UHGV virus genome: UHGV-0106598
DNA: 45,497 bases
Source of the DNA: a virus
Direction: 5' to 3' (one strand)
Part shown: positions 1 to 45,497 of the stretch, piece by piece
Numbering within the stretch: position 1 is the stretch's first letter
How the letters are laid out: each line of letters opens with the position of its first letter
Translations under genes and position numbers: made by a program
The notes under the pieces: generated by a model
Seen by the model: the letters and a program-made list of their open reading frames with translations, nothing else
Told to the model about the DNA's origin: nothing
Database searches by the model: none

Positions 1-30
1 ATAAAATCAAAGCAATAAGCAGTGTCGTGA

Positions 31-53
31 AACCACCTTCGGGTGGTTTTTTT
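31..53 (+). terminator. Rho-independent terminator-like hairpin (AACCACC-TTCG-GGTGGTT followed by a T-run), plausibly ending a transcript entering from the left
   Basis: Seen in sequence: 7-bp GC stem, 4-nt loop, then TTTTTTT on the + strand. Confidence 0.5.
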
Positions 54-116
54 GTATTTTATTTTTCATTTCCGAAGATGCGTCCGAAGATGATTTTTCT
101 CTGGACGCATCATCAT

Positions 117-1163
117 TCATTTTCTCTGGCCACCAACTACGGGCACTACTTTAACTTTTCGGTCATAGGCAGCTGTCTGTCGTGGGTTCTTATGCCCGGA
201 AATTGCTTGCTTCTCTTCCAGGCTGCCTTCCAGATCAGAGATACCTTTTGCTTTCAGATCATGAAATGTGAAGTCTATTTGCAGATGAGGATATTTTTCC
301 TGTGCTGCCGCTTTGACATCACGCCAACGAGAGTTAAAACCATCACGGGTATACTTGCCACCGGTAGTTTGATGAATCACAAACAGGCTACTGATTCCCG
401 TTTTTAATGGCAGAGAACGAGCCAGAGCTATCGCTTTCTGCAGACGAGGCGACCAGGCTTTGATTTGCTTAACGCCGGTTTTTCCCTGACGAATGTAGAT
501 CCCGGAATCGAACAGCTGGTCTTTCTGCAATGAAAGTACATCACTCTGTCTGGCCACGCATAAGTAGGCAATCTCCATTGCTACGCGAACAACATCAGGA
601 GACACTTCATAAACGGCCTGATATTCTTCATCCGTAATATAGCGTTCGCGAGCTTTCTCTTTAAACTGTTTAACTCCCTGACAAGGATTCCTCTGAACAT
701 AACCTCGTTCATAACCCCAACGGAATACCCGGGACATAAAGCTTTTTTCCCTGTTTGCCTGAGTTCGGCTTGATAAACCGCGTTGATCCATATAGCGCCG
801 AATATGTTCAGGTTTGATTTTATCCGGGTCGATCTTCCCGAAGACAGGTAGAACTTTTCCGGAATATTTTGTGTAGTCTTTCCTGGTTTCGACTGCCAAA
901 TCCATAAAATCAGGGGAGGTCATGAATTGTTCCGTGAGCGCCTGAAAAGTATTTCTTTCTTTTTCGTCACCGACCGCTTTTTCATATGCCAGCCATACGG
1001 CTGATCGTGGCGCATCCAATGCGCACAGGCGTATCGCTTTGTTATCTTTATTCCTGAATTCGTAGGCCGCTTTGCCCTGGTAAACACGAGGCGGCATCCA
1101 GTTATCTGCTGGGTTCTTTCTCTTTCCGGCCATTAAATATTGCTCCAAAATCAGGTTCATCAT
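117..1163 (-). CDS. int: Tyrosine-type site-specific integrase
   Basis: 348-aa ORF; C-terminal HDLKAKGISDL ... SGHKNPRQTAAYDRK matches the recalled catalytic H-x-x-R / G-H ... Y region of lambda-Int-like recombinases; sits at the prophage end. Confidence 0.9.
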   Translation of the reverse strand: MMNLILEQYLMAGKRKNPADNWMPPRVYQGKAAYEFRNKDNKAIRLCALDAPRSAVWLAYEKAVGDEKERNTFQALTEQFMTSPDFMDLAVETRKDYTKYSGKVLPVFGKIDPDKIKPEHIRRYMDQRGLSSRTQANREKSFMSRVFRWGYERGYVQRNPCQGVKQFKEKARERYITDEEYQAVYEVSPDVVRVAMEIAYLCVARQSDVLSLQKDQLFDSGIYIRQGKTGVKQIKAWSPRLQKAIALARSLPLKTGISSLFVIHQTTGGKYTRDGFNSRWRDVKAAAQEKYPHLQIDFTFHDLKAKGISDLEGSLEEKQAISGHKNPRQTAAYDRKVKVVPVVGGQRK

Positions 1164-1365
1164 CTTTTCGCGTCGTCACCTCCTGTAAATTGCGAAATTT
1201 TATTGGGTTCATGAAATGGCCCCAGGTTATTTTTGGGTGTCCGTCAGCCCTTTCCATGAAGAAAATTCCAGCCCGGCGAAGAGCCTCACATTGCTTTGAT
1301 TTAAGTGGGCTTCCCGTCAGCTCGACCATTTCTTCTCTGGTGATTATGTCGTGATCGCTTTTCAT
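1102..1365 (-). CDS. Excisionase-like small DNA-binding protein (DUF4224-like)
   Basis: 87-aa ORF just upstream of int and overlapping its start; ITREEMVELTG...ALRRAGIFF...ADGHPKIT resembles the recalled DUF4224 pattern. Start may be an internal Met. Confidence 0.55.
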   Translation of the reverse strand: MKSDHDIITREEMVELTGSPLKSKQCEALRRAGIFFMERADGHPKITWGHFMNPIKFRNLQEVTTRKDDEPDFGAIFNGRKEKEPSR

Positions 1366-1525
1366 GGTCTTTCCTCATTATGTAGCTTATTGCGTCATCT
1401 GCCACATGGCAGGCACGGGCAATATCAGACTCGGTCAAAGTCTGTTTCCTGACGCTGGCCGAGAGTCGGCCAATTTTGATATCAAATGCGGAGAGCAGAG
1501 TTGCTCCCGGTTGCCATCGCAGCAT
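1301..1525 (-). CDS. Hypothetical small protein
   Basis: 74-aa ORF co-oriented with the early-left operon; overlaps the excisionase-like ORF; no recognisable motif. Confidence 0.3.
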   Translation of the reverse strand: MLRWQPGATLLSAFDIKIGRLSASVRKQTLTESDIARACHVADDAISYIMRKDHEKRSRHNHQRRNGRADGKPT

Positions 1526-1574
1526 TGTGATCCTCCGGTTACTGGTGAATCGTAATGCTAGCGATGGTGAGTTT

Positions 1575-1757
1575 TTATTTCTGATTAGGCGTAATCAGTT
1601 CTGGTGGGGGGAATGCCGATTTCTCCCGCGTGACCTTAATGTTTTCTGGCAGGTGTAGCCCAAGTTCGCAGCGGCTCCGTGCTTCAATAATGCCATTGGT
1701 ACCATCGGCAAGTACCAGGTGAACCGCGTCACCACGCTTTAATGTGAGTTTAAGCAT
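1575..1757 (-). CDS. Hypothetical small protein
   Basis: 60-aa ORF directly downstream of the Gp157-like gene (stop/start adjacent), same strand. Confidence 0.35.
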   Translation of the reverse strand: MLKLTLKRGDAVHLVLADGTNGIIEARSRCELGLHLPENIKVTREKSAFPPPELITPNQK

Positions 1758-2326
1758 TAGCGTACCCTCAGCGAACGTTCGCCGCGTTCCAGATGTGCGC
1801 CTGGTACCGGGTTAAGTAATTCGGCAGGTGGTGTTTCTCCACGCGCCATTATTTCTGCGGCAACCGCCTCCGCAGATTCAATCACTTCTTTAATGGCTCG
1901 CTTGTTTGGTGTAATAACCGTTTCTACTTCAACAAGTGACACGCCTTCATACTCGTCCGGGATCTTATCTTTGCTATCGATAATTACCCGGATAGCCCCC
2001 TGTGCATCAGTAAATGTGTTTTTAGCAGTTTTCAATTTATCCAGGCCAGCAGCTTGCAGGCAGGCGAGCATATGCTTCCGAATTGCTTTTTCCTTGCCTT
2101 CAAAGGACGTCTTACGGGTAGCCAGGCGAGACATTTCTTCAGCGCAGGTACTGGCATTGCCCTGTAAATTGCGGCAGATGACCATCATGGCGTCCAGTTT
2201 GTCTCCCAGTTCTCCTTCCATACCTTCAAGCGTGTCGGCGATCATCTCTGGCGTCAGTTCGTCGGAGGTTTCCAGCAGGTCAATCAGGCTGGCATATTCT
2301 TTTGCAATAGCGATAGCGGTGCTCAT
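1757..2326 (-). CDS. Siphovirus Gp157-like protein
   Basis: 189-aa ORF; overall pattern resembles recalled Gp157-family proteins that accompany phage annealing proteins; start overlaps the upstream gene stop. Confidence 0.55.
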   Translation of the reverse strand: MSTAIAIAKEYASLIDLLETSDELTPEMIADTLEGMEGELGDKLDAMMVICRNLQGNASTCAEEMSRLATRKTSFEGKEKAIRKHMLACLQAAGLDKLKTAKNTFTDAQGAIRVIIDSKDKIPDEYEGVSLVEVETVITPNKRAIKEVIESAEAVAAEIMARGETPPAELLNPVPGAHLERGERSLRVR

Positions 2327-4539
2327 GCGGTTTGCTCCTGTGCAGCGGTGAGGGCGGCGAGGCGTTCAGTTTTGATGTCGGTGATACGGCGCAGGCGCGA
2401 TCCCAGATACGATGAATATTCTTTATCGCCTTTGGCTTCTGCTGCTTTTCGGTGTACATCCACTTCGCGGGCGATGAGGCCAAATACCTTGTTTACTTCG
2501 TTGGTGGTTACCGCGGCGGCCAGCGTATTGGCAACGTTGATCAGCTTCTCATCCAGTTCCTTACGAAGACGGGTAGCATCTTCCGCATTCTCGCTGGCAT
2601 TCTTGATATCAAACTCAGCTTTATTCCTCTGGCGGTATTCCGGATTGTCGTACAGGCCCATGAAAATATCGGCGCTGAATCCGAGAGGGGATAGCGCTTT
2701 CTTAACAGCATCCGTCCAGGATTTCTTCGGCGCTTCGCCGTCGCTTGTTGGTCCATGTTTAGTATCGTAGATGTACGGAGTGCAACCGTAAGCCGCAGAC
2801 TCGCCGCGCACCCCATTCAATATGTACCAGACTCTCACTTTCATGGTGTGGTGCATTTCACATAGGTACCCGCCAACACCGTCGTGAATCAGATCCCATT
2901 CTATTTTTTCACCAACCTGTTTTTTGCGAACTATCGGTGCGCCTTTATCAAAGCGCTCCTCCAGCACCTCTACACCCCAGCCAATACCAAACGGCCCAAA
3001 TTCGCGAGTCGCTTTCATCGCTATATAAGTGCCGTTGATGGATGTGCCGCCGCCATTCTGAGAGAAAGCACTGGTGAAGCGCTCATCGGTTTTGAATACG
3101 TTCTTCCACAATGCCAGATTATCCGTGTCGTCGGAGTCCTTTAACTCCGTTTCGATAGCTGAGATTGCATTCTGCCGCTTGTGCTCTTCGGTATGGATCC
3201 GCTCAACCAGCGCGTCAACGTTCTGCACCAGATCCTTTACCTGCTCGCTAAGTTTTTCTTGTGGAGGAGTCTCTTCTGCCGGGGTAATAGCTGCAGGTTC
3301 CCTCTGTGATACGGCGTTATTTTCAGGTACGTCATACACATGGCGAGGCGTGACAAACTGCTCACGCAACTGCTGCAAACTACGTTCTCCAGCATTTGCT
3401 GCTTCGCTTTTTTCGCCCTGATTTGAGGGTGTTTCTGACATCATCCCATCAATTGAGAATCGTCCGCCGCCGTGGTTGGTGACTTTTACATCATCCTTTG
3501 GTGCTGCTTCCTTTGGCTTCTCTTCAACAGCATTTGCATCACGCTGCCCGTTAGCTTGCAGCCAGTTGTCGATGTGACTGCGCAGGGATTGTGGGAAGTG
3601 GTACGTGTCTTTTGCGGGGGCGCTCTGAATAACACCGAATACTGATGCGCGGTCATAGGCAAGGATCTGATCCGTTGTGCGCAAGGCCATTGACCAGCGT
3701 TTAAAATCTTCCCTGTCCTGACTGATTATTTCGTCTGCCGCTTTCAGGATGCTGGGGGTGATTTTTTCCGGGGCAACAGGTAACAGGGCGCAGGCAATTT
3801 CACGATCCAGTGTGGCGTGAGTCTGTTGGTAAGGACGTGCGGATGCTGTTTGTGGTTTTACCTCCGGCAGCATTTCATCGCGTTTACCGGGATTCTCTAC
3901 CCATTTTTTTATAAATTTGGAGATAGTCCAACTGGTCGGGTTTTGTTCCTGGGTATCGCAACTTGCCAAAATTGCATGTACCAGATTATTCAATCCAGCA
4001 ATATGCATGTACTCAATGGGCTTACACGCTACCATGGCATCGAGGACGATGCGGTTAAACGCGTCAACCTCATCCTCACTGTTAGTATCACTGTTGTCGA
4101 GCATCTCCAGGTATTCACGCGTCTGCGCAAGCAATTCACTGTCGACTTCGTTGGCGTCGTGGCTGAACAGCAGGACGGCGGCGAAGCGTTCACGAGCAGG
4201 CAGTTTCATCAGGTCGTTAACCTGTGCGATATCTGCTGAACCGCTATCTGAATCAGCGGGGGGGTTAACTACCCATTTTTCGCCATCAAAACTGTGTTCT
4301 GTGGCAAACGTCTCATCAAACTCACCGACGCCTGGGCGCGGTTGGCCTGGGGCATCCTCCCAGATTTTAGGTTTGAAATAGTTGTCGCCGTGGTCAGGGT
4401 AGGCTTCCCACAATTTGCCGATGATGATGTTCTCGGCAACTTTTTTGTTAGGGGCGTCGATGGCGATGGCCAGCGCCGGGATCGCACCGTTTTTGAGCGC
4501 GCCTTTTTTCGCTTCTAACAAGCCGTTAAAAATGGTCAT
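2323..4539 (-). CDS. Large recombination protein: about 480-aa N-terminal region of unknown function fused to a C-terminal Rad52-like single-strand annealing domain
   Basis: 738-aa ORF; C-terminal REFGPFGIGWGVEV ... KKSWTDAVKKALSPLGFSADIF ... DNPEY parallels recalled Rad52-family motifs (EMFGYNGW ... TDGLKRAL..FG...DKDY); start preceded by GAGGAAAGACCA-ATG. Confidence 0.6.
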   Translation of the reverse strand: MTIFNGLLEAKKGALKNGAIPALAIAIDAPNKKVAENIIIGKLWEAYPDHGDNYFKPKIWEDAPGQPRPGVGEFDETFATEHSFDGEKWVVNPPADSDSGSADIAQVNDLMKLPARERFAAVLLFSHDANEVDSELLAQTREYLEMLDNSDTNSEDEVDAFNRIVLDAMVACKPIEYMHIAGLNNLVHAILASCDTQEQNPTSWTISKFIKKWVENPGKRDEMLPEVKPQTASARPYQQTHATLDREIACALLPVAPEKITPSILKAADEIISQDREDFKRWSMALRTTDQILAYDRASVFGVIQSAPAKDTYHFPQSLRSHIDNWLQANGQRDANAVEEKPKEAAPKDDVKVTNHGGGRFSIDGMMSETPSNQGEKSEAANAGERSLQQLREQFVTPRHVYDVPENNAVSQREPAAITPAEETPPQEKLSEQVKDLVQNVDALVERIHTEEHKRQNAISAIETELKDSDDTDNLALWKNVFKTDERFTSAFSQNGGGTSINGTYIAMKATREFGPFGIGWGVEVLEERFDKGAPIVRKKQVGEKIEWDLIHDGVGGYLCEMHHTMKVRVWYILNGVRGESAAYGCTPYIYDTKHGPTSDGEAPKKSWTDAVKKALSPLGFSADIFMGLYDNPEYRQRNKAEFDIKNASENAEDATRLRKELDEKLINVANTLAAAVTTNEVNKVFGLIAREVDVHRKAAEAKGDKEYSSYLGSRLRRITDIKTERLAALTAAQEQTA

Positions 4540-4569
4540 TGGTCTTTCCTCATTACAGGTCAGTGGTCT

Positions 4570-4899
4570 TTAGTAGGGGATTTCATCGGTATCTGGCGTG
4601 TATTCGATGCAAAGTAACTGCTGGATTTCGTCATCGATAGCAGCAATACGCTGTTGGGCGTCGGCGACTGTTTTCTGTTTTTGTTCACGCAGTTGCTCGA
4701 CCTGTAAACCGATGATGTCGATTGGCTGGGGCTGGTTGACGGTAATTTCAATTTCGCGGCTTTCCAGAAGGATGTACCTGTCTGGAAAACCTTTAGACAT
4801 ATCAACGGTTGCAACTAAGATTTCCCCAGGACAGAAAGTTGAGGTTGGGAATGCATAATTTACATATAGCTTTACGGGGATAGTGGTGCGCGCTTCCAT
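4570..4899 (-). CDS. Hypothetical protein
   Basis: 109-aa ORF with AAGGAG-like ribosome-binding site 6 nt before the ATG; first clear gene of the leftward early operon. Confidence 0.45.
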   Translation of the reverse strand: MEARTTIPVKLYVNYAFPTSTFCPGEILVATVDMSKGFPDRYILLESREIEITVNQPQPIDIIGLQVEQLREQKQKTVADAQQRIAAIDDEIQQLLCIEYTPDTDEIPY

Positions 4900-5129
4900 A
4901 GCGACTCCTTGGTGATGTATACTCGGGACCGATCAGCGAATATTGATCAGCTTCCATAGCGTCAGTGTCGTTGGTCTTTCCTCATCACAAGTTTGGTCAC
5001 TTGTGATAAATCCGAATGGTTTGGTCGCCGTTCGGGGTAACTGGCCCGCCTTGTGCGGGTCTTTTGCTATCTAAAGGGTGCCGGTTACGTTTCCGGCGTC
5101 GTTATGTTTCCATCACGACCGTACGGGGC

Positions 5130-5183
5130 TGGTCTTTCCTGTTTTGAGCTGGTCAGGCTCATGGTCAACGCTGGTCAGGCGTG
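5130..5183 (-). repeat. Degenerate minus-strand copy of the CCACGCCTGACCAGCGT ... AGGAAAGACC cassette, without ATG or ORF
   Basis: Seen in sequence: reverse complement of 5164-5180 is CCACGCCTGACCAGCGT; AGGAAAGACCAGCC follows about 28 nt downstream on the minus strand. Confidence 0.6.
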
Positions 5184-5749
5184 GTACTTCCTCCGGTCTT
5201 TCCCTGGTGTCACGCTGCGGGTTTGGCCTCTCCTGTTGGGGACTCAGGCACAGCGATAAAACCTGGCTGTGTGAAAAAATGGCCCATCGTGCGGACTGGG
5301 CAAAGACTAAACACAGCAAATTGATGATGGGCGCCCGGAATCGAACCGGGTAACGGGCAGGGAGTTCCCGTTAAACACCTGTTCACCACAACCGGGAGCG
5401 CACTCCGCCATTTCAAAATTTAACGACAAAGCTCAAAGTTGAGTCGATGAAGTGCGCTCTCGTGTTGTAGCCAGGACTCTTCCCTGGTGGTCACACCGTA
5501 TCGCCTTGATGGTGAATCAATCGCTCATACCTGGCTGTGGCTTGCACATTCCGGCTACCTGCTATGGAGACAACGCGTTAAGGCTCCGCTTCCATCCAGA
5601 CCGCTTCGACACATGTGCCATATGCCGGCGAAGTCTTTCCCTCTGTCATCGTACTGGCGCCGACGCGCAAAATTTGGTGCCGTCTTTCCGGCTGTCAGAA
5701 CTTGTTTCTGAACAACTGCCGCTGGGTAAGCGTTGTTGATGGAAGTGAC

Positions 5750-5811
5750 TTTACAATTTGTATTTGTAATGGTCAATGTATTTTTAAAAAATAATTTGTA
5801 GTTAGGGGCAA
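5750..5811. promoter_or_regulatory. OL-like operator/promoter region with repeated TTTGTA motifs
   Basis: Seen in sequence: AATTTGTATTTGTAATGG and ATAATTTGTAGTTA on the far side of the repressor gene, mirroring the motifs in the cI/cro intergenic region. Confidence 0.45.
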
Positions 5812-5895
5812 AAAAATATTCACTGTGTAAAGGTGTTTTTGTGTTAGGGGGAAAGTTGCATGCCAGCAGCGGCTGGCCTGGAAATTTGAACTGAA

Positions 5896-6324
5896 CTATT
5901 TTGTCTGGTTTTTGGCTTCAAGTAGTTCTTTTAGCAGTAGATCGAAGTGCTCTCTTTTTTCTTTTAGCTCATTGATTAGTTTATTTTTTTCGCTCTCAGG
6001 CAGTCCTCTGAATAGTTGCAGTAGAGCCTGTTCTTGTGGGGTTAGTTCTTGATTGTAATTACCGGGGTGTAGCGTGGATTCATCCAAATATTCTCCTTCA
6101 TTCATGAAGAAAAAATGAACAGGGTATCCGGTCACTTTTGCTAGCTTGTCTAATTTATCTTTTCTTGGCGTTACCCCATTACACCATGCCTGAACTGATT
6201 GAGCTGTAACCCCAATATGGCGAGCTAACTCAGATTGAGACCAGCCTAAGTCTTTTAGAATCCGTTGTAGTCGGCTAGCAAAAGCCATGTTTTTCGTTTT
6301 TGTGTTCATACCGTAAGGATACAA
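5896..6324 (-). CDS. Phage repressor, CI-like HTH (XRE-family) DNA-binding protein with no recognisable LexA-like S24 peptidase domain
   Basis: HTH segment GWSQSELARHIGVTAQSVQAWCNG; divergent from a Cro-like gene; C-terminal half is helical/charged, lacking the Ser/Lys peptidase signature. Start codon ambiguous (three candidate Met). Confidence 0.7.
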   Translation of the reverse strand: MYPYGMNTKTKNMAFASRLQRILKDLGWSQSELARHIGVTAQSVQAWCNGVTPRKDKLDKLAKVTGYPVHFFFMNEGEYLDESTLHPGNYNQELTPQEQALLQLFRGLPESEKNKLINELKEKREHFDLLLKELLEAKNQTK

Positions 6325-6325
6325 G

Positions 6326-6387
6326 GTTTAATTGTAGGGAGCATTGCAAATATAATTTGTAATTACAGTTATGATTTGTAATGATGG
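6326..6387. promoter_or_regulatory. OR-like operator/promoter region between divergent repressor and cro-like genes
   Basis: Seen in sequence: TTAATTGTAGGGA, TAATTTGTAATTACA and TGATTTGTAATGATGG repeats in a 57-bp divergent intergenic region. Confidence 0.5.
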
Positions 6388-6407
6388 CGCGGACACAAGG
6401 AGTCCAT

Positions 6408-6638
6408 ATGGATAAACAACTGCAAGACAAAATTCTTTCCGTAATGAGTCAATCCGAGTTAGGTCGGCGATTAGGGAAAAAACCACAAACTGTGAGCCTC
6501 TGGTTCAAAGGACGGGTTCCCGGTGAAGAGGTTTTGCGCACATCTGAAGCTCTTGAATGGCGCGTGACCCCTCATGATCTTAGACCGGATCTTTACCCAA
6601 ACCCAGATGACAGCTTGCCTAAAACGGAAGCAGCTTAA
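6408..6638 (+). CDS. Cro/YdaS-like HTH regulator
   Basis: AAGGAG 5 nt upstream of the ATG at 6408 (the longer track ORF from 6381 contains this ribosome-binding site); motif SQSELGRRLGKKPQTVSLW; divergent from the repressor. Confidence 0.65.
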   Translation: MDKQLQDKILSVMSQSELGRRLGKKPQTVSLWFKGRVPGEEVLRTSEALEWRVTPHDLRPDLYPNPDDSLPKTEAA

Positions 6639-6696
6639 CTGTTGGTGAGCCCCAAATCTGATTAAGCGTAATCAATTTTTAGCGACAGGAGACGCT

Positions 6697-7173
6697 ATGG
6701 AAAACCCAGAGGAATTACAAAAAGAGATTTTGACCTGGGCGGCAAGGGCAGGGCAGGAACTCGTCACGATTGAAATCTGCCGGGCCTGGTTCAGTCAGGG
6801 ACGCAATGATGAGTTGAGACTACATGAATTTGAGGACACGGACGGCAACGTGGACTGGAGAGCCATCAACAACAACCGGCAGAAAATCTTTCGCTGGTTA
6901 CGTGGCGAGACAACGGCGGCGCGCCGAAAAACTCAGGTGCTGGCCAGTGTGATGAAAGCCGTGCTACCCGCAGAACGGCGGGCGCGTCTGGAGTCGCCGG
7001 GCGATCCTGTTTTGCTGGCAACGCTGGCGGCAAAAGAAGGTGTGGAGGCGATTAACGCTGTACATCTCCACTTCGCGCCAGAGTTAACTATTCAGGAAAT
7101 TGACGAAGCAATAGCGGCGCTGGTAGCGACGCGAGGGGCAGTGATAAGCACTGCGCAAGGCCACCATGCATGA
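6697..7173 (+). CDS. YdaT/CII-like regulatory protein
   Basis: 158-aa ORF after cro-like gene; NNRQKIFRWLRGETTAARRK resembles recalled YdaT (NQQNIFHRWLKGET). Confidence 0.5.
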   Translation: MENPEELQKEILTWAARAGQELVTIEICRAWFSQGRNDELRLHEFEDTDGNVDWRAINNNRQKIFRWLRGETTAARRKTQVLASVMKAVLPAERRARLESPGDPVLLATLAAKEGVEAINAVHLHFAPELTIQEIDEAIAALVATRGAVISTAQGHHA

Positions 7174-7175
7174 GC

Positions 7176-7212
7176 GCCTGACCAGCGTTTAACTTATACC
7201 GAGGAAAGACCG
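7176..7212 (+). repeat. Conserved cassette copy 1: GCCTGACCAGCGT-N10-CCGAGGAAAGACC-G immediately before the ATG at 7213
   Basis: Seen in sequence; starts right after the stop codon of the upstream gene. Confidence 0.75.
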
Positions 7213-7437
7213 ATGTTAAGACATATTGACCGCATTACCTGGCGTAACGGCTGGCACCTGAATGGGCTCCCGGCACATGTTGCAGAGATCCGCCCCATAT
7301 TCGATGGCCGCGTCGCAGCTGCACGTTCTGTGTGGGAAAAGTACGAAGAAGAAAAAGCGAAACTGCGTGAGCAAAATCTCTCTGGCGCTGCCTATGAGGC
7401 TGGCTGCCGCGTTCTCTCAGAGGCTTTGGGCATATGA
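7213..7437 (+). CDS. Hypothetical small protein
   Basis: 74-aa ORF immediately preceded by the conserved cassette. Confidence 0.4.
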   Translation: MLRHIDRITWRNGWHLNGLPAHVAEIRPIFDGRVAAARSVWEKYEEEKAKLREQNLSGAAYEAGCRVLSEALGI

Positions 7438-8444
7438 ACATCCTCCCGTTACTTGATAGACCCATAGCCTTCCAGAGAAGTTTTATCCGTCTTGAAATTG
7501 GCGTGACTGCCGCATTGTTTCTGTCGCAGTTGACGTACTGGACAAACAGAACAACTGACGACGGCTGGGTATATAAAACCCAGGATGAGTGGGAAGAGGA
7601 AACAGGGCTTTCACGATACGAGCAGGAGGGCGCACGCAAAAAACTACGTGGTCTCGGCATCTTGCTGGAACGTAAACAGGGCTTGCCTGCCAGGCTATAC
7701 TACAAAATCGATAATGATGTGTTGTGCCAGCTACTTACGTCCGCACACAAGGATGCGGAAAAACCACATACAGGTGAGGGGAAAACCACCAGGCCTGTAC
7801 GTGGAAAACCAACAAACATTCTTACAGAGAATACAACAGAGAATACTACAGAGATTATAGATCCCCCTAACCCCCAGGGGGGAGACGGCGACGAGACCAT
7901 TCTCGCTGATGCTCAAAAAGCACTGGCTAGTTACAACGAGCAAACCAACACGCGTTGTCGCGACGTTAAACCGTTCGTTACGCTGCTGACTCCGACAAAA
8001 ACGCGAACCGGTTATACCGTCGCGGAAATCGAACTGGTGATCCGCTGGGTGTTGGCAACGTGGCACCGTCGTAGCGGTAGTATGCCCAAAATCGCAAATA
8101 TTTGCCGTGTAGGACGCTTTGATGGCTACTTGGCTGACGCTGAGGTCTGGGCTGTCGCTGAGGCTGCTGTAGACCCCTCTGAGGTCGTTAACGGCTACAA
8201 CGAGATTTTCGCTGATTTACTGCCTGAGGCTGAAATCGACACAGACCGCCGCCGGGCGATCATGAAACTACTGGCACACATGCGGTCGCAAACTCTCGGG
8301 GCGTTCCTGGGGTATTTCGAAAAATTCCGTGATACCGCACCTGAATTTTATTTCGGTGGTGAGGATCGCGACGGCTGGCGGGCAGGGTTTGATTACCTGA
8401 TGAAACCGGAAACGCTGCGTAAAACCAGGGAGGGGGCATTATGA
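7434..8444 (+). CDS. Replication initiator / replisome organizer (lambda O-like winged-helix N-terminus)
   Basis: 336-aa ORF upstream of and overlapping the helicase gene; N-terminal winged-helix-like region; internal iteron-like repeats. Confidence 0.55.
   Translation: MNILPLLDRPIAFQRSFIRLEIGVTAALFLSQLTYWTNRTTDDGWVYKTQDEWEEETGLSRYEQEGARKKLRGLGILLERKQGLPARLYYKIDNDVLCQLLTSAHKDAEKPHTGEGKTTRPVRGKPTNILTENTTENTTEIIDPPNPQGGDGDETILADAQKALASYNEQTNTRCRDVKPFVTLLTPTKTRTGYTVAEIELVIRWVLATWHRRSGSMPKIANICRVGRFDGYLADAEVWAVAEAAVDPSEVVNGYNEIFADLLPEAEIDTDRRRAIMKLLAHMRSQTLGAFLGYFEKFRDTAPEFYFGGEDRDGWRAGFDYLMKPETLRKTREGAL
7824..7859 (+). repeat. Three tandem 12-bp iteron-like repeats (TACAGAGAATAC / AACAGAGAATAC / TACAGAGATTAT) inside the initiator gene; candidate replication origin
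   Basis: Seen in sequence; encodes TENTTENTTEII; followed by the G/C dyad CCCCCAGGGGGG. Lambda ori lies inside the O gene in the same way. Confidence 0.5.
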
Positions 8445-9832
8445 ATCCGGAAGAACTGGAAGCGATCGTTCTCGCTGGTCTGATTAACGGTGGCGCGACG
8501 CCTGACGCGTTTGATGTGATTGCCACCACTCCGGAGGAAGCCTTCAGCATCGTGTTTCACCGCCACGCTTTCAGCGAAATCAAAAAGCAGGCACTGGCGA
8601 ACGGCATGATCGACATATTGTTTATCAGCGAAGCGCTGGGCGGCTCCAGCCTTGCGGATCTGTCTCAGATATCCCGGATCCCGGCGACGGTACCGAATCT
8701 GAAAGGCTATGCCGGGAAAATGGTGCAGGCCTGGCGGAGCCGCAAAATGGCGGCATTGTTGCAATCTGGCGCGGACGGTATTCGTAACGCTGTAAACCAG
8801 AGTCAGCGTGATGAGGTTATTGAATCTCATGTTGCTCAGGTGCTGGATATGAGCGCCGCTACTGGCACAGCCCAGCCGGTACACATCAAAGAGCTGTTAC
8901 CGCTCTACATTGACACCGTTGATAAACGGATGTCTGGCGACGCGCAGGAAATGATGCTGAAAACCGGAATCGAGGATCTGGATGTCACCCTGGGCGGTAT
9001 CAACATGACTGACCTTGTTGTGGTTGCCGGTCGTCCAGGCATGGGGAAAACGGAATTTACCCTGAAGATTATCGATGGCGTTACCGCAGATGGCGGCGGC
9101 GCACTGTTTTTCAGCATGGAAATGGGCGCTCAGCAGATTGTTGAACGTACCGTTGCCGGGGCTGGGAATATGTCCTCATCGCGTCTGCGTAATCCAAAAG
9201 AAATGGACGATGAGGACTGGTCGCGATTAACCGCTGCGCTGGAGACTATGCAGGATCGCGATATCTGGATTGTTGATGCCACTGATTTGACGATTGAGCA
9301 GATCCGCGCCATTGCAGAGACTCATAAACGCCGTTATCCGCACCTGAAGTTGATTGGTGTTGATTACATGGGCCTGATCAAAAAACCGAAGGCCGAGCGC
9401 CACGATCTCGCTGTGGGGCATATCTCCCGCAACATGAAGACTATGGCTATGCGTCTGCATACCCCTGTTTTTGCTCTTAGCCAGCTTTCCCGCCAGGTGG
9501 ATTCTCGACCTGCTGGCCAGCGTCGCCCGGTGATGTCGGACCTGCGCGATTCCGGCAGTGTTGAGCAGGACGCTGACAGCATTTTGTTTTTGTACCGCGA
9601 TGAAGTTTACACACCTGATTCACCTGCAAAGGGTATCGCCGAGGTGATTATCGGTAAAAACCGTTCTGGCGGGGCAGGTGAAATTATTTATCAGGAATTC
9701 AGGAATGGGCATTTCCTGCCAGTTGATCAACACGTAGCACGCGAAAAATTACGCATCCAGAAGGAGGCAGAACAACCGAGAAAACGTGAAAAACGGTATT
9801 CAAACAAAAACTTTAATACGGACCCCTTTTAA
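8441..9832 (+). CDS. DnaB-family replicative DNA helicase
   Basis: 463-aa ORF; Walker A GRPGMGKT, Walker B-like LIGVDYMGLI, SQLSRQV motif typical of DnaB-type helicases. Confidence 0.9.
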   Translation: MNPEELEAIVLAGLINGGATPDAFDVIATTPEEAFSIVFHRHAFSEIKKQALANGMIDILFISEALGGSSLADLSQISRIPATVPNLKGYAGKMVQAWRSRKMAALLQSGADGIRNAVNQSQRDEVIESHVAQVLDMSAATGTAQPVHIKELLPLYIDTVDKRMSGDAQEMMLKTGIEDLDVTLGGINMTDLVVVAGRPGMGKTEFTLKIIDGVTADGGGALFFSMEMGAQQIVERTVAGAGNMSSSRLRNPKEMDDEDWSRLTAALETMQDRDIWIVDATDLTIEQIRAIAETHKRRYPHLKLIGVDYMGLIKKPKAERHDLAVGHISRNMKTMAMRLHTPVFALSQLSRQVDSRPAGQRRPVMSDLRDSGSVEQDADSILFLYRDEVYTPDSPAKGIAEVIIGKNRSGGAGEIIYQEFRNGHFLPVDQHVAREKLRIQKEAEQPRKREKRYSNKNFNTDPF

Positions 9833-9833
9833 C

Positions 9834-9870
9834 CACGCCTGACCAGCGTGAAATAACCGAGGAAAGACCA
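9834..9870 (+). repeat. Conserved cassette copy 2: CCACGCCTGACCAGCGT-N7-CCGAGGAAAGACC-A immediately before the ATG at 9871
   Basis: Seen in sequence. Confidence 0.75.
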
Positions 9871-10281
9871 ATGACCACCACTCCAGGCAAATTAGAGTAC
9901 CCGTCGGACAAAGGACACATAGACGACGGTAAAAACTATCTCGACGTCATTTTGTGGAATATGAACGTCGGGCCACGTGCGCGCACTCGTGCGGTTTTTG
10001 TGCCAAGACCTAAAGCAGGCAATTTTTCAACCCCTGCTAAGCCTGCCCGTCAGGCATCCGTAGCCGCAGCGCCAGCAGTGAAACGTAAGGGCAAAACACA
10101 CACCGGGATCGCAATTCGCAGAAATGGTGAGCGGCAAGTGAAACTCCACGAAACAGCGACAACCTGGTGTGCTTCACCGCATGAAACTTACGACAAGATA
10201 ACCGGGCAGCGCATTGGTGCGCCTGGTCGCTGTCGCCTGCTGTTGAGCTCCATCACTCCGATAGAAAAGAAAGGGGCGTGA
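9871..10281 (+). CDS. Hypothetical protein (nin-region-like)
   Basis: 136-aa ORF immediately preceded by the conserved cassette. Confidence 0.4.
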   Translation: MTTTPGKLEYPSDKGHIDDGKNYLDVILWNMNVGPRARTRAVFVPRPKAGNFSTPAKPARQASVAAAPAVKRKGKTHTGIAIRRNGERQVKLHETATTWCASPHETYDKITGQRIGAPGRCRLLLSSITPIEKKGA

Positions 10282-10282
10282 T

Positions 10283-10519
10283 ATGACCGGGCAATCAGAT
10301 TACCTGCCGCCCGGCTTACCACACAACCGCGCCAAATGGCCCCAGGAATACCAGCTTAAAGAGCACTACGACATGCGAGCGGCGGCGCTGATCCGCCAAC
10401 TCTTTGAGAAACGTATTCCGAGGGGAAGCGTGATTGAGCAAATCGGAATGACGCCGGATACGTACCGGGAATTTTTCAGAGAGCGTCTGAACTACTGGAG
10501 AGGGGTGATGGAGCAATGA
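10283..10519 (+). CDS. Hypothetical small protein
   Basis: 78-aa ORF tightly packed in the + strand operon. Confidence 0.35.
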   Translation: MTGQSDYLPPGLPHNRAKWPQEYQLKEHYDMRAAALIRQLFEKRIPRGSVIEQIGMTPDTYREFFRERLNYWRGVMEQ

Positions 10520-10827
10520 AATACAAACGGTGGGTGCGTGCGGAAGTCGTAATCATCAAACAATGTGCGGGCAGCATGACAGTTGAACGTATAGGGCAGC
10601 TTATTGGCAGAACCGGTGCAGCGGTACGCACAAAAGCGCGCGAGCTGAAAATCTGTATGTATCTGCGGGGTAATTATCACCAGTCAGCAAAATACTGCCA
10701 GGAGGATATCGAGCTGGCAAGGGAATTACATCAGTCGGGTATTAATCGCCAGGATATCGCAGAAAAACTCGAAATGCCGATCGGAGCGGTGAATCAGTTT
10801 GTTTATTTTGAGCGGAGGATTTCATGA
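10516..10827 (+). CDS. Putative DNA-binding protein with two HTH-like segments
   Basis: Segments MTVERIGQLIGRTGAAVRTKA and INRQDIAEKLEMPIGAVNQF look like helix-turn-helix units; overlapping start and stop with neighbours. Confidence 0.4.
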   Translation: MKYKRWVRAEVVIIKQCAGSMTVERIGQLIGRTGAAVRTKARELKICMYLRGNYHQSAKYCQEDIELARELHQSGINRQDIAEKLEMPIGAVNQFVYFERRIS

Positions 10828-11048
10828 AAGAACTTTTTCTGGCATTTGTGCCCCGGTTTATTAATGACCAGATCGCACTGACTGATAATGGTGAACAATA
10901 TGAAATTGCCTGCAGCATGGTGGATGTGAATCCGGGCGAACGGTATGACGCGATGTGTGACCTGAAAATATTCACCTGGCTGGGTTGGGCCATTCCGTGT
11001 GGAGAACCAACAAATATTCGCCCGTTTGAGGGCAGGGAGGCTGTATGA
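10824..11048 (+). CDS. Hypothetical small protein
   Basis: 74-aa ORF, translationally coupled to neighbours. Confidence 0.35.
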   Translation: MKELFLAFVPRFINDQIALTDNGEQYEIACSMVDVNPGERYDAMCDLKIFTWLGWAIPCGEPTNIRPFEGREAV

Positions 11049-11235
11049 GTGAATTGAAAATACGTCGCAAGGCAATAGCACGCGTTAAAAATCCATTACC
11101 AGTGCCCGCCGAATGCCATTTTTGTGGTGGGAATGTACGGATTGGTACGTATGTATGGTGATTGCGGAGTGACGTAAAACGAATCGTTGTGGGTGTAATA
11201 TCGTCAATATCATTGGTTTCCCGGAGGGAAAGGAC

Positions 11236-11457
11236 ATGTTTGGCGATAAACTGGAGTTACCACGGAACGGGCGGATAGTGCTCTATATTTCAGATTACAA
11301 AGTAACCAGGGCTGAGGTGTTGGAACCGGAAAAACATCTGGTCACGTTACCGGACATTATTGAGTTGTATAAGCGGGTCGGATATGTGGACTTGCATCGC
11401 GATGATGTTCCCGTTGAGTGTATGGAATGTGAACACCGGAGGTTTGAAGTTGATTGA
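11236..11457 (+). CDS. Hypothetical small protein
   Basis: 73-aa ORF with GGAGGGAAAGG upstream of the ATG. Confidence 0.35.
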   Translation: MFGDKLELPRNGRIVLYISDYKVTRAEVLEPEKHLVTLPDIIELYKRVGYVDLHRDDVPVECMECEHRRFEVD

Positions 11458-11667
11458 ATTGACTTAGAAAAAGCCCGGGGCTATAGTTTCCGCGCAGCCG
11501 CAAAATCGGTTGCCGGGATTGCAACCCCGGATATCTAAGTGACGCATAGCCGCGTTAGCGGTTTTTTTATGCGTAAAGTACAGCTACATCTAAATTATGG
11601 TGGGCTGGGCAGGGCCATCGTAAGATGGGCCGGTTTCACTTAGGCCGGTTGTTGCAACCTTGTCCAG

Positions 11668-11710
11668 CTCACCACCCAATGATTGCAACCTGACGGTGGT
11701 GAGTTTTATC
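11668..11710 (+). terminator. Terminator/attenuator-like hairpin (CTCACCACC ... GGTGGTGAG, about 18-nt loop, then TTTTAT) just upstream of the ORF6N-like gene
   Basis: Seen in sequence: perfect 9-bp inverted repeat followed by a T-run; the same intergenic region has repeated TTGCAACC motifs. Confidence 0.45.
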
Positions 11711-11729
11711 ACTAAGTGAGGTCAATATC

Positions 11730-12524
11730 ATGACAACTCAAATTTCCGCACAAACTCTTTCCCCAATCTCTCATCAAAATACGCTTGTCATCACCACCGA
11801 ATTGCTTGCACAACTGTATGGGACTGAACCAGTCCGAATTCGTCAAAACTACTCTCGTAATGAAGGGCGGTTTGTTGAAGGGAGACATTATTTTTTGGTG
11901 GAAGGCGATGAACTACGGGAGTTGAAACGCAAAGTATCTCAAAGCTACTCTGTGAAAATTGCCAAAAATGTACGTACTATCATTCTCTGGACAGAACGCG
12001 GCGCAGCTCGCCATGCCAAAATGCTGGAAACAGAACAGGCCTGGGAAGTTTTCGAAAAGCTTGAAGATTGTTATTTTAGCCAGCGTCCAGAGAGGCGGAG
12101 TACAACTACCGATTACCGTACTCCCTTACGTGATGCCGTTAATATGCTGGTCGGTAAGAAAGGCATGATGTATCCCGATGCCTACACCATGATTCACCAA
12201 CGTTTCGCCGTCTCTCACATAGAACAACTGTCACAGACGCAAATGTTAGAGGCGATTGAATACATCCACTGCCTGCTACTCGATGAAAATCAGCCAACCA
12301 TTCCAGATTTTTCTTTTATCACCACTATCAAAAATGGAAAAGTGACCGGGATGCGCCATGTTGCCAAAGGCGAACATCTGATGACCTTTGACGCTTTCAA
12401 AGAGATCGCTGAGCGGGCAGGGTATCTGGTGATCCACAGCGACAATCTGCGAAGTATGACACTGGATAAATTGATGGTAATGGGGAAAAAGTCGGCTATA
12501 TCCGTTGCTAATTCAGCATTTTGA
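11730..12524 (+). CDS. ORF6N/KilA-N-like domain protein (possible antirepressor-type regulator)
   Basis: N-terminal LVITTELLAQLYGTEPVRIRQNYSRNEGRFVEGRHYF ... ILWTERGAARHAKMLETEQAWEVFEKL resembles the recalled ORF6N pattern; own leader with a hairpin. Confidence 0.45.
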   Translation: MTTQISAQTLSPISHQNTLVITTELLAQLYGTEPVRIRQNYSRNEGRFVEGRHYFLVEGDELRELKRKVSQSYSVKIAKNVRTIILWTERGAARHAKMLETEQAWEVFEKLEDCYFSQRPERRSTTTDYRTPLRDAVNMLVGKKGMMYPDAYTMIHQRFAVSHIEQLSQTQMLEAIEYIHCLLLDENQPTIPDFSFITTIKNGKVTGMRHVAKGEHLMTFDAFKEIAERAGYLVIHSDNLRSMTLDKLMVMGKKSAISVANSAF

Positions 12525-12903
12525 CAGGTTGTTTGGGGCGGAAATACTCTATTTGCGCTTAGGATACTTGTTAGCTACTTCCACTTTTGTCACAAAGCGG
12601 ACTATCTGGCTGAGCTGAGGGTCCGCAGTGAGTGAGGATCGAATATTTAAGCGTCGGTACTGATGACGGATTTGAGGTATTTAAAATATTACAGGAGCTA
12701 GTGTGGATGTGACAGACATAAAAGTGGATGCAGTCAGAAAAGATATATGTATAGCAGGCTTCTTCGAGGACTAGATCAATCAATAAGATTTAGATAAAAT
12801 TGCAGTGTTAAATAAAAAGACTAGTAGTATTTAAACTTTAAGTGCGTTAGTAAAGTCGTGCAATTATATAAAACTAACGTTTTCTGAATGTTTGGAGAGT
12901 AAA

Positions 12904-13599
12904 ATGTTAGAACCGCCAAAGAATTATAATGAAATGTTACCCATGCTCCATAAGGCAACTTTTATTACTACATTTATATTTTACCTATCATTGGTTATTT
13001 ATGGCTACATACCATTGGTTGGCATTAATGCCAAGTACATTCCACCAATCAAAGACTACGAAGAATTTATTAAGTGGATATTAACATTCGGCATATTACC
13101 AATTGCATTCTCAATTTTTTGGTCTGTGATTAGTGGGGCTTTAGATCTACATAATAACGTGGCAAAAATTCTTGGAATAAGAAAAGCATGGGATAATTAC
13201 TTGATTGTTAAACCATTGGCGCAAGTTGCAGGCATTACAAGAAAATTAACTAGTGATGAATCCTCCAAAGTAATGAACAAACTGTATTACCCAGAAGTTA
13301 ATGAGTTAAAAGATAAACATTATGTTGAGCTCTTCTGGAATAAGGTTTATTACTTTTGGGTTTTCTTTGAACATACTGTGATTGCATTTATTACTGTTTT
13401 AGTAATAAGTTTTGCTAAAATAACCCATTTACTCTCTGTAACCGGTTCTTTAAAAAATCTTTGGTTGTGGGTTATTTTTATTGTTGTCTTTAATTTTCTT
13501 ATTTTTATTGCATCCGTTAAACCCAGAACTGAAGGCCAAGTCAGACAAATACCTGATGATAAGATAAAGGAATTTTTTAATAATAACAGTATTTTTTAA
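12904..13599 (+). CDS. Integral membrane protein (about 4 predicted transmembrane helices), unknown function
   Basis: GGAGAG ribosome-binding site before the ATG at 12904 (track ORF starts at an upstream non-ATG codon); four long hydrophobic segments; AT-rich codon usage; stop adjacent to the next gene's ATG. Confidence 0.5.
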   Translation: MLEPPKNYNEMLPMLHKATFITTFIFYLSLVIYGYIPLVGINAKYIPPIKDYEEFIKWILTFGILPIAFSIFWSVISGALDLHNNVAKILGIRKAWDNYLIVKPLAQVAGITRKLTSDESSKVMNKLYYPEVNELKDKHYVELFWNKVYYFWVFFEHTVIAFITVLVISFAKITHLLSVTGSLKNLWLWVIFIVVFNFLIFIASVKPRTEGQVRQIPDDKIKEFFNNNSIF

Positions 13600-14265
13600 A
13601 TGAGGTTAGTTTTGAATTACAAAATAAATGGAATGACTATACGTTCAGAAAATGCAGCAAAACCGCATACTATGCCATCTAACTATCTCTGTAACCATAT
13701 TGAAAATTCTGTTAAAAATGGCATGGCCCTTGATTTCGGATGTGGAAAGCTTAGATATTCAGAACAATTAGTAAATAAATTTGAAGCTGTGACATTTTTA
13801 GATTCCAGAAAACAGTTAGAAAGAGTGCAAATTATCAGAGGCGTACAAACCACAATTCCAGAGTATGTGGCTAATAATTATAAAAATGCTAATGTTGTCC
13901 CTTTTGAAAGTATAGATAAAATAAAAGATAATTATGATTTCATACTTTGCGCAAACGTGCTTTCCGCAATTCCATGCAAATCAACAATTTACAAAATCAT
14001 CAATGAGATTGGGAGATTATTAAAAAATGATGGTGAAGCAATTATTGTTAATCAATACAAAAGCTCTTATTTCAAAAAGTATGAGACTGGAATTAAACAT
14101 TTGCATGGATATATATACCAAAACTCTCGCAATGCTTTCTATTATGGCTTATTGGATGAGAATATTGTAAGTAAAATTTGCTTAGATAACAATTTAGCAG
14201 TAATAAAGTCATGGAGCAAAGCTGGCAGTTCATATGTGGTTGTTGGTAAAAATAAACATAATTAG
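13600..14265 (+). CDS. Class I SAM-dependent methyltransferase-like protein (small-molecule/RNA/protein type, not a typical DNA methyltransferase)
   Basis: Motif I LDFGCGKL, acidic residue about 17 aa later (FLDS), motif DFILCANVLSAIP; no DPPY/NPPY-type DNA methyltransferase motif seen. Confidence 0.5.
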   Translation: MRLVLNYKINGMTIRSENAAKPHTMPSNYLCNHIENSVKNGMALDFGCGKLRYSEQLVNKFEAVTFLDSRKQLERVQIIRGVQTTIPEYVANNYKNANVVPFESIDKIKDNYDFILCANVLSAIPCKSTIYKIINEIGRLLKNDGEAIIVNQYKSSYFKKYETGIKHLHGYIYQNSRNAFYYGLLDENIVSKICLDNNLAVIKSWSKAGSSYVVVGKNKHN

Positions 14266-14592
14266 TAAATTTAAAAATAATATTAGAGGGTGCCATTTTC
14301 TTATTACTTATTAACTCGCTGGGGTAGGGGCAACACGCCCCACCTCATCAAGTTACTGCAGGATTATAGACTTTTGTCAAAACGTTGGAAAAATTCAGTA
14401 CAAACTTTTCCATGTTTTTCCTAATCATAGATAATGATGCTCACTTATGTTAACAACTTCTTGTACATAACGGTCTTCTTCAACAGGACAGCTATAAGTG
14501 AAGAAATAAAGTCGATAAACAATAAAGAGGCTCCAAATAAATATTATTCAATGAAGCCTGCTGTTTATTATTTGTTATTATTAAATCGCTAC

Positions 14593-15492
14593 TTATAATT
14601 CAACAATTTTTAGTATTATATCAATATTATTTAGCCTTGCAATCTCTGATGAATCGTTTGCAATTTTATCTTTTAAATTATCAATGTTAATCATATCTTC
14701 AGAGCTAATACAAACCATATCACCTTGGTTAACTTTTGATTTGTTCACTATGGCTTGAATAACAGACAGATCGTCCATTACACCTCTCAGGAATTTAACC
14801 ATGCTTTGATCCTTGAAATCAGATATCGATTTTGAACGTTGCTTACGTTGGATTGTTCCTTTTGTAATTATTTCGTTAATTTCTTTTAAACCGGCAAGCA
14901 TATCAGATATGCTTCCTTCGCAACTCATCCTGTGTTTAATAGCATTGCGATTAATAACATTGAGTATTATTTCGAGTGAATCTCTATCATCCCATGGCGA
15001 TAATAATGTATAATCCTGATGGCGATGAATGGCATCAAGCATATCAAGGATCATATTTTCATCTGCTTTATCGCAAAGTTCATTTACAAAATAGCTGGGG
15101 TCGATTACTTTACAATAACTTGGAACTGAGCATTTTGAGCTTTTACAAAACCCAAAAATATATAAAAAAGGGTATATGTCTTTTAGACTCTTTCCTGATT
15201 TATTTTCTTTTTCAAAGGCTGCGATTGTTTTTTTAATTTTTGCCGGGGTTGCTTTCGTTGTAACTTGAACTGCTATCATGTTTTTATTGTCAGCTAAATC
15301 AATGGCGGGAAAGTTAACTTTAATCTGATTCATGTTTTCCAGTCCCCCCATTTTCAGTGCGCGAAACATATAAATGGTCAATGACTCAATCATTCTTTCC
15401 ATGTCATGAAAGCCAGTCTGTTTGCGTTGTTCGATATAAAGCTGAAGTAGCGCAATATCTTTCTGTAAGTTACTAATAACTGGGGCAATCAT
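14593..15492 (-). CDS. Hypothetical protein with an Rx4H (HEPN-like) motif; candidate abortive-infection-type RNase
   Basis: 299-aa ORF with AAGGA ribosome-binding site; RNAIKH at residues 182-187; N-terminal NFPAIDLADNKNMIAVQVTT region resembles what I recall of SMEK-type N-terminal domains (tentative). Confidence 0.45.
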   Translation of the reverse strand: MIAPVISNLQKDIALLQLYIEQRKQTGFHDMERMIESLTIYMFRALKMGGLENMNQIKVNFPAIDLADNKNMIAVQVTTKATPAKIKKTIAAFEKENKSGKSLKDIYPFLYIFGFCKSSKCSVPSYCKVIDPSYFVNELCDKADENMILDMLDAIHRHQDYTLLSPWDDRDSLEIILNVINRNAIKHRMSCEGSISDMLAGLKEINEIITKGTIQRKQRSKSISDFKDQSMVKFLRGVMDDLSVIQAIVNKSKVNQGDMVCISSEDMINIDNLKDKIANDSSEIARLNNIDIILKIVEL

Positions 15493-16025
15493 AGCTAATA
15501 ATCCTTTTCAATTAAGTAGGGGATGTGTTTGAGCTTCTTTATTTGACTGTTAGTTTAATTTCTTGTTTTCATATTAACAAGCTCTACAATTTTATCAAGA
15601 TTTCTCAAAAACTAATCCTCCGTGTAAATCCACTAACTATGCTGAATTTATTCCGCTGTAAAACATGTCCGCTCATGGCTGTGAGTTCAACGGGTCGATG
15701 CAACGCCATCCACTCAGTAAAATTGTGTAATTCCAGTGAGCAGGCGAATCTTCAGTATGCTCTAGTTTCTTACTCACACCTGCTTATGCTTTAACTAGGT
15801 ACAATGTAGATAAACTCTCATGTTGATTTATCGCCATGATCACATTTCCGGAAGAAAAATTTTGTTTGTAACCTTGCTAGATGAGACAGTATAGATATCA
15901 TTACATATGAAACAGTACATTAGGGAACACTGAAGGCCGTAACTTTAAAAAATATAATTAATTGTACATAATTTTATAACAATCAAGATGGTGGCAATTA
16001 TATAAGTAATAATAAGGGGTGATTA

Positions 16026-17378
16026 ATGATTAAATTCACAGAAAAGGAAATACAAAATTACATATGGGAAAATAGGAACAATTTTCCCGAACTGCTTATT
16101 GAACCTGCAGGTCTTGAAGTACTTGAATTCAACGAAGATCTCTCTGATGTAACAGCACAACTGCTAATAAAAAACAGAATAAATAGTAAACTATCCAATC
16201 TTCACTCTAAGCTTTATGGACTGGAATTTATCGGCTGCGAAGTTCCTTTAGAACAAAATTCAAACTCAACAATTAGAGCCGATTTTTTGGCTATATTCTG
16301 TGATGATACTGGGCTTGCTGTCATAGAGCTTAAAAAAAGTGAACAAACTGAAAGGCAAGCATTCACTGAATTGTTAGCATATTCAAACCATATGACAACA
16401 TTATTTCCATCCATGACGAAAAATGACAGTGTGTATATTTTAATATCACCAATGGAAACCAGAATAGCACGTGATGCTGTCATCCAAAGTTTAATATTTG
16501 ACAATAGGGATATCATTGCTTTAATTCCAACATTCTCTGATCCTCTTGATATTACCTCTCTTAAACTTGAATTATGGATTCCAGACCAAACAGAGTTAGC
16601 GACTTTCTCAAATATTGCATTTAGAGAAGATAATTTTAGTGTCTGTAAATTATCCTGGGAGTATGACGCAGAGCGATGGGATGCAGCTAGAGGAGAAGAA
16701 CTTTTACATTCATTTGTTAGTCAATTTGATAACATTTCCTGCCTTGCAGCTCAGTATATGGAAGAATCTGGAGTTCATGGTTTTACTTATTGCTCTCAGT
16801 TATGGCCTGAATTATCTCAGGCATTACCTTTTACGAATTCATTAGTACTAGTTGGCATGAATCCTTATGCTGTCGGGAGTGTCCAGCATTTATCCACAGA
16901 AGACGACAACTATGATGATATTCCAGACCCAAATTCTTACACTCCTCACATATCTGAATTAATTGGTAAACTAGGTGAAGGAGAACTATATGAGGCTAAT
17001 ATTGATGTCCTAAGTGGTTTACATTGTACATGGATCTCTCAATTATATCGTATAGGTAAGCAGGTAATTGAACTCACCACTAGAAATACAGATGGGAAAT
17101 ACGTCCACGTTGAATATGGCTTTATGAATTGGGAAATCTATCAAAGGTCTCTACTTGAGGATGTTTTCTGTAATAACTTCGCTATTAGGTCTACAGGTTT
17201 AATACGACATCTCTATACTGACATTCTTAAATTAGATTATGATTTTTGTAAGAATAACGGATTGGAAAACCACCCTCTTCATGGAGACATGCCATACTTA
17301 GGCGTCAATTTCCTTAAATCCCACCAGCACTTTAGAAAATTTATTTTGCGAATGTTCTATGCCGAAATAGATGCGTAG
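16026..17378 (+). CDS. Hypothetical protein with N-terminal PD-(D/E)xK-like nuclease motif and about 340-aa C-terminal region of unknown function
   Basis: 450-aa ORF with AAGGGGTGA ribosome-binding site; E72 ... D86 ... E101-L-K103 in IRADFLAIFCDDTGLAVIELKK fits the restriction-endonuclease-like fold motif. Confidence 0.4.
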   Translation: MIKFTEKEIQNYIWENRNNFPELLIEPAGLEVLEFNEDLSDVTAQLLIKNRINSKLSNLHSKLYGLEFIGCEVPLEQNSNSTIRADFLAIFCDDTGLAVIELKKSEQTERQAFTELLAYSNHMTTLFPSMTKNDSVYILISPMETRIARDAVIQSLIFDNRDIIALIPTFSDPLDITSLKLELWIPDQTELATFSNIAFREDNFSVCKLSWEYDAERWDAARGEELLHSFVSQFDNISCLAAQYMEESGVHGFTYCSQLWPELSQALPFTNSLVLVGMNPYAVGSVQHLSTEDDNYDDIPDPNSYTPHISELIGKLGEGELYEANIDVLSGLHCTWISQLYRIGKQVIELTTRNTDGKYVHVEYGFMNWEIYQRSLLEDVFCNNFAIRSTGLIRHLYTDILKLDYDFCKNNGLENHPLHGDMPYLGVNFLKSHQHFRKFILRMFYAEIDA

Positions 17379-18107
17379 TGAGATTTTTTAATTTATCTCT
17401 GCTGGAGAAAATTCATGGGTGAGGAAAGAGATAGATAATATTGAAAATAAAATCTTCAAAAGATGTGGAAATAAAAACATGATCTAAATTTTTTTGGCAT
17501 TCATTTCATATGAAACAGTCCTTCTAAAAAACTATACAGGCATGGATGATATTTTTTATGATTTTTTAGTTGTAATTTATCTTTACTATATAATATATGG
17601 GGGGATTGTCGCCAGCTATTCACCGACTATCAAATATCAATAACTCCTGGCTGTTCTGTAAGGTATAGACATACAAATCGGCCTGAAGATTACGGATAGT
17701 TTCTTAAGGTCCGTTCCTGGCACAAAGTGGACTGTCAAATTAAATTCGGCTCCACGCCATAGATGTGTCAGCTCATATCTTATCTAATACACACAATAAT
17801 TCTCTCATTCTTAGAGAATTATTCTTTTTAGGCTAGATGTTGACGTTAGAACAAAAGAATAGATATTTTTGATATTTATTACATTGGAGCTAAAGTACCG
17901 CCCATGTACAACTGGAGCGTTTGCTGATGGTATCGCATTATCTTGCAGAGGACGCACGCAGGTTAAATAAAACAAGCATATGTGCCTGGTTTTTGTAATA
18001 TTGGGTATAACATATGCTTTATAGGGGCGAGCTCAATGACCAACCGAGAAAGAATCTCCTGCCAGATACAGTTATTTTCACCCTCTCCATAACATAAGGG
18101 AGTTTTT

Positions 18108-18656
18108 ATGTCGGAAGTGAGTATCGTAGAAGACGACCCACGGCCAGTAGTCGCCGAATTGGCAGATCTGTTACAAGCACGACCATTTCATCAGAATCAA
18201 TATGATAACTTATGTCGCTTTATGATTTATTTTTCCTTGGCTGAATCAAAATTAACATCAATGGCTGCTGGCCTTGGTGGAACTGACGCACTGGCACAGG
18301 AACTAGTTGTGCATAACGGTATGGACAGTCAGGCCATAGATGATTGCTATCGTTATTTTATACGACGCTATCGAGACAGCCCTGATAGCGATTACCGCTT
18401 CAATAAACTAGCCCCACCTGAGTATGTTAAGAATGCAATCAGAGGACGCTTTGTTACGCTACTTCAGATACAGTCTCCAACAATTGAAGATAAAATCAGC
18501 TTTGTGTTCAAAGTGATTTTTAGGTTACGGCATAATCTTTTCCATGGAGAAAAATGGTCTTACAACCTTGAAGACCAGGAAGCTAATTTTTCACATGCTA
18601 ACAATGTACTACTATCCTGTTTGACTCTTACTCGCGGGAATATGTGGCACCCTTGA
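18108..18656 (+). CDS. Hypothetical protein with Rx4H motif (possible HEPN-like)
   Basis: 182-aa ORF with strong AAGGGAG ribosome-binding site; RHNLFH at residues 141-146. Confidence 0.4.
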   Translation: MSEVSIVEDDPRPVVAELADLLQARPFHQNQYDNLCRFMIYFSLAESKLTSMAAGLGGTDALAQELVVHNGMDSQAIDDCYRYFIRRYRDSPDSDYRFNKLAPPEYVKNAIRGRFVTLLQIQSPTIEDKISFVFKVIFRLRHNLFHGEKWSYNLEDQEANFSHANNVLLSCLTLTRGNMWHP

Positions 18657-19013
18657 ATCCTGGATGGATATTACGCATCGTCTGATAAGGGGTATCCAGA
18701 TGTGGCTTGCAAAGAATTCCTTAGCATGCCTGTTATCGTAGAGGCGATCCTGCGCAAGCAGCCAGCGGAGTACCTGCATCTAGCGCAGACCAGTTGCACT
18801 CAAACCGACTTCATTATCAAACACTATTATTTTTAGCGACTACTTACTACATCTAGTGGTAGTCGAAATATAATAACCTGCATATAGTGATTTTCGTTGT
18901 TTAAGTGCTTGACAATTCTGCACATGGCATTTAACGGTGTCTGTGGTAAACTATCCACAGAATAGTAAACAGTGTTGGATTGTGGATAATCGTCGGATAT
19001 ATGGGGAGGATAA

Positions 19014-19208
19014 ATGGCTAAATATGAACTTCGACCACTGTCAGATAGCCGTAAGGCTGACATTGCTCGCAGTGCATTAGCACAAAATAGAGCCCCTGCT
19101 AAGCCTGCTGTTTCAATGTCTTCTGGCTCGGCTTCAATACAGAGATCACGAGATACTGCGCGAGTAATGATGGATCGTGCATTCAGGACAGTTGTAGCCA
19201 AAGGATAA
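19014..19208 (+). CDS. Hypothetical small protein
   Basis: 64-aa ORF with GGAGG ribosome-binding site and a clean terminator directly downstream; DnaA-box-like sequences upstream. Confidence 0.45.
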   Translation: MAKYELRPLSDSRKADIARSALAQNRAPAKPAVSMSSGSASIQRSRDTARVMMDRAFRTVVAKG

Positions 19209-19227
19209 TTTTACTTTAGTTGATTAA

Positions 19228-19252
19228 AGCGCCTTTTTCTGGCGCTTTTTTA
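19228..19252 (+). terminator. Rho-independent terminator (AGCGCC-TTTTTCT-GGCGCT followed by TTTTT)
   Basis: Seen in sequence, just after the stop of the 64-aa gene. Confidence 0.6.
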
Positions 19253-19267
19253 TTGCGGATAAACCAA

Positions 19268-19948
19268 ATGGAAAAGCTCTGGGTTTTTACTCAATTAGTT
19301 ACAGGGAAAGATGACACCTCTGGCTTTTTGGCTTACTCGCTTTATAAGCACGACAAAAATGAATATGCCGAGAAGTTGCGCAGTAGTGGCGAATATACAG
19401 AAGACTATATTAACGCCCAACTGAAGATCTTTCATGAGCAGACAGTTAACTCGCCAGGCCGAATTGAGTCTTACAAAGAAAAAGCAGAAGACATCGTCAC
19501 AAACTTAACAGACCAGATAGATGCTGACATCCGGCTTGAGTACGATGCACAGTTAGCCGGTGCTAACTTGCAGGATGTTGAAATAGAACGGCTGAAAGCA
19601 GAAATACAGGCTATGAAAGCATCACGTGAGAACGAGTTAAGGAAGGCTGGAGAGGATGCTATTCTCAATTTTCATCGCATGGTTGAAATCACCCAGGCAC
19701 GCAAACGTGGGCGCGTTTCCCGCTCGTTAGGATGGTACTGGAATGGGTTTGCCAGCATTTTCGCCACAATAACCTTCGCTGTTATTGTCTATGGTATTTG
19801 TACTTGGGCATTACCACAAAAATCCAGAGACGACATTGTGGATGGGGCGTTTAAAAATCTGCAGGGATCGTTATTCCAGCAGCCAAACATTCAGTTTAAT
19901 AAAGACAAAAATGAGAACGCTCAGCAACCTAACACAATTGCCGAATAG
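19268..19948 (+). CDS. Hypothetical membrane-anchored protein (coiled-coil region plus one C-terminal transmembrane segment)
   Basis: Start taken at the internal Met (MEKLW) because the upstream part of the track ORF overlaps the terminator; hydrophobic segment FASIFATITFAVIVYGICTWAL. Confidence 0.4.
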   Translation: MEKLWVFTQLVTGKDDTSGFLAYSLYKHDKNEYAEKLRSSGEYTEDYINAQLKIFHEQTVNSPGRIESYKEKAEDIVTNLTDQIDADIRLEYDAQLAGANLQDVEIERLKAEIQAMKASRENELRKAGEDAILNFHRMVEITQARKRGRVSRSLGWYWNGFASIFATITFAVIVYGICTWALPQKSRDDIVDGAFKNLQGSLFQQPNIQFNKDKNENAQQPNTIAE

Positions 19949-20084
19949 TATCTCCGCGATGCCCCGAAGCCTCACCTTTTCGCGGGACTTTCCTTTCCTG
20001 GTGATTGACATAATTACCAATTTCTGAATACCGTTTTCAACGGTACCGGACACCCAGGTGACGGTGAAACGTGAAGTAAAGGTG

Positions 20085-20103
20085 AAACCCCTCAGAAGAG
20101 GGG
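20085..20103 (-). terminator. Hairpin (CCCCTC-AGAA-GAGGGG) between convergent genes, likely terminating the minus-strand gene
   Basis: Seen in sequence; modestly T-rich tract follows on the minus strand. Confidence 0.4.
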
Positions 20104-20109
20104 CTACTC

Positions 20110-20343
20110 TCACTTCTGCAGTATCTCGCCAATACCTGCCAGATTCTCGTCCATCTTGTCACCGTTTTCGATAAGGATGGAGTTGAGCCGATTCAGTTGC
20201 ATAGCAATTTCAAGTTTGATTAAGGTATCCACCGATACACCAGTTTCTTTCGCTAACTTAGTAAGAGCCGCAGCTCGATTGGCTAAATTAAAATCATCGA
20301 ACTCATAACGACTTCTGCACGGCTGGTTGCCTAACGTACCCAT
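20110..20343 (-). CDS. Hypothetical small protein
   Basis: 77-aa ORF with GAGGAA ribosome-binding site; hairpin after the stop. Confidence 0.4.
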   Translation of the reverse strand: MGTLGNQPCRSRYEFDDFNLANRAAALTKLAKETGVSVDTLIKLEIAMQLNRLNSILIENGDKMDENLAGIGEILQK

Positions 20344-20586
20344 AGTGATTCCTCATGATATAAAGACCCAACAATATAAATTACCAGGCACATCATAAGA
20401 TAGGGTTCCAGCCCATATTTTCAAATATTTGCAAGTATCACCGTTCAGTCTAAAAAGTTGGATGATGATTTAACGAGCCATAACAAAACCCTGCCTCGGA
20501 GGTTTTTTCTTTTTTATAGAACTCAGCGGCGTGAAAACGAATAATAAATTGTGCAAATAATGCAATTTTTATTATTCGAGGTAATT

Positions 20587-21228
20587 ATGAAAACCTTCTA
20601 TGAGGGCTGGCCTGAAACTTTCGTTAGCCGGTTAGATATGTTACGGGCGTTGGATGATCGCGGTTCGACCCGGAGGCTCTATCTTGAGCGGACCGGAGCA
20701 ATATTTGACGCTCTGGCAGAAGAGATACGTACAGCCGTTGCCGGGCACCCTGAAATCGATGTGAGTAAACTCGATATCGGGCCGCTGTATCGCTATTACA
20801 AACGTGGAGAAAAGGGGAATTCGCTGGCTGACTTACTTATTAATTTGGCTCCACCAACCTGTAAACGAGTTCGTATATCCCCTGAAGTGTACACAATCCC
20901 GTATCTGTTTTTTGCACTGTTGATAGCGCAAGGCGCTGACAACGATGCCCGCGATTTTTTCAATATGATGATGCGACCGTTAATCATTGCTTACCGTTTC
21001 AAACAACTGGCGCGCTACCTTGGCACGAAGGGCGGAGGACGGCCACAGCACAGATTAAAAAGCGAAGCCATTGAACTGGCTGATCGTTTTTTTACTGAAA
21101 ACCCGACAGCGCCATTATCGCGTGGTGTGCAATACATATCCGGTATTTTTGTGGCGAAATACTCTGACCCACCTGCAGCGTCGACGATTAGAAAATGGTT
21201 AATTTCAATTTACAGGAGTGATAAATAA
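20587..21228 (+). CDS. Hypothetical protein
   Basis: About 213 aa from the internal Met (MKTFYEGW); no recognised motif. Confidence 0.4.
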   Translation: MKTFYEGWPETFVSRLDMLRALDDRGSTRRLYLERTGAIFDALAEEIRTAVAGHPEIDVSKLDIGPLYRYYKRGEKGNSLADLLINLAPPTCKRVRISPEVYTIPYLFFALLIAQGADNDARDFFNMMMRPLIIAYRFKQLARYLGTKGGGRPQHRLKSEAIELADRFFTENPTAPLSRGVQYISGIFVAKYSDPPAASTIRKWLISIYRSDK

Positions 21229-21341
21229 TGACCATAAACGGTTTAATCCCCTATAAAACCGTTTAATAAAATTCACGACGTGAATATAATTGTTCATTAT
21301 TCCCTCATTGTATCTGGCGTTATGACAAATGCCATAAAATA

Positions 21342-21357
21342 CTGTATAAATATACAG
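21342..21357. promoter_or_regulatory. LexA (SOS) box CTGTATAAATATACAG overlapping a sigma70-like promoter (TGACAA - 16 bp - TATAAA)
   Basis: Seen in sequence: perfect CTGT-N8-ACAG palindrome with AT-rich spacer, 22 bp upstream of a small ORF. Confidence 0.6.
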
Positions 21358-21379
21358 GTTATAGCATTAGGGGGAAGAC

Positions 21380-21559
21380 ATGAATATTCAAGAATCTATA
21401 GGCGAACTACCGGAAACATGCCGGGCTGTTATCAAGCGTAAGGACGGACACATCGTTGGTGTGCGTGTTCTGACCGATGATGAGCGGATTGCCAGCCTGA
21501 TGGCGTTTCTCGAGTTGGCAGAAATAGCTGGATATACTATTACACCCCCTGACGCGTAA
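21380..21559 (+). CDS. Small protein (59 aa) behind the LexA-box promoter; candidate SOS-inducible antirepressor-type gene
   Basis: ORF MNIQESIGELPETCRAVIKRKDGHIVGVRVLTDDERIASLMAFLELAEIAGYTITPPDA, below the 60-aa cutoff of the supplied track; GGGGGAAG ribosome-binding site. Function is inferred from context only. Confidence 0.4.
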   Translation: MNIQESIGELPETCRAVIKRKDGHIVGVRVLTDDERIASLMAFLELAEIAGYTITPPDA

Positions 21560-21636
21560 AACACGGTATAATATCGGTGCTGGATTGAACACCCGGCACC
21601 ATTTTCTGAACACTGCCGCGCCACCTGGAGTTAACC

Positions 21637-22233
21637 ATGGCGCAGCATTCATTTATCAGGGTATCCGGCGGTTCGCTAATACCCGCGACACCAGACACGC
21701 AACGCTGGTTGACTGAACGAGTCAAACCAGGTGCTGTTGTGTATGCAGATTTCAAACAGGCACGCAATCCCGCGTTTCACCGTAAATTTTTCTCACTTCT
21801 CAACCTGGGCTTTGATTACTGGCATCCGTCCGGAGGGGCTATTTCTCCTGCGGAGCGCGAACTGGTTCACGGCTACGTTAAGTTACTGGCGTATTACGGT
21901 GGACACGGTGATGTCATGGCAGAGCTGGCTGATCAGTATCTTCTCGATGAGTCGGAAAAGCGCGCGGGGAATATCAGTGCGGTGAAGTCGTTCGAGGCGT
22001 TTCGCGCATGGGCGATTATGGAAGCTGGGTTTTATGACGTTCATCAGATGCCAGACGGCAGTTTGATGCGCGTACCTCGTTCAATCTCGTTTGCTGCGAT
22101 GGACGATCTTGAGTTCGGTCAACTGTATTCAGCCGTTTTAGATGTGCTGTGGAATTATATTTTGTTCCGCACGTTTGCCTCTCAGGAGGCCGCTGAAAAT
22201 GCTGCCGCGCAGCTGCTGGATTACACATCATGA
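21637..22233 (+). CDS. DUF1367-like lambdoid phage protein
   Basis: 198-aa ORF at the nin-region position before the YbcO-like and Q-like genes; family assignment from recalled pattern only. Confidence 0.4.
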   Translation: MAQHSFIRVSGGSLIPATPDTQRWLTERVKPGAVVYADFKQARNPAFHRKFFSLLNLGFDYWHPSGGAISPAERELVHGYVKLLAYYGGHGDVMAELADQYLLDESEKRAGNISAVKSFEAFRAWAIMEAGFYDVHQMPDGSLMRVPRSISFAAMDDLEFGQLYSAVLDVLWNYILFRTFASQEAAENAAAQLLDYTS

Positions 22234-22523
22234 AAAAAATCGACCTGAGAAAAGCTGCACGTGGTCGCGCTTGTACTGTGCGTATCCCCGGTGTGTGCAA
22301 TCACAATCCTGAAACCAGCGTACTGGCTCATTATCGTCTCGCCGGAACGTGCGGCACAGCCATCAAACCTCACGATATGCAGGGCGCTATCGCCTGTAGT
22401 GCGTGTCACGATGCCATCGACGGACGTACAAAAACGGATTACGGGCACGACTCATTGTTGTTGATGCACGCTGAGGGAGTTTTCAGAACACTGGCTATCT
22501 GGCGCGATGAGGAGTTTATCTGA
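22230..22523 (+). CDS. YbcO-like (DUF1364) putative nuclease with Cys/His cluster
   Basis: KAARGRACTVRIPGVCNHNPETSVLAHYRL ... IACSACHDAIDGRT closely matches the recalled YbcO sequence. Confidence 0.6.
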   Translation: MKKIDLRKAARGRACTVRIPGVCNHNPETSVLAHYRLAGTCGTAIKPHDMQGAIACSACHDAIDGRTKTDYGHDSLLLMHAEGVFRTLAIWRDEEFI

Positions 22524-23194
22524 TGAGTAACGAGTATTTATTGGAATATACCCGCATAAAACTGCGCGCTGCATTGCGGGATTTATCTGGTGGTTCTAAG
22601 GGGCAACTGGAAGCATTGTGTGAGCACCCACCGGCAGACAAAAACGCATACCCACGCAAACATATTCACCGTGTGCAGCTGGAGGACCGGACCGTTGATG
22701 CTCTGGTTACGCCAGTTTACGCTCTGGAAAGTTTCAGCAGACGTCGCCCCGCGCCGCCGATGAGTGATTTTGAATTTGCTGATTCATCCTGGCGGCGTTC
22801 TGTGAACTCGCTGGATGCAAGTCAGCAAGCGTGGTTGCGTTATTGCTACGGTGGTAACCTGGCATTCAAACACCAAACAGCTATTTGTGAGGCTGTCTGG
22901 AGTCGCTATAAAGGAAACATCCCCGCGTCAACTCAGAGAAAAGTAGTTAAGCGCCTGCTTTCGTTGGTGTGGTTGTCCGTGCAGGCGGTCGCAGCATCAA
23001 ATAAACGCGAGGATTTTAAGGAGATGGCCGGATCTGCGCTAGCTGGAATGTTGTCTGTTTCTCGTTCCACCTGGTGCGAAACATACTCCCCGCACTGGGC
23101 AGGAATGAAAGAGGCGGTGAGAGCACTTGATGAAGTGGCACTTCTTGCAACTTTGCATCATTATCAAAACCATTTAGACGACGTTTGCGTATAA
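22523..23194 (+). CDS. Putative late-gene antiterminator (Q-like) by position
   Basis: 223-aa ORF immediately upstream of the lysis cassette; no motif verified. Confidence 0.4.
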   Translation: MSNEYLLEYTRIKLRAALRDLSGGSKGQLEALCEHPPADKNAYPRKHIHRVQLEDRTVDALVTPVYALESFSRRRPAPPMSDFEFADSSWRRSVNSLDASQQAWLRYCYGGNLAFKHQTAICEAVWSRYKGNIPASTQRKVVKRLLSLVWLSVQAVAASNKREDFKEMAGSALAGMLSVSRSTWCETYSPHWAGMKEAVRALDEVALLATLHHYQNHLDDVCV

Positions 23195-23306
23195 TGCTTG
23201 CAAAACCGAACAAAATAGGCCATATTTAACGCTAATTTGGTATATTGCCAAATTTCTAAGAACCTCGCCACGGCGGGGTTTTGTCGTTTCTGAATCAGGA
23301 AAAATC

Positions 23307-23690
23307 ATGTCTGAACCTCTAACCGCTGGCGTTGCTGCTGGCTCGGCGGGGGTGACGTTTGCTGCGTTATTTCCTGAGGCAACACCTGCAGTGATGATCT
23401 GTGCGCTGGCAGGCGCAGCTCTCTATGTGTTGTCATCCGGGCAGCATCGATTCTGGAAGCAGGTTATTTTCGCACTCATTTCGTTTGTTGGCGGTGTGTA
23501 TTGCGCTGAGACAGCGTCAGCAATCATTACCGGTATTCTGAACGCGGTGCTGAGTCACCTGAACCCTCCCGTAACAGTAAAAGTCTCTCCCGCCATTGGT
23601 GCACTGGTTGCATCAGTAATCAGCGTTACATCACTGTTGCGGATCATGTCACAAGCTCGTTTATGGAAATCAGATAAGGGGATGAAATAA
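23307..23690 (+). CDS. Holin-like membrane protein
   Basis: 127-aa ORF with multiple hydrophobic helices, first gene of the lysis cassette. Confidence 0.5.
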   Translation: MSEPLTAGVAAGSAGVTFAALFPEATPAVMICALAGAALYVLSSGQHRFWKQVIFALISFVGGVYCAETASAIITGILNAVLSHLNPPVTVKVSPAIGALVASVISVTSLLRIMSQARLWKSDKGMK

Positions 23691-23962
23691 TGACCCTGCA
23701 CTCTGTCCTCATCAATGCCAATGCAATTATCTGTCTGATGCTGGCACTGCGGTTAATGTTTTTTCAAAAAACAGGCCGCTATCGTTTTTTCATCTCACTA
23801 ACTGCTTACCTGGCGATTCTGTCTGCTGCGTGGATAGCCCTACGAATTTTTTACGGGAAATATACGCAGGTTGATCCCGCAGAGTTCTTTCTCAACCTCA
23901 CCATCTGTATTGCTGTCTGGCGGGCACGAGGGAATATTTCAAAAATAACAGGAGACAGGTAA
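23690..23962 (+). CDS. Second small membrane protein of the lysis cassette (holin/antiholin-like)
   Basis: 90-aa ORF with about 3 hydrophobic segments, coupled to the neighbouring genes. Confidence 0.4.
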   Translation: MTLHSVLINANAIICLMLALRLMFFQKTGRYRFFISLTAYLAILSAAWIALRIFYGKYTQVDPAEFFLNLTICIAVWRARGNISKITGDR

Positions 23963-24441
23963 TGACCGATCCTAAATGGCTAATTGAGGCTCGAAAAAAC
24001 CTCGGCATTCGGGAAATGAAAGGGAAGCAACATGCTGCGGAAATTGTGCAGTACTGGAAAGATATCAAACGCGGCGGCATTAAGGATGACGAAACACCGT
24101 GGTGCGCTGCTTTCACCGGGGCAATGCTGGAACGTGCGGGTATTCGCTCAACGCGTTTTGAGTCTGCGAATTCTTATCTCGATTGGGGTAATGAACTGAA
24201 GGAACCCGCCTATGGATGCATTGCTATTCTGTCTCGGTCTGGCGGTGGTCACGTCGGCTTTGTTGTCGGGAAAAATGCCGCCGGGGATTTAATGATTTTG
24301 GGGGGCAACCAGGCAGATGAAGTAAATATCAAAGCTTTTCCTCGTTCCCGCGTAACAGGCTACCGCTGGCCAGCAGGTCAAACGGATGTTCCACAATCAC
24401 TTCCATTGGTGAATGCTGAGAAATCTATCTCAGAAGCGTAG
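23962..24441 (+). CDS. Endolysin, CHAP/NlpC-P60-like peptidase type
   Basis: ETPWCAAF (catalytic Cys context) and GGHVGFVVG (His context) as in CHAP-like amidases/peptidases; lysis-cassette position. Confidence 0.5.
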   Translation: MTDPKWLIEARKNLGIREMKGKQHAAEIVQYWKDIKRGGIKDDETPWCAAFTGAMLERAGIRSTRFESANSYLDWGNELKEPAYGCIAILSRSGGGHVGFVVGKNAAGDLMILGGNQADEVNIKAFPRSRVTGYRWPAGQTDVPQSLPLVNAEKSISEA

Positions 24442-24448
24442 GTAAAAC

Positions 24449-24643
24449 GTGAAAAAACTTCTCTTAGCTGTCGCGTTCTTCACGCTGGCAGGCTGCACAC
24501 ATTCGACATACACCGAAGCGACTCGCGCTGACGGCAGCAGTATTAAACACGTGATGATCGCGCCGGGTACGAAGATTACTACTGCGAACGGTGGTTGTAT
24601 TGATTCAACCGGGGCAGAGGCTTCATGCCTTGGTGGAAAATAG
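24449..24643 (+). CDS. Small lipoprotein, possibly an outer-membrane spanin component
   Basis: Signal peptide with lipobox LAGC; 64 aa; directly after the endolysin. Confidence 0.45.
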   Translation: MKKLLLAVAFFTLAGCTHSTYTEATRADGSSIKHVMIAPGTKITTANGGCIDSTGAEASCLGGK

Positions 24644-24702
24644 GGTAATTTACTTTAACGAGAGGCCGCCTTTTTGTTTTAAGGCGGCACACATTCAACA
24701 GA

Positions 24703-24963
24703 TTAAGGTAACTGATTTGACCATTTTGTTGCGCGCCAGTTGTTCTGAACCATAATCTTCTGAAGTATCTCATCTGAAGGCTCTGCTTCGCCGCTTAGCC
24801 ATTCTCTTAAAGTTGAACAATTTAGATAAGAGGAGTTCGCACGATAAAAAGATACGATGGCGTCCTCTGATAACTTCTCAGGAAACTTTTTTGGGTCAGC
24901 TTCTTTTAATATTACGCTCATTAAGGCTTCAATTTTTTCTCTGTTCATTTTTTGCGTTCTCAT
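24703..24963 (-). CDS. Hypothetical protein on the opposite strand between lysis and packaging modules
   Basis: 86-aa ORF in a locally AT-rich patch; a GC stem-loop lies between it and the lipoprotein gene. Confidence 0.3.
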   Translation of the reverse strand: MRTQKMNREKIEALMSVILKEADPKKFPEKLSEDAIVSFYRANSSYLNCSTLREWLSGEAEPSDEILQKIMVQNNWRATKWSNQLP

Positions 24964-25316
24964 GGTTGTTGTTTTTCTGTAATGATATCAATAAGTTCAA
25001 GATATATACATATATGGAAAACTTGTTCGGTAGTCTATCGATACAGCACAAAAGGATGGCTCGCTGCCAAAGTGAAAGCTTACGCTGATAATCAGATACA
25101 CAAAGCTGATGTATGCAAACAAGTACGCCGCGAGGCTACAGTTGAGTTTGATGAACCTGATGCGAGCCCCTAATTCCTGTCCTGAAAGGGAGATAGCCCC
25201 CTGGTCGCGGGTCCTTTCCGAAATCCAAAACACCGAGGGTCGGTAGACGCGCAAAAACTCACTCATTTTTAGTATTTTTTCATTTTGGGTATTTCCGGTT
25301 CCGGTGAGGATTTTTA

Positions 25317-25883
25317 ATGGCAAGTCAGGCTGAGGTCGCAGCACATTTACTGCTATCTGATCGTCGTCTGCGCGATCTCGCAAAACTTCCGGGAGCTCCA
25401 GTCCCACAGGGACGTGGCGATTGGGACCTTGATGCCTGGCGCCATTTTTATATTCATTATCTCCGGAGTAATAGACGCGACACAATTGGTACTGACGAAC
25501 CGGAAGTGGGGGACAATTCTCCCGAAAAAAATCGCGAGCAGTGGCTGAAAAATGAGGAACGACAGGAGCGAATCCTGATGGCACGAGTAAAACGCCGCAT
25601 TCTCGCTAAACGCTACGCGCCAATTGAATTAATTAGCGTTGCTGTATCTCGCGTCGCCGTTGAATTACGTACCCGCGTCGAGTCGTGGCCACCACGATTG
25701 AAAAAGGTGTGGCCTGAAATGCCGCAGGAGGCGAGCAGTGTATTACGAGAGGAGCTGGCGATAGCCCTGAATGAACTGGCAGACATACGAGTCGACTTCA
25801 GCGATTACGATGTCAGCGATATCGAACGCGATCTCGACAGGGTTGAATCCCTTGCGCGTGACGATACCGATGACGGGGGTTAA
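25317..25883 (+). CDS. Terminase small subunit (Nu1-like by position)
   Basis: 188-aa ORF immediately upstream of and overlapping the large terminase; GAGGA ribosome-binding site; N-terminal HTH-like segment. Confidence 0.55.
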   Translation: MASQAEVAAHLLLSDRRLRDLAKLPGAPVPQGRGDWDLDAWRHFYIHYLRSNRRDTIGTDEPEVGDNSPEKNREQWLKNEERQERILMARVKRRILAKRYAPIELISVAVSRVAVELRTRVESWPPRLKKVWPEMPQEASSVLREELAIALNELADIRVDFSDYDVSDIERDLDRVESLARDDTDDGG

Positions 25884-27732
25884 GTGGGCTGATAAATATT
25901 TTTATCTCCCTGAGGGCTCCAGCCACATCGCTGGCCACTGGACGACTCAGCCGGTCCAGGTAGTGATGCTCAATATGATGACTAACGACGCGATAAAAAT
26001 CGTGTCTGTTCGCAAATCAGCTCGTCTCGGTTATACAAAAATACTCGTCGCGGCGCTGCTCTATTTCGCTGAGCACAAAAAACGTAGTGCCGTGGTCTAT
26101 CAGCCTATCGATGACGAATCGGATGGATTTGTCGCCGATGAGGTTGACCCCGCTATCGCCGAAATGCCGGTGATTCAGAAAATTTTCCCCGACTGGGATA
26201 AAAGCAACGAGCGTAACAATCTCCAGCGTAAAGAAATGAACGGCGCGATTATTGATTTTCGCGGCGCGAGTACGCCAGGAAATTTCCGGCGACTAACGAA
26301 ACAGGTTGTCGAGGGTGACGAAGTTGACGGCTGGCCGCTGGAAGTTGCCAAAAAAGGCAAAGGCGAGGGCTCGCCCATCGAACTGGCGCTCGTTCGAATT
26401 AAAGGGGCAGCGTACCCGAAGGCGATTTTCGGTTCGACACCGACAGTCACCGGTAAAAGTCATATCGAAATGTTGGAAGACGCTGCTGATCTGACATTTC
26501 GTTTTTACCTGAAGTGTCCGCATTGTAGCGAGGAGCAGACCCTGGTATTTGGTTTCGACGGTATCGAATACGGTCTCAAGTGGGATGACAGCCTGCAGAC
26601 CAACGAGTCGAAATCGTCGTCCGCGTATTACCAGTGCTGCCACTGCCCGGAGCATTTTTACTATCGCGATCTCGAAAAAATGGAGCTCGGGGGGCGCTGG
26701 ATAGCCGAGGACTGCACCTGGACCCGAGACGGAATCCATTTTTTTGATCATGACGGTGGCGTCGTTCGCGCGCCGAAACACGCGGCGATCGTGATAAACG
26801 CCCTGTATTCACTGAATCTCGACGGCTGGGGCGAGATTGTCAGCGAGTGGCTGAAAGCGAAGGGCGAACCACTCAAAGAAAAAACGTTTCATAACACTAC
26901 GCTCGGCGAACTCTGGAGCGAAGTGGCCAGCGAGCAGCTGGAACACGATATTCTCGTTAATCGCCGGGAAAGATACGCCAGCCAGGTTCCTGACGGTGTT
27001 GTTTATATAACTGGCGGCATCGACTCTCAGACGTCCGGGCGCTACGAGTGTTACGTGTGGGGCTGGGGAGCCGAGGAGGAGTGCTGGCTGATTGATAAAA
27101 CAATCGTCCTCGGTCGCTACGACGAGGAGGATACGCTGCAGCGCGTCGACGGCGTGATTCGCAAACAATACCGGCGCAGCGACGGGACCACAATCGGCGT
27201 CAGTCGCTGGGCGTGGGATACCGGCGGCATAGATGCGCAGGTCGTTTATAACCGCTCGCTGAAACTCGGTCCGCTGTGGGTCATTCCAATCAAGGGCGCG
27301 AGCTCATACGGCCAGCCGGTCGTAAATATGCCTCGTACCCGTAACGCGAATAAAGTGTATTTGTCGTTGATTGGGACAGATACAGCGAAAGACCTGCTCG
27401 CAATGCGCCTGCAGCTGGAACCCGACTCCAAATCGGCGACACCAGGTGCGATTCATTTTCCCAACGACGACGAAATATTCAGCACGACAGAGGCAAAACA
27501 GCTCGTCTCCGAGGTTCTGATCCCGAAACTCATTAACGGTCGCGTCGTTTATCGTTGGGACAACCAGGGCCGGCGAAATGAGGCGCTCGACTGCTGGGTG
27601 TACGGACTGGCAGCGCTGCGTATCAGTAAAATTCGTTTCCAGCTCAATCTCGAGACGCTCGCTGAGCAACGGAAAAAATCACAAAACAAACTGTCTCTCG
27701 AGGAGATGGCCAGAATGCTCGGAGGGAGCTAA
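25771..27732 (+). CDS. Terminase large subunit, lambda gpA-like
   Basis: VKWADKYFYLPEGS ... VSVRKSARLGYTKILVAALLYFAEHKK aligns with recalled lambda gpA (VEWADANYYLPKES ... KSARVGYSKMLLGVYAYFIEHKQ), with further C-terminal matches. True start may be an internal Met at about 25810 or 25870. Confidence 0.9.
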   Translation: MNWQTYESTSAITMSAISNAISTGLNPLRVTIPMTGVKWADKYFYLPEGSSHIAGHWTTQPVQVVMLNMMTNDAIKIVSVRKSARLGYTKILVAALLYFAEHKKRSAVVYQPIDDESDGFVADEVDPAIAEMPVIQKIFPDWDKSNERNNLQRKEMNGAIIDFRGASTPGNFRRLTKQVVEGDEVDGWPLEVAKKGKGEGSPIELALVRIKGAAYPKAIFGSTPTVTGKSHIEMLEDAADLTFRFYLKCPHCSEEQTLVFGFDGIEYGLKWDDSLQTNESKSSSAYYQCCHCPEHFYYRDLEKMELGGRWIAEDCTWTRDGIHFFDHDGGVVRAPKHAAIVINALYSLNLDGWGEIVSEWLKAKGEPLKEKTFHNTTLGELWSEVASEQLEHDILVNRRERYASQVPDGVVYITGGIDSQTSGRYECYVWGWGAEEECWLIDKTIVLGRYDEEDTLQRVDGVIRKQYRRSDGTTIGVSRWAWDTGGIDAQVVYNRSLKLGPLWVIPIKGASSYGQPVVNMPRTRNANKVYLSLIGTDTAKDLLAMRLQLEPDSKSATPGAIHFPNDDEIFSTTEAKQLVSEVLIPKLINGRVVYRWDNQGRRNEALDCWVYGLAALRISKIRFQLNLETLAEQRKKSQNKLSLEEMARMLGGS

Positions 27733-27965
27733 TGACGTCGCGCGAGGTTTTAACAGAACGACTGCTGGAAGCGGAAATCGCTCTGCACAAATTATTAACG
27801 GGTAAATCGACCGTGTCGCTGTCTCACGGCGATTCAGCAGGAAATAACCGGAGCTATCAATACTCGCAGGCGAGTATTGAGCAGCTCCGAACGTACATTA
27901 TCGAGCTGAAATCACAGCTCGGTCTGAGTACGGGACGCCGTCGGCCCGTGGGAGTTCGATTATGA
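27732..27965 (+). CDS. Head-tail joining protein, lambda gpW-like
   Basis: 77-aa ORF; LHKLLTGKSTVSL ... EQLRTYIIELKSQLGLSTGRRRPVG parallels recalled lambda W. Confidence 0.8.
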   Translation: MTSREVLTERLLEAEIALHKLLTGKSTVSLSHGDSAGNNRSYQYSQASIEQLRTYIIELKSQLGLSTGRRRPVGVRL

Positions 27966-29536
27966 CTGCTCCGCAGCAGCTGCTCGGGCCTGACGGTAAA
28001 ACGCCACTACGCCGTTACGCGGGGTATAACGGCGGCGGTCCCGGTTTCGGTGGCCAGCTGATTGACTGGAACGCACCACAGCAGAGCGCCGACGCAGCAC
28101 TGTTGCCGAATTTTTATCGCGGTAACGCGCGAGCAGACGATCTCGTTCGCAATAACGGCGTCGCGTCGAACGCCGTGCAGCTGCACCAGGATCATATCGT
28201 CGGCAATCTGTTTAAGTTGAGTTATCGCCCTAACTGGCGTTACCTCGGCATATCTCGCGAGGACGCCAGGGCGCTGGCGCGTGACGTCGAGGTAGCGTGG
28301 ACTGAATACGCCGAGGACCCTCACTGCACGATTGATATCGAGCGGAAACGGACGTTCACAATGATGATCCGCGAGGGCGTGGCTACTCACGCTTTCAACG
28401 GTGAAACCTGCGTACAACCAGTCTGGGAGAGTAGTGCCGGCAGCGTTTTTCGGACGCGATTCAAAATGGTCTCACCGAAACGGATTCGAAATCCGGGTTA
28501 CGCAGCTGACACTCAATTTCGCCGCGCCGGTGTTGATATCGATAAAAACGGGGCCGCGGTCGGGTACTGGATAGCCGAGGATACTTACCCTCTCGGCGGA
28601 GTCGGTAAATGCCGGCGTATCCCAGCATAGCTCAGCAGCGGCAGACACGCATTCATCCACATATTCGAGCCGCTCGAGGACGGACAGACCCGCGGGGACA
28701 ATATTTTTTACAGCGTCATGGAGCGCCTGAAAATGCTCGACACACTGCAGCAAACACAACTGCAGAGCGCCATTGTGAAGGCGATGTATGCCGCGACAAT
28801 CGAATCAGAGCTCGACAGCCAGCAGGCGTTTGAATATATCGCCGGCGCGGGTACTGATATCGACTCGAACCCGCTGAATTCGTTTATTCAGAGTTACGTG
28901 ACGTACTACAACGGCGCAAATATCAAGCTCGGTGGTGTGAAAGTTCCCCACCTGCATCCCGGCGACAAACTCAGTTTACAGACCGCTCAGAATGCTGATG
29001 CTGGTTTTAGTTCACTGGAAAAATCACTCCTGCGTTACGTTGCAGCTGGCGTTGGCGCGTCATACGAAGAACTTAGCCGGGACTACAGCCAGGTCAGTTA
29101 CTCCAGCGCCCGGGCCAGTGCTAACGTCAGCTGGCGATTTTTCATGGGGCGTCGACGTTTTATCGCCGCGCGACAGGCGTCGCTGATGTTCTGCTGCTGG
29201 TTTGAAGAGGCGCTGGCACGCGGAATTATCACCCTGCCACGCTCAGCTGTCCGGTCGTTTTATGAGGCGCGGAACTCCTGGACGAACGCGCTCTGGATCG
29301 GCGCTGGTCGCATGGCGATTGATGGGCTGAAAGAGGTTCAGGAGAGCGCCATGCGCATCACAACTGGCCTCAGCACGTATCAGAACGAACTGGCGCTGCA
29401 GGGACAGGATTACGAGGAGGTTATGGAGCAGCAGGAATACGAAATTCAGCGCCGGCGTGAAATGGGGCTGAGCGAACCGTCATGGTCTGTATCTCACCCC
29501 TCAAATACCAACGATAACGGCTGGGGAGGTAACTGA
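27962..29536 (+). pseudogene. Portal protein gene (lambda gpB-like) interrupted by one in-frame TAG at 28628-28630
   Basis: Track ORFs 27962-28630 and 28718-29536 are in the same frame; translation right after the TAG continues LSSGRHAFIHIFEPLEDGQTRGDNIFYSVMERLKMLDTLQ, matching recalled lambda gpB (FIHVFEPVEDGQTRGANVFYSVMEQMKMLDTLQ) with no other stop. Confidence 0.85.
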
Positions 29537-30843
29537 TGCCGTGGAACAATTTTCCGCACCTCGCCGCCAGGGCGTTCAATCAACCGCTTTTGCTGGAGCC
29601 CACCTACGCGCGGGTATTTTTTTCGGCGCTGAGCGACCGGTTCGGTACCGGGCGACTGATTGATACAGCGTCTGGAGAGGTAATGAACAGCGACGAAATG
29701 AACGCGCTCGCGATGGGGTGGGACAGCAGCGAGCGAACACGCCAGAAATCGTATCGCGTGGAGCGTGGTATAGCCGTTCTGCCGGTTACCGGGACGCTGG
29801 TTCATAAATTGGGTTATATCAACCCAGTTAGCGGGATGAGCGGTTACGACGGAATCGCAAAACGCCTGCAGCAGGCGATTTCTGATCCCGATGTAAGAGG
29901 GGTCCTGCTTGATATTGACTCCCCTGGCGGTGAAGTCGCCGGCGCGTTTGATACTGCTGATTTAATCGCCCGGGCGCGAGAGCAAAAACCTGTGTGGGCG
30001 CTGGCCAGCGATACGGCCTGCAGCGCTGCCTATTTGCTGGCGTCAGCGTGTTCGCGCCGGCTGATAACGCAGACAGGCACAGTTGGTTCAATCGGTGTCC
30101 TGATGGCTCACCGCTGCGTCGAAAAAGCGCTGGAGATTGCTGGCGTCGACGTGACGCTGATTTACGCCGGCGCGCACAAAGTTGACGGGAACCCGTATTC
30201 CCAGCTGCCAGGCGACGTTCGCGACGAATTCCAGCTGAGTATTAACAGCACGCGCGAGCAGTTCGCGCAAAAAGTCTCGGATTATACCGGGCTGAAAAAA
30301 TCCAGGGTGCTGGCCACGGAAGCTGCAGTATTTATCGGCGCGGACGCGATTAAATCTGGTCTCGCTGATCAACTCGTTAATTACGCGGACGCTATCGCAG
30401 TGATGGCCGACGCACTGAAACCAAAAATGGAGCGCTTTATGTCTGGTACAGAAACCACGGCGGAGACCACGACCACAGAACAAACCGCGACCACGACTAC
30501 TGTCGCGCAGGTTGAGTTTAACACGGAGCAGATTCGCGCGGACGCCGCATCAAGCGAACTGGCGCGTGTGATGGCCATCATCAATTGTCCCGAAGCTGTT
30601 GGGCGCGAGGCGCAGGCAAAAGCGCTCGCTGGCGTCCCCGGGATGACGGTCGGGCAGGCGCAGGTAGTCCTCGCTGCAGCACCTAAAACGGCGCAGGCGC
30701 GGACAGAAACGGCGCTCGATACACTAATGAGCACTGAATCACCAGCGACTATTCAGGATGCTGGCAGTACTACGGCAACAGGAACAACCGCAAACGTCTC
30801 GATGCTGGTTGCTGCAGGGCGTTCAATTTTAGGGGATGAATAA
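29536..30843 (+). CDS. Head maturation protease / scaffold (lambda gpC-like, S49/ClpP-type peptidase)
   Basis: 435-aa ORF after the portal gene; peptidase-like core (LLDIDSPGGEV ... SAAYLLASAC); lambda head gene order. Confidence 0.8.
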   Translation: MPWNNFPHLAARAFNQPLLLEPTYARVFFSALSDRFGTGRLIDTASGEVMNSDEMNALAMGWDSSERTRQKSYRVERGIAVLPVTGTLVHKLGYINPVSGMSGYDGIAKRLQQAISDPDVRGVLLDIDSPGGEVAGAFDTADLIARAREQKPVWALASDTACSAAYLLASACSRRLITQTGTVGSIGVLMAHRCVEKALEIAGVDVTLIYAGAHKVDGNPYSQLPGDVRDEFQLSINSTREQFAQKVSDYTGLKKSRVLATEAAVFIGADAIKSGLADQLVNYADAIAVMADALKPKMERFMSGTETTAETTTTEQTATTTTVAQVEFNTEQIRADAASSELARVMAIINCPEAVGREAQAKALAGVPGMTVGQAQVVLAAAPKTAQARTETALDTLMSTESPATIQDAGSTTATGTTANVSMLVAAGRSILGDE

Positions 30844-31172
30844 TGACTACAGAAACGTATAGCCCGGACGATTTTATTCTTGGGCCTGACCTTGTTGTCA
30901 CGACCGTCGGTCATTTTCAGGGCGGGATCAACGTACCCCGGCTGACACCGATTATGCTCGACGCTACTGTCGGGACGTTTAAGGTTTGGGACGGCTCAGT
31001 CGGTAAAGCTATTGGCCTCACTGCCACCGCAGTTAATACTGGCTCCAGTTCTGCAGACTGCTCGTACTATAAATCAGGCTCGTTCCGTTACACGGCGATT
31101 AACTGGGGTACGGTTACCGACGTAGCTAAACGCAAATCAGCATTTGCGGGTACGCCGATCAGCGTCGGCTGA
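30843..31172 (+). CDS. Head decoration protein, lambda gpD-like
   Basis: 109-aa ORF; MLDATVGTFKVWDG ... YYKSGSFRY ... KRKSAFAGTPISV parallels recalled lambda D. Confidence 0.8.
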   Translation: MTTETYSPDDFILGPDLVVTTVGHFQGGINVPRLTPIMLDATVGTFKVWDGSVGKAIGLTATAVNTGSSSADCSYYKSGSFRYTAINWGTVTDVAKRKSAFAGTPISVG

Positions 31173-31191
31173 TAGCAAAAAACTCAAAACA

Positions 31192-31214
31192 AGCCGCCTC
31201 CGGGCGGTTTTTTT
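31192..31214 (+). terminator. Rho-independent terminator-like hairpin (GCCGCC-TCCG-GGCGG followed by TTTTTTT) between the decoration and major capsid genes
   Basis: Seen in sequence. Confidence 0.55.
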
Positions 31215-31230
31215 ATAACAGGATATATAA

Positions 31231-32265
31231 ATGAGCGATTCGTTTACTACGTCAGAACTGATTACCGCGACACAGCAGGTATTTAAGTTCAATCCGTTGT
31301 TTTTAAAGCTGTTTTTCCGTGAGACCTACACGTTTACGAGCGAAGAGGTTTTTCTGGATAAAATCCCGGGAAAAGTGAACATGGCCGTGTACTGCGCGCC
31401 GATGATCACCGGCAAAGTTGACCGCACTCGCGGCTATTCAACGAACCATTTCAAACCGGGTTACACGAAACCCAAGCACACGATCAATCCGAATATGAGC
31501 ATCAAGCGCGCAGCCGGTGAGCAGATTGGCCAGCCGGAAACGCCGGTCGAACGTCGTGCAAAAATCATCATGCAGAACCTGCTTGATGAGGAACTGAGCA
31601 TCAGCCAGCTCGAAGAGTTCCAGGCGGTACAGGCTGTTCTGTACGGTAAATACACTGTTTCCGGCAGCAATATCGAGACATATGAGATCGACATGAGCCG
31701 CAGCGCGACGAATAACGTCACTCAGTCCGGTTCGACAGCCTGGTCGACTCAGGACGCGGAAACGTATGACCCGAGCGACGATATTGAATCCTACGCGGAC
31801 CTCGCCTCCGGTGCGGTTAACGTGATCATCATGGATGGTAAAGCCTGGAAGCAGTTGAAGCGTTTTAAAAAATTCTGGACGGCACTGGATACGCGCCGTG
31901 GCTCAAACAGCCAGCTCGAGGTCGCGCTGAAAAACCTGGGCGACGTTGTCAGCTTTAAAGGCTACTACGGCGACACTGCGCTGTTTGTCTACAAAGGGCA
32001 ATACCTCGACCCGGTAACAGATACTGAAACGCGTTATATGCCGGATAACACGATGATCCTTGGCAACACAAAAAACCGCGGGCTCCGCACTTATGGCGCA
32101 ATTCAGGACGAAGACGCGCTGAAAGAGGGTATTTCCGAAGCGACGCGCTATCCAAAAGTCTGGACCACTACCGGTGATCCGGCAGTGACGCAAACAATGA
32201 CGCAATCCGCGCCAGCAATGGTCCTCACGGACGCCGACGCGTTCGTTGTCGTAAAAATCGCGTAA
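31231..32265 (+). CDS. Major capsid protein, lambda gpE-like
   Basis: 344-aa ORF aligning along its length with recalled lambda E (FKFNPLFLKLFFRE ... KPKH ... DTRRGSNSQLE ... GLRTYGAIQD ... RYPKVWTTTGDP). Confidence 0.9.
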   Translation: MSDSFTTSELITATQQVFKFNPLFLKLFFRETYTFTSEEVFLDKIPGKVNMAVYCAPMITGKVDRTRGYSTNHFKPGYTKPKHTINPNMSIKRAAGEQIGQPETPVERRAKIIMQNLLDEELSISQLEEFQAVQAVLYGKYTVSGSNIETYEIDMSRSATNNVTQSGSTAWSTQDAETYDPSDDIESYADLASGAVNVIIMDGKAWKQLKRFKKFWTALDTRRGSNSQLEVALKNLGDVVSFKGYYGDTALFVYKGQYLDPVTDTETRYMPDNTMILGNTKNRGLRTYGAIQDEDALKEGISEATRYPKVWTTTGDPAVTQTMTQSAPAMVLTDADAFVVVKIA

Positions 32266-32299
32266 GAGTCGAAAGGCTCTTTTTTGTTAAGGAATCAAC

Positions 32300-32719
32300 A
32301 TGAGCACAAAAACAGAATTGCTGGCGCGTATTGACGATATGAGCGCTCAGCTCGGTCGCGAATTACCGCGCTGCGGGACTATTGCGGAACTGGAATCAAT
32401 CGTTGCCGGCGCTGAGTCAGAGCTCGATATTCTGAACGAGCAATCCGGTGACGCGGGAGGCATCGAGATTACAGTGAATACTGCGTCCGGGACCGATAAT
32501 GAACTCGCTCAATCAATCGCGAGCGCTATCGTTTCACAGTCACAAGAGCAGGAGCTCGCACCGGCTACGCGCCGCGTCAAGTTGCGTAACACGCTGGACG
32601 TTTATCACTACGTGAACGGGCGTCGCGTTCGCGAGATTGTTGCCGCAGGCCGTGAAATTGTTGTTGATTCACCGGAGGTCGCAGACCTTATCGCAGCTGA
32701 TCACGTTTACGCTCTATGA
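32300..32719 (+). CDS. DNA packaging/head protein, lambda gpFI-like
   Basis: 139-aa ORF; N-terminus MSTKTELLARIDDMSAQLGRE resembles recalled lambda FI; conserved position after the capsid gene. Confidence 0.5.
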   Translation: MSTKTELLARIDDMSAQLGRELPRCGTIAELESIVAGAESELDILNEQSGDAGGIEITVNTASGTDNELAQSIASAIVSQSQEQELAPATRRVKLRNTLDVYHYVNGRRVREIVAAGREIVVDSPEVADLIAADHVYAL

Positions 32720-33096
32720 GCTACTACGATGACCTCCGGGCCGGCGACGAGGAGATGATCCGTGAGTGGGGACGGCCCGTTAAATTACGCGGTAAAACCG
32801 ACCCCATTATCGCTATTTTCAACGAGCCTTACGCGCGCGTTGACGTTCCTCACGCTGGTTTTATTACCGGTACAGTAACGAGCCTGACGGCGCTCTCGGA
32901 CGACGTCGCTGGCGTTGTTGCGCGTGACGTCGTCCAGGTTCCAAAGCAGCGCAGCATCGAACCTGACGGCTCTGTTACCTGGTCTGGCTGGACCGATTAC
33001 GTGGTTAAAGAGCCTCAACCTGATGGCACAGGGCTCACGAATATTTTTTTAGAGCCTCACACGTCCAGCGAAAACAGCGAGTATTCAAAATACTAA
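32716..33096 (+). CDS. Head completion / head-tail joining protein (FII-like by position)
   Basis: 126-aa ORF overlapping the upstream stop; position after the FI-like gene. Confidence 0.4.
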   Translation: MSYYDDLRAGDEEMIREWGRPVKLRGKTDPIIAIFNEPYARVDVPHAGFITGTVTSLTALSDDVAGVVARDVVQVPKQRSIEPDGSVTWSGWTDYVVKEPQPDGTGLTNIFLEPHTSSENSEYSKY

Positions 33097-33127
33097 GTGG
33101 GACCTCGGTCCCACTTAAGGGGGAACC

Positions 33128-33808
33128 GTGGCCGATTTACGTAGTAACGCGCAGATGTTCGATATCGATGTTTCGGCGCTGGAGCAGCTCAGAGTCGAAA
33201 TCAGCGCGACGCAACATCAAATGTTAATGGTATACAACAGGGCGCTGAACCGAACTGCAAAACATATGCACCGAATTTCAGCAGGAATGATTTTGACTGC
33301 ACTGGCAGCTAAAAATCATAAGGCCGTAGATAAACGAATCAAGCCGTTCATTAAGCGCCGTAATTTTACAAAAGAAGGGGCAGGAGACCTGAGCAGCGCC
33401 AAGCTCTGGTACGGTCTGAATGATTTCCGGGTATCTGAGCTAAAGGGGCGATTACAAAATCCACGGAGGCAAAAACAGCCTCGCGATCTTGAGACCGGCC
33501 TGTTTTTGAAAACCAAAAAAGGCGCTAGAGGGGCAACTTTTACACCCAAAAGTGCAGGGCTGGCGATGATGAGTTGGCCCGATTCATTCGTAGCGAAACG
33601 CTACGGTGCGAAAAGTGTCTGGATTCGACTGGATCGCGGAGGAATCGAAGAGGCTCGCGTACCTGTGCACGACGCGCTGGAGGATGCTATCGATGATTAT
33701 ATTTTTGAAAACATTGGCCCTGTTTTTATGGGCTTTTTTGAGAAAGATTTGCGCGGTCGCGTGAAAGGTAATGTCCACGTAGACCCAAAAACAGGTAAAC
33801 GATTATGA
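33128..33808 (+). CDS. Hypothetical virion protein at the head/tail junction (adaptor or tail completion candidate)
   Basis: 226-aa ORF between head and baseplate modules; no motif recognised. Confidence 0.3.
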   Translation: MADLRSNAQMFDIDVSALEQLRVEISATQHQMLMVYNRALNRTAKHMHRISAGMILTALAAKNHKAVDKRIKPFIKRRNFTKEGAGDLSSAKLWYGLNDFRVSELKGRLQNPRRQKQPRDLETGLFLKTKKGARGATFTPKSAGLAMMSWPDSFVAKRYGAKSVWIRLDRGGIEEARVPVHDALEDAIDDYIFENIGPVFMGFFEKDLRGRVKGNVHVDPKTGKRL

Positions 33809-34341
33809 GCGGACTGGATGCATTTGACGAATATCTTGATCGCGTTAAAGGCGCGGTTTTACAAATACCGTTCATCAAAACATTCGGAATTTATCCGGAA
33901 ATTCCGGCTGGATTTGAAACGCCAGCTCTGTTCCTGGAAATCAGCAACTGGTCACAGAGTGACGAATCGGTTCCAGGCTCAATTCAGTCAGTCGAGCTGT
34001 CGTGTAATTTGTATTTGCTGCGTGAATTTGCAGCTGATCAGTACGGACTGAAATCGCAGAATGCAGCGCTCTATATGACGAGCTGGATCAATGGGCGAAT
34101 GTTCGGTCCCGGAACTAAACCGGCAAAATTCAGCGACGCGGAACCGTGCGACTGGATTAAAAACGGGCAGTCAGTCGGTTCGCATTCAGTTCAGTGCGTG
34201 TCGTTCACGCAGGTTGTAGGCGTTGGTCCAGATATTTTCGATTATCCCTCACAGGGGACCCTGAAAAATATATACGTCGGAATAGCACCAGATATCGGCG
34301 CAGAACATGAGGGCGACTATTATGGCCCAATCGGACGATGA
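33805..34341 (+). CDS. Hypothetical virion protein at the head/tail junction
   Basis: 178-aa ORF overlapping neighbours; position only. Confidence 0.3.
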   Translation: MSGLDAFDEYLDRVKGAVLQIPFIKTFGIYPEIPAGFETPALFLEISNWSQSDESVPGSIQSVELSCNLYLLREFAADQYGLKSQNAALYMTSWINGRMFGPGTKPAKFSDAEPCDWIKNGQSVGSHSVQCVSFTQVVGVGPDIFDYPSQGTLKNIYVGIAPDIGAEHEGDYYGPIGR

Positions 34342-35224
34342 ATATGCTGCAGCGGAGAACGCGCGCAGGCTGCGTGACGCAGTTAAACGCGGCACGATAG
34401 CTGCAGTTAAAATGAATCCTCCACGCTGCCGAGTCTCATTTGGTGGCGAACACCAGTCAGGCTGGCTGCAGTGGTTTACTCACGCCACCTCAGAACGCGT
34501 CGACTGGAGCGCACCATCAGTGGGCGATCCCGTTACTGTTGTTTCTGAGGGTGGGGATACGCGGAACGGTGTAGTTATGCTCGGGCTGCACATTGACGAC
34601 AAAGCTCCGCCAAGCAATGACCCCCATGATCATGTCACTGCATACTGTGACGGGGCTACGATGACGTATAACACAAAAAATCACACTCTGACATGGCAGG
34701 GCGTACCGGACGGCGTGGTAAAAATACTCGGTGAGTCTGAAATAGAAATATTTGGACGCGCAGATGTTACTATTAATAGCGAAAATGTAGTTAATATCCA
34801 TGGTGGGAAATTAATTAACGCAGACGCTGATATTATTAATGTCACAGCGACAGATACAATTAACGCACATGCTGATTTAGTGAACGTTATAGCAACGAGT
34901 TCTGTTAGTGTTACTGCTGCGAACAGAATATCGCTGACAGCTCAAACAATCAGCGCGTGGGCTCCGGGTGGTATAACACTAGCTGGTCCAACGCATATTA
35001 CCGAGACATTAGTAGTAGATAAATTAGCGACATTCCGTAACGATATTTCTGTCACTGGAGATAACGGTGGAACAGGTAATATCACAACTCGCGGTAGTGT
35101 GTTAGCAGGGCAAGAGGTGCAGGACCGACAAGGCACAATGACTGAGGTCCGCACAACGTACAACGGACACACTCATATATGTCCGGACGGGGAAACACAA
35201 CAACCGAACCAACCAATGGCGTAA
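34307..35224 (+). CDS. Baseplate central spike protein (P2 gpV-like)
   Basis: 305-aa ORF; N-terminal gpV-like region, repetitive beta-helix-like stretch and C-terminal apex YNGHTHICP. Confidence 0.7.
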   Translation: MRATIMAQSDDEYAAAENARRLRDAVKRGTIAAVKMNPPRCRVSFGGEHQSGWLQWFTHATSERVDWSAPSVGDPVTVVSEGGDTRNGVVMLGLHIDDKAPPSNDPHDHVTAYCDGATMTYNTKNHTLTWQGVPDGVVKILGESEIEIFGRADVTINSENVVNIHGGKLINADADIINVTATDTINAHADLVNVIATSSVSVTAANRISLTAQTISAWAPGGITLAGPTHITETLVVDKLATFRNDISVTGDNGGTGNITTRGSVLAGQEVQDRQGTMTEVRTTYNGHTHICPDGETQQPNQPMA

Positions 35225-35226
35225 AT

Positions 35227-35568
35227 ATGCTTGGAATGGACCGTAACACCGGTAAGCCTTTATCGGGGACTGATCACATTTGTCAGTCTATCGTTGATAT
35301 TTTAACGACCCCGCTGGGAACCCGTGTAATGTTGCCGGAATACGGCAGCAAATTATTTGACCTCGTTGATAATCCCACTGATCCGTCGCTTGCTATGAGA
35401 ATAATAATGGAAAGTGCAGGAGCAATAGCACGCTGGGAACCACGCGTCAGAATTGACAGAATAAATGTGTTAGCAGTGGACATCGGGAAAATAACAATAT
35501 TAATTATCGCAACAGATATCGAAACACAACAGCGATTAGAGTTTAATAATATGGAACTGATATTTTGA
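35227..35568 (+). CDS. Baseplate protein (P2 gpW / gp25-like)
   Basis: Start taken at the internal Met (MLGMDRNTGK); conserved order V-W-J-I. Confidence 0.65.
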   Translation: MLGMDRNTGKPLSGTDHICQSIVDILTTPLGTRVMLPEYGSKLFDLVDNPTDPSLAMRIIMESAGAIARWEPRVRIDRINVLAVDIGKITILIIATDIETQQRLEFNNMELIF

Positions 35569-45442: not shown

Positions 45443-45497
45443 ATTTAAAATCCCTCGGCGTTCGCGCTGTGCGGGTTCAAGTCCCGCTCCGGGTACC
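45443..45497 (+). tRNA. 3' portion only of a tRNA-Leu-like gene (anticodon loop onward); probable attR core
   Basis: ATTTAAAATCCC (anticodon-loop-like, TAA anticodon), T-arm GCGGG-TTCAAGT-CCCGC and 3' acceptor strand TCCGGGTACC(A) present; no 5' acceptor strand upstream. Matches my recollection of enterobacterial leuZ. Confidence 0.6.

Follow-up and report, generated by a model that had tools for sequence, protein, structure and literature searches.

Introduction

Phage annealing proteins such as Sak, Red-beta, Erf, and RecT bind single-stranded DNA (ssDNA), oligomerise, and anneal complementary strands. In SynExo pairs, such as lambda Exo and Beta or RecE and RecT, the annealase is encoded adjacent to its cognate exonuclease, unlike the annealase gene described here, which has no such neighbour. 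RecE of the Rac prophage (exonuclease VIII, 866 aa) starts with an extensive N-terminal region, continues with a long acidic linker, and ends in its effector, a PD-(D/E)XK 5'-3' exonuclease (PF12684, residues 615-850) which works with the separate RecT. Full-length RecE, rather than its nuclease domain alone, boosts linear-linear recombination, and we know of no function assigned since the 1990s to its N-terminal part of about 600 aa. The nuclease domain corresponds to PDB 3H4R (PMC11611040). Another protein called 'exonuclease VIII', the YdfE/Tritos type (823 aa) of Qin-like prophages and Escherichia phage Tritos (TRITO_27), has a DnaQ-like 3'-5' exonuclease (PF16473) as its C-terminal effector. 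Furthermore, a recent survey (Zheng et al. 2025, Genome Res 35:1767, PMC12315714) describes RecE-related proteins of unknown role without a nuclease domain, termed 'RecE-2', and counts 84 of 246 lambdoid Rec modules as lacking a nuclease.

In this study, we analysed a 45,497-nucleotide stretch of viral DNA (the window), and found that the open reading frame at 2323..4539 (minus strand), delineated without a strand in a preliminary description and confirmed here from the ORF list, encodes a protein of 738 aa (plus stop) comprising, from its N-terminus, a RecE/YdfE-type module, a linker, a Rad52-like core, and a helical tail. The start codon, ATG at 4539, has a Shine-Dalgarno (SD) sequence (AGGAAA) six bases upstream, and a match to PHROG 2489 spans the full length of the protein. 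Taken as a whole, the evidence indicates that this is a genuine lambdoid-prophage gene whose modular product probably joins a Rad52/Sak-type annealase to a non-catalytic RecE/YdfE-type N-terminal module.

A putative Rad52/Sak-type annealing core

The Rad52-type motifs reported in the preliminary description are indeed present at the C-terminus; the annealing domain, which had been equated with the last 230 aa, consists instead of a core of about 170 aa (aa 471-640; 2620..3129, minus strand), followed by a conserved helical tail of about 100 aa (aa 641-738; 2326..2619, minus strand) and preceded by a long helix (aa 431-470; 3130..3249, minus strand). The core was delimited from standalone homologues, from hhalign comparison with human RAD52, and from a sub-threshold match to Rad52_Rad22. 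Counterparts of the C-terminal half are abundant as standalone proteins of 240-300 aa, which begin at about aa 470 and lack the long helix. In the AF2 model of aa 430-738, this helix occupies model residues 2-39 (pLDDT about 90), the tail is folded into helices (pLDDT above 90), and the order of secondary-structure elements agrees with the single-strand annealing protein (SSAP) core as described in PMC11611040. When a 94-sequence profile was aligned with human RAD52 1-211 using hhalign, 129 collinear columns over RAD52 residues 47-176 were obtained (P 3.8e-5, probability 70.7%), and the motifs 'GGGTSINGTY...FGPFGIGWG' (aa 496-522) and 'KKSWTDAVKKALSPLGF...YDNPEY' (aa 605-635) are both collinear with RAD52 in this alignment. 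Pfam Rad52_Rad22 (PF04098) matched the C-terminal fragment of the window protein below threshold (13.6 bits against a cut-off of 20.3, E 0.065), and was not found at E<=1 with the full-length protein. Among relatives, it is the only recurrent Pfam family, matching 25 of 26 members at E<1 and 18 of 94 at E<0.01, with top values of 3e-6 to 4.6e-5. Neither the full protein (phmmer) nor a shallower profile found a match among PDB sequences; a deeper profile gave five, three of which were RAD52 chains, at a weak E of about 1.6. Fold searches did not retrieve Rad52. Judged from these remote profile matches, the predicted secondary-structure order, and the genomic context, aa ~471-640 most likely form a divergent Rad52/Sak-type annealing domain, and by analogy with the characterised phage annealases we infer that the C-terminal half binds ssDNA, oligomerises, and anneals strands.

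[quoted passage not shown] Its gene, like that of Sak, lies in a phage recombination module. It differs from both proteins in scoring below the Pfam threshold, and in having an extra beta-hairpin insertion (aa ~537-550) and the conserved helical tail of 100 aa; its N-terminal extension of 470 aa is unique to it. A further difference is that no partner exonuclease gene is present. RAD52 residues R55, Y65, and R156 have no conserved counterparts in the alignment, and the positions opposite R55 and R156 are not basic.

The recombination cassette

The gene is located in the early-left operon, between a cI-like repressor gene and xis/int. Directly upstream lies a 109-aa ORF (4570..4899, minus strand; PHROG 2479), which is syntenic in enterobacterial relatives. 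Its identity is 41-66% in Salmonella, L009, and BUCT708, whereas no counterpart could be recognised in Pectobacterium phage ZF40. A Gp157-like gene of 189 aa (1757..2326, minus strand) follows directly downstream, as the preliminary description had proposed, and is well supported by Pfam (Sipho_Gp157, E 3.5e-28). The two genes overlap at the sequence ATGA, which combines the start codon of the Gp157-like gene with the stop codon of the fusion gene; there is also an internal GGAG, and the arrangement is typical of translational coupling. PHROG 253, to which it belongs, is labelled 'Mu Gam-like end protection', a label deriving only from PHROG clustering; neither Pfam Phage_Mu_Gam nor any PDB sequence matched the protein. 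After it always comes a 60-aa ORF (1575..1757, minus strand; PHROG 2482, with a weak CsrA-like match at E 0.1), 43-78% identical in Salmonella, L009, BUCT708, and ZF40 (gp05), and in these same four relatives the Gp157-like gene is always adjacent to the fusion gene. No nuclease family was found among the neighbours in the window (the 109-aa ORF, the Gp157-like gene, the 60-aa ORF, xis, and int), and no nuclease gene was found beside the fusion gene in the four relatives. With no nuclease encoded in the cassette, host nucleases would have to supply the ssDNA for the annealase. Chi-site enrichment, which would point to RecBCD-dependent growth, was not found, as the single Chi site in 45 kb is what chance predicts.

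The tail is the most conserved segment of the protein, being 62% identical in ZF40 as compared with 46% for the core and 31% for the N-terminal module, and in one variant (P0014) the core has been swapped whereas the tail is kept unchanged. The Gp157-like gene is the obligate neighbour, and the tail, as the best-conserved part, is the likeliest candidate for contacting the Gp157-like protein.

An alternative which we regard as unlikely is that the Rad52-like fold has no role in strand annealing for recombination. It might instead help to initiate or restart replication, or act to trigger or evade a host defence, with the N-terminal module being functionally dominant. The distance of the family from characterised SSAPs, the lack of conservation of several RAD52 DNA-binding residues, the lack of a cognate exonuclease, and the occurrence of the same N-terminal module on an unknown domain which does not resemble recombination proteins would all be consistent with this. 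However, the gene occupies the slot in which lambdoid early-left operons canonically carry their Rec module, and the basic pair of the DNA-binding helix is conserved. Standalone homologues are also found beside recombination genes; in Pseudomonas phage H66 the homologue, for which the depositor's note cites Rad52_Rad22, adjoins genes for SSB, a 3'-5' exonuclease, and an RdgC-family protein. The absence of a nuclease is itself not unusual, given the proportion of nuclease-free lambdoid modules counted in the survey (PMC12315714). A Rad52/Sak-type annealase thus remains the preferred reading of the C-terminal half. It is noteworthy that Table 1 of the same survey credits ZF40 with no strand-annealing protein, whereas ZF40 gp07 is a full-length homologue of the window protein (35% identity), whose C-terminal half is identified here as a Rad52-like annealase. 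The 'RecE-2' proteins resemble the window family as they are described in the survey, and may not be the same family.

Since standalone homologues begin at about aa 470, the gene might be thought to encode, in addition to the full-length protein, a shorter annealase started within the linker, so that only a fraction of the molecules would carry the N-terminal module. Two in-frame codons, TTG388 and GTG438, do follow weak SD-like sequences (-6.4 and -6.1 kcal/mol). However, no ATG lies between codons 368 and 502, pairs of SD and start codon as strong as these also turn up within the core by chance (codons 525 and 562), and no candidate start is conserved at the equivalent position in Salmonella, L009, or BUCT708. 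An internal start, for which the preliminary description had suggested a check, is therefore improbable, its candidates being weak and not conserved.

The N-terminal module and the nuclease labels

The preliminary description counted about 480 extra N-terminal residues with acidic linkers. A large extra region is indeed present; it divides, however, into 335 folded residues, a linker of about 95 aa, and the helix of aa 431-470. According to AF2, the folded part consists of three confidently predicted acidic subdomains with a net charge of -18. Subdomain A (aa 1-95; 4255..4539, minus strand) is a small alpha/beta domain forming the first part of YdfE_N, and subdomain B (aa 111-225; 3865..4209, minus strand), the second part, is modelled as an acidic six-helix domain (pI 4.65), which is duplicated in tandem in variants of 804-844 aa (P0006, P0012-14). 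Subdomain C (aa 240-335; 3535..3822, minus strand) is a five-helix domain (AF2 pLDDT above 90) shared with Rac RecE aa ~259-345. The linker (aa 336-430; 3250..3534, minus strand) contains a conserved beta-hairpin motif, VKVTNHGGGRFSIDGMMSETPSNQGEK, modelled as strands at 353-363 and aligning with RecE 'PEIVDIACGRSSA', and then a disordered acidic stretch (pLDDT below 50 over 366-430).

Precomputed Pfam assignments place the cluster representative (P0001, 97% identical) in PF27430 (YdfE_N), together with all full-length relatives. An N-terminal profile (aa 1-336) aligned with aa 1-344 of a Tritos/YdfE-type protein (hhalign probability 100%, E 1e-44), and hhalign comparison with Rac RecE paired aa 181-363 with RecE 181-372 (probability 98%, E 1.3e-13). 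The NCBIfam model for exodeoxyribonuclease VIII (NF007259) also matched aa 231-336 at positions 260-370 (E 9e-13), with 47 bits against a cut-off of 1269. A homologue search with the N-terminus alone returned mostly truncated fragments among its matches. The N-terminal ~335 aa are thus, by homology, the already catalogued Pfam YdfE_N and RecE-type non-nuclease region, and not the novel recombination accessory domain that had been proposed. The preliminary description had named as a refutation an N-terminus that matches an annotated domain as part of a routine fusion. This applies in part, as Pfam already lists the domain and the combination is widespread. Our literature search found no paper describing such a module fused to an annealase. 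Literature searches on PF27430, YdfE, and Gp157/Gam found no functional data, and biochemical data on members of the fused family were likewise not found.

The window protein thus resembles Rac RecE in its middle helical domain and hairpin, in its overall layout of large N-terminal region, long acidic linker, and C-terminal effector, and in its slot in the early-left operon. It differs from RecE, the first 178 aa of which belong to another family (PF06630), in that its effector is itself the annealase, with neither a nuclease nor recT. With the Tritos type it shares the whole module (aa 1-336, YdfE_N), whereas the DnaQ-like effector and the Tritos linker motifs LLAAxRGEFVxGISDPNDPKWVK and CxxC...CxxC are absent.

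These relationships bear on the names under which such proteins are deposited ('exonuclease', 'exonuclease family protein', 'phage-associated endonuclease', 'exonuclease VIII-like'). Labels of this kind in RefSeq and GenBank, the exonuclease labels of PHROG 2489 and 7838, and the partial homology to exodeoxyribonuclease VIII would make the protein a nuclease, which is very improbable. The RecE homology is restricted to the non-catalytic region (RecE 181-372), far from the PDDEXK domain; Pfam and NCBIfam searches at E<=1 gave no match to a nuclease family, PF12684 included; the C-terminal domain matches Rad52_Rad22 instead; and no nuclease fold was found in the AF2 model of the N-terminal module, which has no solved relative. 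The 'RecE-2' proteins are similarly described in the 2025 survey as having no nuclease domain. The protein contains no nuclease domain, which also speaks against the fused exonuclease partner envisaged in the preliminary description, and the "exonuclease" labels appear to have been carried over from the RecE N-terminus.

Integrity and distribution of the gene

The gene is found in 457 of 5426 complete E. coli genomes (~8%, ST131 strains included), in 439 of which it is intact (>=80% coverage), and copies 100% identical to it occur in E. coli A42, ECO20, and EC28. In ECO20, where the region is 100% identical, the prophage adjoins the leuZ tRNA-Leu gene. Very many Salmonella genomes carry the gene, and the same architecture, at 31-75% identity, is present in Salmonella, Klebsiella, Raoultella, Rahnella, Pectobacterium phage ZF40, and two Stenotrophomonas phages. 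BUCT708 also has a continuous reading frame. Full-length proteins of this architecture (670-815 aa) form about 25 clusters at 50% identity, and among 80 IMG/VR loci, 74 encode the complete protein with its four parts. Among orthologues the linker, despite its variable length and sequence, is always in frame. This ORF represents a single, real gene in a lambdoid prophage of E. coli. That the remnant of a RecE-like gene was fused to an independent annealase gene by a sequencing frameshift or a recent deletion, as the preliminary description had feared of a missed frameshift and as the separate occurrence of standalone annealases and truncated YdfE-like fragments might suggest, can be dismissed, since such conservation of an unbroken frame across genera and loci is not that of an artefact.

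A possibly portable N-terminal module

N-terminal modules are shuffled combinatorially among effectors. YdfE_N is joined to PDDEXK in L020, to DnaQ in L018, and to an uncharacterised C-terminal module in L098-100, and the Rac-RecE N-terminus (PF06630) is joined to the same annealase as that of the window protein in P0283 and P0287. Because equivalent modules are thus carried by a PD-(D/E)XK 5'-3' exonuclease, a DnaQ-like 3'-5' exonuclease, an annealase, and a fourth domain, the most economical reading of these architectures is that the N-terminal module is portable, with an accessory or targeting function and interchangeable effectors. It occurs on four or more C-terminal domains, of which three process DNA ends or anneal strands, and this argues for a role independent of the effector. 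In such a role, it would recruit the recombination effector attached to it to a partner or site common to all, and its net charge of -18 would make a protein partner more likely than DNA; in the window protein, a flexible linker joins the three subdomains to the annealing half. More tentatively, and with the balance tilted against it, the module could be a general delivery module of lambdoid recombination systems which docks any effector onto one common partner, for which the candidates are a DNA end held by the co-encoded Gp157/Gam-like protein, or a component of the host replisome or SSB. If so, the fusion of this module to an annealase would explain the advantage of full-length RecE in linear-linear recombination, and the fusion would amount to a nuclease-free, single-polypeptide recombineering tool.

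Irrespective of the delivery reading, the natural fusions are ready constructs for probing the role of the RecE N-terminus, and the window protein could be tried as a compact recombineering protein. ZF40-type modules are listed without an annealing protein in the latest survey (PMC12315714). A gene labelled hypothetical, exonuclease, or endonuclease most likely encodes a prophage strand-annealing recombinase, and its relabelling affects estimates of which prophages are able to drive relaxed, RecA-independent recombination and mosaicism.

Results

The 738-codon ORF on the minus strand of the window (2323..4539) is uninterrupted, and AGGAAA lies six bases 5' of its ATG at 4539. Its neighbourhood is the early-left operon of a lambdoid prophage, with the gene order int, DUF4224 excisionase, a 60-aa ORF, a Gp157-like gene, the 738-aa gene, a 109-aa ORF, a gene-free stretch of ~1 kb, a cI-like repressor, a cro-like gene, YdaT, RepO, and DnaB. 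Over its first 9 kb, the window is 100% identical to parts of the E. coli A42, ECO20, and EC28 chromosomes; the ECO20 match begins 15 bases past the leuZ tRNA-Leu gene, on the downstream side of uvrC-pgsA. Among 5426 complete E. coli genomes, 457 carry the gene, and in 439 of them coverage is 80% or more at 95-100% identity; its RefSeq names are "hypothetical protein", "exonuclease family protein", and "phage-associated endonuclease". In several strains (e.g., NZ_CP184062.1 and NZ_CM149870.1, hits H67 and H94) it is interrupted by the IS3-family element ISEc52, and thus some prophage copies are decaying.

Full-length relatives of 709-844 aa are found in Salmonella (31-75% identity, with certain single clusters on at least 1000 contigs), Klebsiella, Citrobacter, Raoultella, Rahnella, Escherichia whittamii, two Stenotrophomonas phages (53%), and the cultivable Pectobacterium phage ZF40 (gp07, 35%). 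When 1.84 billion cluster representatives were searched exhaustively with HMMER, 2552 relatives emerged; ~25 clusters, counted at 50% identity, have the full-length architecture, and most of the others are standalone proteins of 240-300 aa matching only aa ~472-700. The preliminary description had allowed that a missed frameshift might have joined two genes. This origin is excluded by the full-length relatives across genera and by the complete ORF, with all four parts, in 74 of the best 80 IMG/VR loci retrieved with the N-terminal profile; the ORF is a real single gene.

Two AlphaFold2 models, of aa 1-430 (37 sequences, pLDDT 80) and aa 430-738 (26 sequences, pLDDT 78), predict a small alpha/beta subdomain A (aa 1-95), subdomains B (aa 111-225) and C (aa 240-335) of six and five helices, a conserved beta-hairpin (aa 353-363), a disordered acidic linker (aa 366-430), a long helix (aa 431-470), an alpha/beta annealing core (aa 471-640), and a tail of three long helices (aa 641-738). 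The N-terminal 335 aa carry a net charge of -18 (pI 4.9), and the annealing core is neutral.

The C-terminal half, previously described as Rad52-like, is well supported by sequence and gene context as a putative divergent Rad52/Sak-type annealase, and that description holds. When the relatives were scanned singly, Pfam Rad52_Rad22 was the sole recurrent family (E<1 in 25 of 26, best 4.6e-5), and in a larger set 18 of 94 relatives matched it at E<0.01 (best 3e-6); the window protein does not reach the threshold (13.6 bits vs a cut-off of 20.3). Aligned by hhalign with the single sequence of human RAD52 1-211, which was verified against PDB 1KN0, the 94-sequence profile gave a probability of 71% (P 3.8e-5) over 129 collinear columns spanning RAD52 47-176, the complete annealing core. 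Searched against PDB sequences, the same profile gave only five matches, RAD52 chains among them, at a non-significant E of ~1.6. The predicted order of elements is hairpin, helix, three long strands plus one extra inserted hairpin, and helix. K613/K614, invariant or nearly so, align with RAD52 K152/R153, and the positions aligned with RAD52 R55 and R156 are non-basic. Fold comparison gave no confirmation of the Rad52 assignment. Phages and prophages of Pseudomonas, Vibrio, Sulfitobacter, and Pelagibacter carry abundant standalone homologues of this half. The names given by a few depositors are "Rad52/Rad22 family DNA repair protein", "RAD52-like annealing protein", and "putative single strand-annealing protein", whereas other depositors chose "exonuclease". 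The standalone gene of Pseudomonas phage H66 is grouped with genes for SSB, an RdgC-family protein, and a 3'-5' exonuclease.

The N-terminal half is neither a nuclease nor new to databases. All full-length relatives bear the precomputed Pfam family PF27430 (YdfE_N). In Escherichia phage Tritos, aa 1-344 of an 823-aa "exonuclease VIII" match the N-terminal profile (probability 100%, E 1e-44), and the C-terminus of this protein is a DnaQ-like 3'-5' exonuclease (PF16473). Because the Tritos gene comes after dicB-ydfD, K-12 YdfE is presumably the truncated N-terminus of a Tritos-type protein. The match to Rac RecE is confined to aa 181-363 of the window protein vs RecE 181-372 (probability 98%, E 1.3e-13); the first 178 aa of RecE belong to a different family, PF06630, and its PD-(D/E)XK domain, at 615-850, lies beyond the matched region. 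The ~480 N-terminal residues, for which a novel domain or a fused exonuclease partner had been proposed, are neither of these, but contain a catalogued YdfE_N/RecE-type module. A review (PMC11611040) describes the N-terminal domain of RecE as having no known function, even though linear-linear recombination is improved by full-length RecE. We found no paper mentioning PF27430 or assigning YdfE a function.

Comparison of architectures shows that N-modules and effectors recombine freely. YdfE_N plus the middle domain is joined to the Rad52-like annealase in the window gene, to a DnaQ-like exonuclease in Tritos and an E. ruysiae locus (L018), and to a PD-(D/E)XK nuclease in a 987-aa protein of a proteobacterial MAG (L020). 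In the 584-615-aa proteins of three IMG/VR contigs (L098-L100), YdfE_N and the RecE-like middle region are followed by an uncharacterised module of ~180 aa (phrog_26058) without Pfam match, a fourth kind of effector. PF06630 plus the middle domain precedes a PD-(D/E)XK nuclease in Rac RecE and, in the relatives P0283 and P0287, the same annealase and tail as in the window protein. Four relatives of 804-844 aa (P0006, P0012, P0013, and P0014) carry a tandem second copy of subdomain B between B and C, and P0014 has a differing annealing core (44-47% identity) with N-module and tail closely similar to those of its closest relatives; the duplication and the core change point to recombination at domain borders. 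Short conserved motifs are also gained or lost in the linker. LLAAxRGE[FY]VxGISDPNDPKWVK is common to the linkers of RecE (L005, motif regions at aa ~455-480 and ~515-540), the Tritos-type exonuclease (L004), and some Salmonella annealase fusions (P0283, P0024), and a zinc-ribbon-like CxxCGQTGGxNCPDCG is common to RecE and the Tritos protein; the window protein has neither. These shared motifs look like optional docking motifs. Such shuffling is what an effector-independent accessory role of the N-terminal region, flexibly tethered to its effector, would predict.

The Gp157-like gene (1757..2326, minus strand) does lie directly downstream, as had been noted, its start overlapping the fusion-gene stop (GCATGAGC) with GGAG 11 bases upstream. 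The fusion gene, the Gp157-like gene, and the 60-aa ORF stay together in Salmonella, locus L009, Stenotrophomonas phage BUCT708, and ZF40, and no nuclease gene was found in these modules or in that of the window. The 109-aa upstream ORF (4570..4899, minus strand) is conserved among enteric relatives only. Between the window and ZF40, identity is 62% in the tail, 46% in the core, 31% in the N-module, and 50% in the Gp157 homologue. The window contains a single Chi site, equal to chance expectation. The 60-aa ORF (1575-1757, minus strand) always follows the Gp157-like gene (43% identity to ZF40 gp05) and shows weak similarity to CsrA (Pfam E 0.1, aa 1-45 vs 1-45 of 53); a CsrA-domain gene is also present in the early region of phage H66.

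The stretch from the cI-like repressor to the first early-left gene (4900-5895, ~1 kb) holds no RefSeq gene and no convincing ORF, and the equivalent gap in related prophages is 0.3-0.7 kb. Within it, 5272-5382 (minus strand, the transcription direction of the early-left operon) matches Rfam RF00034 over its full length (37.4 bits vs a gathering score of 70; E 0.011 on 1 kb). Its 3' 47 nt, terminator hairpin and U-run included, are ~85% identical to K-12 rprA, to which its 5' part bears no relation; the element may be an RprA-like sRNA, or a mimic, carried by the prophage. A low-GC island at ~13000-18000 (31-35% vs ~50% elsewhere), with ORFs for a SAM-methyltransferase-like protein (13600-14265), an SMEK_N-domain protein (14593-15492, minus strand), and a 450-aa protein without Pfam match (16026-17378), resembles a cargo region of moron or defence type.

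Discussion

The window protein is most likely a Rad52-type annealase of a phage, to which a shuffled RecE-type accessory module has been attached. It combines a non-catalytic RecE/YdfE-type N-module, a flexible linker, a Rad52-like core, and a conserved tail in a single polypeptide, and has neither a nuclease domain nor a nuclease neighbour. After prophage induction, it would act as the phage single-strand annealing recombinase on ssDNA supplied by host nucleases or replication forks. The tail may touch the Gp157-like partner; Red-beta uses its C-terminal region to bind SSB and Exo (PMC11611040). The acidic N-module may tether the annealase to a protein partner also used by the RecE-type and DnaQ-type exonucleases of related prophages.

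Fusions of this type are not mentioned by Lopes et al. 2010 (PMC2896510). Zheng et al. 2025 described "RecE-2" proteins, RecE-related but without nuclease domain and of unknown roles (PMC12315714); these may be the same as the present family. In Table 1 of that study, ZF40 is scored positive for anti-RecBCD and negative for SSB, nuclease, and SAP. Phage ZF40 gp07 is homologous to the window protein over the full length; its annealing domain apparently went unrecognised there. Public labels are inconsistent, with PHROG 2489 and 7838 called "exonuclease" and one Yersinia relative "transcription termination factor".

The current annotation of the fusion gene and its homologues is probably wrong, and the identification corrects a widespread mis-annotation. 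It also fills the apparent "no annealing protein" gap in one class of Rec modules. The fusion further gives a handle on the long-standing puzzle of the role of the RecE N-terminus.

Follow-up and report, generated by a model that had tools for sequence, protein, structure and literature searches.

A probable immunity switch with a DicA/GtgR-type repressor in an apparently complete lambdoid prophage of Escherichia coli

Virus genome UHGV-0106598 (45,497 nucleotides, analysed as a whole and called the window below) most probably holds the immunity (lysis/lysogeny) switch of an apparently complete lambdoid Escherichia coli prophage, laid out on the lambda plan and governed by a repressor of the DicA/GtgR type. 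The switch is ordinary in kind, yet cleanly dissectable, and its repressor class (DicA/GtgR/GfoR) is already known.

Phage-like content was recognized from open reading frame (ORF) layout and partial annotation (int, RepO, DnaB helicase, an antiterminator Q homologue, holin, and terminase genes), and a long series of large rightward ORFs lies beside these phage genes. The same genes as in the window occur in IMG/VR and in one deposited phage record, and the prophage element sits at a single chromosomal site, at an identity of at least 95%, in 473 of 5,426 complete E. coli genomes. A megablast search of positions 4900 to 7200 against 50,697 phage records gave no match. Relatives were drawn from E. 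coli genomes and from protein look-ups, and a scan of IMG/VR using close relatives returned mostly identical loci.

Repressor

The repressor gene (positions 5896 to 6309, minus strand) encodes 137 amino acids (aa) from a conserved ATG at 6309 to 6307. PGAP places the start at 6288, giving 130 aa; the equivalent codon in Salmonella specifies leucine, which makes the upstream ATG at 6309 the shared start. The N terminus is a Cro/C1-type helix-turn-helix (HTH; Pfam HTH_3, E = 1.9e-12), whose profile matched the N-domains of the P22 C2 and 434 repressors at E of about 1e-15. In the AF2 model, which is all-alpha, the HTH (residues about 9 to 68) is followed by about 70 aa comprising a disordered linker (68 to 79) and two helices that form a C-terminal hairpin (residues about 88 to 137), with no strands. 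The preliminary description had called this half of the protein helical rather than LexA-like, and the model bears it out.

That description also held that the repressor lacks a peptidase domain, and the Pfam scans agree: there was no S24 peptidase match at E < 0.1 for the repressor, and S24 was absent among the 25 commonest Pfam families across 41 members of the repressor family. With a PDB profile search and the AF2 model likewise against it, a cryptic S24 domain was rejected. Neither an AG nor a CG dipeptide (Ala-Gly or Cys-Gly cleavage site) was found in the 137-aa protein. Since an S24 C-terminal domain and an Ala-Gly site are both missing, RecA-stimulated self-cleavage is not expected; sequence and model together indicate that the repressor cannot cleave itself.

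Over its full length, the repressor aligned with Gifsy-2 GtgR (33% identity over 129 aa; E = 5e-23), an alignment that takes in the C-terminal E-x-LL-x-LF-x-LPE-x-EK helices, and with Qin DicA (32% identity over 134 aa; E = 1e-17), again including the C-terminal module. A library-wide search returned 930 matches at E < 1e-3, and many of the 150 listed among them were 125 to 145 aa long and aligned across the full query. Judged by these alignments, the repressor is a full-length homologue within the DicA/GtgR/GfoR class of short prophage repressors, of which the missing peptidase domain is a defining trait and not an oddity. Orthology to RacR was rejected, because only 13 of 33 residues align, all within the HTH (E = 4e-5).

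Candidate antirepressors and the route of induction

GtgR was found experimentally to stay uncleaved on induction, and small antirepressors antagonise GtgR and DicA (PMC3121763, PMC10448788). As the repressor described here appears unable to cleave itself, we propose that induction proceeds via antirepressors, for which the window offers two candidate modules.

The first (positions 21322 to 21559, plus strand) consists of a LexA box and a 59-aa ORF (21380 to 21559), the latter a candidate antirepressor. The perfect box, CTGTATAAATATACAG at 21342 to 21357, is the window's single exact CTGT-N8-ACAG and encloses the -10 (TATAAA, 21345 to 21350) of a promoter whose -35 is ATGACA (21322 to 21327). 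The following DUF1367/NinB-like gene (21637 to 22233, plus strand; Pfam DUF1367) is a homologue of Gifsy-2 irsA and a synteny anchor with gftA; its product is 56% identical to Gifsy-2 STM1020 (E = 9e-83), which puts the 59-aa ORF at the position of gftA. LexA box and promoter are retained alongside homologues of the 59-aa protein that are 76% and 40% identical to it. The protein itself (phrog_340) is called hypothetical in every source, belongs to no Pfam family, and gave nothing below E = 1 in a Foldseek search of the PDB. Homology to GftA or Rem was rejected, as neither comparison gave detectable similarity. The 59-aa protein is 37% identical to residues 201 to 238 of the prophage's annotated ORF6N antirepressor, and by this sequence match it is homologous to the C terminus of that protein.

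The second module (positions 11494 to 12524, plus strand) comprises an isrK RNA (11494 to 11568; 76.1 bits), a C4 antisense RNA (11593 to 11679; 77.7 bits), both above their Rfam gathering scores, and the ORF6N gene (11730 to 12524), whose product matched the anti-repressor family phrog_4792 (E = 2e-146) and Pfam ORF6N. This is the layout of the P1/P7 immI type, with C4 (here with isrK) directly upstream of the ant gene.

Under the proposed mechanism, cleavage of LexA in the SOS response would free the promoter at 21322 to 21350, and the 59-aa protein then made would take the repressor off DNA. The larger ORF6N antirepressor, with its homologous C-terminal segment, would be held in check by the C4/IsrK RNAs. 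We tentatively raise the possibility that phrog_340 is a novel family of antirepressors without relation to GftA, GfoA, Rem, and Tum, in which an alpha-beta-beta-alpha fold is the repressor-binding module that also forms the ORF6N C terminus: one warhead under two controls (LexA/SOS and C4/IsrK RNA), directed at the C-terminal helical hairpin of DicA/GtgR-type repressors.

What joins the 59-aa protein to the repressor could be no more than synteny in a single prophage lineage. A switch built as described might be induced only by the ORF6N antirepressor once freed from the C4/IsrK RNAs, or by crosstalk from an antirepressor of another prophage in the same cell, which we consider rather unlikely. 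Such a reading draws on the strong match of the ORF6N protein to annotated antirepressor families, on the RNAs directly upstream of its gene, on the lack of homology of the 59-aa protein to GftA or Rem, and on documented antirepressors acting in trans from other prophages, as with Gifsy-2 and Fels-1 FsoA (PMC3121763). The same prophage in strain ETEC1738, however, has an identical repressor and keeps the LexA box, the small ORF, and the DUF1367 gene, yet its ORF6N module is apparently absent (none is annotated); the heteroimmune phage BUCT708 (repressor 31% and small protein 40% identical) likewise keeps all three. The C-terminal segment common to the small ORF and the large antirepressor also speaks for the 59-aa protein, since the two proteins may for that reason act alike.

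More improbable still is that the module is a non-inducible, RacR-type silencer of toxic early genes in a domesticated prophage and that the LexA-controlled ORF has some other SOS function. RacR-YdaS-YdaT of Rac does behave as a silencing device (PMC5700373, PMC5700377), the element recurs at one chromosomal site in the 473 genomes counted above, and the LexA-controlled operon of Gifsy phages also includes genes, dinI and irsA, that could be deleted without significantly affecting induction (PMC3121763); against this, the window looks like a full phage with its integration, replication, Q, holin, and terminase genes, the same genes being present in IMG/VR and the phage record, and the likeness of RacR to the repressor is confined to 33 HTH residues.

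Operators, promoters and early genes

The preliminary description had read TTTGTA-containing repeats, three on each side of the repressor gene, as OL/OR-type operators. Exact copies lie on the left at 5757, 5763, and 5795 and on the right at 6356 and 6375, and the third right-hand copy, at 6332, is the one-base variant ATTGTA. The hexamer alone is weakly enriched in the window (40 observed versus 26.8 expected). TTTGTA is the better-conserved half-site of five 19-bp imperfect palindromes, TTACAAA-N5-TTTGTAA. The operator reading is supported by promoter overlap and conservation, with the apparent unit changed from a direct TTTGTA repeat to a 19-bp inverted repeat; the count of three holds on the right and falls to two sites on the left.

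All three exact copies of ATTTGTAAT within the 45.5 kb fall in the switch region. At one mismatch or fewer, TTACA-N9-TGTAA has only three matches in the 45.5 kb (5751 to 5769, 6344 to 6362, and 6363 to 6381); 0.02 sites are expected by chance in 182 nt of local composition, and three sites arose in 0 of 20,000 shuffles. Weaker copies of the 19-bp repeat occur at 5783 to 5801 and 6319 to 6337.

On the left, predicted operator OL1 (TTACAATTTGTATTTGTAA, 5751 to 5769; repeat family D1) has no mismatches to TTACA-N9-TGTAA, is conserved in Salmonella and Klebsiella, and is placed between the -35 and -10 of PL, overlapping the -10. The weaker predicted OL2 (TTTAAAAAATAATTTGTAG, 5783 to 5801) lies just upstream of the PL -35; it is 89% identical to the OR2 region over 18 nt (repeat family D4), and its half-site ATTTGTAG is invariant among relatives. 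The three right-hand sites occupy the interval that separates the repressor and Cro-like genes. Predicted OR1 (TTACAGTTATGATTTGTAA, 6363 to 6381; no mismatches) is conserved in relatives, adjoins OR2 directly, and takes up the PR spacer as far as the -10, while predicted OR2 (TTGCAAATATAATTTGTAA, 6344 to 6362; one mismatch, family D1, palindrome I1), also conserved, contains the candidate PR -35. The weakest, predicted OR3 (ATACAAGGTTTAATTGTAG, 6319 to 6337; two mismatches), overlaps the -10 and spacer of the candidate PRM, and its GGATACAAGGTTT..TTGTA is invariant among relatives. Centre to centre, OR1 and OR2 of lambda are 23 to 24 bp apart; those described here are 19 bp apart, so that cooperativity in the style of lambda is not assured.

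Comparison with related immunity regions, which the preliminary description had suggested, favours these sites: Salmonella and Klebsiella relatives (repressors 67 to 88% identical) have the same operator sites in the same order and spacing, with dyad arms conserved and central bases variable, and the predicted recognition helix, VTAQSVQ(A/S)WC, is invariant in relatives with these operators. In the heteroimmune relative with a 31%-identical repressor, the corresponding positions carry different repeats, of TTAGA/TCTAA type (read by eye), as predicted for repressor-specific operators. It is highly improbable that the TTTGTA repeats are instead AT-rich promoter architecture (UP elements, -35/-10-like hexamers) or sites bound by the Cro-like protein or some host factor alone, for although both repeat regions are about 69% A+T, the lone hexamer is mildly enriched, and promoter hexamers overlap the repeats by construction, a 19-bp dyad, its arms always N9 apart, is found five times in all at two separate promoters, with the conserved arms, variable centres, and heteroimmune replacement just given.

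The PL-like predicted promoter (positions 5748 to 5776, minus strand; -35 TTGACC at 5776 to 5771, 17-bp spacer, -10 TAAAGT at 5753 to 5748) was the only sigma-70 match at threshold in 4800 to 6800 (score, 9/12); TTGAC of its -35 is conserved among relatives, and transcription would start near 5741. PR and PRM scored below the promoter-scan threshold. Candidate PR (6357 to 6385, plus strand; -35 TTGTAA at 6357 to 6362, 17-bp spacer, -10 AATGAT at 6380 to 6385) was placed from the sequence, and relatives retain its TTG..A and AAT.AT; its transcription start would fall near 6392, and an alternative -10, TATAAT, lies at 6351 to 6356. The candidate PRM -10, TATCCT (6316 to 6321, minus strand), stands 6 nt ahead of the repressor ATG and is invariant in four relatives, in which those 6 nt are variable and without a Shine-Dalgarno sequence (SD). 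Given so short an interval, the repressor mRNA from PRM would be leaderless, beginning at 6309, as are the cI and paaR2 mRNAs (PMC8630535).

In the lysogen, repressor dimers, probably formed through the C-terminal helical hairpin, would bind the 19-bp operators. OR1 and OR2, covering the -10/spacer and the -35 of PR, would keep the cro-like (ydaS), cII-like (ydaT), and replication genes off, and OL1 with the upstream OL2 would do the same for the leftward recombination/int operon. The end of OR2 would adjoin the poor -35 of the candidate PRM and OR3 would overlap PRM, from which positive and then negative autoregulation may follow, by analogy with lambda.

The Cro-like gene of the YdaS family (6408 to 6638, plus strand; 76 aa) follows an SD, AAGGAG, at 6397 to 6402. 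Its product matched YdaS_toxin (35.7 bits; cutoff, 30) and phrog_35 (E = 2.7e-24). PGAP agrees with the preliminary description in starting this gene at 6408 behind AAGGAG; SD and ATG are invariant in relatives (AAGGAGTCC..ATGGA), and the nearest ATG further upstream falls in a different frame in Klebsiella (alignment read by eye). The CII analogue of the YdaT family (6697 to 7173, plus strand; 158 aa), like the YdaS-family Cro analogue transcribed away from the repressor, matched YdaT_toxin (E = 2e-15; 57.4 bits; cutoff, 21), phrog_163, a CII-like transcriptional activator (E = 1.3e-42), and, distantly, the solved YdaT structure 8bt1 (E = 1.4e-4).

Between the two genes lies a predicted YdaT binding site and PRE analogue, CTGATTAAGCGTAATCAA (6658 to 6675), which matches 17 of 18 positions (one mismatch) of TTGATT-N6-AATCAA, the site footprinted for CP-933P YdaT (PMC9986795); the motif at this junction is kept in all relatives examined (five related loci). 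A second YdaT-type site, CTGATTAGGCGTAATCAG (1581 to 1598), is 16/18 identical to the first and precedes the DUF4224 (xis-position) and int genes by about 200 nt; there it would be the PI analogue. The YdaS-type protein would act as a Cro analogue on the same operators as the repressor, and the YdaT-type protein as a CII analogue at the PRE-like site and at its PI-like near-copy.

The PL leader (4900 to 5741, minus strand; about 840 nt, untranslated) runs up to the first leftward gene (4570 to 4899), has no annotated gene and no credible ORF in the ORF list, and shows mosaic conservation in relatives. It contains a conserved, unannotated structured RNA at 5470 to 5627, for which comparative alignment alone gave a structure signal; single-sequence folding of the conserved element gave none (z = 0.33). 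Identity with a known RNA was rejected (Rfam, none at gathering scores and chance-level matches at E up to 5), ARAGORN found no tRNA in the leader, and a literature search by sequence strings of the conserved element found no paper. Four copies of the GGAAAGAC repeats of the leader are ribosome-binding cassettes ahead of genes. A reading of these repeats as lambda-type nut/boxB sites with an N protein was unsupported, with no N-like gene annotated and no credible leader ORF, and neither an HK022-type put RNA nor a CsrA sponge could be supported. An N gene follows PL in a member of the repressor family that is 47% identical; none does here.

Relation to known switches

Gifsy-2 GtgR/GftA (Lemire et al. 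2011, PMC3121763) resembles the present system in repressor size, lack of a cleavage domain, and full-length homology, and in having a LexA box and small ORF directly before the irsA homologue, far outside the immunity region. It differs in its operators, in having dinI between LexA box and small ORF, and in a GftA dissimilar to the 59-aa protein, and the Cro/CII analogues here are of the YdaS/YdaT type. With Qin DicA/DicC-Rem (E. coli K-12, PMC10448788), the switch shares repressor homology and divergent repressor and Cro-like genes; in Qin, a small antirepressor encoded a few kilobases away relieves DicA, and the corresponding antirepressor here is a candidate. The 59-aa ORF shows no relation to Rem (83 aa), and the present prophage, which has the LexA box at its small ORF, looks complete where Qin is defective.

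The PaaR2/YdaS/YdaT switch of CP-933P is an experimental precedent, with operators at both OR and OL and a repressor mRNA that is leaderless (PMC8630535). CP-933P (E. coli O157:H7; PMC8630535, PMC9986795) and Rac share the gene order repressor, ydaS, ydaT, replication genes, and CP-933P also has OR between divergent genes, OL/PL copies beyond the repressor, and a YdaT site; the sequence described here would allow a leaderless repressor mRNA. The CP-933P operator consensus, GTTTAGTAA, is different, however, and the repressor described here is not followed by paaA2-parE2 toxin-antitoxin genes; RacR, the repressor compared, aligns over 33 aa of HTH, and the YdaT proteins are distantly related.

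As in lambda, a divergent PR/PRM pair has three operators, PL operators lie on the opposite side, and CII-type sites serve establishment and int; the P22 C2 and 434 repressors share the homologous N-terminal DNA-binding domain. Unlike lambda, the system has no S24 domain, no Ala-Gly site, and no N gene after PL, its operators are 19 bp long, OR1 directly adjoins OR2, and only two OL sites can be made out. By structure, the AF2 model of the repressor came closest to SinR/SinI (Bacillus) and the phi106 repressor-AimX pair, which likewise combine an HTH with a short C-terminal helical oligomerisation module, there the target of a small antagonist protein. Outside the HTH the match is weak (Foldseek E = 2e-3; TM, 0.42 to 0.53; full-length rmsd about 10 A), and the C-terminal part is without sequence relationship; the likeness is one of analogy and not of membership.

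The locus probably adds a cleanly resolved new example to those lambdoid switches in which an antirepressor, and not self-cleavage, inactivates the repressor. Switches of this class are common in prophages of E. coli, Salmonella, and Klebsiella, and the present immunity type occurs in 473 of 5,426 complete E. coli genomes. The locus also provides precise, testable coordinates for operators, promoters, and CII-type sites. If confirmed, the 59-aa protein would widen the antirepressor repertoire and would help to predict which prophages DNA-damaging antibiotics induce and between which of them cross-induction may occur.

Probable operators and promoters of the immunity switch

Preliminarily, three TTTGTA repeats had been described on each side of the repressor gene. 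The left three were exact (5757, 5763, and 5795), as were two on the right (6356 and 6375), while the remaining right copy, at 6332, reads ATTGTA; the hexamer by itself was barely enriched in the window (40 copies versus 26.8 expected). TTTGTA belongs to a larger element. A repeat search placed members of a 21-nt family at 5751, 6344, and 6363, overlapped by a palindrome at 6342-6383, and the element was a 19-bp inverted repeat, TTACA-N9-TGTAA (TTACAAA-N5-TTTGTAA on the repressor coding strand). With one mismatch at most, this dyad occurred in the whole window only at 5751-5769 (OL1), 6344-6362 (OR2), and 6363-6381 (OR1), whose right arms were all three exact window copies of ATTTGTAAT. Chance expectation for such sites was 0.02 in the relevant 182 nt (local base composition), and three sites were reached in 0 of 20,000 shuffles of those 182 nt. 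Weaker operator copies lay at 5783-5801 (OL2) and 6319-6337 (OR3). TTTGTA looks like a direct repeat because conservation is stronger in one half-site of each dyad.

Megablast of the 2.3-kb switch region against 50,697 phage records gave no match, so comparisons were drawn from bacterial genomes and protein look-ups. All five sites were present at unchanged positions in the loci of Salmonella, Klebsiella, and other relatives; the arms of the dyads were conserved, and their central bases varied. Heteroimmune phage BUCT708 (repressor 31% identical) showed, by eye, repeats of another type (TTAGA/TCTAA) at the equivalent positions, the behavior expected of repressor-specific operators.

A sigma-70 scan of 4800-6800 gave a single match reaching threshold, the leftward candidate promoter PL (minus strand; -35 TTGACC, 5776-5771; 17-bp spacer; -10 TAAAGT, 5753-5748). 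Its -35 is kept in relatives, its spacer is filled by OL1, which overlaps the -10, and OL2 lies immediately upstream. For the rightward promoter of the Cro-like gene, PR, the best conserved option by inspection (plus strand) has its -35 (TTGTAA, 6357-6362) within OR2, OR1 as its 17-bp spacer, and AATGAT (6380-6385) as its -10; an alternative -10 is a consensus TATAAT at 6351-6356. Upstream of the repressor ATG (6309-6307), which has no Shine-Dalgarno sequence before it, TATCCT is invariant in relatives and separated from the ATG by 6 variable nt. If TATCCT is the -10 of the repressor promoter, PRM, transcripts would start at the A of the ATG and the mRNA would be leaderless; the assignments of PR and PRM were both made from sequence. 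Relative to a start at this ATG, OR3, OR2, and OR1 are centered near -19, -44, and -63, close to the geometry of lambda PRM. Leaderless precedents are lambda cI and paaR2 of CP-933P (PMC8630535).

The repeats may be promoter architecture instead of operators, and they do lie at the promoters; they are also conserved as five dyads, and the BUCT708 repeats differ. The original observation was thus confirmed, and its reading as OL/OR-type operators is supported in the sharper form of 19-bp dyads.

The repressor and its prophage

PGAP starts the repressor at 6288, a codon whose equivalent is Leu in Salmonella; ATG 6309-6307 was found in all relatives, and the gene was therefore taken as 5896-6309 (minus strand, 137 aa). 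Close relatives were few (Salmonella, 88% identity; Klebsiella and others, 67 to 68%), with unchanged gene order at their loci and an invariant predicted recognition helix, VTAQSVQ(A/S)WC. One representative per 50% cluster was searched, giving 930 matches at E < 1e-3; among the 150 matches listed, many were 125 to 145 aa long with the pattern LT-x2-E-x2-LL-x-LF-x2-LP-x2-E...D-x-L-x2-ELL.

The absence of a peptidase domain, proposed earlier, was borne out. Pfam returned Cro/C1-type helix-turn-helix (HTH) models only, as did the commonest Pfam families among 41 family members. A family profile matched the DNA-binding domains of P22 C2 and the 434 repressor (E about 1e-15), with no solved structure covering the C-terminal part. 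The AlphaFold2 model (130-aa form; mean pLDDT, 78) contained no strands and placed five HTH helices at residues 2-61, a disordered segment at 68-79, and helices at 84-94 and 98-128, the last one long, so that the C-terminal half is predicted to be helical and not LexA-like, as had been suggested. A cryptic S24 domain was ruled out by length and fold. Neither Ala-Gly nor Cys-Gly occurs in the repressor sequence.

The nearest structures, matching weakly beyond the HTH, were SinR/SinI and the phi106 repressor with AimX; SinR and the phi106 repressor each join an HTH to a short C-terminal helical oligomerization module bound by a small antagonist. End-to-end alignments were obtained with Gifsy-2 GtgR (33%, E 5e-23) and Qin DicA (32%, E 1e-17). 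Lemire et al. showed that the Gifsy repressors, in whose group they also list DicA and RacR, stay uncleaved on induction and are displaced from DNA by small antirepressors, the genes for which lie at a distance from the immunity region and are controlled directly by LexA (PMC3121763). For DicA, relief comes from a small protein, Rem (PMC10448788). Lack of a peptidase domain is therefore the hallmark of an established class. Less probably, the module is a RacR-like, noninducible silencer; the alignment of RacR with the repressor was restricted to 33 HTH residues.

A segment 100% identical to the 2.3 kb around the switch was found in the chromosomes of E. coli A42, ECO20, and ECO21, and at least 95% identity in 473 of 5,426 complete E. 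coli genomes, always at a chromosomal location. In A42, the prophage adjoins tRNA-Leu, downstream of pgsA. Its annotated order is int, DUF4224, Gp157, a 738-aa exonuclease-like gene, and a small gene, then a gene-free gap of ~1 kb, then an HTH gene (minus strand), a "transcriptional regulator," a YdaT-family gene, RepO, and a replicative helicase.

Genes and untranslated regions flanking the repressor

The Cro-like gene (plus strand, 6408-6638) had been given a start at 6408 behind AAGGAG, and this was right: PGAP and the relatives' gene calls agree on 76 aa, AAGGAG (6397-6402) and the ATG are invariant in relatives, and the closest ATG further upstream in Klebsiella lies in a different frame (alignment by eye). 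Its product scored above the Pfam YdaS threshold. The next gene (6697-7173) belongs to the YdaT family (Pfam E 2e-15; phrog "CII-like activator"), its product being distantly related to the solved YdaT. In CP-933P, the YdaT footprint site, TTGATT-N6-AATCAA, lies between ydaS and ydaT (PMC9986795); a match, CTGATTAAGCGTAATCAA (6658-6675), occupied exactly that position here and was kept in five related loci. Sixteen of 18 bases, spacer included, recur at 1581-1598; this near-copy falls at a small gene's 3' end and precedes DUF4224 (xis position) and int by ~200 nt, which suggests an analogue of PI, likely a counterpart of the CII-dependent int promoter. The system is a DicA/GtgR-type repressor inside a YdaS/YdaT-type lambdoid switch, a kind already known.

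The repeat finder also returned a 17-nt inverted repeat (88% complementary; 4895-4911 versus 6396-6412): where translation of the first PL gene (minus strand, 4899) and of the Cro-like gene begins, the sequences are near-identical in opposite orientation (CAAGGAGTC...ATGGA).

The ORF list and annotation showed no credible ORF in the ~840 nt after PL (4900-5741), a leader conserved blockwise in relatives; in a 47%-identical family member an N-type gene occupies this position, and no such gene is present there in the prophage. GGAAAGAC occurred 10 times in the window (1.2 expected), on the minus strand at 876, 1367, 4542, 4974, 5132, 5196, 5633, and 5682 and on the plus strand at 7203 and 9861, always in the sense orientation of the neighboring annotated genes, which is minus to the left of the switch and plus to its right. 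Five of the 10 lie in the untranslated leader; four nonleader copies are tGAGGAAAGACC(N)ATG ribosome-binding cassettes directly before ORF starts 7213, 9871, 4539, and 1365. The copies at 7203 and 9861 each follow a hairpin, ACGC-CTGACCA-GCGT, which is also present in the leader. Leader hairpins at 4984-5007 and 5040-5065 (minus strand) keep their pairing with differing sequences across E. coli, Salmonella, and Klebsiella (stems ATCACAAGT..ACTTGTGAT, CCGTAGGG..CCCTACGG, and GCCGGG..CCCGGC), with GACCAA in the loops and GAGGAAAGACC afterwards.

Within the leader lies a conserved structured element of ~160 nt (5470-5627, minus strand). Copies of it were found in >120 IMG/VR contigs, and unrelated temperate phages have it too (Uetakevirus SPN1S, Tyrion, and PAT1; lambdoid mEp390; SopranoGao; P1-like SJ46); tRNA genes often adjoin it. 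Seven base pairs showed compensatory changes in a 29-sequence alignment. Rfam 15 returned no family, a literature search by sequence string returned no matching paper, and no evidence was found that the element belongs to the switch. A tRNA-like relic, GGTTCGATTCCGGGCGCCCA (T-arm and acceptor end; 5326-5406, minus strand), also present in the Salmonella relative, received no ARAGORN tRNA call and only 19 bits with the Rfam tRNA-Sec model.

Salmonella and Klebsiella relatives carry a 157-aa gene without a Pfam family 10 to 16 nt past the repressor stop (L003, 3431-3904; L006, 3410-3883; L008, 3427-3900), then a terminator immediately ahead of OL2. In place of this gene, the window has ~95 nt (5801-5895) with a duplicated GTTAGGGG(C/G)AAA at 5801 and 5843.

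Candidate SOS module and antirepressors

The window held one exact CTGT-N8-ACAG LexA box (CTGTATAAATATACAG, 21342-21357), overlapping a -10 TATAAA placed 17 bp after ATGACA and followed by a Shine-Dalgarno sequence and a 59-aa ORF (21380-21559). The Gifsy-2 order is LexA box, dinI, gftA, irsA (PMC3121763); because the gene after the 59-aa ORF is a homologue of Gifsy-2 irsA (56% identity), the ORF stands in the gftA position. Its product showed no similarity to GftA or Rem. It matched phrog_340, as did residues 199-240 of the prophage's ORF6N antirepressor, to which it is 37% identical (E 6e-7). Its AlphaFold2 model is a small alpha-beta-beta-alpha domain for which no structural neighbors were found.

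A second induction route may run through the ORF6N antirepressor itself (11730-12524), directly upstream of which lie isrK (76 bits) and a C4 antisense RNA (78 bits); this module (11494-12524) resembles both P1/P7 immI and Gifsy-1 IsrK. As a less probable alternative, the 59-aa ORF may be irrelevant, with induction solely via the ORF6N protein or another prophage's antirepressor. LexA box, promoter, and ORF are retained, however, with a 76%-identical variant of the protein, which in ETEC1738 accompanies an identical repressor protein; the annotation of that otherwise similar prophage has no ORF6N gene. BUCT708 keeps the arrangement with its own LexA box and a 40%-identical small protein. The most likely function of the 59-aa protein is that of an SOS antirepressor.

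The conservation pattern is fitted best by a lambdoid switch with a noncleaving DicA/GtgR-type repressor relieved by antirepressors; none of an irrelevant small ORF, a RacR-like silencer, or mere promoter architecture equals it. The interest lies mainly in a candidate new antirepressor family and a clean set of testable sites.

Follow-up and report, generated by a model that had tools for sequence, protein, structure and literature searches.

We conclude that the region from nucleotide 12562 to nucleotide 20076 of the window (the whole stretch of DNA analyzed, 45,497 nucleotides in length) is probably an accessory-gene hotspot of an E. coli lambdoid prophage whose integration site adjoins the pgsA tRNA cluster; the two slots of this hotspot hold at least 4 independently mobile modules and not one system. 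As judged from sequence, a pair of genes in this region, A and B, matches a recently reported phage-exclusion membrane protein, and the other genes of anti-phage type are candidates for nuclease-type proteins. The initial annotation had proposed a single anti-phage or abortive-infection locus, made up of a cluster of defense-like genes. The single locus was not borne out, since A+B, C, D and E can each be found apart from the rest. The defense-like character of the cluster fared better, in that A+B is homologous to YmfE/YmfD and that C and D carry nuclease domains and are found in defense-type neighborhoods elsewhere.

Composition, borders and slots of the region

The initial annotation had described an AT-rich island of lowered gene density between positions 12530 and 18700, and both of these properties were evident in our measurements. 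GC content drops to 0.31-0.36 from 12.56 to ~17.7 kb; in 1-kb windows, it was 0.31-0.35 across 12.5-18 kb, as compared with ~0.50 to either side; by stretch, values were 0.336 for 12562-18000, 0.500 for 5000-12561 and 0.508 for 20077-30000. Coding sequence accounts for 67% of 12530-18700 and for 64% of 12562-20076, and the gaps between genes in the region are 327-729 bp in length. The 5 genes that had been noted, with their RNAIKH, D...ExK-type and RHNLFH motifs, are all present. The proposed borders, however, stood only in part. The strongly AT-rich portion stops near 17.7 kb, and gene E (GC 0.42) lies outside of it. Also, the variable region as defined by comparison with sibling prophages is wider than had been claimed and holds a sixth gene, F. 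Backbone homology to the sibling prophage L013 breaks off at 12561 and returns at 20077, such that the variable cargo is located between an ORF6N antirepressor gene on the left and a conserved 77-aa gene of the nin/Q region on the right, with the gene for antiterminator Q downstream.

The suggestion that this nin-like position is a hotspot for cargo proved to be correct, as siblings with the same backbone hold different genes there: LprI together with ImmA/IrrE-linked genes, or a GIY-YIG nuclease, or E and F only. Among the sibling cargoes that we viewed, no annotation named a defense system, the nearest being the GIY-YIG nuclease and the ImmA/IrrE-linked pair. In the window, the first slot (12562-17708; GC 0.33) holds the 3 modules A+B, C and D, and the second slot (17893-20076) holds E and F. 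Module junctions are sharp, at 15679/15702 and 17693/17709. The 2 slots are divided by a conserved non-coding segment, 17709..17891 on the + strand, in which a terminator-like hairpin is followed by a promoter-like site. This segment recurs, at ~88% identity and unannotated, in 424 complete E. coli genomes, and it is present as well in siblings L013, L034, L036 and L037. Its + strand folds with a z value of -2.7, and no Rfam family was found at E<=1 for the non-coding stretches of the island, this segment included. Slot 1 would probably be silenced by H-NS in the lysogen; the GC content of A, 0.31, represents AT-richness of the kind that favors H-NS binding.

This organization is similar to that of the P2/P4 defense hotspots of temperate phages and satellites (Rousset et al. 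2022, PMC9122126), with conserved flanks and a sibling-variable cargo that is rich in nuclease and membrane proteins. In contrast to the P2/P4 hotspots, the one described here interrupts a lambdoid backbone, with the ant gene on one side and the nin/Q genes on the other, and it is split into 2 slots by a conserved non-coding segment. PADLOC 2.0 recognized no system in the region, and searches of all of its proteins with PADLOC, Pfam, NCBIfam and PHROGs yielded no system-level match. The phage GenBank collection contained no DNA match to the region and no protein match to C, D or E, and nothing was found in the literature, either by RefSeq accession or on SMEK in prophage defense. In an identical prophage, we observed that the portal gene has an internal stop.

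The A+B pair and the A+B+C block

Gene A (12904..13599, + strand) encodes a 231-aa inner-membrane protein with 4 predicted TM helices, located at residues ~21-41, 57-79, 153-175 and 185-205 by a simple hydropathy scan rather than by a dedicated topology predictor. The protein is a homologue of YmfE (Kunado) from the e14 element, with 60% identity to the E. coli K-12 protein over its full length (230 residues, E 2e-105), and has no relative in Pfam or PDB. Gene B (13600..14265, + strand) encodes a 221-aa class I SAM-dependent methyltransferase of the small-molecule type, homologous to YmfD of e14 (67% identity, E 1e-110). Protein B matches the Methyltransf_11/12 and TehB-like models and also PDB 3i9f, a type 11 methyltransferase; all of its matches were to small-molecule-type class I families and none to any DNA methyltransferase family. 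The initial annotation had described this membrane protein and methyltransferase pair as translationally coupled; the TAA stop codon of A directly abuts the ATG of B. In every locus that we recovered, down to 37% identity for A and 44% for B, a B-type gene directly follows an A-type gene. The pair is found without C, D or E in e14, in a P2-like prophage, in Pseudomonas islands and in soil contigs, and its relatives adjoin the Lit protease; Dcm with HD-CE and an ORC/Cdc6-like gene; an SMC/AAA_13 gene; or reverse transcriptase and gop-beta-cII genes.

YmfE ("Kunado") was shown experimentally, in a preprint of September 2026, to be an H-NS-silenced defense against T5-like phages that protects the host when expressed alone, and YmfD goes unmentioned in that report (bioRxiv 10.64898/2026.09.05.749240). 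The initial statement that none of the island genes resembles a system the annotator could name no longer holds for A+B, nor does it hold for C in its N-terminal SMEK/Mrr domain. The pair described here and that of e14 are full-length homologues with the same gene order and the same abutting stop and start codons; both loci are AT-rich prophage cargo, and both membrane proteins are multi-pass. They differ in location, the pair here being in a lambdoid nin-type slot and the e14 pair beside lit and int, and in linkage to a SMEK nuclease gene, which is absent from e14. By homology to YmfE, protein A would be expected to block T5-like phages at the inner membrane after adsorption, probably at DNA entry, and B would be its obligate cytoplasmic methyltransferase partner. 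At only 60% identity, the phage range of A may differ from that of YmfE, or the activity may be absent.

Together with C, the pair forms a block (12734..15679) that travels as one piece between lambdoid prophages of enterobacteria and that, in the window, is 83% identical at the nucleotide level to the prophage L002 copy. It is present in ~670 of 5426 complete E. coli genomes (~12%, or about one in eight) and on many IMG/VR contigs. Annotation of the block is limited to hypothetical proteins, a class I SAM-dependent methyltransferase and a SMEK domain-containing protein.

Proteins C, D, E and F

Gene C (14593..15492, - strand) encodes a protein of 299 aa, in which an N-terminal SMEK/Mrr-type PD-(D/E)xK nuclease domain is followed by a C-terminal helical bundle. 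Protein C matches SMEK_N in both Pfam (8.6e-23, 81.2 bits; cut-off 27) and NCBIfam (3.6e-31, 106.9 bits; cut-off 30), and the C family profile matches the Mrr domain of the Mrr-APAZ pAgo partner from Kordia jejudonensis at 6.3e-12 (PDB 26bh; PMC10810196), which places residues 25-146 of C in the same nuclease domain family. In 43 relatives, no variation was seen at core residues E36, D65, D68, Q76 and K85 or at E192-G193, nor at the R and H of the R182-x4-H187 (RNAIKH) motif that had first drawn attention to the protein. A HEPN fold around this motif, however, was not confirmed: the C-terminal domain had no Foldseek match in PDB at E <= 0.001 (best E 0.17), and C matched no Pfam HEPN family. 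In the AF2 model of C (pLDDT 86), the R is located at a helix end and the H in a loop. In contrast to the SMEK/Mrr-APAZ pAgo partners, C stands alone, with its helical bundle and invariant R-x4-H/EG in place of APAZ; no APAZ domain match was obtained, and no Argonaute gene was present in any neighborhood examined. Gene C is found alone, with no methyltransferase neighbor, in integrative islands of Enterobacter, Pseudomonas and Cupriavidus, and its relatives occur in defense-type neighborhoods that include non-phage islands. A 219-aa gene that follows C in Pseudomonas was considered as a hidden A or B homologue and rejected. On our reading, C would act as a single-gene nuclease of the SMEK/Mrr type, with the helical C-terminal domain probably serving as its sensor or gate.

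Gene D (16026..17378, + strand) is carried by a separately mobile block (15702..17693) that is 82% identical over 2019 bp to a sequence from Serratia inhibens (L169), located there in a different context. The protein, 450 aa in length, consists of an N-terminal NucS-like PD-(D/E)xK nuclease and a C-terminal region of ~270 aa for which no relative was detectable. The D...ExK nuclease-like motif first noticed in this protein is part of an E...D...ExK core with a NucS-like fold, and residues E72, D86, E101 and K103 are invariant in 45 relatives. Gene D occurs alone in Aeromonas, Priestia, Bacillus, Vibrio and Serratia. Defense or toxin-antitoxin genes adjoin 4 of the 5 D relatives examined, specifically SIR2 with DUF87; an OLD-type TOPRIM ATPase; a Mrr_cat/DAC/SLFN-helicase island; and HicAB/ParDE. 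It should be noted that such neighborhood evidence, for A+B and C as for D, represents a handful of contexts and not a statistical survey.

Protein D is similar to Madara (PADLOC candidate PDC-S11) and NucS-like Type IV nucleases in having an N-terminal NucS-like PD-(D/E)xK domain and then a separate C-terminal domain, and, like Madara, it makes up a one-gene module within mobile, AT-rich cargo. It differs in its C-terminal 270 residues, a larger region of mixed alpha/beta type. We considered D as a member of the Madara/PDC-S11 family and rejected the assignment, as the profile match was weak and confined to 53 residues of the nuclease core (E 0.025, 11.6 bits, profile positions 45-97 of 358 only); 3 of the 45 D relatives matched PDC-S11 at E<=0.01. 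By analogy to Type IV-like enzymes such as Madara, D would be a single-gene NucS-like nuclease in which the novel C-terminal domain probably recognizes the target. The gene is bracketed by a 19-nt direct repeat (left copy 15898..15916, right copy 17501..17519, both on the + strand), the copies of which agree at 18 of 19 positions; such a pair appeared in 1 of 100 shuffles. These repeats were dropped as candidate cassette ends of D, since the Serratia copy of that block does not conserve them.

In the second slot, gene E (18108..18656, + strand) encodes a 182-aa member of a widespread family of phage accessory proteins that carries no annotation and numbers 406 cluster representatives at E<=0.001. 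The RHNLFH motif, as initially described, is present within the sequence R141-x-N143-x-x-H146 G-x-K-W, and its residues R141, N143 and H146 are invariant in 60 relatives. Protein E had no match in Pfam (HEPN families included), PDB sequences, PADLOC or NCBIfam, even by family profile. The family is represented in 66 IMG/VR loci, across which no partner gene for E is conserved. By several criteria, E resembles HepS (from Gifsy-1) and Tha, which are prophage solo HEPN abortive-infection RNases (PMC13043305): it is small and stand-alone, it occupies a lambdoid accessory slot, and it has an invariant R-x4-H in its C-terminal third and no conserved partner gene. In contrast to HepS and Tha, E shows no sequence similarity to solved structures or to Pfam HEPN families, and it was rejected as a HepS member when neither E nor its family profile matched any solved-structure sequence. 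A relationship between E and the C-terminal domain of C was likewise rejected (hhalign probability 0.3%). The HEPN-like R-x4-H motif suggests that this small protein could plausibly act as a solo abortive-infection RNase in the manner of HepS.

Gene F (19268..19948, + strand) encodes a protein of 226 aa that matches phrog_25194 at 2e-23 and has one C-terminal TM helix (residues 164-182); F would be a membrane-anchored protein, and it shares slot 2 with E. The two are found without A-D in other prophages, and F accompanies E only in close relatives (near-identical phages).

Alternative readings and significance

We regard it as rather unlikely that the cargo serves purposes other than defense, whether as lytic-growth morons for counter-defense or host takeover, as addiction or toxin modules that stabilize the prophage, or as decaying H-NS-silenced passengers. 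Genes A, B, D, E and F are oriented as for early lytic transcription and so could serve the phage rather than the lysogen, E-family genes sit among nin-region genes that do serve the phage, no known defense model matches, and the stop in the portal gene of the identical prophage may mean that the element is decaying. Yet the YmfE homologue protects the host by itself, according to the preprint, and C and D occur in defense islands that are not of phage origin. Also, in all of the families the catalytic-type residues stay invariant between relatives at 37-90% identity, an argument that function is under selection. Anti-phage activity of A itself, like defense or any other activity by B, C, D, E or F, is inferred.

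A restriction-modification-like role for the A+B+C block, in which B would mark a host molecule against C, and A would anchor or regulate, appears improbable to us. Genes B and C converge, an arrangement shared with many Type II restriction-modification systems, and the block is kept at 82-90% identity across many enterobacterial prophages; however, B resembles the TehB and Methyltransf_11/12 types instead of a DNA methyltransferase, A+B exists without C in some lambdoid contigs as well as in e14, P2-like prophages and Pseudomonas, and C exists without a methyltransferase neighbor. Least credible, and in our estimation very improbable, is that all 5 genes constitute one multi-gene defense or abortive-infection system: they lie side by side, are AT-rich and co-occur at 99-100% identity in 5 E. 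coli genomes and 2 IMG/VR contigs, and A+B+C co-travel in hundreds of genomes, but each module is found elsewhere without the others, sharp junctions separate the modules, only 4-5 of ~680 genomes with the A+B+C block also have D and E, and E differs in composition and belongs to the second slot.

We therefore favor the reading of a two-slot hotspot that is filled by independently mobile modules. For the A+B+C block, the link to YmfE/YmfD provides the first functional anchor. Proteins C, D and E represent 3 compact single-gene candidates with clear predicted catalytic residues, and, as all of them come from E. coli, standard phage panels offer a direct test. As a tentative possibility, Kunado-type defense is really a two-gene system in which the strictly co-inherited YmfD/B is needed for exclusion or tunes it, and C, D and E are each a new single-gene defense family. 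If so, the target of methylation by YmfD/B might be a lipid of the membrane, the membrane protein of the pair or a component that the phage injects, and entry of the phage genome would be blocked in a methylation-dependent manner that is without precedent. By the same proposal, a helical sensor domain would serve the SMEK nuclease of C and a new sensor domain the NucS-like nuclease of D, and E would be a solo R-x4-H RNase of a new kind. The role of the invariable methyltransferase partner is a concrete and inexpensive question to ask of Kunado, and the two-slot hotspot, with its conserved non-coding divider, offers a handle for mining more cargo in a widespread prophage family.

A two-slot cargo region in a lambdoid prophage

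A prophage of E. coli EC28 (L001), integrated next to pgsA and a cluster of tRNA Gly-Cys-Leu genes, matches the first 38.7 kb of the window at 99.98% identity and the island at 100%. The gene order runs from the integrase through early genes, the repressor region, RepO and DnaB-type replication genes and an ORF6N antirepressor to the variable region (12562-20076), which is followed by DUF1367, DUF1364, antiterminator Q, lysis genes, lambda-type head genes and P2-type baseplate genes. Just upstream of the antirepressor gene lie isrK RNA (11494-11568) and C4 antisense RNA (11593-11679), a P1/P7-type immI control module (11494-11679) inside a lambdoid backbone. In the identical EC28 prophage the portal gene (window about 27962-29536; L001 35433-37007) is a RefSeq pseudogene with an internal stop, and the prophage may therefore be defective.

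Between 12.5 and 18 kb the GC content drops to 0.31-0.35, from about 0.50; it is 0.336 over 12562-18000, whereas the two flanks have 0.500 and 0.508, and coding density in the island is 64-67%. The AT-rich, gene-poor island described in the initial annotation is thus real, and its five open reading frames are all present where it placed them. The start codon of B abuts the stop codon of A, and the three motifs pointed out there (RNAIKH in C, D...ExK in D, RHNLFH in E) are each invariant in their families. Since composition, reading frames and motifs were all verified, the observation is confirmed with two corrections: the AT-rich stretch ends near 17.7 kb rather than 18.7 kb, and E itself has a GC content of 0.42.

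The proposal of one undescribed system was not borne out, and the region is instead a hotspot with separate modules. That a cargo hotspot lies here, as had also been suggested, is genuine: siblings sharing the backbone hold different genes at this place. In L013, a sibling prophage from an ST131-type strain, homology to the window breaks off at 12561 and sets in again at 20077, and the cargo consists of an LprI-family gene, a hypothetical gene, and a further hypothetical gene with an ImmA/IrrE peptidase; the sibling L035 carries LprI, a GIY-YIG nuclease and the ImmA/IrrE pair, and L034 carries only E and F. Junctions between modules are sharp. The block with A, B and C (12734-15679) has an 83% match to other lambdoid prophages, the D block (15702-17693) an 82% match to the Serratia inhibens chromosome, and the stretch with E and F (17893-20076) is colinear with the backbone of the siblings L034, L036 and L037. 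Between the last two lies a non-coding divider of ~180 bp (17709-17891), about 88% conserved in 424 complete E. coli genomes and without annotation there. Sharp junctions, conserved divider and colinear E+F stretch therefore define two adjacent cargo slots, one with A to D and one with E and F.

The plus strand of the divider carries an 11-bp hairpin with a T-run behind it (about 17795-17830) and then a promoter-like site (17840-17867), and a search of Rfam gave no match; the divider may be the 3' end of a small RNA or may anchor recombination when cargo is exchanged. The sibling fillings of the same slots (L013 3001-7377, L035 3585-8140) include the LprI-family gene, the GIY-YIG nuclease and a conserved pair in which a 200-aa hypothetical protein accompanies an ImmA/IrrE metallopeptidase; all of these are further cargo candidates.

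The A+B pair and Kunado

Gene A (12904-13599, plus strand) encodes a protein with four predicted transmembrane helices and conserved loop motifs, for which no relative was found in Pfam or PDB. B (13600-14265, plus strand) belongs to the class I methyltransferases; its closest matches were TehB, Methyltransf_11/12 and the structure of a type 11 methyltransferase, and it matched no DNA methyltransferase family. A B-type gene lies directly 3' of an A-type gene in every locus recovered, down to identities of 37% (A) and 44% (B). In E. coli (L028) the pair has the Lit protease and a lambda-type integrase as neighbours, and in an Enterobacter P2-like prophage it comes after ogr. The Pseudomonas pair adjoins a Dcm methylase, HD-CE and an ORC/Cdc6-like gene, soil contigs have the pair next to an SMC/AAA_13 protein, and it is also found near reverse transcriptase and gop-beta-cII genes. 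In three soil metagenome contigs (L006, at 317-1486; L007; L009) a conserved gene of 387-389 aa, with no Pfam match, precedes the distant pair on the same strand.

In the K-12 element e14, ymfE and ymfD adjoin lit, which echoes the Lit context of the L028 pair, and the identities are 60% for A with YmfE and 67% for B with YmfD. A September 2026 preprint (bioRxiv 10.64898/2026.09.05.749240) reports that hns deletion exposes e14-dependent resistance to T5-like phages for which ymfE is required, and that a ymfE clone protects against phages of differing receptors while adsorption is not blocked; its authors named YmfE Kunado and proposed a block of DNA entry. By this homology, A+B therefore belongs to a family of which one member has recently been characterised. 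That the pairing with a methyltransferase is strict goes unmentioned in the preprint, from whose text YmfD is absent; elsewhere YmfD figures only as an uncharacterised methyltransferase. We infer that A would exclude T5-like phages, that B would have a role, and that the cargo would be silenced by H-NS.

Single-gene candidates C, D and E

The N-terminal half of C (14593-15492, minus strand) is a SMEK_N domain with homology to an Mrr domain whose structure was solved in a partner of short Argonautes. In short-Argonaute systems the nuclease effectors include SMEK domains (PMC10810196); C shares the nuclease domain with these SMEK/Mrr partners but has no APAZ domain and, in the contexts examined, no Argonaute neighbour. 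R182-x4-H187 is invariant across the family, and the AF2 model (pLDDT 86) has a helical bundle at the C-terminus. Full-length relatives come from Gamma- and Betaproteobacteria (42-83% identity) and lie alone in integrase/resolvase islands or beside SymE, a SLATT_5 gene or a helicase/DUF87 cluster; in enterobacterial prophages C is mostly found with A+B, and each also occurs without the other. C may provide a nuclease-based defence. Downstream of the C homologue in the Pseudomonas locus L017 (6958-7617, 8002-8700), and on its strand, come a 219-aa gene without a family match and, next, one for a SLATT_5 membrane protein, possibly a local partner set that is missing in E. coli.

D (16026-17378, plus strand) belongs to a family from Proteobacteria, Bacteroidota and Firmicutes that numbers at least 232 clusters, with proteins of about 450 aa, and for which no Pfam model scored above its cut-off. 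E72, D86 and E101-x-K103 are invariant across this family and AF2 gave a confident model (pLDDT 88.5, pTM 0.89); the remaining 270 residues gave no convincing match. Relatives have SIR2 and DUF87 or an OLD-type TOPRIM ATPase as neighbours, share a Bacillus island with Mrr_cat, DAC and a Schlafen-type helicase, occupy a prophage end together with HicAB and ParDE, or form a lone insertion with housekeeping genes on either side. The plan of D is that of Madara (PDC-S11) in the preprint, a NucS-like nuclease with a sensor domain, the latter putative in D, but D matches the PDC-S11 profile only marginally, and we treat Madara as an analogue of D, not as its family. D, too, would act as a nuclease in defence. 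The gene is flanked by a 19-nt direct repeat (15898-15916 and 17501-17519; 18/19 identical), of a quality found in 1 of 100 shuffles; conservation of the repeat does not extend to the Serratia copy of the block.

E (18108-18656, plus strand) represents an unannotated family of about 165-aa proteins (406 representatives), with no match in Pfam, NCBIfam, PADLOC or PDB, in which R141, N143 and H146 are invariant. In 66 IMG/VR loci its typical neighbours are NinB, antirepressor, DNA-binding or methylase genes, or it follows tail genes, and no partner gene is conserved across these loci. E recalls HepS (PMC13043305) in motif position and stand-alone habit, and RNase-based abortive infection would be its putative activity. 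F (19268-19948, plus strand) has one transmembrane helix and falls in a PHROG of unknown function.

Defence cargo or phage functions

Base composition, hotspot, modular make-up, domains and the YmfE/YmfD homology are established by the analysis. The main rival reading is that some cargo genes serve the phage itself, because five of the six share the early-transcript orientation. In the aggregate, the region is a genuine prophage cargo hotspot and not a single undescribed system, and it carries one newly nameable defence module, A+B, together with three plausible single-gene candidates. Its interest lies chiefly in the unexplained methyltransferase partner of Kunado and in three E. coli genes that are easily testable.

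Follow-up and report, generated by a model that had tools for sequence, protein, structure and literature searches.

A two-gene prophage cargo module of the YmfE–YmfD (Kunado) type that probably shields its lysogen from other phages

INTRODUCTION

What is the role of a small methyltransferase whose start codon directly follows the stop codon of a membrane protein gene, inside a prophage? The locus that raises this question lies in a viral genome of 45,497 nt (UHGV-0106598; the whole stretch that was analysed is called the window), which is a lambdoid prophage of Escherichia coli with 100% identity to strain EC28. A sequence-only reading of the window had described the two gene products as working partners, considered their pairing unusual and suggested that they cooperate with nearby nuclease-like and HEPN-like genes. 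The features that define the pair and its surroundings are as follows.

About 12550–18000, no strand: low-GC cargo island, from the composition profile and the annotated context in E. coli EC28
12745–12903, plus strand: conserved upstream region, likely a promoter and 5′ UTR, from cross-locus alignment, with the Shine-Dalgarno sequence GGAGAG at 12894–12899
12904–13599, plus strand: ymfE-like (Kunado family) gene, 231 aa, inner-membrane protein with four predicted transmembrane helices, from homology, hydropathy and an AF2 model
13597–13602, plus strand: TAA/ATG junction, where the ymfE stop is directly followed by the ymfD start, read from the sequence
13600–14265, plus strand: ymfD-like gene, a 221-aa class I SAM-dependent methyltransferase that is not of the DNA-methyltransferase type

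RESULTS AND DISCUSSION

The pair is a diverged copy of ymfE–ymfD from the K-12 element e14

Both open reading frames lie where the sequence-only reading had called them, and the TAA of the first (13597–13599) is followed without a gap by the ATG of the second at 13600. In direct comparisons, the membrane protein is 60% identical to K-12 YmfE over 232 aa (E = 1e-105) and the methyltransferase is 67% identical to K-12 YmfD (E = 1e-110); one match in the homologue search carried the name ymfD from its source. The e14 genes ymfE (b1138, Kunado) and ymfD (b1137) agree with the window pair in gene order, in the stop/ATG junction and in full-length homology, and both pairs are AT-rich prophage cargo adjoining another defence-type gene. 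By homology, the window pair is a diverged copy of the e14 pair. The settings differ: the e14 pair is located beside int and att, with the divergent gene of the Lit protease as its neighbour, whereas the window pair is located in the nin region of a lambdoid prophage, next to a convergent SMEK nuclease-like gene. The Lit and SMEK proteins have no similarity to each other.

The pairing is not, as had been supposed, an unrecognised oddity, as YmfE has already been reported to act against T5-like phages. According to a preprint of September 2026 (10.64898/2026.09.05.749240), deleting hns from K-12 uncovers a protection against T5-like phages that maps to ymfE, deleting ymfE from the Δhns strain restores their infection, and a cloned copy of ymfE, expressed from its native promoter, is protective. 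The effect extends to phages with different receptors, and adsorption is not blocked; the authors renamed YmfE ‘Kunado’ and proposed a block of DNA injection, which is inferred only from the normal adsorption (10.64898/2026.09.05.749240). The lit/ymfE locus is bound, compacted and silenced by H-NS; in a screen of e14 deletions only lit and ymfE scored; and ymfD is not mentioned in the preprint (10.64898/2026.09.05.749240). For the window pair, the anti-T5 phenotype and the H-NS silencing would be carried over by homology from this 60%-identical K-12 homologue, and the window allele may have another phage range than K-12 YmfE, or none. The cargo island in which the pair lies has a GC content of 31–35%, compared with ~50% in the prophage backbone (composition profile), which is consistent with an H-NS target. 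The island is preceded by replication and antirepressor-like genes and followed by the Q antiterminator region.

We found the pair in 434 of 5,426 complete E. coli genomes, in three allelic forms: the window allele (5 genomes), an allele ~87% identical to it (146) and the K-12 e14 allele (283), which has 68% nucleotide identity to the window allele and is represented among the listed examples mainly by laboratory strains. Both genes of the pair are under purifying selection when compared with the common E. coli allele (dN/dS = 0.11 for ymfE and 0.28 for ymfD). Synonymous divergence across 12904–15492 of the window, compared with one locus of the common allele (L002), is 0.66 for ymfE, 0.33 for ymfD and 0.32 for the SMEK gene; the twofold higher dS of ymfE hints at a mosaic history within the cassette.

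Separately, we observed that the ymfD start codon is changed from ATG to ACG in the common allele of 146 genomes (L002, 10854–10868; L036, 6709–6800). RefSeq annotates ymfD there either as 217 aa, from a TTG located 12 nt downstream, or in a 197-aa form. The 197-aa form is probably a mis-annotation, because it would lose the invariant residues N18, A20 and K21.

YmfE is predicted to be a four-helix inner-membrane protein of its own family

The description of the first gene product as a four-helix membrane protein agrees with our predictions. Hydropathy analysis yields four hydrophobic segments at about residues 19–41, 57–78, 146–170 and 185–205, and the AF2 model is all-alpha (pLDDT 90.8, pTM 0.85). 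Segments 2 and 3 are separated by a conserved 65-residue loop containing 10 lysines and arginines. According to the positive-inside rule, this loop, the N-terminus and the C-terminus are predicted to face the cytoplasm.

Conservation across the family is concentrated in a limited set of residues. There are 24 invariant positions, all of which are present in the window protein, itself the reference of the alignment. H83, H139 and E156 are invariant, N84, D137 and H157 are nearly so, and all six adjoin in sequence the starts or ends of transmembrane helices 2 and 3. R93, which is invariant, and K88, which is nearly so, fall early in the loop, and the C-terminal tail carries a DQxxQI motif. No usable family match was obtained in Pfam, PADLOC, NCBIfam or PHROG, and Pfam scans of 36 family members returned scattered sub-threshold matches only. 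A search for fold relatives found none, including among viral protein models and known toxin or holin folds.

YmfD appears to be an active methyltransferase on a conserved non-DNA substrate

YmfD is assigned to class I by its Rossmann-type fold, its glycine-rich motif I and the acidic residue after strand 2. Its SAM-binding motifs are intact and its sequence contains no (D/N/S)PP(Y/F/W) tetrapeptide, which bears out the earlier assignment to the class I methyltransferases without a DNA-methyltransferase motif. With regard to the PCQ and ENV motifs, YmfD has an invariant P125–C126 and no ENV. Among the DNA-methylase families of Pfam, NCBIfam and PADLOC there was no match beyond a weak and generic one to mad2 (PADLOC, 7e-4), which spans the generic methyltransferase core. 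More broadly, the system models of PADLOC-DB 2.0.0 gave no match to YmfE and none that was convincing to YmfD.

The best family matches of YmfD are to TehB (Pfam, 25 bits; NCBIfam, 2.6e-7) and UbiG (PDB profile, E = 0.003). Fold and sequence searches for its subfamily return a flat list made up of unrelated methyltransferases that act on small molecules or tRNA, and nothing in it points to a substrate. Some 40 positions of YmfD are invariant; the SAM-binding motifs account for part of these, and many lie elsewhere in the protein. Because so many residues are held constant, the substrate would be conserved as well, and YmfE or a host membrane-proximal molecule would fit better than a fast-evolving phage protein. 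The best-supported reading of the sequence is that YmfD is a catalytically intact, active-looking and obligately co-encoded methyltransferase acting on a conserved non-DNA substrate. Published studies have found that a ymfD knock-out grows normally in K-12, that ymfD is not solely responsible for m6A in mRNA, and that a point mutation in ymfD, followed during experimental evolution, was neutral.

The two genes are strictly and anciently coupled

We next consider how consistently the two genes occur together. A ymfD-type gene is located directly 3′ of the ymfE-type gene, on the same strand, in 64 of the 64 loci that have DNA downstream of ymfE. Paired loci occur in E. coli, Pectobacterium, Yersinia, Providencia, Vibrio cholerae, Pseudomonas, Halomonas, Marinomonas, Marinobacter and Halieaceae, and at the far end of this range the identities fall to 34–39% for YmfE and 41–48% for YmfD. 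Pairwise identities of the two proteins are correlated (r = 0.96; 21 loci, 210 locus pairs), a pattern to be expected of genes that are inherited together as a unit. Universal co-occurrence strongly supports the view, already taken in the sequence-only reading, that the membrane protein and the methyltransferase work together.

The family extends well beyond these genera. A HMMER scan with a YmfE profile retrieved 276 representative clusters, including a large distant clade of ~260 (proteins P0234–P0365) whose members are 230–250 aa long, have the same layout and carry no annotation; their shared motifs are NYxxML, LH(N/D), FYxYxSS, IDxH and WxWFW..E. For this distant clade the pairing is read from the single member whose contig reached downstream, a metagenomic protein (P0368, locus L066) with 23% identity to YmfE (hhalign, E = 1.2e-16). 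The gene that overlaps it by 11 nt and extends 3′ of it matches the YmfD profile (hhalign, E = 1e-23) and contains LDYGCGKLRYS. The presence of a YmfD-type gene at this position indicates that the association predates the divergence of the whole family. A search for the same pair in other genomes, which the sequence-only reading had put forward as a check, thus recovered it from E. coli to distant metagenomic relatives. Such strict and ancient coupling, together with the breadth of the family, is absent from the literature that we searched.

The genomic contexts of the pair are diverse. Within lambdoid prophages it occupies the nin region, pointing either with or against the backbone, and in one setting it comes immediately after the O/P replication genes. 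P2/186-like prophages carry it at one end or the other, and in e14 it lies beside int and lit. In Pectobacterium it lies in an integrative and conjugative element (ICE) adjoining McrBC, in Vibrio cholerae in an array of small gene cassettes flanked by toxin–antitoxin genes, in Pseudomonas next to Hachiman, and in a Halieaceae genome near Mrr, HNH and GIY-YIG nucleases. In Halomonas it adjoins a gene cluster with DUF3584, which we take to be Wadjet JetC-like. Only three plasmid records match the pair, and 50,697 records of isolated phages contain no nucleotide or protein match to it. The module is seen in integrated elements and not in sequenced virions. The pair is a self-contained mobile cassette, carried as prophage and island cargo, and not a well-known housekeeping operon, which had been named as a finding that would refute the sequence-only reading.

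The layout of the cassette is compact. About 170–200 bp before the ymfE ATG align among the window, E. coli C7 and the Pectobacterium ICE, while sequence farther 5′ diverges; the left edge of the block conserved with the SMEK gene falls at 12745. GGAGAG is positioned four bases 5′ of the ATG at 12904, and RefSeq uses the same start in the identical EC28 locus. The stop/ATG junction recurs in K-12 and in six further loci (L031, L033, L039, L041, L042 and L058). Spacing between the two genes is 0 nt (TAAATG) in most Enterobacterales and 2–14 nt, with GGA-type Shine-Dalgarno sequences, in other taxa; with the metagenomic pair included, it ranges from an 11-nt overlap to a gap of ~14 nt. Sigma-70-like matches are no commoner in the cassette than in shuffled sequence and the promoter is putative. 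No terminator-like sites were found in the cassette, its repeats are unremarkable, and an Rfam scan gave no match inside it.

A proposed membrane effector with a co-encoded methyltransferase

The reading that we favour, with moderate confidence, is that the pair is a two-gene prophage cargo module of the YmfE–YmfD (Kunado) type, with YmfE as the effector and YmfD as a methyltransferase, which most likely shields the lysogen against other phages. YmfE would insert into the inner membrane with its four helices, leaving both termini and the 65-residue loop in the cytoplasm. By homology with K-12 YmfE, it would stop T5-like infection after adsorption, probably at DNA entry. YmfD would be made from the same transcript, by tight and probably coupled translation, and would methylate something other than DNA on, or close to, the side of YmfE that faces the cytoplasm; YmfE itself and some molecule near the membrane are the most plausible candidates. 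Such methylation would tune, mature or extend the activity of YmfE. The alternatives considered below, in which the neighbouring SMEK gene is a third component, the membrane protein is a toxin held in check, or the pair is metabolic cargo, are ranked below this two-gene module.

Known superinfection-exclusion proteins provide a useful comparison. T4 Imm, P22 SieA and HK97 gp15 are small, prophage-encoded inner-membrane proteins that are thought to block DNA entry after adsorption, which is also the mechanism that the preprint proposes for YmfE. YmfE differs from them in that it resembled no viral protein model in sequence or fold, and we know of no obligate methyltransferase partner for any of the three.

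How much of the phenotype depends on YmfD? It is apparently dispensable for the T5 phenotype, because the e14 screen scored only lit and ymfE and because cloned ymfE sufficed. Since ymfE alone appears sufficient against T5-like phages, YmfD may have a regulatory part, may limit toxicity or may be directed at other phages. We also entertain, tentatively, a stronger form of the partnership, in which YmfE and YmfD would form an obligate membrane-bound complex and SAM-dependent methylation of something other than DNA would itself be part of blocking phage entry or early infection. Such a complex might methylate YmfE itself; other candidate targets are a lipid or quinone and a component of the phage as it reaches the inner membrane. 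If this were true, it would constitute an anti-phage mechanism by methylation of a protein or small molecule at the membrane, and Kunado, described as a single protein, would be a two-component system across the Gammaproteobacteria.

A different logic, which we regard as unlikely, is that of abortive infection or a toxin–antitoxin pair: YmfE would be an infection-triggered, membrane-damaging effector, and YmfD would restrain or reset it by methylation, in the manner of an antitoxin or regulator. The tight operon coupling, the downstream position of the enzyme gene and the universal pairing would all fit, as would the silencing of the locus by H-NS, which many toxic immunity genes share. The conserved polar residues by the ends of the transmembrane helices (H83, D137, H139, E156 and H157) might form a gated site, and an injection block deduced from normal adsorption leaves room for such an effector. 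However, cloned ymfE was tolerated and protective under its native promoter, apparently without ymfD, and YmfE resembles no known toxin or holin fold. The normal growth of the K-12 ymfD knock-out also argues against a restrained toxin, although the operon is silenced there.

The favoured two-gene module changes the question to be asked of this family. YmfE has only just been proposed as a phage-defence protein, acting as a single gene, and a ymfD-type gene follows it in every locus that we examined. What a non-DNA methyltransferase does for a phage-blocking membrane protein is now directly testable, and finding out could show that superinfection exclusion includes a control or effector step based on methylation. 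For such work, our data define the conserved residues, the predicted topology and the boundaries of the cassette, and they set the core pair apart from its passengers SMEK and Lit.

Neighbouring genes and the limits of the module

Three further genes of the region bear on whether the module includes more than the pair.

14593–15492, minus strand: SMEK-domain nuclease-like gene, 299 aa, convergent to the pair (Pfam SMEK_N, 8.6e-23; NCBIfam SMEK_N, 3.6e-31)
16026–17378, plus strand: 450-aa open reading frame, weakly nuclease-like (HSDR_N, 0.0027, and REase_II, 0.0022, PD-(D/E)xK-type; phrog_30092, 4.8e-11)
18108–18656, plus strand: HEPN-like open reading frame, 182 aa (RHNLFH, an Rx4H motif of the HEPN type; phrog_27260, 1.8e-9)

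The sequence-only reading had proposed that the pair acts together with its nuclease-like and HEPN-like neighbours, and the SMEK gene gives this proposal its best case. A block from 12745 to 15673, comprising ymfE, ymfD and the SMEK gene, is conserved as a unit at 83.6% identity. The SMEK gene occurs in 152 E. coli genomes, compared with 151 that carry non-e14 ymfED alleles. Strain C7 has the block in reverse orientation with respect to the phage backbone, and the Pectobacterium ICE also contains it, which indicates that it moves as one cassette. In short-Argonaute systems SMEK is considered a nuclease effector, and one could envisage a three-gene system here, with YmfD, for example, either licensing the SMEK effector or guarding the host against it. 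We judge this improbable. The pair occurs without SMEK in K-12 e14, in Yersinia and Providencia, in several enterobacterial prophages with 83–89% alleles and in all distant taxa (examples are L029, L033, L040, L041, L058 and L062), while a SMEK homologue of 74–80% identity stands alone in E. coli EC05. Furthermore, SMEK and the pair do not form one operon because the genes are convergent, and YmfD lacks the DNA-methyltransferase motifs. The pair occurring without SMEK, and SMEK without the pair, suggest that SMEK is a frequent passenger of the cassette and not a component of the core pair, so that the proposed cooperation is retained as a linkage within one enterobacterial subclade and no further.

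We also considered whether the SMEK gene belongs to a short prokaryotic Argonaute system of the SMEK–APAZ type, with which it has an N-terminal SMEK nuclease-like domain in common. The SMEK_N match covers only the N-terminal ~110 aa (residues 5–120), and the C-terminal 190 residues match nothing. Profile searches of this protein and of the other island proteins scanned returned no APAZ or Argonaute family, and this assignment was rejected.

The other two neighbours show no linkage to the pair, and the part of the proposal that concerned them did not hold. The 450-aa open reading frame accompanies only the window allele of the cassette (L001, L038 and L061). The HEPN-like open reading frame, which has no Pfam family, lies outside the conserved cassette block.

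Finally, the membrane protein TehA and the class I SAM methyltransferase TehB, which are encoded together as tehAB, form a pair of the same general kind. It is very improbable that our pair is likewise metabolic or detoxification cargo without a link to phages, its enzyme methylating a small toxic compound, quinone or lipid that the membrane protein transports or presents: although TehB and UbiG are the best family matches of YmfD, its 30.3 bits compare with a TehB equivalog cut-off of 218, Pfam scans relate YmfE neither to TehA/SLAC1 nor to any transporter family, the contexts are mobile, defence-associated prophage cargo sites and defence islands, and the YmfE homologue has a reported anti-phage phenotype.

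Other elements in and around the cargo island

Two additional observations concern the flanks of the region. On the plus strand at 11494–11679, Rfam matches at gathering level identify isrK (11494–11568, 76 bits) and a C4 antisense RNA (11593–11679, 78 bits), directly 5′ of an ORF6N antirepressor-like gene (11730–12524); the arrangement looks like an antisense-controlled antirepressor module of the P1/P7 type. Toward the other end of the island, at ~17709–17890, there is an unannotated non-coding stretch of ~180 nt that is ~88% conserved in about 420 E. coli genomes. In the one other genome that we inspected, it sits among unrelated cargo genes; its role may be that of a junction or recombination element where prophage cargo cassettes meet.

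Follow-up and report, generated by a model that had tools for sequence, protein, structure and literature searches.

Does the RNAIKH motif in the second half of a solitary 299-aa prophage protein mark an RNase of the HEPN type, as was first proposed from the letters of the DNA, or does the protein belong to another class of defence gene? The gene in question lies at positions 14593–15492 (minus strand) of the viral genome UHGV-0106598, whose whole 45,497-nt stretch was analysed here and is referred to as the window. It is a complete open reading frame with an ATG start, and its sequence is identical to the CDS WP_097478789.1 of Escherichia coli EC28. The EC28 annotation within this 100% DNA match reads ‘SMEK domain-containing protein’, a RefSeq label that already exists for the 299-aa protein. 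Neither the full protein nor its C-terminal domain was covered by any Pfam or PADLOC model, PADLOC models for known single-gene systems gave no match to the protein, and our literature search found no paper on the solitary SMEK-fusion family. When compared with five alleles, dN/dS ranged from 0.14 to 0.39 in both halves of the gene, demonstrating that the gene is real and that both domains are under purifying selection.

The SMEK gene sits in a 6.3-kb island of low GC content (31–35%, versus 47.2% for the whole window), which is 100% identical to DNA of E. coli EC28 and three other complete genomes. The EC28 prophage carrying this island is integrated next to a tRNA-Gly/Cys/Leu cluster, near pgsA. 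The island is flanked by replication genes and an ORF6N antirepressor on one side and by the Q antiterminator/lysis region on the other, and prophages typically carry their cargo genes in this replication-to-Q interval. The antirepressor gene (11730–12524) is located directly downstream of two RNAs on the plus strand, the Hfq-binding sRNA isrK (11494–11568; Rfam, 76 bits) and a C4 antisense RNA (11593–11679; Rfam, 78 bits), a layout that resembles P1/P7-type antisense immunity. The EC28 portal gene (locus L001, 35463–37037) is a RefSeq pseudogene with an internal stop, suggesting that the island may reside in a defective prophage.

Other genes lie close to the SMEK gene in the window. A membrane protein gene (12892–13599, plus strand) is followed by a gene for a class I SAM-dependent methyltransferase (13600–14265, plus strand), whose start abuts the stop of the first; together they share 68% nucleotide identity with ymfE-ymfD of the K-12 e14 prophage. 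In e14, this pair is divergent from the gene for the Lit abortive-infection protease. The methyltransferase also gave a weak match to the PADLOC model mad2 (E = 7e-4). On the other side, a 450-aa ORF (16026–17378, plus strand) is divergent from the SMEK gene across a spacer of 533 bp (15493–16025) with a GC content of 33.8%, an AT-rich arrangement already described in the original prediction. The 450-aa protein had weak PD-(D/E)xK-type matches (Pfam HSDR_N, E = 0.0027; PADLOC REase_II, E = 0.0022) and matched phrog_30092 (E = 4.8e-11). In the E. coli genomes that we examined, this protein was found together with the SMEK gene only in the five with near-identical islands and is therefore not a conserved partner. 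Finally, a 182-aa ORF (18108–18656, plus strand; PHROG 27260 match) represents a small enterobacterial family of 10 clusters. A further Rx4H motif is found here, in the stretch RLRHNLFHGEKW, which is invariant in this family. The 182-aa protein had no match in Pfam, NCBIfam or PADLOC, its hhalign probability against HepT was 0.15%, and it may be a separate HEPN-like candidate.

The N-terminal SMEK nuclease domain

Residues 1–130 (15103–15492, minus strand) form a SMEK/Mrr-like PD-(D/E)xK nuclease domain, a predicted DNase effector. The SMEK domain has been described as a Mrr-like PD-(D/E)xK nuclease that acts as the effector of clade S2B short-Argonaute systems (PMC10810196; bioRxiv 10.1101/2023.06.08.544223; PMC12205087) and is carried by some short Lamassu LmuA proteins (PMC12663957), making it a swappable effector in the view of these four studies. 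The N-terminal ~120 aa scored 81.2 bits (E = 8.6e-23) against the Pfam model SMEK_N (PF21941, cut-off 27 bits), the 299-aa protein scored 106.9 bits against NCBIfam NF033859 (cut-off 30 bits), and the PADLOC model for Argonaute-associated REases also matched (E = 1.5e-19). Among solved structures, the Mrr domain of the Kordia jejudonensis Mrr-APAZ pAgo (PDB 26bh_D) was matched with E = 3.6e-12 using profile A1 and with E = 2.6e-31 using the broader profile A3. An alpha/beta restriction-endonuclease-like fold was found for the domain, and its nearest structural relatives include restriction nucleases. These profile and structure matches place the 299-aa protein within the SMEK/Mrr-like nuclease domain family and bear out the earlier impression that its first 110 aa are SMEK-like.

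The catalytic core occupies the stretch E36–K85 (15238–15387, minus strand; coordinates verified by translation) and comprises E36, N55, N60-F-P-A-I-D65, D68, Q76-V-T78 and K85. E36, N55, D65, Q76 and K85 were invariant in all 51 cluster representatives and T78 was present in 49/51. The same columns were kept in 43–44 of 45 aligned rows, made up of the 299-aa protein and 44 SMEK proteins of other architectures; the latter were mostly SMEK-APAZ proteins of ~500 aa, including that of Kordia, with some of 1,100–1,300 aa. Within the conserved polar core, the glutamate is placed on helix 1, the aspartate on strand 2, the Q-x-T motif on strand 3 and the lysine on the next helix. Given that strand 3 carries Q-x-T and not (D/E)-x-K, catalysis would depend on K85 of the following helix. 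Judged from sequence conservation, the SMEK module looks intact and is a predicted DNase.

The C-terminal domain and the RNAIKH motif

The remainder of the protein, residues 131–299 (14596–15102, minus strand), was modelled by AF2 as an all-helical domain of six helices (pLDDT 82). A profile of this domain matched 84 clusters among 1.84 billion representative proteins. Matching clusters of ~290–320 aa carried the domain at approximately residues 130–300, the remaining ones were shorter, apparently partial sequences, and SMEK_N was present in all 51 representatives tested. Across these clusters, the domain thus occurs only as a fusion to SMEK_N. No Pfam or NCBIfam model matched residues 131–299, PDB sequence searches returned nothing beyond designed coiled coils, and a Foldseek search against the PDB returned nothing below E = 0.1, with generic four-helix bundles as the only fold matches. 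This helical-bundle domain is previously undescribed.

Several candidate relationships of the C-terminal domain were rejected. No relation was found to APAZ or to other SMEK-fused modules, and the C-terminal profile scored ~0 bits on 42 SMEK proteins of other architectures (mostly of the ~500-aa SMEK-APAZ type). The neighbouring 182-aa Rx4H protein was likewise unrelated (hhalign 0.2%). The stretch ‘HP[YW]xD’ weakly matched a Fic-domain protein (E = 0.46), but the match was spurious: conservation of the matching residues H165 and P166 does not extend across the family, position 165 is a serine (S165) in the window protein, and there is no counterpart of the GNGR part of the Fic motif.

The 299-aa protein combines a basic nuclease domain with an acidic C-terminal domain (pI 4.9, net charge −8), a division that in the family is merely a tendency, with a negative net charge of the C-terminal domain in 34/51 relatives. 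This composition bears on whether the protein could be a small restriction endonuclease, either modification-dependent (type IV) or otherwise sequence-directed, in which the SMEK/Mrr domain cuts and the C-terminal domain recognises DNA, with neither sensing nor suicide involved. Nucleases of the Mrr family are classic examples of type IV enzymes, and genes of this kind do occur on prophages, for example mcrA on e14. The restriction nucleases among the nearest structural relatives are consistent with such an enzyme, as is a conserved basic loop, G212-x8-K221, within ‘KGTIQRKQRSKS’, which could contact phosphate. However, the acidity of the domain and of its counterparts in two-thirds of the relatives argues against DNA recognition, no winged helix, SRA domain or other known DNA-binding fold was matched, and in known Mrr-type enzymes the recognition domain is generally N-terminal to the nuclease. 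We consider a restriction enzyme of this kind unlikely.

The RNAIKH motif (R182–H187; 14932–14949, minus strand) is the sole Rx4H of the 299-aa protein, and translation confirmed its reported location at residues 182–187. An Rx4H arose in 14% of shuffles of the protein and an R[NDH]x3H in 2.3%, making the presence of an Rx4H weak evidence when taken alone. Conservation raises the motif above chance, as R182, A184 and H187 were invariant in 35 homologues with identities down to 42%. In the wider set of 51 representatives, position 187 was occupied by H in 35, D in 13, and N, C or Q in one each; the 16 replacements were spread over several lineages, and no columns co-varying with the H/D state were found. 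The pattern conserved in the family is therefore not Rx4H, it is the signature [DN]181-R182-x-A184-[ILVF]-x-[H/D]187-x4-E192-G193 (14914–14952, minus strand), in which column counts gave R182 in 49/51, A184 in 51/51, E192 in 50/51, G193 in 47/51 and H187 in 35/51. In the model, this signature is located at the connection between helix 169–180/182 and helix 195–210, with R182 ending the former and H187 in an irregular connector ahead of the latter.

These observations allow the original prediction of an RNase to be weighed. A divergent HEPN protein would use R182 and H187 as a metal-independent RNA-cleavage site, probably across a dimer, and would be an RNA-targeting abortive-infection toxin, with or without SMEK activity. 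RNAIKH fits the canonical R-[NDH]-x3-H and is invariant in the homologues of at least 42% identity, the domain is all-helical, and three helices precede the motif, followed by a short irregular segment, which a kinked HEPN helix 4 could accommodate, and then a long helix. The defence-island context is also in keeping with such a toxin. Against this, no HEPN family of Pfam matched in the 35 closer members (E ≤ 1) or in the 51 more distant ones (E ≤ 10). When the C-terminal profile was compared by hhalign with the HepT/DUF86 alignment, whose members were pre-annotated as PF01934 and which was the sole HEPN family compared profile-to-profile, the probability was 2.3% and the aligned stretch contained neither of the two Rx4H motifs. 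Furthermore, a catalytic HEPN histidine is not expected to be lost in a third of the clusters while the nuclease residues are invariant. As far as these tools can tell, no HEPN fold is predicted, an outcome that had been named beforehand as counting against the RNase assignment, which has thus found no support. HEPN is itself a four-helix bundle. Given this, and the single family compared profile-to-profile, HEPN identity of the C-terminal domain is unsupported rather than disproved, and we regard an RNase of this type as rather improbable. More generally, a conserved R-x4-H in a helical domain is insufficient for annotating a protein as a HEPN RNase.

Distribution, upstream DNA and genomic neighbours

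The SMEK gene was detected in 152/5,426 complete E. coli genomes. Its location was chromosomal in every case, and a set of 50,697 sequenced phage records contained no copy. In E. coli it occurred in lambdoid prophages, between the replication and Q/nin regions and in either orientation. We also inspected a set of 25 loci spanning Gamma- and Betaproteobacteria, Campylobacterota, Verrucomicrobiota and Planctomycetota. An all-against-all comparison of flanking ORFs of at least 80 aa across the 25 loci revealed no recurrent neighbour except the ymfED-like pair, at two related E. coli prophage loci. Small ORFs conserved near the SMEK gene were likewise confined to groups of closely related loci, and a conserved adjacent antitoxin gene was not found.

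The gene has an upstream region of its own (15493–15680, minus strand), as seen from conservation across homologues and a promoter scan. These ~190 nt were 66–77% identical to the DNA preceding homologues in unrelated settings, which included Pectobacterium, an Enterobacter island, a Pantoea P4-type satellite and a Qin-like prophage. Conserved blocks include TTAGTGGATTTGCA and CTTGATGATATTGTAAAGCTT. A Shine-Dalgarno-like AAAGGAT ends 8 nt ahead of the ATG, and a consensus promoter scan located a promoter-like TTGATA-16-TAATAT with a TG extension at 15598–15571, in a promoter/terminator scan that performed near background. Nothing was found by Rfam in or near the SMEK gene, and no family reached its gathering score in the 533-bp spacer. 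This stretch of upstream DNA travels with the SMEK gene between unrelated contexts.

Defence genes located no more than three genes away from the SMEK gene included Lamassu, DUF4297-HerA, Septu PtuA, a CBASS cyclase with a 4TM effector, PDC-M01, reverse transcriptases (PADLOC RT_IV and RT_V), PARIS AriA and Mrr_cat nucleases. Other neighbours were Gabija (an OLD-family TOPRIM protein with a UvrD helicase) and SymE toxins, alongside mobile-element genes such as integrases, resolvases and a P4-type satellite primase. The LmuA and LmuB models had two matches each among 128 neighbouring proteins (23 loci). Its solitary occurrence, its own upstream DNA and its defence and mobile-element neighbours together point to a self-contained cargo gene living in defence islands.

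One local exception was observed in Pseudomonas (GCA_045277175.1; locus L003, 6001–9736), where, downstream of a SMEK homologue of 65% identity and in the same direction, lie genes for a 219-aa protein without a Pfam match, a SLATT_5 membrane effector and a 309-aa protein. This arrangement was present on three contigs and was not seen elsewhere, and may be a lineage-specific association. No homology was found between the Pseudomonas 219-aa and SLATT_5 proteins and the methyltransferase and membrane protein of E. coli.

The range of contexts is also relevant to the question of whether the nuclease domain is catalytically dead, or whether the protein serves the mobile element in a non-defence role such as regulation, recombination or replication. 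Homologues are labelled ‘regulator’ in some database records, the core motif is Q-x-T and not E-x-K, and the Kordia relative was reported as a weak nuclease only (PMC12205087). However, E36, N55, D65, Q76 and K85 were strictly invariant across more than 90 SMEK proteins, and strict invariance of polar residues indicates chemistry rather than scaffolding. Furthermore, the gene occurs in elements as varied as lambdoid prophages, a P4-type satellite and integrase islands, with no fixed position in a life-cycle module. A dead nuclease or a non-defence function therefore has, in our judgement, a slim chance of being correct.

In most SMEK-bearing E. coli genomes the membrane-protein and methyltransferase pair adjoins the gene, and pairs of the ymfED type were found in 434/5,426 E. 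coli genomes. The three genes form a 2.9-kb block common to ~146 E. coli genomes at ~84% identity and to five more at 99–100%, inserted in lambdoid prophages in either orientation, which might point to an obligate three-gene system of the SMEK protein with the membrane protein and methyltransferase (12892–14265). Such a system is very improbable. In 283 E. coli genomes the ymfE-ymfD-homologous pair is present with no SMEK gene, and conversely the pair is missing beside the SMEK gene in E. coli EC05, Enterobacter, Pantoea, Pseudomonas, Xanthomonas and others. Moreover, the SMEK gene is oriented convergently to the pair and is preceded by conserved upstream DNA of its own.

A candidate single-gene defence protein and its relation to known systems

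The interpretation that we favour, on balance, is that this two-domain protein is prophage cargo (a ‘moron’) acting as a single-gene anti-phage or abortive-infection nuclease with a C-terminal regulator. The C-terminal bundle would take the role played elsewhere by APAZ/pAgo or by the LmuA C-terminus and LmuBC, keeping the SMEK nuclease inactive until an infection cue is sensed. The cue would then release the nuclease, most likely through oligomerisation, as in SPARDA and Lamassu, for whose effectors oligomerisation has been reported (PMC12205087; PMC12663957), and the activated SMEK domain would cut DNA. The patch formed by R182, A184, H or D at 187 and E192-G193, including RNAIKH, would most likely be a contact site for a ligand, a partner or the other domain. 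We infer this sensor or regulator role for the C-terminal domain by analogy and from its generic bundle matches. A more specific version, which we advance tentatively as possible, is a new single-gene anti-phage system in which the SMEK nuclease is controlled in cis by an undescribed four-helix-bundle sensor, and in which the signature binds a phage-derived or infection-induced ligand or forms a second, non-HEPN catalytic site. If this were true, a SMEK effector would work without Argonaute or SMC-type sensors.

The closest point of comparison is the Kordia KjAgo SMEK-APAZ protein (clade S2B, SPARDA-type), with which the 299-aa protein shares a homologous N-terminal SMEK domain (PDB 26bh_D, E = 2.6e-31), the NFPAID...QVT...K signature and the general plan of an N-terminal SMEK followed by a non-catalytic module. 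In contrast to SMEK-APAZ, it has 299 aa and not ~500 aa, and it lacks APAZ, as comparison of its C-terminal domain with the APAZ region of 34 proteins by hhalign gave a probability of 0.9%. Unlike short-pAgo systems, it also has no conserved Argonaute partner across the 25 loci, and none is annotated near the E. coli gene.

Similarity to LmuA of short Lamassu lies in the exchangeable N-terminal SMEK effector (PMC12663957), and some homologues adjoin Lamassu operons. However, the one adjacent operon that was inspected was complete, with its own LmuA-like gene, and neither an LmuB nor an LmuC partner was conserved beside the solitary SMEK-fusion family at the 25 loci. No ABC-3C CTD Pfam family was present among the listed matches for the C-terminal domain, a further difference from LmuA. 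Compared with Mrr and type IV restriction endonucleases (Mrr_cat), the nuclease is N-terminal and is accompanied by no known DNA-recognition domain, and T78 takes the place of the strand-3 lysine of the PD-(D/E)xK motif, while the next helix carries the conserved K85. With HEPN RNases such as HepT/DUF86 and Abi-type toxins, the protein shares R-N-x3-H in an all-helical domain and a defence context, but it differs in having no profile similarity, no fold match and a histidine that is not kept family-wide.

Until now, SMEK has been known solely as an effector module plugged into multi-protein systems, the short Argonautes and Lamassu. A compact SMEK protein of 299 aa, spreading by itself on prophages, satellites and islands, would offer a minimal model of the silencing and activation of such a nuclease. 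It would also add a candidate to the repertoire of single-gene defence and give its C-terminal domain a first function.

Follow-up and report, generated by a model that had tools for sequence, protein, structure and literature searches.

What does a rare gene, annotated only as a hypothetical protein and embedded in AT-rich DNA, do for the prophage that carries it? The gene in question lies on the plus strand, at positions 16026-17378, of a 45,497-nt stretch of DNA (UHGV virus genome UHGV-0106598), hereafter the window, which is a lambdoid prophage in Escherichia coli with its integration site beside tRNA-Leu/pgsA, and which is 100% identical to the record of E. coli EC28. Its product of 450 residues is complete and corresponds to WP_097478788.1 of that strain. 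A ribosome-binding site, AAGGGG (16014-16019, plus strand), is located 6 nt ahead of the ATG, and a sigma-70-like promoter candidate, TTTAAA-17-CATAAT (15944-15972, plus strand), is proposed from its match to the consensus alone. The GC content drops to 31-35% at ~13-18 kb, the target gene included, against ~50% in the surroundings, and the gene is carried by five of 5,426 complete E. coli genomes. The portal gene of the prophage (window ~27962-29536) is a pseudogene with an internal stop according to the identical EC28 annotation, and thus the prophage may be defective yet keep its cargo.

Function could not be assigned to the 450-aa protein from PADLOC v2 (2023), Pfam (2025) or NCBIfam (2026): the NCBIfam scan gave no match and the PADLOC scan no significant one. 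Likewise, no match was obtained by tblastn against 50,697 phage genomes or in PDB sequence searches with full-length and N-domain profiles; the PHROGs match, phrog_30092, has no function given there, and a literature search by accession returned no paper naming the protein. The database search did provide 232 homologs, and the family has a patchy distribution that takes in at least eight phyla and one archaeal metagenome-assembled genome. The best 120 homologs are mostly full-length (~430-480 aa); no Pfam domain is assigned to any of them, and hardly any bears a name. The ~340-aa and ~250-aa proteins retrieved with profiles of the single domains are truncated gene calls or pseudogenes, and not PDC-S11. 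Many homologs located on long contigs are cut to 190-325 aa (P0229, P0039, P0207, P0217 and P0222), for instance a 252-aa copy in Ensifer and a 324-aa copy in Pectobacterium versatile, which suggests frequent pseudogenisation, as expected of a costly or toxic gene. At the other extreme, the divergent members P0164, P0169 and P0145 have C-terminal extensions of 60-115 aa, two of them Cys-rich and possibly zinc-binding.

The first-pass annotation of this locus had read the gene as a nuclease, with a PD-(D/E)xK-like N-terminus built on E72, D86 and E101-x-K103. The open reading frame is real, and we evaluated the motif in two alignments, one of 38 homologs with 36-90% identity, and one of 24 sequences including the most divergent, down to 23% identity. 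First, D86, E101 and K103 (codons 16281-16283, 16326-16328 and 16332-16334, span 16281-16334, plus strand) are invariant in both alignments, and this part of the earlier motif therefore stands. Second, E72 (16239-16241, plus strand) is invariant among the 38 members, so its conservation is that of the core family only; it is replaced by K, D or R in the four divergent members P0161, P0164, P0179 and P0199. Third, E6, R110, Y119, P186, E246, N279-P280 and G391 are also invariant to 23% identity. We therefore regard the D...ExK assignment as sound and E72 as a weaker catalytic candidate. E6 (16041-16043, plus strand), in the motif E-x-x-I-Q-x-x-I-W of the first helix, is invariant in the family as a whole, unlike E72; judging from this conservation, it may be either a helix-borne acidic active-site residue or an interface residue.

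The structural model agrees with this reading. AlphaFold2, run on the 38-sequence alignment (pLDDT 88.4, pTM 0.88), predicts helix 44-63, strands 66-77, 81-91 and 97-102, helix 106-126 and strand 135-140, that is, the canonical alpha-beta-beta-beta-alpha-beta core over residues 44-140, with D86 on strand 2 and E101/K103 ending strand 3. The core fold and the D...(D/E)-x-K arrangement on strands 2 and 3 are those that define the PD-(D/E)xK superfamily, and the structure check that the first-pass annotation had called for thus came out in its favour, with the NucS nuclease domain as the top structural match over 103 aligned residues. Sub-threshold profile matches fall on the same stretch: Pfam HSDR_N on residues 76-127 (E 0.0027; recurring in 26 of the 38 members), and the PADLOC models REase_II and PDC-S11, the latter being the one most often matched, weakly, by the catalytic core of the family (8/38 members). 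PADLOC matches to 'typeIV_Cas10' (4/38 members), considered as a sign of a palm/cyclase C-domain, were dropped as marginal; in P0108, the one inspected, the match covers nuclease-domain residues 79-188 (E 7e-4). Residues 1-185 (16026-16580, plus strand) are thus delimited as a NucS-like PD-(D/E)xK nuclease domain, and we infer from motif and model that the protein is an active DNA endonuclease.

The remaining 265 residues (186-450; 16581-17375, plus strand) form an acidic alpha/beta domain, in which, as had been noted from the outset, no motif can be recognised: it has no Pfam match, and structure comparison gave no specific relative. Its predicted fold is a ferredoxin-like beta-alpha-beta-beta-alpha-beta core plus helices, with P186, E246, N279-P280 and G391 invariant and many aromatics conserved. 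The net charge of this domain ranges from -11 to -31 (mean -17.7) and is negative in 38 of 38 members. None of the modified-base readers EVE/PUA, SRA or EndoIII was retrieved by the structure comparison, and neither this comparison nor the Pfam scan detected CARF, SAVED, STAND or TPR folds; the idea of a second, degenerate nuclease was rejected, as no REase match appeared. A C-domain profile run against 1.84 billion representative proteins recovered 97 proteins, all with this architecture, and virtually all of them are ~430-480 aa long, with the domain starting at residue ~181-196. Conversely, a profile of the nuclease domain by itself found only the same family or truncated copies. Since the profile of each domain returns nothing but this architecture or its fragments, the two domains are a fixed pair, and the possibility that either is a shuffled module was rejected. 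The whole-chain pTM of 0.88 further suggests that the C-domain packs rigidly on the nuclease.

That the gene stands alone, as had also been proposed, is borne out by its neighbourhoods. When 706 neighbour ORFs of 70 homolog loci were clustered all against all, no family was present in more than five loci, and a conserved partner gene or operon was thus rejected. A cognate methyltransferase, as would qualify the gene for type II/IIS restriction-modification, is not conserved across the 70 loci; an adjacent methyltransferase is found only sporadically, and each such enzyme already has its own REase-like partner. In the window itself, the SAM methyltransferase at 13600-14265 was considered as a cognate enzyme and discarded, as it belongs to a separate module that is described below.

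Among known systems, two single-gene nucleases come closest. Madara (PDC-S11, from E. coli ECOR34) joins a NucS-like nuclease to an EVE-like domain and restricts T4(ghmC) but not T4(C); its D63A mutation abolishes defence, and the gene is silenced by H-NS (bioRxiv 10.64898/2026.09.05.749240). END-Mag joins a NucS-like PD-DExK nuclease to an inactive EndoIII, is encoded alone and restricts phages with modified G (PMC12191111). As in Madara, our protein is encoded by a single AT-rich gene without a methyltransferase, transcribed divergently from a neighbouring conflict gene, and in it a NucS-like nuclease makes up the N-terminus and precedes a C-terminal domain, which in Madara is the putative sensor. 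In addition, D86 would correspond approximately to PDC-S11 profile position 63, in a weak alignment of protein residues 68-126 to profile positions 45-97 that assumes no gaps. However, only ~55-65 residues of the 358-position PDC-S11 model align (about 43-104; E 2.6e-4 to 0.05), our protein is ~100 aa longer, and its C-domain is acidic and ferredoxin-like rather than EVE-like, and, in the model, seems to pack rigidly on the nuclease instead of being attached through a linker; this separation was drawn against the PDC-S11 profile and the description of Madara. With END-Mag the protein has in common the fusion of a NucS-like nuclease to a second domain, in a gene standing alone without a methyltransferase, but it lacks the inactive EndoIII/Ogg1 (HhH-GPD) domain of the END nucleases. 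In Shedu SduA (DUF4263; PDB 8ps4), the N-terminal domains vary and the nuclease comes last; our protein has the opposite order and a constant pair of domains, and DUF4263 was not matched in Pfam by the query or the 38 members. Can2/Card1 (CARF-nuclease), Cap4 (nuclease-SAVED) and NucC-type effectors differ in that our protein has neither CARF nor SAVED and no conserved cyclase or CRISPR partner, and Hachiman (HamA/HamB) in that no helicase HamB partner is conserved near it. By analogy, then, the protein would work like Madara, END-Mag and Shedu while being a member of none of them.

On balance, the protein is probably a self-contained nuclease against phages and other mobile elements, gated by its C-domain, and the gene, which moves by itself among mobile elements and defence islands, is probably an undescribed single-gene anti-phage system. 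In such a system, residues 1-185 would act as a metal-dependent NucS-type PD-(D/E)xK DNA endonuclease with D86, E101 and K103 as its catalytic core, and the C-domain would decide when, or on what, the nuclease acts. Since there is no methyltransferase, antitoxin or conserved partner, host DNA would be spared through the specificity of the C-domain, and not through host modification. The C-domain would then recognise a feature of invader DNA that is absent from the host, such as modified bases, unusual ends or structures, and, as Madara/PDC-S11 and END-Mag suggest by analogy, two nuclease domains would probably dimerise before cleavage. As cargo of prophages, satellites and defence islands, the cassette would protect its carrier against competing phages. 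The sub-mechanism that we favour by analogy, albeit tentatively, is direct methyltransferase-independent (type IV-like) restriction of DNA with a non-host feature. Three points argue against it: the C-domain resembles no modified-base reader, it is strongly acidic, and it is apparently rigidly packed. It is tempting to speculate, although we find it somewhat doubtful, that the C-domain represents a new class of infection-sensing module, rigidly coupled to the nuclease and recognising a cue other than those of EVE, SRA or EndoIII domains, which would make for a new form of single-gene immunity. The cue may be, for instance, a protein of the phage that binds DNA, a nucleotide bearing a sugar or another decoration, or a structural feature of DNA, and the modelled domain may offer it a conserved aromatic and acidic surface.

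The acidity of the C-domain in all members, its confident packing on the nuclease and its lack of resemblance to any known DNA or base reader would also suit an abortive-infection nuclease, the main rival reading, which we consider unlikely. Here, the acidic C-domain would auto-inhibit the enzyme, perhaps by lying in or over the DNA-binding groove as an intramolecular DNA mimic, until a phage protein or an infection cue releases it, with indiscriminate DNA degradation and cell death or arrest as the outcome. A stand-alone gene without methyltransferase or antitoxin is also typical of single-protein Abi systems, and the genomic contexts described below are the same for both readings. Nevertheless, none of the CARF, SAVED, STAND or TPR folds was detected, and the two closest validated analogues, Madara and END-Mag, are described as modification-dependent restriction, even if the authors of the former leave an abortive response open (bioRxiv 10.64898/2026.09.05.749240).

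To place the proposed anti-phage nuclease in its genomic setting, twelve contexts were read by hand. Eleven of them are mobile-element cargo slots or defence neighbourhoods, a count that describes a sample tallied without background control and carries no enrichment statistic. First, as mobile-element cargo, the gene is found in the accessory region that separates the replication genes from Q in the E. coli lambdoid prophage; between Ogr/Delta and the integrase of a P4-like satellite in Pectobacterium, a position that corresponds to psu-int, a defence hotspot described for P4-like elements; and right after Zot in integrated filamentous phages, both in Vibrio parahaemolyticus (10 contigs; L080-L082, 8001-9317 and 9398-10114) and in Pseudoalteromonas ruthenica (L083, 8001-9293). 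In the V. parahaemolyticus inovirus the homolog is followed by a 238-aa PLD-like protein. Second, homologs are located immediately upstream of KwaA/KwaB (Kiwa) in Vibrio crassostreae, or adjoin SIR2+HerA in Serratia, an OLD-family ATPase-TOPRIM nuclease in Priestia, a C5 methylase plus a partner gene in Aureibacter, a reverse transcriptase plus SIR2+HerA on a metagenomic contig, and a FokI-cleavage-domain protein and prophage lysis genes in a Bacillus-type genome; on a second metagenomic contig, the homolog comes directly after an N6/N4 methylase and a NotI-like enzyme. Third, the Aeromonas homolog is a lone insertion between transketolase and alcohol dehydrogenase genes, with no defence or mobile-element neighbours, which counts against the defence reading. 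PADLOC analysis of 125 neighbour proteins from 22 further loci, pooled without per-locus assignment or control, returned type IIG restriction-modification, Mokosh MkoA/MkoC, AbiLi, DRT-type reverse transcriptases, SAVED-HNH and SoFic among other families. The SIR2_2 + DUF87/HerA pairs just downstream of homologs from two unrelated genomes (L007, 12112-15032, in Serratia; L012, 12951-16033, metagenomic, with the reverse transcriptase in between) are probably a matter of co-residence in defence islands.

The mobility of the gene is apparent at the DNA level. The homolog of Serratia inhibens is 90% identical, and the DNA that its chromosomal island shares with the E. coli copy, at 82% identity, is confined to window positions 15702-17693 (plus strand), which delimits an autonomous cassette of ~2.0 kb, made up of the ORF and ~320 bp on each side. 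Within it, two 19-nt direct repeats with 18 of 19 positions identical bracket the ORF, two such matches being found in none of 100 shuffles. The upstream copy (15898-15916, plus strand), with a palindromic core (TTACATATGAAA), is conserved at 15 of 19 positions in Serratia, and the downstream copy (17501-17519, plus strand) contains the perfect 12-bp palindrome TTTCATATGAAA. Because the Serratia homology runs ~200 bp past both copies, the repeats cannot be insertion boundaries; they are internal and operator-like, rather than target-site duplications. Upstream, an AT-rich divergent promoter region of 533 bp is common to the target and the neighbouring SMEK gene, and we infer that it resembles the H-NS-silenced divergent arrangements of the Madara preprint. 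By the same analogy, H-NS probably keeps the AT-rich DNA of the cassette silent in E. coli.

A 2-kb cassette that rides on mobile elements of four kinds, and of which one lone copy sits between housekeeping genes in Aeromonas, could also encode a selfish or offensive nuclease that does not protect the host, and that would instead serve competition between elements, degradation of host DNA, addiction or the processing of the element's own DNA. This we consider quite improbable. Its carriers, a lambdoid phage, a P4-like satellite and inoviruses, have no relationship to one another, and in each of them the gene occupies the variable cargo slot, away from the core replication or packaging genes; it is also present in chromosomal islands by Kiwa, SIR2-HerA, OLD and restriction-modification genes, without phage genes, and the 70 loci reveal no tie to a specific host gene of the kind expected of homing endonucleases. 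Moreover, competition between elements overlaps with defence in practice.

The relationship with NucS/EndoMS, the mismatch endonuclease of archaea and actinobacteria (PDB 2vld and 5gke), from which the nuclease domain takes its nearest structural likeness, is one of fold only. Coupled with the label 'DUF91 domain-containing' that one database source gives to a homolog, this likeness could point to a housekeeping repair or recombination nuclease, acting on mismatches or branched DNA, but we hold such a role to be highly improbable. At the sequence level, neither the query nor any of the 38 members matches NucS (PF01939, DUF91) in Pfam at E<=0.1, nor is there such a match in the PDB. In NucS, a DNA-binding domain precedes the nuclease; in our protein the nuclease comes first, the other domain is unrelated, and the DNA-binding domain of NucS is absent, as only 103 residues align structurally. 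And whereas NucS is a vertically inherited repair gene, the target is rare mobile cargo, with its five carriers among 5,426 E. coli genomes, its patchy spread, its place in AT-rich foreign DNA of a prophage and its many truncated copies. Finally, a catalytically dead fold that does no more than bind DNA or act as a scaffold, a reading for which the variability of E72 could be invoked, is just as improbable, for inactivated PD-(D/E)xK domains normally lose their catalytic residues, and D86, E101, K103, R110 and Y119 are invariant to 23% identity.

All in all, the protein is a well-supported candidate for a new single-gene defence family. If this holds, it would represent the third independent arming of a NucS-type nuclease for immunity, after Madara (EVE-like domain) and END-Mag (inactive EndoIII), and would strengthen the idea that a repair-type nuclease core has been repeatedly recruited as a methyltransferase-free restriction module. 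Knowing the ligand of the C-domain could bring to light a new way of recognising foreign DNA or phage proteins, and possibly yield a new reagent to detect modified DNA. Should the C-domain indeed be a sensor of a new class, a single-gene immune system would extend across bacterial phyla on lambdoid phages, P4-like satellites and inoviruses. The latter seem under-explored as carriers of candidate defence nucleases, and carriage by inoviruses and in the E. coli prophage hotspot bears on predicting the failure of phage therapy. Nonetheless, this is a small and rare family, many stand-alone nucleases have already been proposed for defence, and current ideas are not overturned.

In the window, the gene marks a cargo hotspot (12525-20109) of a prophage backbone that is widespread in E. 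coli, flanked on one side by the ORF6N gene and on the other by a conserved block formed by a 77-aa gene, DUF1367, DUF1364 and Q. The low-GC core of this hotspot contains the target plus other accessory genes, and the same backbone is found in ~420 E. coli genomes, ST131 included, with entirely different cargo, namely, LprI-like, hypothetical and ImmA/IrrE genes. Downstream of the target, the cargo includes a 182-aa ORF (18108-18656; phrog_27260) and a 242-aa ORF with a C-terminal hydrophobic stretch (19220-19948; phrog_25194), both with no function given in PHROGs. Upstream, a module at 12892-15492 comprises three genes, one for a multi-pass membrane protein of 235 aa, a second, abutting it, for a class I SAM methyltransferase and, on the opposite strand, a third for a SMEK_N-domain protein that matches NCBIfam SMEK_N (3.6e-31) and PADLOC 'Aga_REase-PNTD' (1.5e-19); it is likely a conflict or defence module. 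This trio is present at ~84% identity in ~680 E. coli genomes that lack the target gene, where it belongs to Qin-like prophages and is flanked by the replication genes and hokD/rem/Q. A functional tie with the target was rejected on account of this independent occurrence at a different prophage position. Lastly, a non-coding segment of ~180 bp downstream of the target (~17709-17891), unannotated and, like the rest of the 12-21 kb region scanned, without a match in Rfam, is ~88% conserved in ~420 E. coli genomes, and in ST131 it is flanked by two cargo genes of this hotspot; it could act in regulation, encode a small RNA or mark a recombination junction.

Follow-up and report, generated by a model that had tools for sequence, protein, structure and literature searches.

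Gene content and setting of the locus

The window, which is the whole 45,497-nucleotide stretch of UHGV virus genome UHGV-0106598, is identical to the chromosome in Escherichia coli EC28 and in three further complete genomes. At positions 18108–18656 of the + strand it contains an open reading frame that starts with ATG and encodes a protein of 182 aa. PGAP calls a gene with the same ends (WP_097478787.1) and labels the product 'hypothetical protein'; the call is also supported by homologues of 182 aa, by dN/dS and by an AlphaFold2 model. A preliminary description made from the sequence alone had pointed to RHNLFH at residues 141–146 of this protein and to a strong ribosome-binding site; the reading frame and its coordinates are confirmed, and a Shine-Dalgarno sequence (AGGGAG, 18097–18102, + strand) can be read 5 nt before the ATG. 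The codons for R141-H142-N143-L144-F145-H146, a putative catalytic Rx4H motif, are at 18528–18545 (+ strand) with G147 and K149 next, and the codon for E46, an invariant acidic residue in an N-terminal helix (residues 29–48), is at 18243–18245 (+ strand). Ten close homologues, each of 182 aa, are found in E. coli, Klebsiella and Enterobacter with 59–99% identity, and among the enterobacterial copies dN/dS is 0.05–0.2, at saturated dS. These comparisons show that the gene is real and under purifying selection.

The prophage carrying the gene is integrated beside a tRNA-Leu gene of the tRNA cluster adjoining pgsA/uvrC. Its early genes are lambdoid (repressor-like HTH genes, YdaT, RepO and a replicative helicase, followed by DUF1367, DUF1364, Q and lysis genes), and its baseplate and sheath genes are P2-like. 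Flanked by the replication genes on one side and the nin/Q region on the other, the 182-aa gene has the same orientation as the early-right genes. Four more E. coli genomes carry the gene and the block downstream of it at 96–97% identity, giving a total of 8 of 5426. Comparison with a sister prophage in ETEC1738 reveals a swapped 6.8-kb cassette at about 11065–17892 of the window; here the cassette has a G+C content of 30–35% and encodes an ORF6N-domain protein, a 235-aa ORF, a SAM methyltransferase, a SMEK-domain protein and a 450-aa protein, and in ETEC1738 (L002 4411–10000) an IS3 element and a DUF262 gene pair are present instead. The shared backbone resumes at 17893; the 182-aa gene lies 215 nt beyond the right end of the island and hence belongs to the backbone. 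The preliminary placement at the right edge of an island is therefore accurate as to position, but the gene is outside the swapped cassette.

The G+C content climbs from the 30–35% of the island to 40–44% over the 182-aa gene. A promoter scan 5' of the gene returned candidates no more numerous than in shuffled sequence. A short G+C-rich hairpin with T-runs on either side, resembling a bidirectional terminator, is located at 17973–17988, 120 nt 5' of the gene start, where it would cut the gene off from the candidate promoters at 17840–17896.

The region downstream of the 182-aa gene

The 611-bp stretch 3' of the 182-aa gene appears intergenic but is in part a decayed gene, and not one for a toxin partner. 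The remnant of a gene for DNA polymerase III theta (HolE/HOT-like), lacking the N-terminus, occupies 18699–18770 on the + strand (PF06440, E = 3.2e-4, model positions 23–46 of 70, below the gathering score). The Enterobacter orthologue is followed by an intact 85-aa theta homologue, and the 'MPVI.E' start is also seen in a 56-aa ORF after the Klebsiella orthologue, where theta is truncated. Since theta is intact in Enterobacter and decayed here and in Klebsiella, the 182-aa gene was kept while its old neighbour decayed. Nucleotide similarity to the Klebsiella, Enterobacter and other E. coli prophages starts no more than about 25 nt before the ATG, includes the Shine-Dalgarno site and stops at the stop codon, and the neighbours of the orthologues differ in each lineage.

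Beyond the relic is an orphan ORF for a basic 64-aa product (19014–19208, + strand), preceded by GGAGG and left without annotation by PGAP. A terminator scan places an intrinsic-terminator-like hairpin with an 8-bp stem (five G-C pairs) and a following T-run at 19226–19248 (+ strand), in agreement with the statement that the small gene has its own terminator. Other gene finders call the ORF, always in a 450-182-64-226 context. It is restricted to the eight E. coli genomes carrying the whole block, has no tblastn match in the phage collection, and is not beside any other family member in 150 or more loci. The proposal that it encodes a partner of the 182-aa protein accordingly fails: it is 357 nt away behind the decayed theta gene, confined to one lineage and absent next to other members. 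Further downstream, 19268–19948 (+ strand) encodes a 226-aa protein (phrog_25194) whose single hydrophobic helix is C-terminal; outside this prophage lineage it is not linked to the 182-aa gene, and it was not next to any other family member in the loci examined. No conserved partner of the 182-aa gene was found in enterobacteria. An RNA antitoxin or other non-coding RNA was considered and rejected, with no Rfam match, no tandem repeats and flanks unconserved between lineages, and the flanking repeat array or conserved non-coding RNA characteristic of type III toxin-antitoxin or AbiF-like systems is absent.

A large family with an invariant Arg/His motif

An Rx4H motif arises in 36% of 20,000 shuffles of the 182-aa protein, such that the motif alone is not beyond chance and the finding depends on conservation and context. 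It is the conservation that goes beyond chance. In an alignment (A2) of 110 relatives collected with HMMER, which has a mean column identity of 21%, E46, R141, H146 and K149 are invariant, F38, F84, R87, Y88, R139, N143, F145, G147, Q157 and N160 are nearly so, and the consensus around the motif is Y-R-L-R-N-N-L-F-H-G-x-K-W. In a larger set of 240 distinct sequences, to which the added loci contribute no independent evidence on the motif because they were retrieved by the motif pattern, R141, H146 and K149 remain invariant and E46 is present in 236; residue 142 is Asn in 218 and His in 21. Together with E46, R87, Y88 and Q157, the motif R-[N/H]-N-L-F-H-G-x-K makes up a polar set, invariant or at least 98% conserved, as expected of an active site.

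A HMMER search of 1.84 billion cluster representatives identified 563 relatives at E ≤ 1e-3, almost all of them single-domain proteins of 160–180 aa. The family thus comprises at least 563 clusters at 50% identity, with members in 285 species genomes and 66 viral contigs (IMG/VR). The 285 species-level genomes are mostly of Alpha-, Beta- and Gammaproteobacteria, with scattered members in Acidobacteriota, Gemmatimonas, Anaerolineales, Kuenenia, Bacillota and cyanobacterial MAGs. Longer relatives (196–271 aa) were considered as candidates for fused domains, but their N-terminal extensions look like over-extended starts or low-complexity sequence. Where relatives are named, the label is 'hypothetical protein', and precomputed Pfam domains are lacking for all of them; searches of Pfam, NCBIfam and PADLOC with the 182-aa protein, and of Pfam with the 110 relatives, found no HEPN family or other recurring family, and the PHROGs matches of the 182-aa protein are to families of unknown function only (phrog_27260 and phrog_19013). 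In PADLOC-DB 2.0 the 182-aa protein matches no known or candidate system, and only neighbours of its distant relatives do. A literature search found no paper describing the family. The family is uncatalogued in Pfam, NCBIfam and PADLOC. Prophage-borne HEPN-type abortive-infection nucleases are well known as a kind.

Probable relationship to the HEPN superfamily

The AlphaFold2 model, built from a deep alignment, has a pLDDT of 94 and a pTM of 0.89, and predicts a single all-helical domain. By predicted secondary structure the motif is at the C-terminal end of the penultimate helix (residues 126–145), followed by a loop (146–157) and the last helix (158–175), and extra helices (74–120) separate the N-terminal helices from the motif helix. 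HEPN domains are recognised by a conserved Rx4-6H motif in which the Arg is directly followed by a polar N, D or H (Anantharaman et al. 2013, PMC3710099); in the 182-aa family four residues separate R and H, and N or H follows R. The HEPN core is an all-alpha bundle that tolerates inserts between helices 2 and 3 and has the motif at the end of helix 3 or the start of the loop to helix 4 (PMC3710099), and on the predicted secondary structure the motif of the 182-aa protein appears to be placed in the same way. [quoted passage not shown] This could be E46, which is invariant in the 110-sequence alignment but has the context E-S-K-L-T and not Ex3[KR].

Pfam HEPN-clan models have no matches to the query or the 110 relatives at either E ≤ 0.01 or E ≤ 1, searches of PDB sequences with the protein and with a family profile returned nothing relevant, structural matches are weak, and a Foldseek search of the model against the PDB gave no result. 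An hhalign comparison of the family with the DUF4145 (HEPN) subfamily built from a neighbouring IMG/VR gene gave a probability of 0.09. The lack of an HMM link weakens the HEPN assignment without excluding it, because HEPN families often cannot be linked by sequence. Taking these observations together, we consider membership of the HEPN superfamily probable, with confidence somewhat above even. The suggestion that the protein may be a HEPN-like effector or toxin is partly supported: the motif invariance and the HEPN-like motif placement speak for it, the missing profile match speaks against it, and the pairing with a 64-aa partner is rejected.

Genomic company of the family

To identify possible partners we clustered ORFs within 3.5 kb of family members by BLAST and phmmer at 80 genome loci, and inspected 63 viral loci. 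There is no universal neighbour in these 80 genome and 63 viral loci, and only small sub-clusters are seen. On IMG/VR prophage contigs the family gene is mostly solo, and in 27 of the 63 viral loci ninB follows it after 139–200 nt (one ninB variant matches PF05772 at 1e-45, and the other falls just under the cut-off). In phage lambda the slot before ninB is the position of ren, a classic accessory slot.

In approximately ten viral loci a gene for a DUF4145 (HEPN-family) protein is located upstream of the family gene. In L150, L152, L154–L159 and similar IMG/VR loci (about 3782–5918) the order is a 250-aa DUF4145 gene, a 160-aa family member and ninB, with two HEPN-type genes adjacent; in L158 and L159 the upstream counterpart is a 205-aa gene, putatively of the DUF4145 kind.

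About one quarter of the chromosomal loci have a tightly coupled neighbour on the same strand. ATPases of 863–1030 aa (AAA_13/AAA_21/SMC_N) are upstream in 8 of 51, often within 12 nt or overlapping; other upstream neighbours are a HerA-type ATPase, a GHKL ATPase, CAP12-type TIR proteins and T5orf172/MUG113 nuclease-like proteins. Some neighbours match the PADLOC models PDC-S06 (E = 3e-233) or PDC-S35, or AriA/LmuB-like ATPase models. On the downstream side, three loci have Piwi-domain proteins, in the order AAA_13 ATPase, family member and pAgo with gaps of 8–12 nt, and OLD-type and type I restriction genes also occur. Such a pattern is that of a defence-island gene able to act alone or coupled to varied sensors.

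Several individual loci merit mention. PDC-S06 and PDC-S35 are 'single-gene' candidates, and their matches lie immediately upstream of family members in L036, L042, L047 and L063 and in L014, L024 and L027; the matching proteins are likely the 993–1030-aa ATPases and the CAP12-type TIR proteins, and these candidates may really be two-gene systems. The operon with a pAgo (L010 3330–8657, L015 and L033) encodes an 863-aa AAA_13/AAA_21 ATPase, a 174-aa family member and a 730-aa Piwi-domain pAgo, separated by 8 and 12 nt, and is found in MAGs of a Gemmatimonas sp., an Acidobacteriota bacterium and an alphaproteobacterium. In L147 a 153-aa ORF (5415–5876) directly 3' of the family member has an R-N-R-L-N-H motif of its own and no Pfam match, and may encode another uncatalogued HEPN-like protein.

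Comparison with known RNases and abortive infection systems

HepS of Gifsy-1 is the closest functional precedent. This Salmonella prophage protein (STM14_3211, PDB 9OIJ/9OIK) is non-toxic when overexpressed and forms a tetramer in which the R100/H105 sites are occluded; the sites are opened by the tail-tip protein J, and anticodon loops are then cut (PMC13043305). HepS and the 182-aa family are alike in being single-domain, in having an R-N-x3-H motif and in being often prophage-borne, and the 182-aa gene shares the HepS-like trait of standing alone, without a conserved partner, in an accessory slot of a lambdoid prophage. The likeness is one of function and not of family membership: no sequence homology of the family to STM14_3211/9OIJ was detected, and the 182-aa family would therefore be an independent one doing the same kind of job. 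Tha of Staphylococcus aureus prophages is a HEPN-domain defence switched on by a phage structural protein (PMC11087260). It too is prophage-encoded, but it belongs to another host clade and has no detected similarity to the 182-aa protein.

Minimal HEPN proteins of HEPN/MNT modules (HepT; 1wwp, 1jog, 2hsb, 5yep, 7ae2 and 8xdj) differ in several respects. Neither in the window nor at the homologous loci does the 182-aa gene have an MNT nucleotidyltransferase neighbour, and the protein lacks the Tyr two residues past the His (the sequence is H-G-E-K-W), has no Pfam HEPN/DUF86 match, and has additional helices of about 50 residues located between its N-terminal helices and the helix that bears the motif.

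The anticodon nucleases PrrC and RloC, and RemAIN (an ABC-type ATPase with a HEPN nuclease), resemble those chromosomal members that are directly 3' of 863–1030-aa AAA_13/AAA_21/SMC_N ATPases; AAA_13 is the Pfam family covering RloC-type ATPases. In the family loci, however, the nuclease-like module is a separate, unfused polypeptide, the E. coli copy has no ATPase neighbour, and no relationship in sequence with the nuclease domain of PrrC or RloC was detected. The lactococcal and clostridial single-gene HEPN Abi proteins (AbiD/AbiF Abi_2, AbiV, AbiU2 and AbiJ) share the logic of stand-alone HEPN abortive infection, and the family pattern R-N-x3-H-x3-W resembles the Abi_2 motif. None of the 110 members matches Pfam Abi_2, HEPN_AbiV, HEPN_AbiU2 or related models, though, and in comparison with Abi_2 proteins the 182-aa protein is about half the size and has no flanking RNA element or repeat array.

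Proposed function and alternative explanations

The invariant Arg/His motif and the genomic company suggest an RNA-cutting anti-phage protein. By analogy with the systems above, we propose that the 182-aa gene encodes a stand-alone HEPN-type, metal-independent endoribonuclease of an unnamed family, carried as accessory cargo by a lambdoid-type E. coli prophage and acting, from a latent state, in abortive infection; we regard this proposal as evenly poised between right and wrong. By this analogy, drawn from Gifsy-1 HepS, Tha, PrrC/RloC and HepT, the protein would form a homo-oligomer with a composite Arg/His site that is closed at rest, and because of this closure the cell would tolerate it in the absence of an antitoxin. 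Opening of the site would be brought about by a component of an infecting phage, a role that in other bacteria may fall to a neighbouring NTPase, TIR or pAgo sensor. The opened enzyme would cut RNA, with tRNA anticodon loops the likeliest target, and cleavage would stop translation and abort the infection.

The alternative raised by the preliminary description is a toxin-antitoxin pair, in which the 64-aa product (19014–19208) neutralises the 182-aa protein, a HEPN toxin with constitutive activity. The small ORF has a strong GGAGG and its own terminator, is intact whether the copy of the block is 100% or 96% identical, and is called by other gene finders; but its distance from the 182-aa gene behind the theta relic, its confinement to the eight genomes with the whole block, the lack of a homologue in the phage collection, the absence of tandem repeats that might hint at an RNA antitoxin, and the survival of intact orthologues (59–69% identity) amid entirely different neighbours leave this reading barely credible. 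A two-component module with the 226-aa membrane-anchored protein (19268–19948), in which an RNase sensor or effector is combined with a membrane effector as in Cas13b/Csx28, would account for the presence of both genes in exactly the same eight complete E. coli genomes and for the pair staying together when the upstream cassette swaps. Their co-occurrence, however, is accounted for by a single shared 6-kb block of about 92% identity, a terminator-like hairpin is situated between the two genes, and the 226-aa protein, which has its own phage family (phrog_25194), is missing at all other family loci; we consider such a module very unlikely.

The protein might instead be an RNase of the phage lytic cycle, expressed from the early rightward operon and not in the lysogen, and serving in shut-off of host mRNA or tRNA or in transcript processing. 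The early-right orientation of the gene, its location between the replication genes and Q, the lack of a strong promoter of its own and the position just upstream of ninB in the delayed-early operon of many prophages are all consistent with this, whereas most family members are chromosomal, in defence-type neighbourhoods outside phages, and otherwise similar prophages carry the gene rarely and patchily (8 of 5426 E. coli genomes), a distribution typical of accessory cargo rather than core lytic functions; we view a lytic role as quite unlikely. An appreciable but still minor chance attaches to a non-catalytic helical protein whose conserved polar residues bind a ligand, nucleic acid or partner, making it a regulator, adaptor, immunity or anti-defence factor. 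No sequence-level tie to any nuclease family was found and structural matches are weak, some HEPN domains are only binding domains (PMC3710099), and adjacency to many ATPases, TIR proteins and pAgo also fits a shared regulatory subunit. Against this, invariant Arg, His and Lys with a near-invariant Glu, in an R-N-x3-H context across 240 sequences, are typical of catalytic sites, and solo occurrence in prophages argues against an obligate subunit.

Returning to the proposed latent RNase, the genomic company raises the broader possibility that the family is a free-standing 'plug-in' RNase effector, solo in lambdoid prophages and elsewhere the missing second component of PDC-S06, PDC-S35, the HerA/GHKL-ATPase pairs and the operon of AAA_13 ATPase, family member and pAgo. 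We offer this tentatively and consider it somewhat doubtful; were it true, one new nuclease family would define a set of multi-gene systems with interchangeable sensors. With its tight linkage to several kinds of ATPase, TIR proteins and pAgo, the family provides a natural experiment in how one effector is wired to different sensors. If the proposal for the E. coli protein is right, it would provide a second, sequence-unrelated case of the HepS principle, that of a lone, normally silent prophage RNase needing no antitoxin. Because Pfam, NCBIfam and PADLOC miss the family, it goes uncounted in current censuses of defence systems, and the annotation 'hypothetical protein' can be replaced by a testable function.

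Other features of the prophage

The SMEK-domain protein of the cassette (14593–15492, − strand) contains RNAIKH at residues 182–187 and is probably the 'first' Rx4H protein implied by the preliminary description, in which the 182-aa protein was the second. The 450-aa cassette protein has weak HSDR_N/REase matches. PGAP annotates the portal protein gene as a pseudogene with an internal stop (30563–32137 in the EC28 prophage, L001, corresponding to about 27960–29540 of the window), and the prophage may therefore be defective.

Because the cassette is exchanged for an IS3 element and a DUF262 pair in ETEC1738, its site (about 11065–17892) resembles a hotspot for defence cargo. A non-coding sequence of about 110–180 nt (17709–17891) lies at the cassette's right border and recurs, unannotated, at about 88% identity in roughly 400 E. 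coli genomes. ETEC1738 has copies of it at L002 4670–4779 and 9752–9842, near both ends of the replaced cassette and in one case about 260 bp inside the left border, and the sequence may act as a recombination linker for cassette exchange.

Follow-up and report, generated by a model that had tools for sequence, protein, structure and literature searches.

A candidate antirepressor gene of the Rem/GfoA/FsoA family behind a predicted LexA operator in an Escherichia coli prophage

The stretch of DNA analysed here (UHGV virus genome UHGV-0106598, 45,497 nt, hereafter the window) is an E. coli prophage with a lambdoid early region and a contractile, P2-like tail. The prophage repressor was originally said to have no recognisable autocleavage domain, and it has HTH-type Pfam matches only and no Peptidase_S24. 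This raises the question of how DNA damage could reach the lysogeny switch of such a prophage. The original prediction was that a LexA-controlled small antirepressor, encoded by a 59-codon ORF, provides the route. The ORF is located 15 kb from the repressor gene. Homology, position, repressor type and box conservation all speak for this proposal, and we consider it very probable that the ORF encodes an antirepressor of the GfoA/FsoA/Rem family that is held behind a LexA-shut promoter and would trigger induction. The features of the locus are as follows.

21237..21265, + strand: stem-loop AAACGGTTT...AAACCGTTT, directly behind the stop codon of ORF 20551-21228 (region z = -4.1)
21322..21327, + strand: -35 element ATGACA, 5/6, read from the sequence and conserved in related loci
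21340..21359, no strand assigned: predicted LexA operator (SOS box), TACTGTATAAATATACAGGT
21345..21350, + strand: -10 element TATAAA, 5/6, inside the LexA box, from the sequence and conserved in related loci
21369..21377, + strand: ribosome-binding site AGGGGGAAG, read from the sequence
21380..21559 (ATG to TAA), + strand: 59-aa protein of the Rem/GfoA/FsoA family, candidate SOS-induced antirepressor, WP_001025459.1
21576..21600, + strand: conserved hairpin GGTGCTGG-ATTGAACAC-CCGGCACC, then ATTTTCT, from folding and covariation
21637..22233, + strand: DUF1367/irsA homologue (Pfam DUF1367, E = 2e-78), 57% identical to Gifsy-1 STM2620

The CTGT-N8-ACAG core of the box is present as a single copy in the window (CTGTATAAATATACAG), and it lies at 21342-21357, exactly where it had been placed. 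The core by itself is common, with 0.34 expected per window and at least one in 28 of 100 shuffled sequences. Over the full 20-mer, TACTGTATAAATATACAGGT agrees with the consensus TACTGTATATATATACAGTA in 17 of 20 positions, a level of agreement absent from 100 shuffles. Scored with a PSSM, TACTGTATAAATATACAGGT reaches 24.8 bits, which equals or surpasses the scores of 22 of the 25 training sites. The runner-up 20-mer in the window scores 10.3 bits, and the weakest training site 14.6. The matrix, trained on 25 E. coli SOS boxes from the literature, is approximate and may contain small errors. By these measures, TACTGTATAAATATACAGGT is the only LexA-like site predicted in the window, and its predicted strength is on par with that of bona fide SOS boxes.

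The box had also been reported to overlap the -10 of a TGACAA/TATAAA promoter, and this holds, the promoter being TGACAA-16-TATAAA or ATGACA-17-TATAAA depending on how it is read. The latter form (21322-21350) matches the consensus at 10 of 12 positions. The promoter overlapped by the box stands 22 nt upstream of the ORF. It is non-canonical in that the final base of the -10 hexamer is A, not T, and for this reason it was not listed by a consensus scan. In the Gifsy-type arrangement, the promoter of the antirepressor unit is characteristically overlapped by a LexA operator, and such an operator is predicted here from the sequence. A further promoter-like site with a palindrome is found 50 nt upstream of the LexA-box promoter. 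The possibility that this palindrome serves as an operator for the phage repressor was rejected, as the palindrome bears no relation to the immunity operators.

The LexA box and the -35 (TTATGACA) are kept in all 12 related loci with upstream DNA (L005-L016), and the -10 is likewise conserved in all related loci. Among the 12 are three contigs in which the protein is 75-76% identical and both the leader and the -35-to-box spacer have diverged. Retention of the box and the -35 while the spacer and leader changed constitutes a phylogenetic footprint. The GGGGGAA of the ribosome-binding site is also kept in the variants. A more distant set was obtained from seven look-ups of homologues sharing 31-46% identity, which gave eight loci, from Raoultella, Edaphovirga, Yersinia, one Erwiniaceae genome and three other assemblies. 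In five of the eight, representing four of six lineages (L022, L023, L026, L027 and L028), the upstream intergenic region contains a LexA box with 16-18 matches out of 20, and three of these five boxes are at -38 to -42, the same as in the window. The chance expectation, extrapolated from the expected frequency of the core in the window, is about 0.002 strict boxes per 300 nt. Scanning of the upstream intergenic regions revealed no LexA box for the homologues in L024, L025 and L029, and none is visible upstream of rem in the Qin prophage of E. coli K-12.

The ribosome-binding site and the 59-aa ORF following this promoter were both found as described, with the ATG at 21380 and the TAA ending at 21559. 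The ORF had been called unlisted, which is correct for the ORF table used at the time, from which it is absent; RefSeq, in contrast, annotates it as WP_001025459.1, hypothetical protein. The same label, hypothetical protein, is used for the product in every record of these genes that was inspected, and no mention of WP_001025459 was found in the literature. The 441-nt locus (21200-21640) is 100% identical to the chromosomes of EC28, A42 and ECO20. The cassette or close copies of it are carried by 445 of 5426 complete E. coli genomes (8%), and close copies are also present in 13 IMG/VR contigs. A tblastn search of phage records with the protein gave one close match and two marginal ones. Comparison of the window gene with a variant encoding a 76% identical protein revealed 16 synonymous and 14 non-synonymous codon differences, which indicates that the ORF is under purifying selection. 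In the AF2 model of the protein (mean pLDDT 87), a short helix is followed by a beta-hairpin with strands 15-21 and 24-31, then by a second helix (40-49) and an extended tail, and this fold has no meaningful match among solved structures (PDB) or viral predicted structures (BFVD).

Three antirepressors tested in Salmonella prophage systems, GfoA, FsoA and GftA (Lemire et al. 2011, PMC3121763), and Rem of Qin were used to examine the ancestry of the protein. Both the window protein (E = 1.6e-20) and Rem (E = 4.4e-21) belong to phrog_340. When 1.84 billion representative proteins were searched with a profile, 38 relatives of roughly 60 residues were recovered, which share the motif LP..GRVV...NG.V.S.R.L.DEH[IV]A[ST]L..F[IL]E[LM]A..AGY.[IV].PP. 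A family HMM built from 29 diverse members matches FsoA (E = 2.9e-16, the best match among the tested antirepressors), Rem (E = 2e-7) and GfoA-like proteins (28 bits). When the subfamily of the window protein was compared, using hhalign, with an alignment restricted to GfoA-like and FsoA-like proteins, the result was 98% probability and E = 2.6e-13 over 46 of the 59 residues. With BLASTP, the 59-aa protein gave no match to either GftA or Rem; as the profiles are positive for Rem, this kinship is visible by profiles only. The 59-aa protein therefore has homologues among tested antirepressors. It also resembles this group, whose members are about 60-85 aa and encoded outside the lambdoid immunity region, in its size and in its location in the nin region, with DUF1367, DUF1364 and Q downstream.

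The identities of the reference proteins were established as follows. The Fels-1 ORF used here is FsoA, as the fsoA primers (PMC3121763 Table S1) map exactly to the ends of the ORF. The gfoA primers (Table S1, PMC3121763) encode MSNSALQ... and ...RRLGYRVTPPSDI. The exact gfoA-primer sequence was not found in IMG/VR, and full-length proteins near-identical to GfoA were located by blastn against phage records in Salmonella phage SEN34 and coliphage mEp237.

One alternative is that the ORF encodes a host-directed SOS effector, such as a DinI-like modulator of RecA or a division inhibitor. The dinI gene is frequent in LexA-controlled cassettes of prophages, and scans of the 59-aa protein with Pfam and NCBIfam assigned no family. 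Indeed, Pfam, NCBIfam and PHROG give this protein family no function, save for the label PF27490 'Rem' that some relatives receive in the newer Pfam (precomputed). However, the 59-aa protein has no homology to DinI (PF06183/phrog_189), the Gifsy DinI homologue falling in phrog_189 and not in phrog_340, and it has positive homology to three tested antirepressors. We regard a host-directed role as most improbable.

If the 59-aa protein is an antirepressor, its presumed target is encoded in the immunity region, which contains the following features.

5896..6288 (longest ORF to 6324), - strand: prophage repressor, 130 aa when read from the start annotated in RefSeq (6288), presumed target, HTH_3 only
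6342..6383, no strand assigned: immunity operators, two 19-nt repeats, ATTGCAAATATAATTTGTA and ATTACAGTTATGATTTGTA, between repressor and cro

Like the cognate repressors of the Gifsy-type systems, this repressor lacks an S24 domain, and it is 130-142 aa long depending on the start chosen. Alignments over the full length are obtained with the Gifsy-1(LT2) repressor (33% identity, E = 6e-23) and with DicA (32% identity, E = 1e-17), and the window repressor matches the NCBIfam DicA subfamily with E = 1.3e-19, which is below the curated cut-off. The C-terminal motif LF..LPESEK is common to the window repressor and repressors of the DicA/GfoR/GtgR kind. In the distant loci, an HTH repressor of 131-154 aa was found in six of eight flanks, with an adjacent YdaT-like gene in five of the six; no such repressor was seen in L025, which looks remnant-like, or in L029, which starts at a contig end. 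The repressors are of two HTH kinds, and in the flanks that reach the immunity region all share one C-terminal module, with LF..LP[EQA][SA]E[KQ] at its centre (L..LF..LP[EQA][SA]E[KQ]...F..L..ELL). This module is most likely the docking surface for the antirepressor, as judged by inference only.

The proposed sequence of events is as follows. In the lysogen, host LexA would occupy the box over the -10 and the transcription start, so that the 59-aa protein would not be made, and the short DicA-type repressor (5896-6288) would keep the early promoters off. After DNA damage, active RecA would lead to self-cleavage of LexA and the promoter would fire. The 59-aa protein would accumulate and bind the repressor, probably in a repressor2-antirepressor2 complex, as shown for GfoR-GfoA. 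The repressor would then be lifted from the operators at 6342-6383, and cro, ydaT and the replication genes would be derepressed, with Q and the lysis genes expressed later.

Whether the 59-aa protein and this repressor form a specific pair was examined using their distribution. They occur together in about 400 genomes, but these represent one clonal prophage lineage, largely ST131. In strain E62, an identical 59-aa protein occurs together with a repressor that is only 32% identical, and in strain ETEC1738 a 76% variant occurs together with an identical repressor. As the pairing is broken both ways, co-variation does not support specific pairing. GfoA cross-reacts with heteroimmune repressors (PMC3121763), and the recombinant pairings in E62 and ETEC1738 would fit with cross-reactivity of the GfoA type.

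Two further Rem domains were detected in the window. The ORF at 11236-11457 encodes a 73-aa protein with a Rem domain (family HMM, E = 3.5e-10), and the ORF6N protein encoded at 11730-12524 has a C-terminal Rem domain (E = 3.2e-10, 35 bits) and an N-terminal domain 64% identical to AnrP of Gifsy-1. Between them are matches at the Rfam gathering level to isrK (11494-11568) and a C4 antisense RNA (11593-11679), an arrangement that matches the isrK-orf45-anrP layout of Gifsy-1 (PMC4825925). These two proteins could be the real, or additional, antirepressors.

The paralogues and the broken pairings both bear on a second alternative, in which the 59-aa protein is an SOS-induced antirepressor acting mainly in trans on the repressors of other resident prophages, as FsoA does on Gifsy-2, with the switch of the prophage itself located elsewhere, e.g. 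in the ORF6N-Rem fusion under the isrK/C4-like RNAs. Cross-reactivity is known in the family (PMC3121763), the identical 59-aa protein occurs with two heteroimmune repressors, and the prophage does encode two additional proteins with Rem domains, along with an isrK/C4 RNA module. However, the sole LexA box of the window is at the gene for the 59-aa protein, and the repressor is incapable of self-cleavage, so that some SOS input is needed. Furthermore, the syntenic LexA-controlled gene of the Gifsy phages is the cognate inducer. The two paralogues are genes of the early-right operon, behind the repressed promoter, and therefore cannot begin its derepression. For a role chiefly in cross-talk we see a low probability, and the preferred reading is that the 59-aa protein acts on the repressor of its own prophage.

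The organization of the locus supplies further evidence. In Gifsy-1, SEN34 and mEp237, terminator-like palindromes are followed by the LexA box, dinI, the antirepressor gene and DUF1367/irsA. In the window, the order is stem-loop, LexA box, 59-aa ORF, hairpin and DUF1367, followed by DUF1364, Q and the lysis genes. Comparison of the two orders shows that the window has the Gifsy cassette minus dinI. The dinI-antirepressor-irsA order of the Gifsy type is consequently absent, which is a variant layout with no bearing on function. The Gifsy DUF1367 gene is identified as irsA by primer pp644, which was used to delete irsA and whose sequence matches the beginning of this gene. The LexA boxes of the Gifsy prophages are likewise preceded by terminator-like palindromes (PMC3121763) and, by analogy, the stem-loop at 21237-21265 is predicted to insulate the cassette on the 5' side. 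In all eight distant loci, the family gene lies in a lambdoid prophage, directly upstream of DUF1367 or Q.

The hairpin that follows the antirepressor gene recurs in eight aligned loci, with a nearly invariant loop, YCTGAACAN. In these loci, 100% of stem cells are paired and compensatory changes are seen in four of the five stem pairs, and no shuffle or slid register comes near the observed covariation value. Neither the hairpin nor the leader is covered by an Rfam family. A U-tract is missing from most of the homologous hairpins; the window copy has ATTTTCT. On its 3' side, the cassette is delimited by this hairpin, which may be a terminator or an attenuator.

A third alternative assigns the promoter chiefly to the nin and Q genes (DUF1367, DUF1364 and Q), so that SOS would switch on a late or recombination function and the ORF would be a leader peptide or an accessory gene. 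The LexA operon of Gifsy has been reported to include irsA/DUF1367 (PMC3121763), DUF1367 begins 77 nt past the stop of the ORF with Q within 1 kb, and read-through of the hairpin is plausible given that most homologous hairpins lack a U-tract. Against this, the ORF belongs to a conserved family that includes tested antirepressors and is under purifying selection, and the hairpin in the window is followed by ATTTTCT. In addition, a mosaic joint lies between the ORF and DUF1367, and genes other than DUF1367 are next in L023, L025 and K-12 Qin (rem). This alternative appears very unlikely. The three alternatives, in falling order of likelihood, are the cross-talk factor, the DUF1367-Q promoter and the host effector, and a LexA-gated antirepressor directed at the prophage repressor is preferred to each of them.

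A broader and more speculative reading, which we judge rather unlikely, is that a single Rem domain is used three times in this prophage, in the LexA-gated 59-aa protein, in the 73-aa paralogue and in the AnrP-like ORF6N-Rem protein behind isrK-/C4-like RNAs, forming a multi-input antirepressor network, and that the YCUGAACAN hairpin is a cis-regulatory RNA, not described so far, which controls the extent of SOS-driven transcription into the nin/Q genes. The YCUGAACAN hairpin is found after Rem-family genes in E. coli, Salmonella, Raoultella and Yersinia. If the network reading is true, the Rem domain would be a general repressor-binding module of both the 'small' and the 'large' antirepressors of enterobacterial phages.

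A LexA-gated antirepressor, if confirmed, would account for the response of this prophage to fluoroquinolones and other SOS-inducing antibiotics despite its uncleavable repressor. The prophage is carried by many ST131 strains, e.g. EC958. The portal gene of the window copy is interrupted by an internal stop; the ST131/EC958 prophage is an intact relative. The signal that induces Rem has been reported as unknown (PMC10448788). As Rem-family genes at the equivalent position in intact prophages are frequently under predicted LexA control, SOS is likely to be the ancestral signal of the Rem family, and was likely lost in the decayed Qin copy. The combination of the HMM and the synteny rule can be used to name Rem-family genes that are currently listed as 'hypothetical'.

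Among the named systems, that of GfoA is similar in several respects. The 59-aa protein and GfoA have a C-terminal GY-x-[VI]-TPP-x-D motif in common, both genes occupy the slot in the nin region directly upstream of irsA/DUF1367 with a LexA box on the promoter, and the candidate target is, as for GfoA, a short repressor of the GfoR/DicA type that is incapable of self-cleavage. However, the two proteins share only about 30% identity, and the 59-aa protein lacks the N-terminal extension of GfoA (about 80 aa). The dinI gene found in the GfoA cassette is missing between the LexA promoter and the 59-aa gene, which starts with ATG rather than the TTG of GfoA, and the window prophage differs from the phage of GfoA in its E. 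coli host and its contractile P2-like tail.

FsoA of Fels-1, the closest of the tested antirepressors by HMM, has the same beta-hairpin and helix core (GRVV..ENG.V...R.L.DDEH...L..F.E.A..AG). In contrast to what is proposed for the window protein, FsoA targets a foreign repressor, GtgR of Gifsy-2, and the repressor of Fels-1 itself is cleavable and CI-like (PMC3121763). Rem relieves repression by DicA 165-fold (Ragunathan et al. 2023, PMC10448788). It is like the window protein in its assignment to phrog_340, in its slot upstream of Q-proximal nin genes and in its target, DicA being 32% identical to the window repressor over the full length, and a similar TGAAC-loop hairpin, read by eye, follows rem in Qin. 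Rem differs in its length (83 aa), with an internal insertion or a duplicated hairpin, and in the lack of a visible LexA box.

The slot, LexA control and type of target repressor are also in common with GftA of Gifsy-2, those on the window side being predicted. However, GftA belongs to phrog_4847, and neither BLASTP nor the family HMM detected significant similarity between it and the 59-aa protein. Tum of coliphage 186 and AntC of N15 are not known to be related to the 59-aa protein, and come from unrelated phage types with unrelated immunity systems. They are LexA-controlled antirepressors (PMC3121763, PMC8044961), and the logic predicted for the window is the same, in that a phage repressor that cannot be cleaved is inactivated by an antirepressor, which is itself under repression by LexA. 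Both the mechanism and the protein family are thus already known, and the 59-aa protein is very probably a further example, encoded in a variant of the cassette that lacks dinI.

The 59-aa gene (21380-21559) does not stand alone in its region, and the features flanking it in the window are as follows.

20551-21228, + strand, ORF 5′ of the 59-aa gene, phrog_5215, without known function
21263-21290, second promoter-like site TTAATA-16-TATAAT, 10/12 matches
21271-21285, perfect palindrome ATTCAC-GAC-GTGAAT, in the spacer of the TTAATA-16-TATAAT site
21576-21600, + strand, hairpin 3′ of the 59-aa gene

The 20551-21228 ORF is 67-70 % identical in the loci where the small protein is 75-76 % identical; the ORF and the 59-aa gene have diverged jointly and behave as one exchangeable module. 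The second promoter-like site lies 50 nt 5′ of the LexA promoter. The arms of the palindrome in its spacer (ATTCAC/GTGAAT) are kept in the variants with 76 % identical small proteins, while the centre varies. The palindrome was rejected as an immunity operator, as it is unrelated to the immunity operators between the repressor and cro.

The hairpin was also found at related loci, including four (L022, L024, L026 and L028) that carry 31-46 %-identical homologues.

L002, approximately 36627-36609, hairpin
L003, approximately 8636-8619, hairpin
L018, approximately 2546-2564, hairpin
L022, L024, L026 and L028, just 3′ of position 10190 in each, hairpin

Prophages with the hairpin 3′ of Rem/GfoA/GftA-type genes were found in E. 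coli, Salmonella, Raoultella and Yersinia. The loop, YCTGAACAN, is nearly invariant and the 5 bp stem covaries. Across the alignment of eight loci, all stem cells (100 %) are paired, four of the five pairs are compensatory, and the observed covariation was reached by none of 500 shuffles. Rfam contains no family for the hairpin, and a U-tract is mostly absent at these loci. The hairpin position is also a mosaic joint, with 67-76 % identity upstream versus 99 % downstream. A different recurrent palindrome, which is GC-rich, is present in the early-left operon of Raoultella-type prophages.

L022 978, L026 2800 and L027 2751, CTGTGACATGTCACAG

This palindrome agrees with CTGT-N8-ACAG but disagrees with the AT-rich LexA spacer.

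The portal gene (27962-29536) is broken up into the ORFs 27962-28630 and 28718-29536. RefSeq records it as a pseudogene interrupted by an internal stop; hence, this prophage copy may be unable to make virions. Within the replicative helicase gene (8441-9832), 41 nt (9451-9491) are a 95 % match to features annotated as 'CRISPR' in several E. coli chromosomes. The features are probably spacers that target this family of prophages. A variable accessory island lies between the replication and nin genes.

Approximately 12746-15680, accessory cassette encoding a SMEK-domain protein, a class I SAM methyltransferase and a hypothetical protein

This cassette is part of the island in the window. It is also present alone in many other E. 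coli chromosomes (~83.5 % identity), and in ST131 prophages it is replaced by LprI, ImmA/IrrE and other genes.

Beside the 59-aa gene, the window encodes two additional members of its antirepressor family, detected with the HMM built from 29 diverse relatives, and two Rfam RNA matches lie between them.

11236-11457, + strand, 73-aa ORF, Rem family, WP_000466605.1 (E 3.5e-10)
11494-11568, + strand, isrK Hfq-binding RNA (Rfam, 76.1 bits, above the gathering score)
11593-11679, + strand, C4 antisense RNA (Rfam, 77.7 bits, above the gathering score)
11730-12524, + strand, ORF6N-domain protein with a Rem-like C-terminal domain, approximately 12318-12443 (35 bits)

Neither protein-coding gene has a LexA box in the window. 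The ORF6N/AnrP-like gene is directly 3′ of the two RNA matches. The N-terminal domain of its product shares 64 % identity with Gifsy-1 AnrP, whose C-terminus shows a weak Rem likeness (7.5 bits). Together, the RNA matches and this gene look like an RNA-controlled antirepressor module of the P1 immI / Gifsy-1 isrK-anrP type (PMC4825925).
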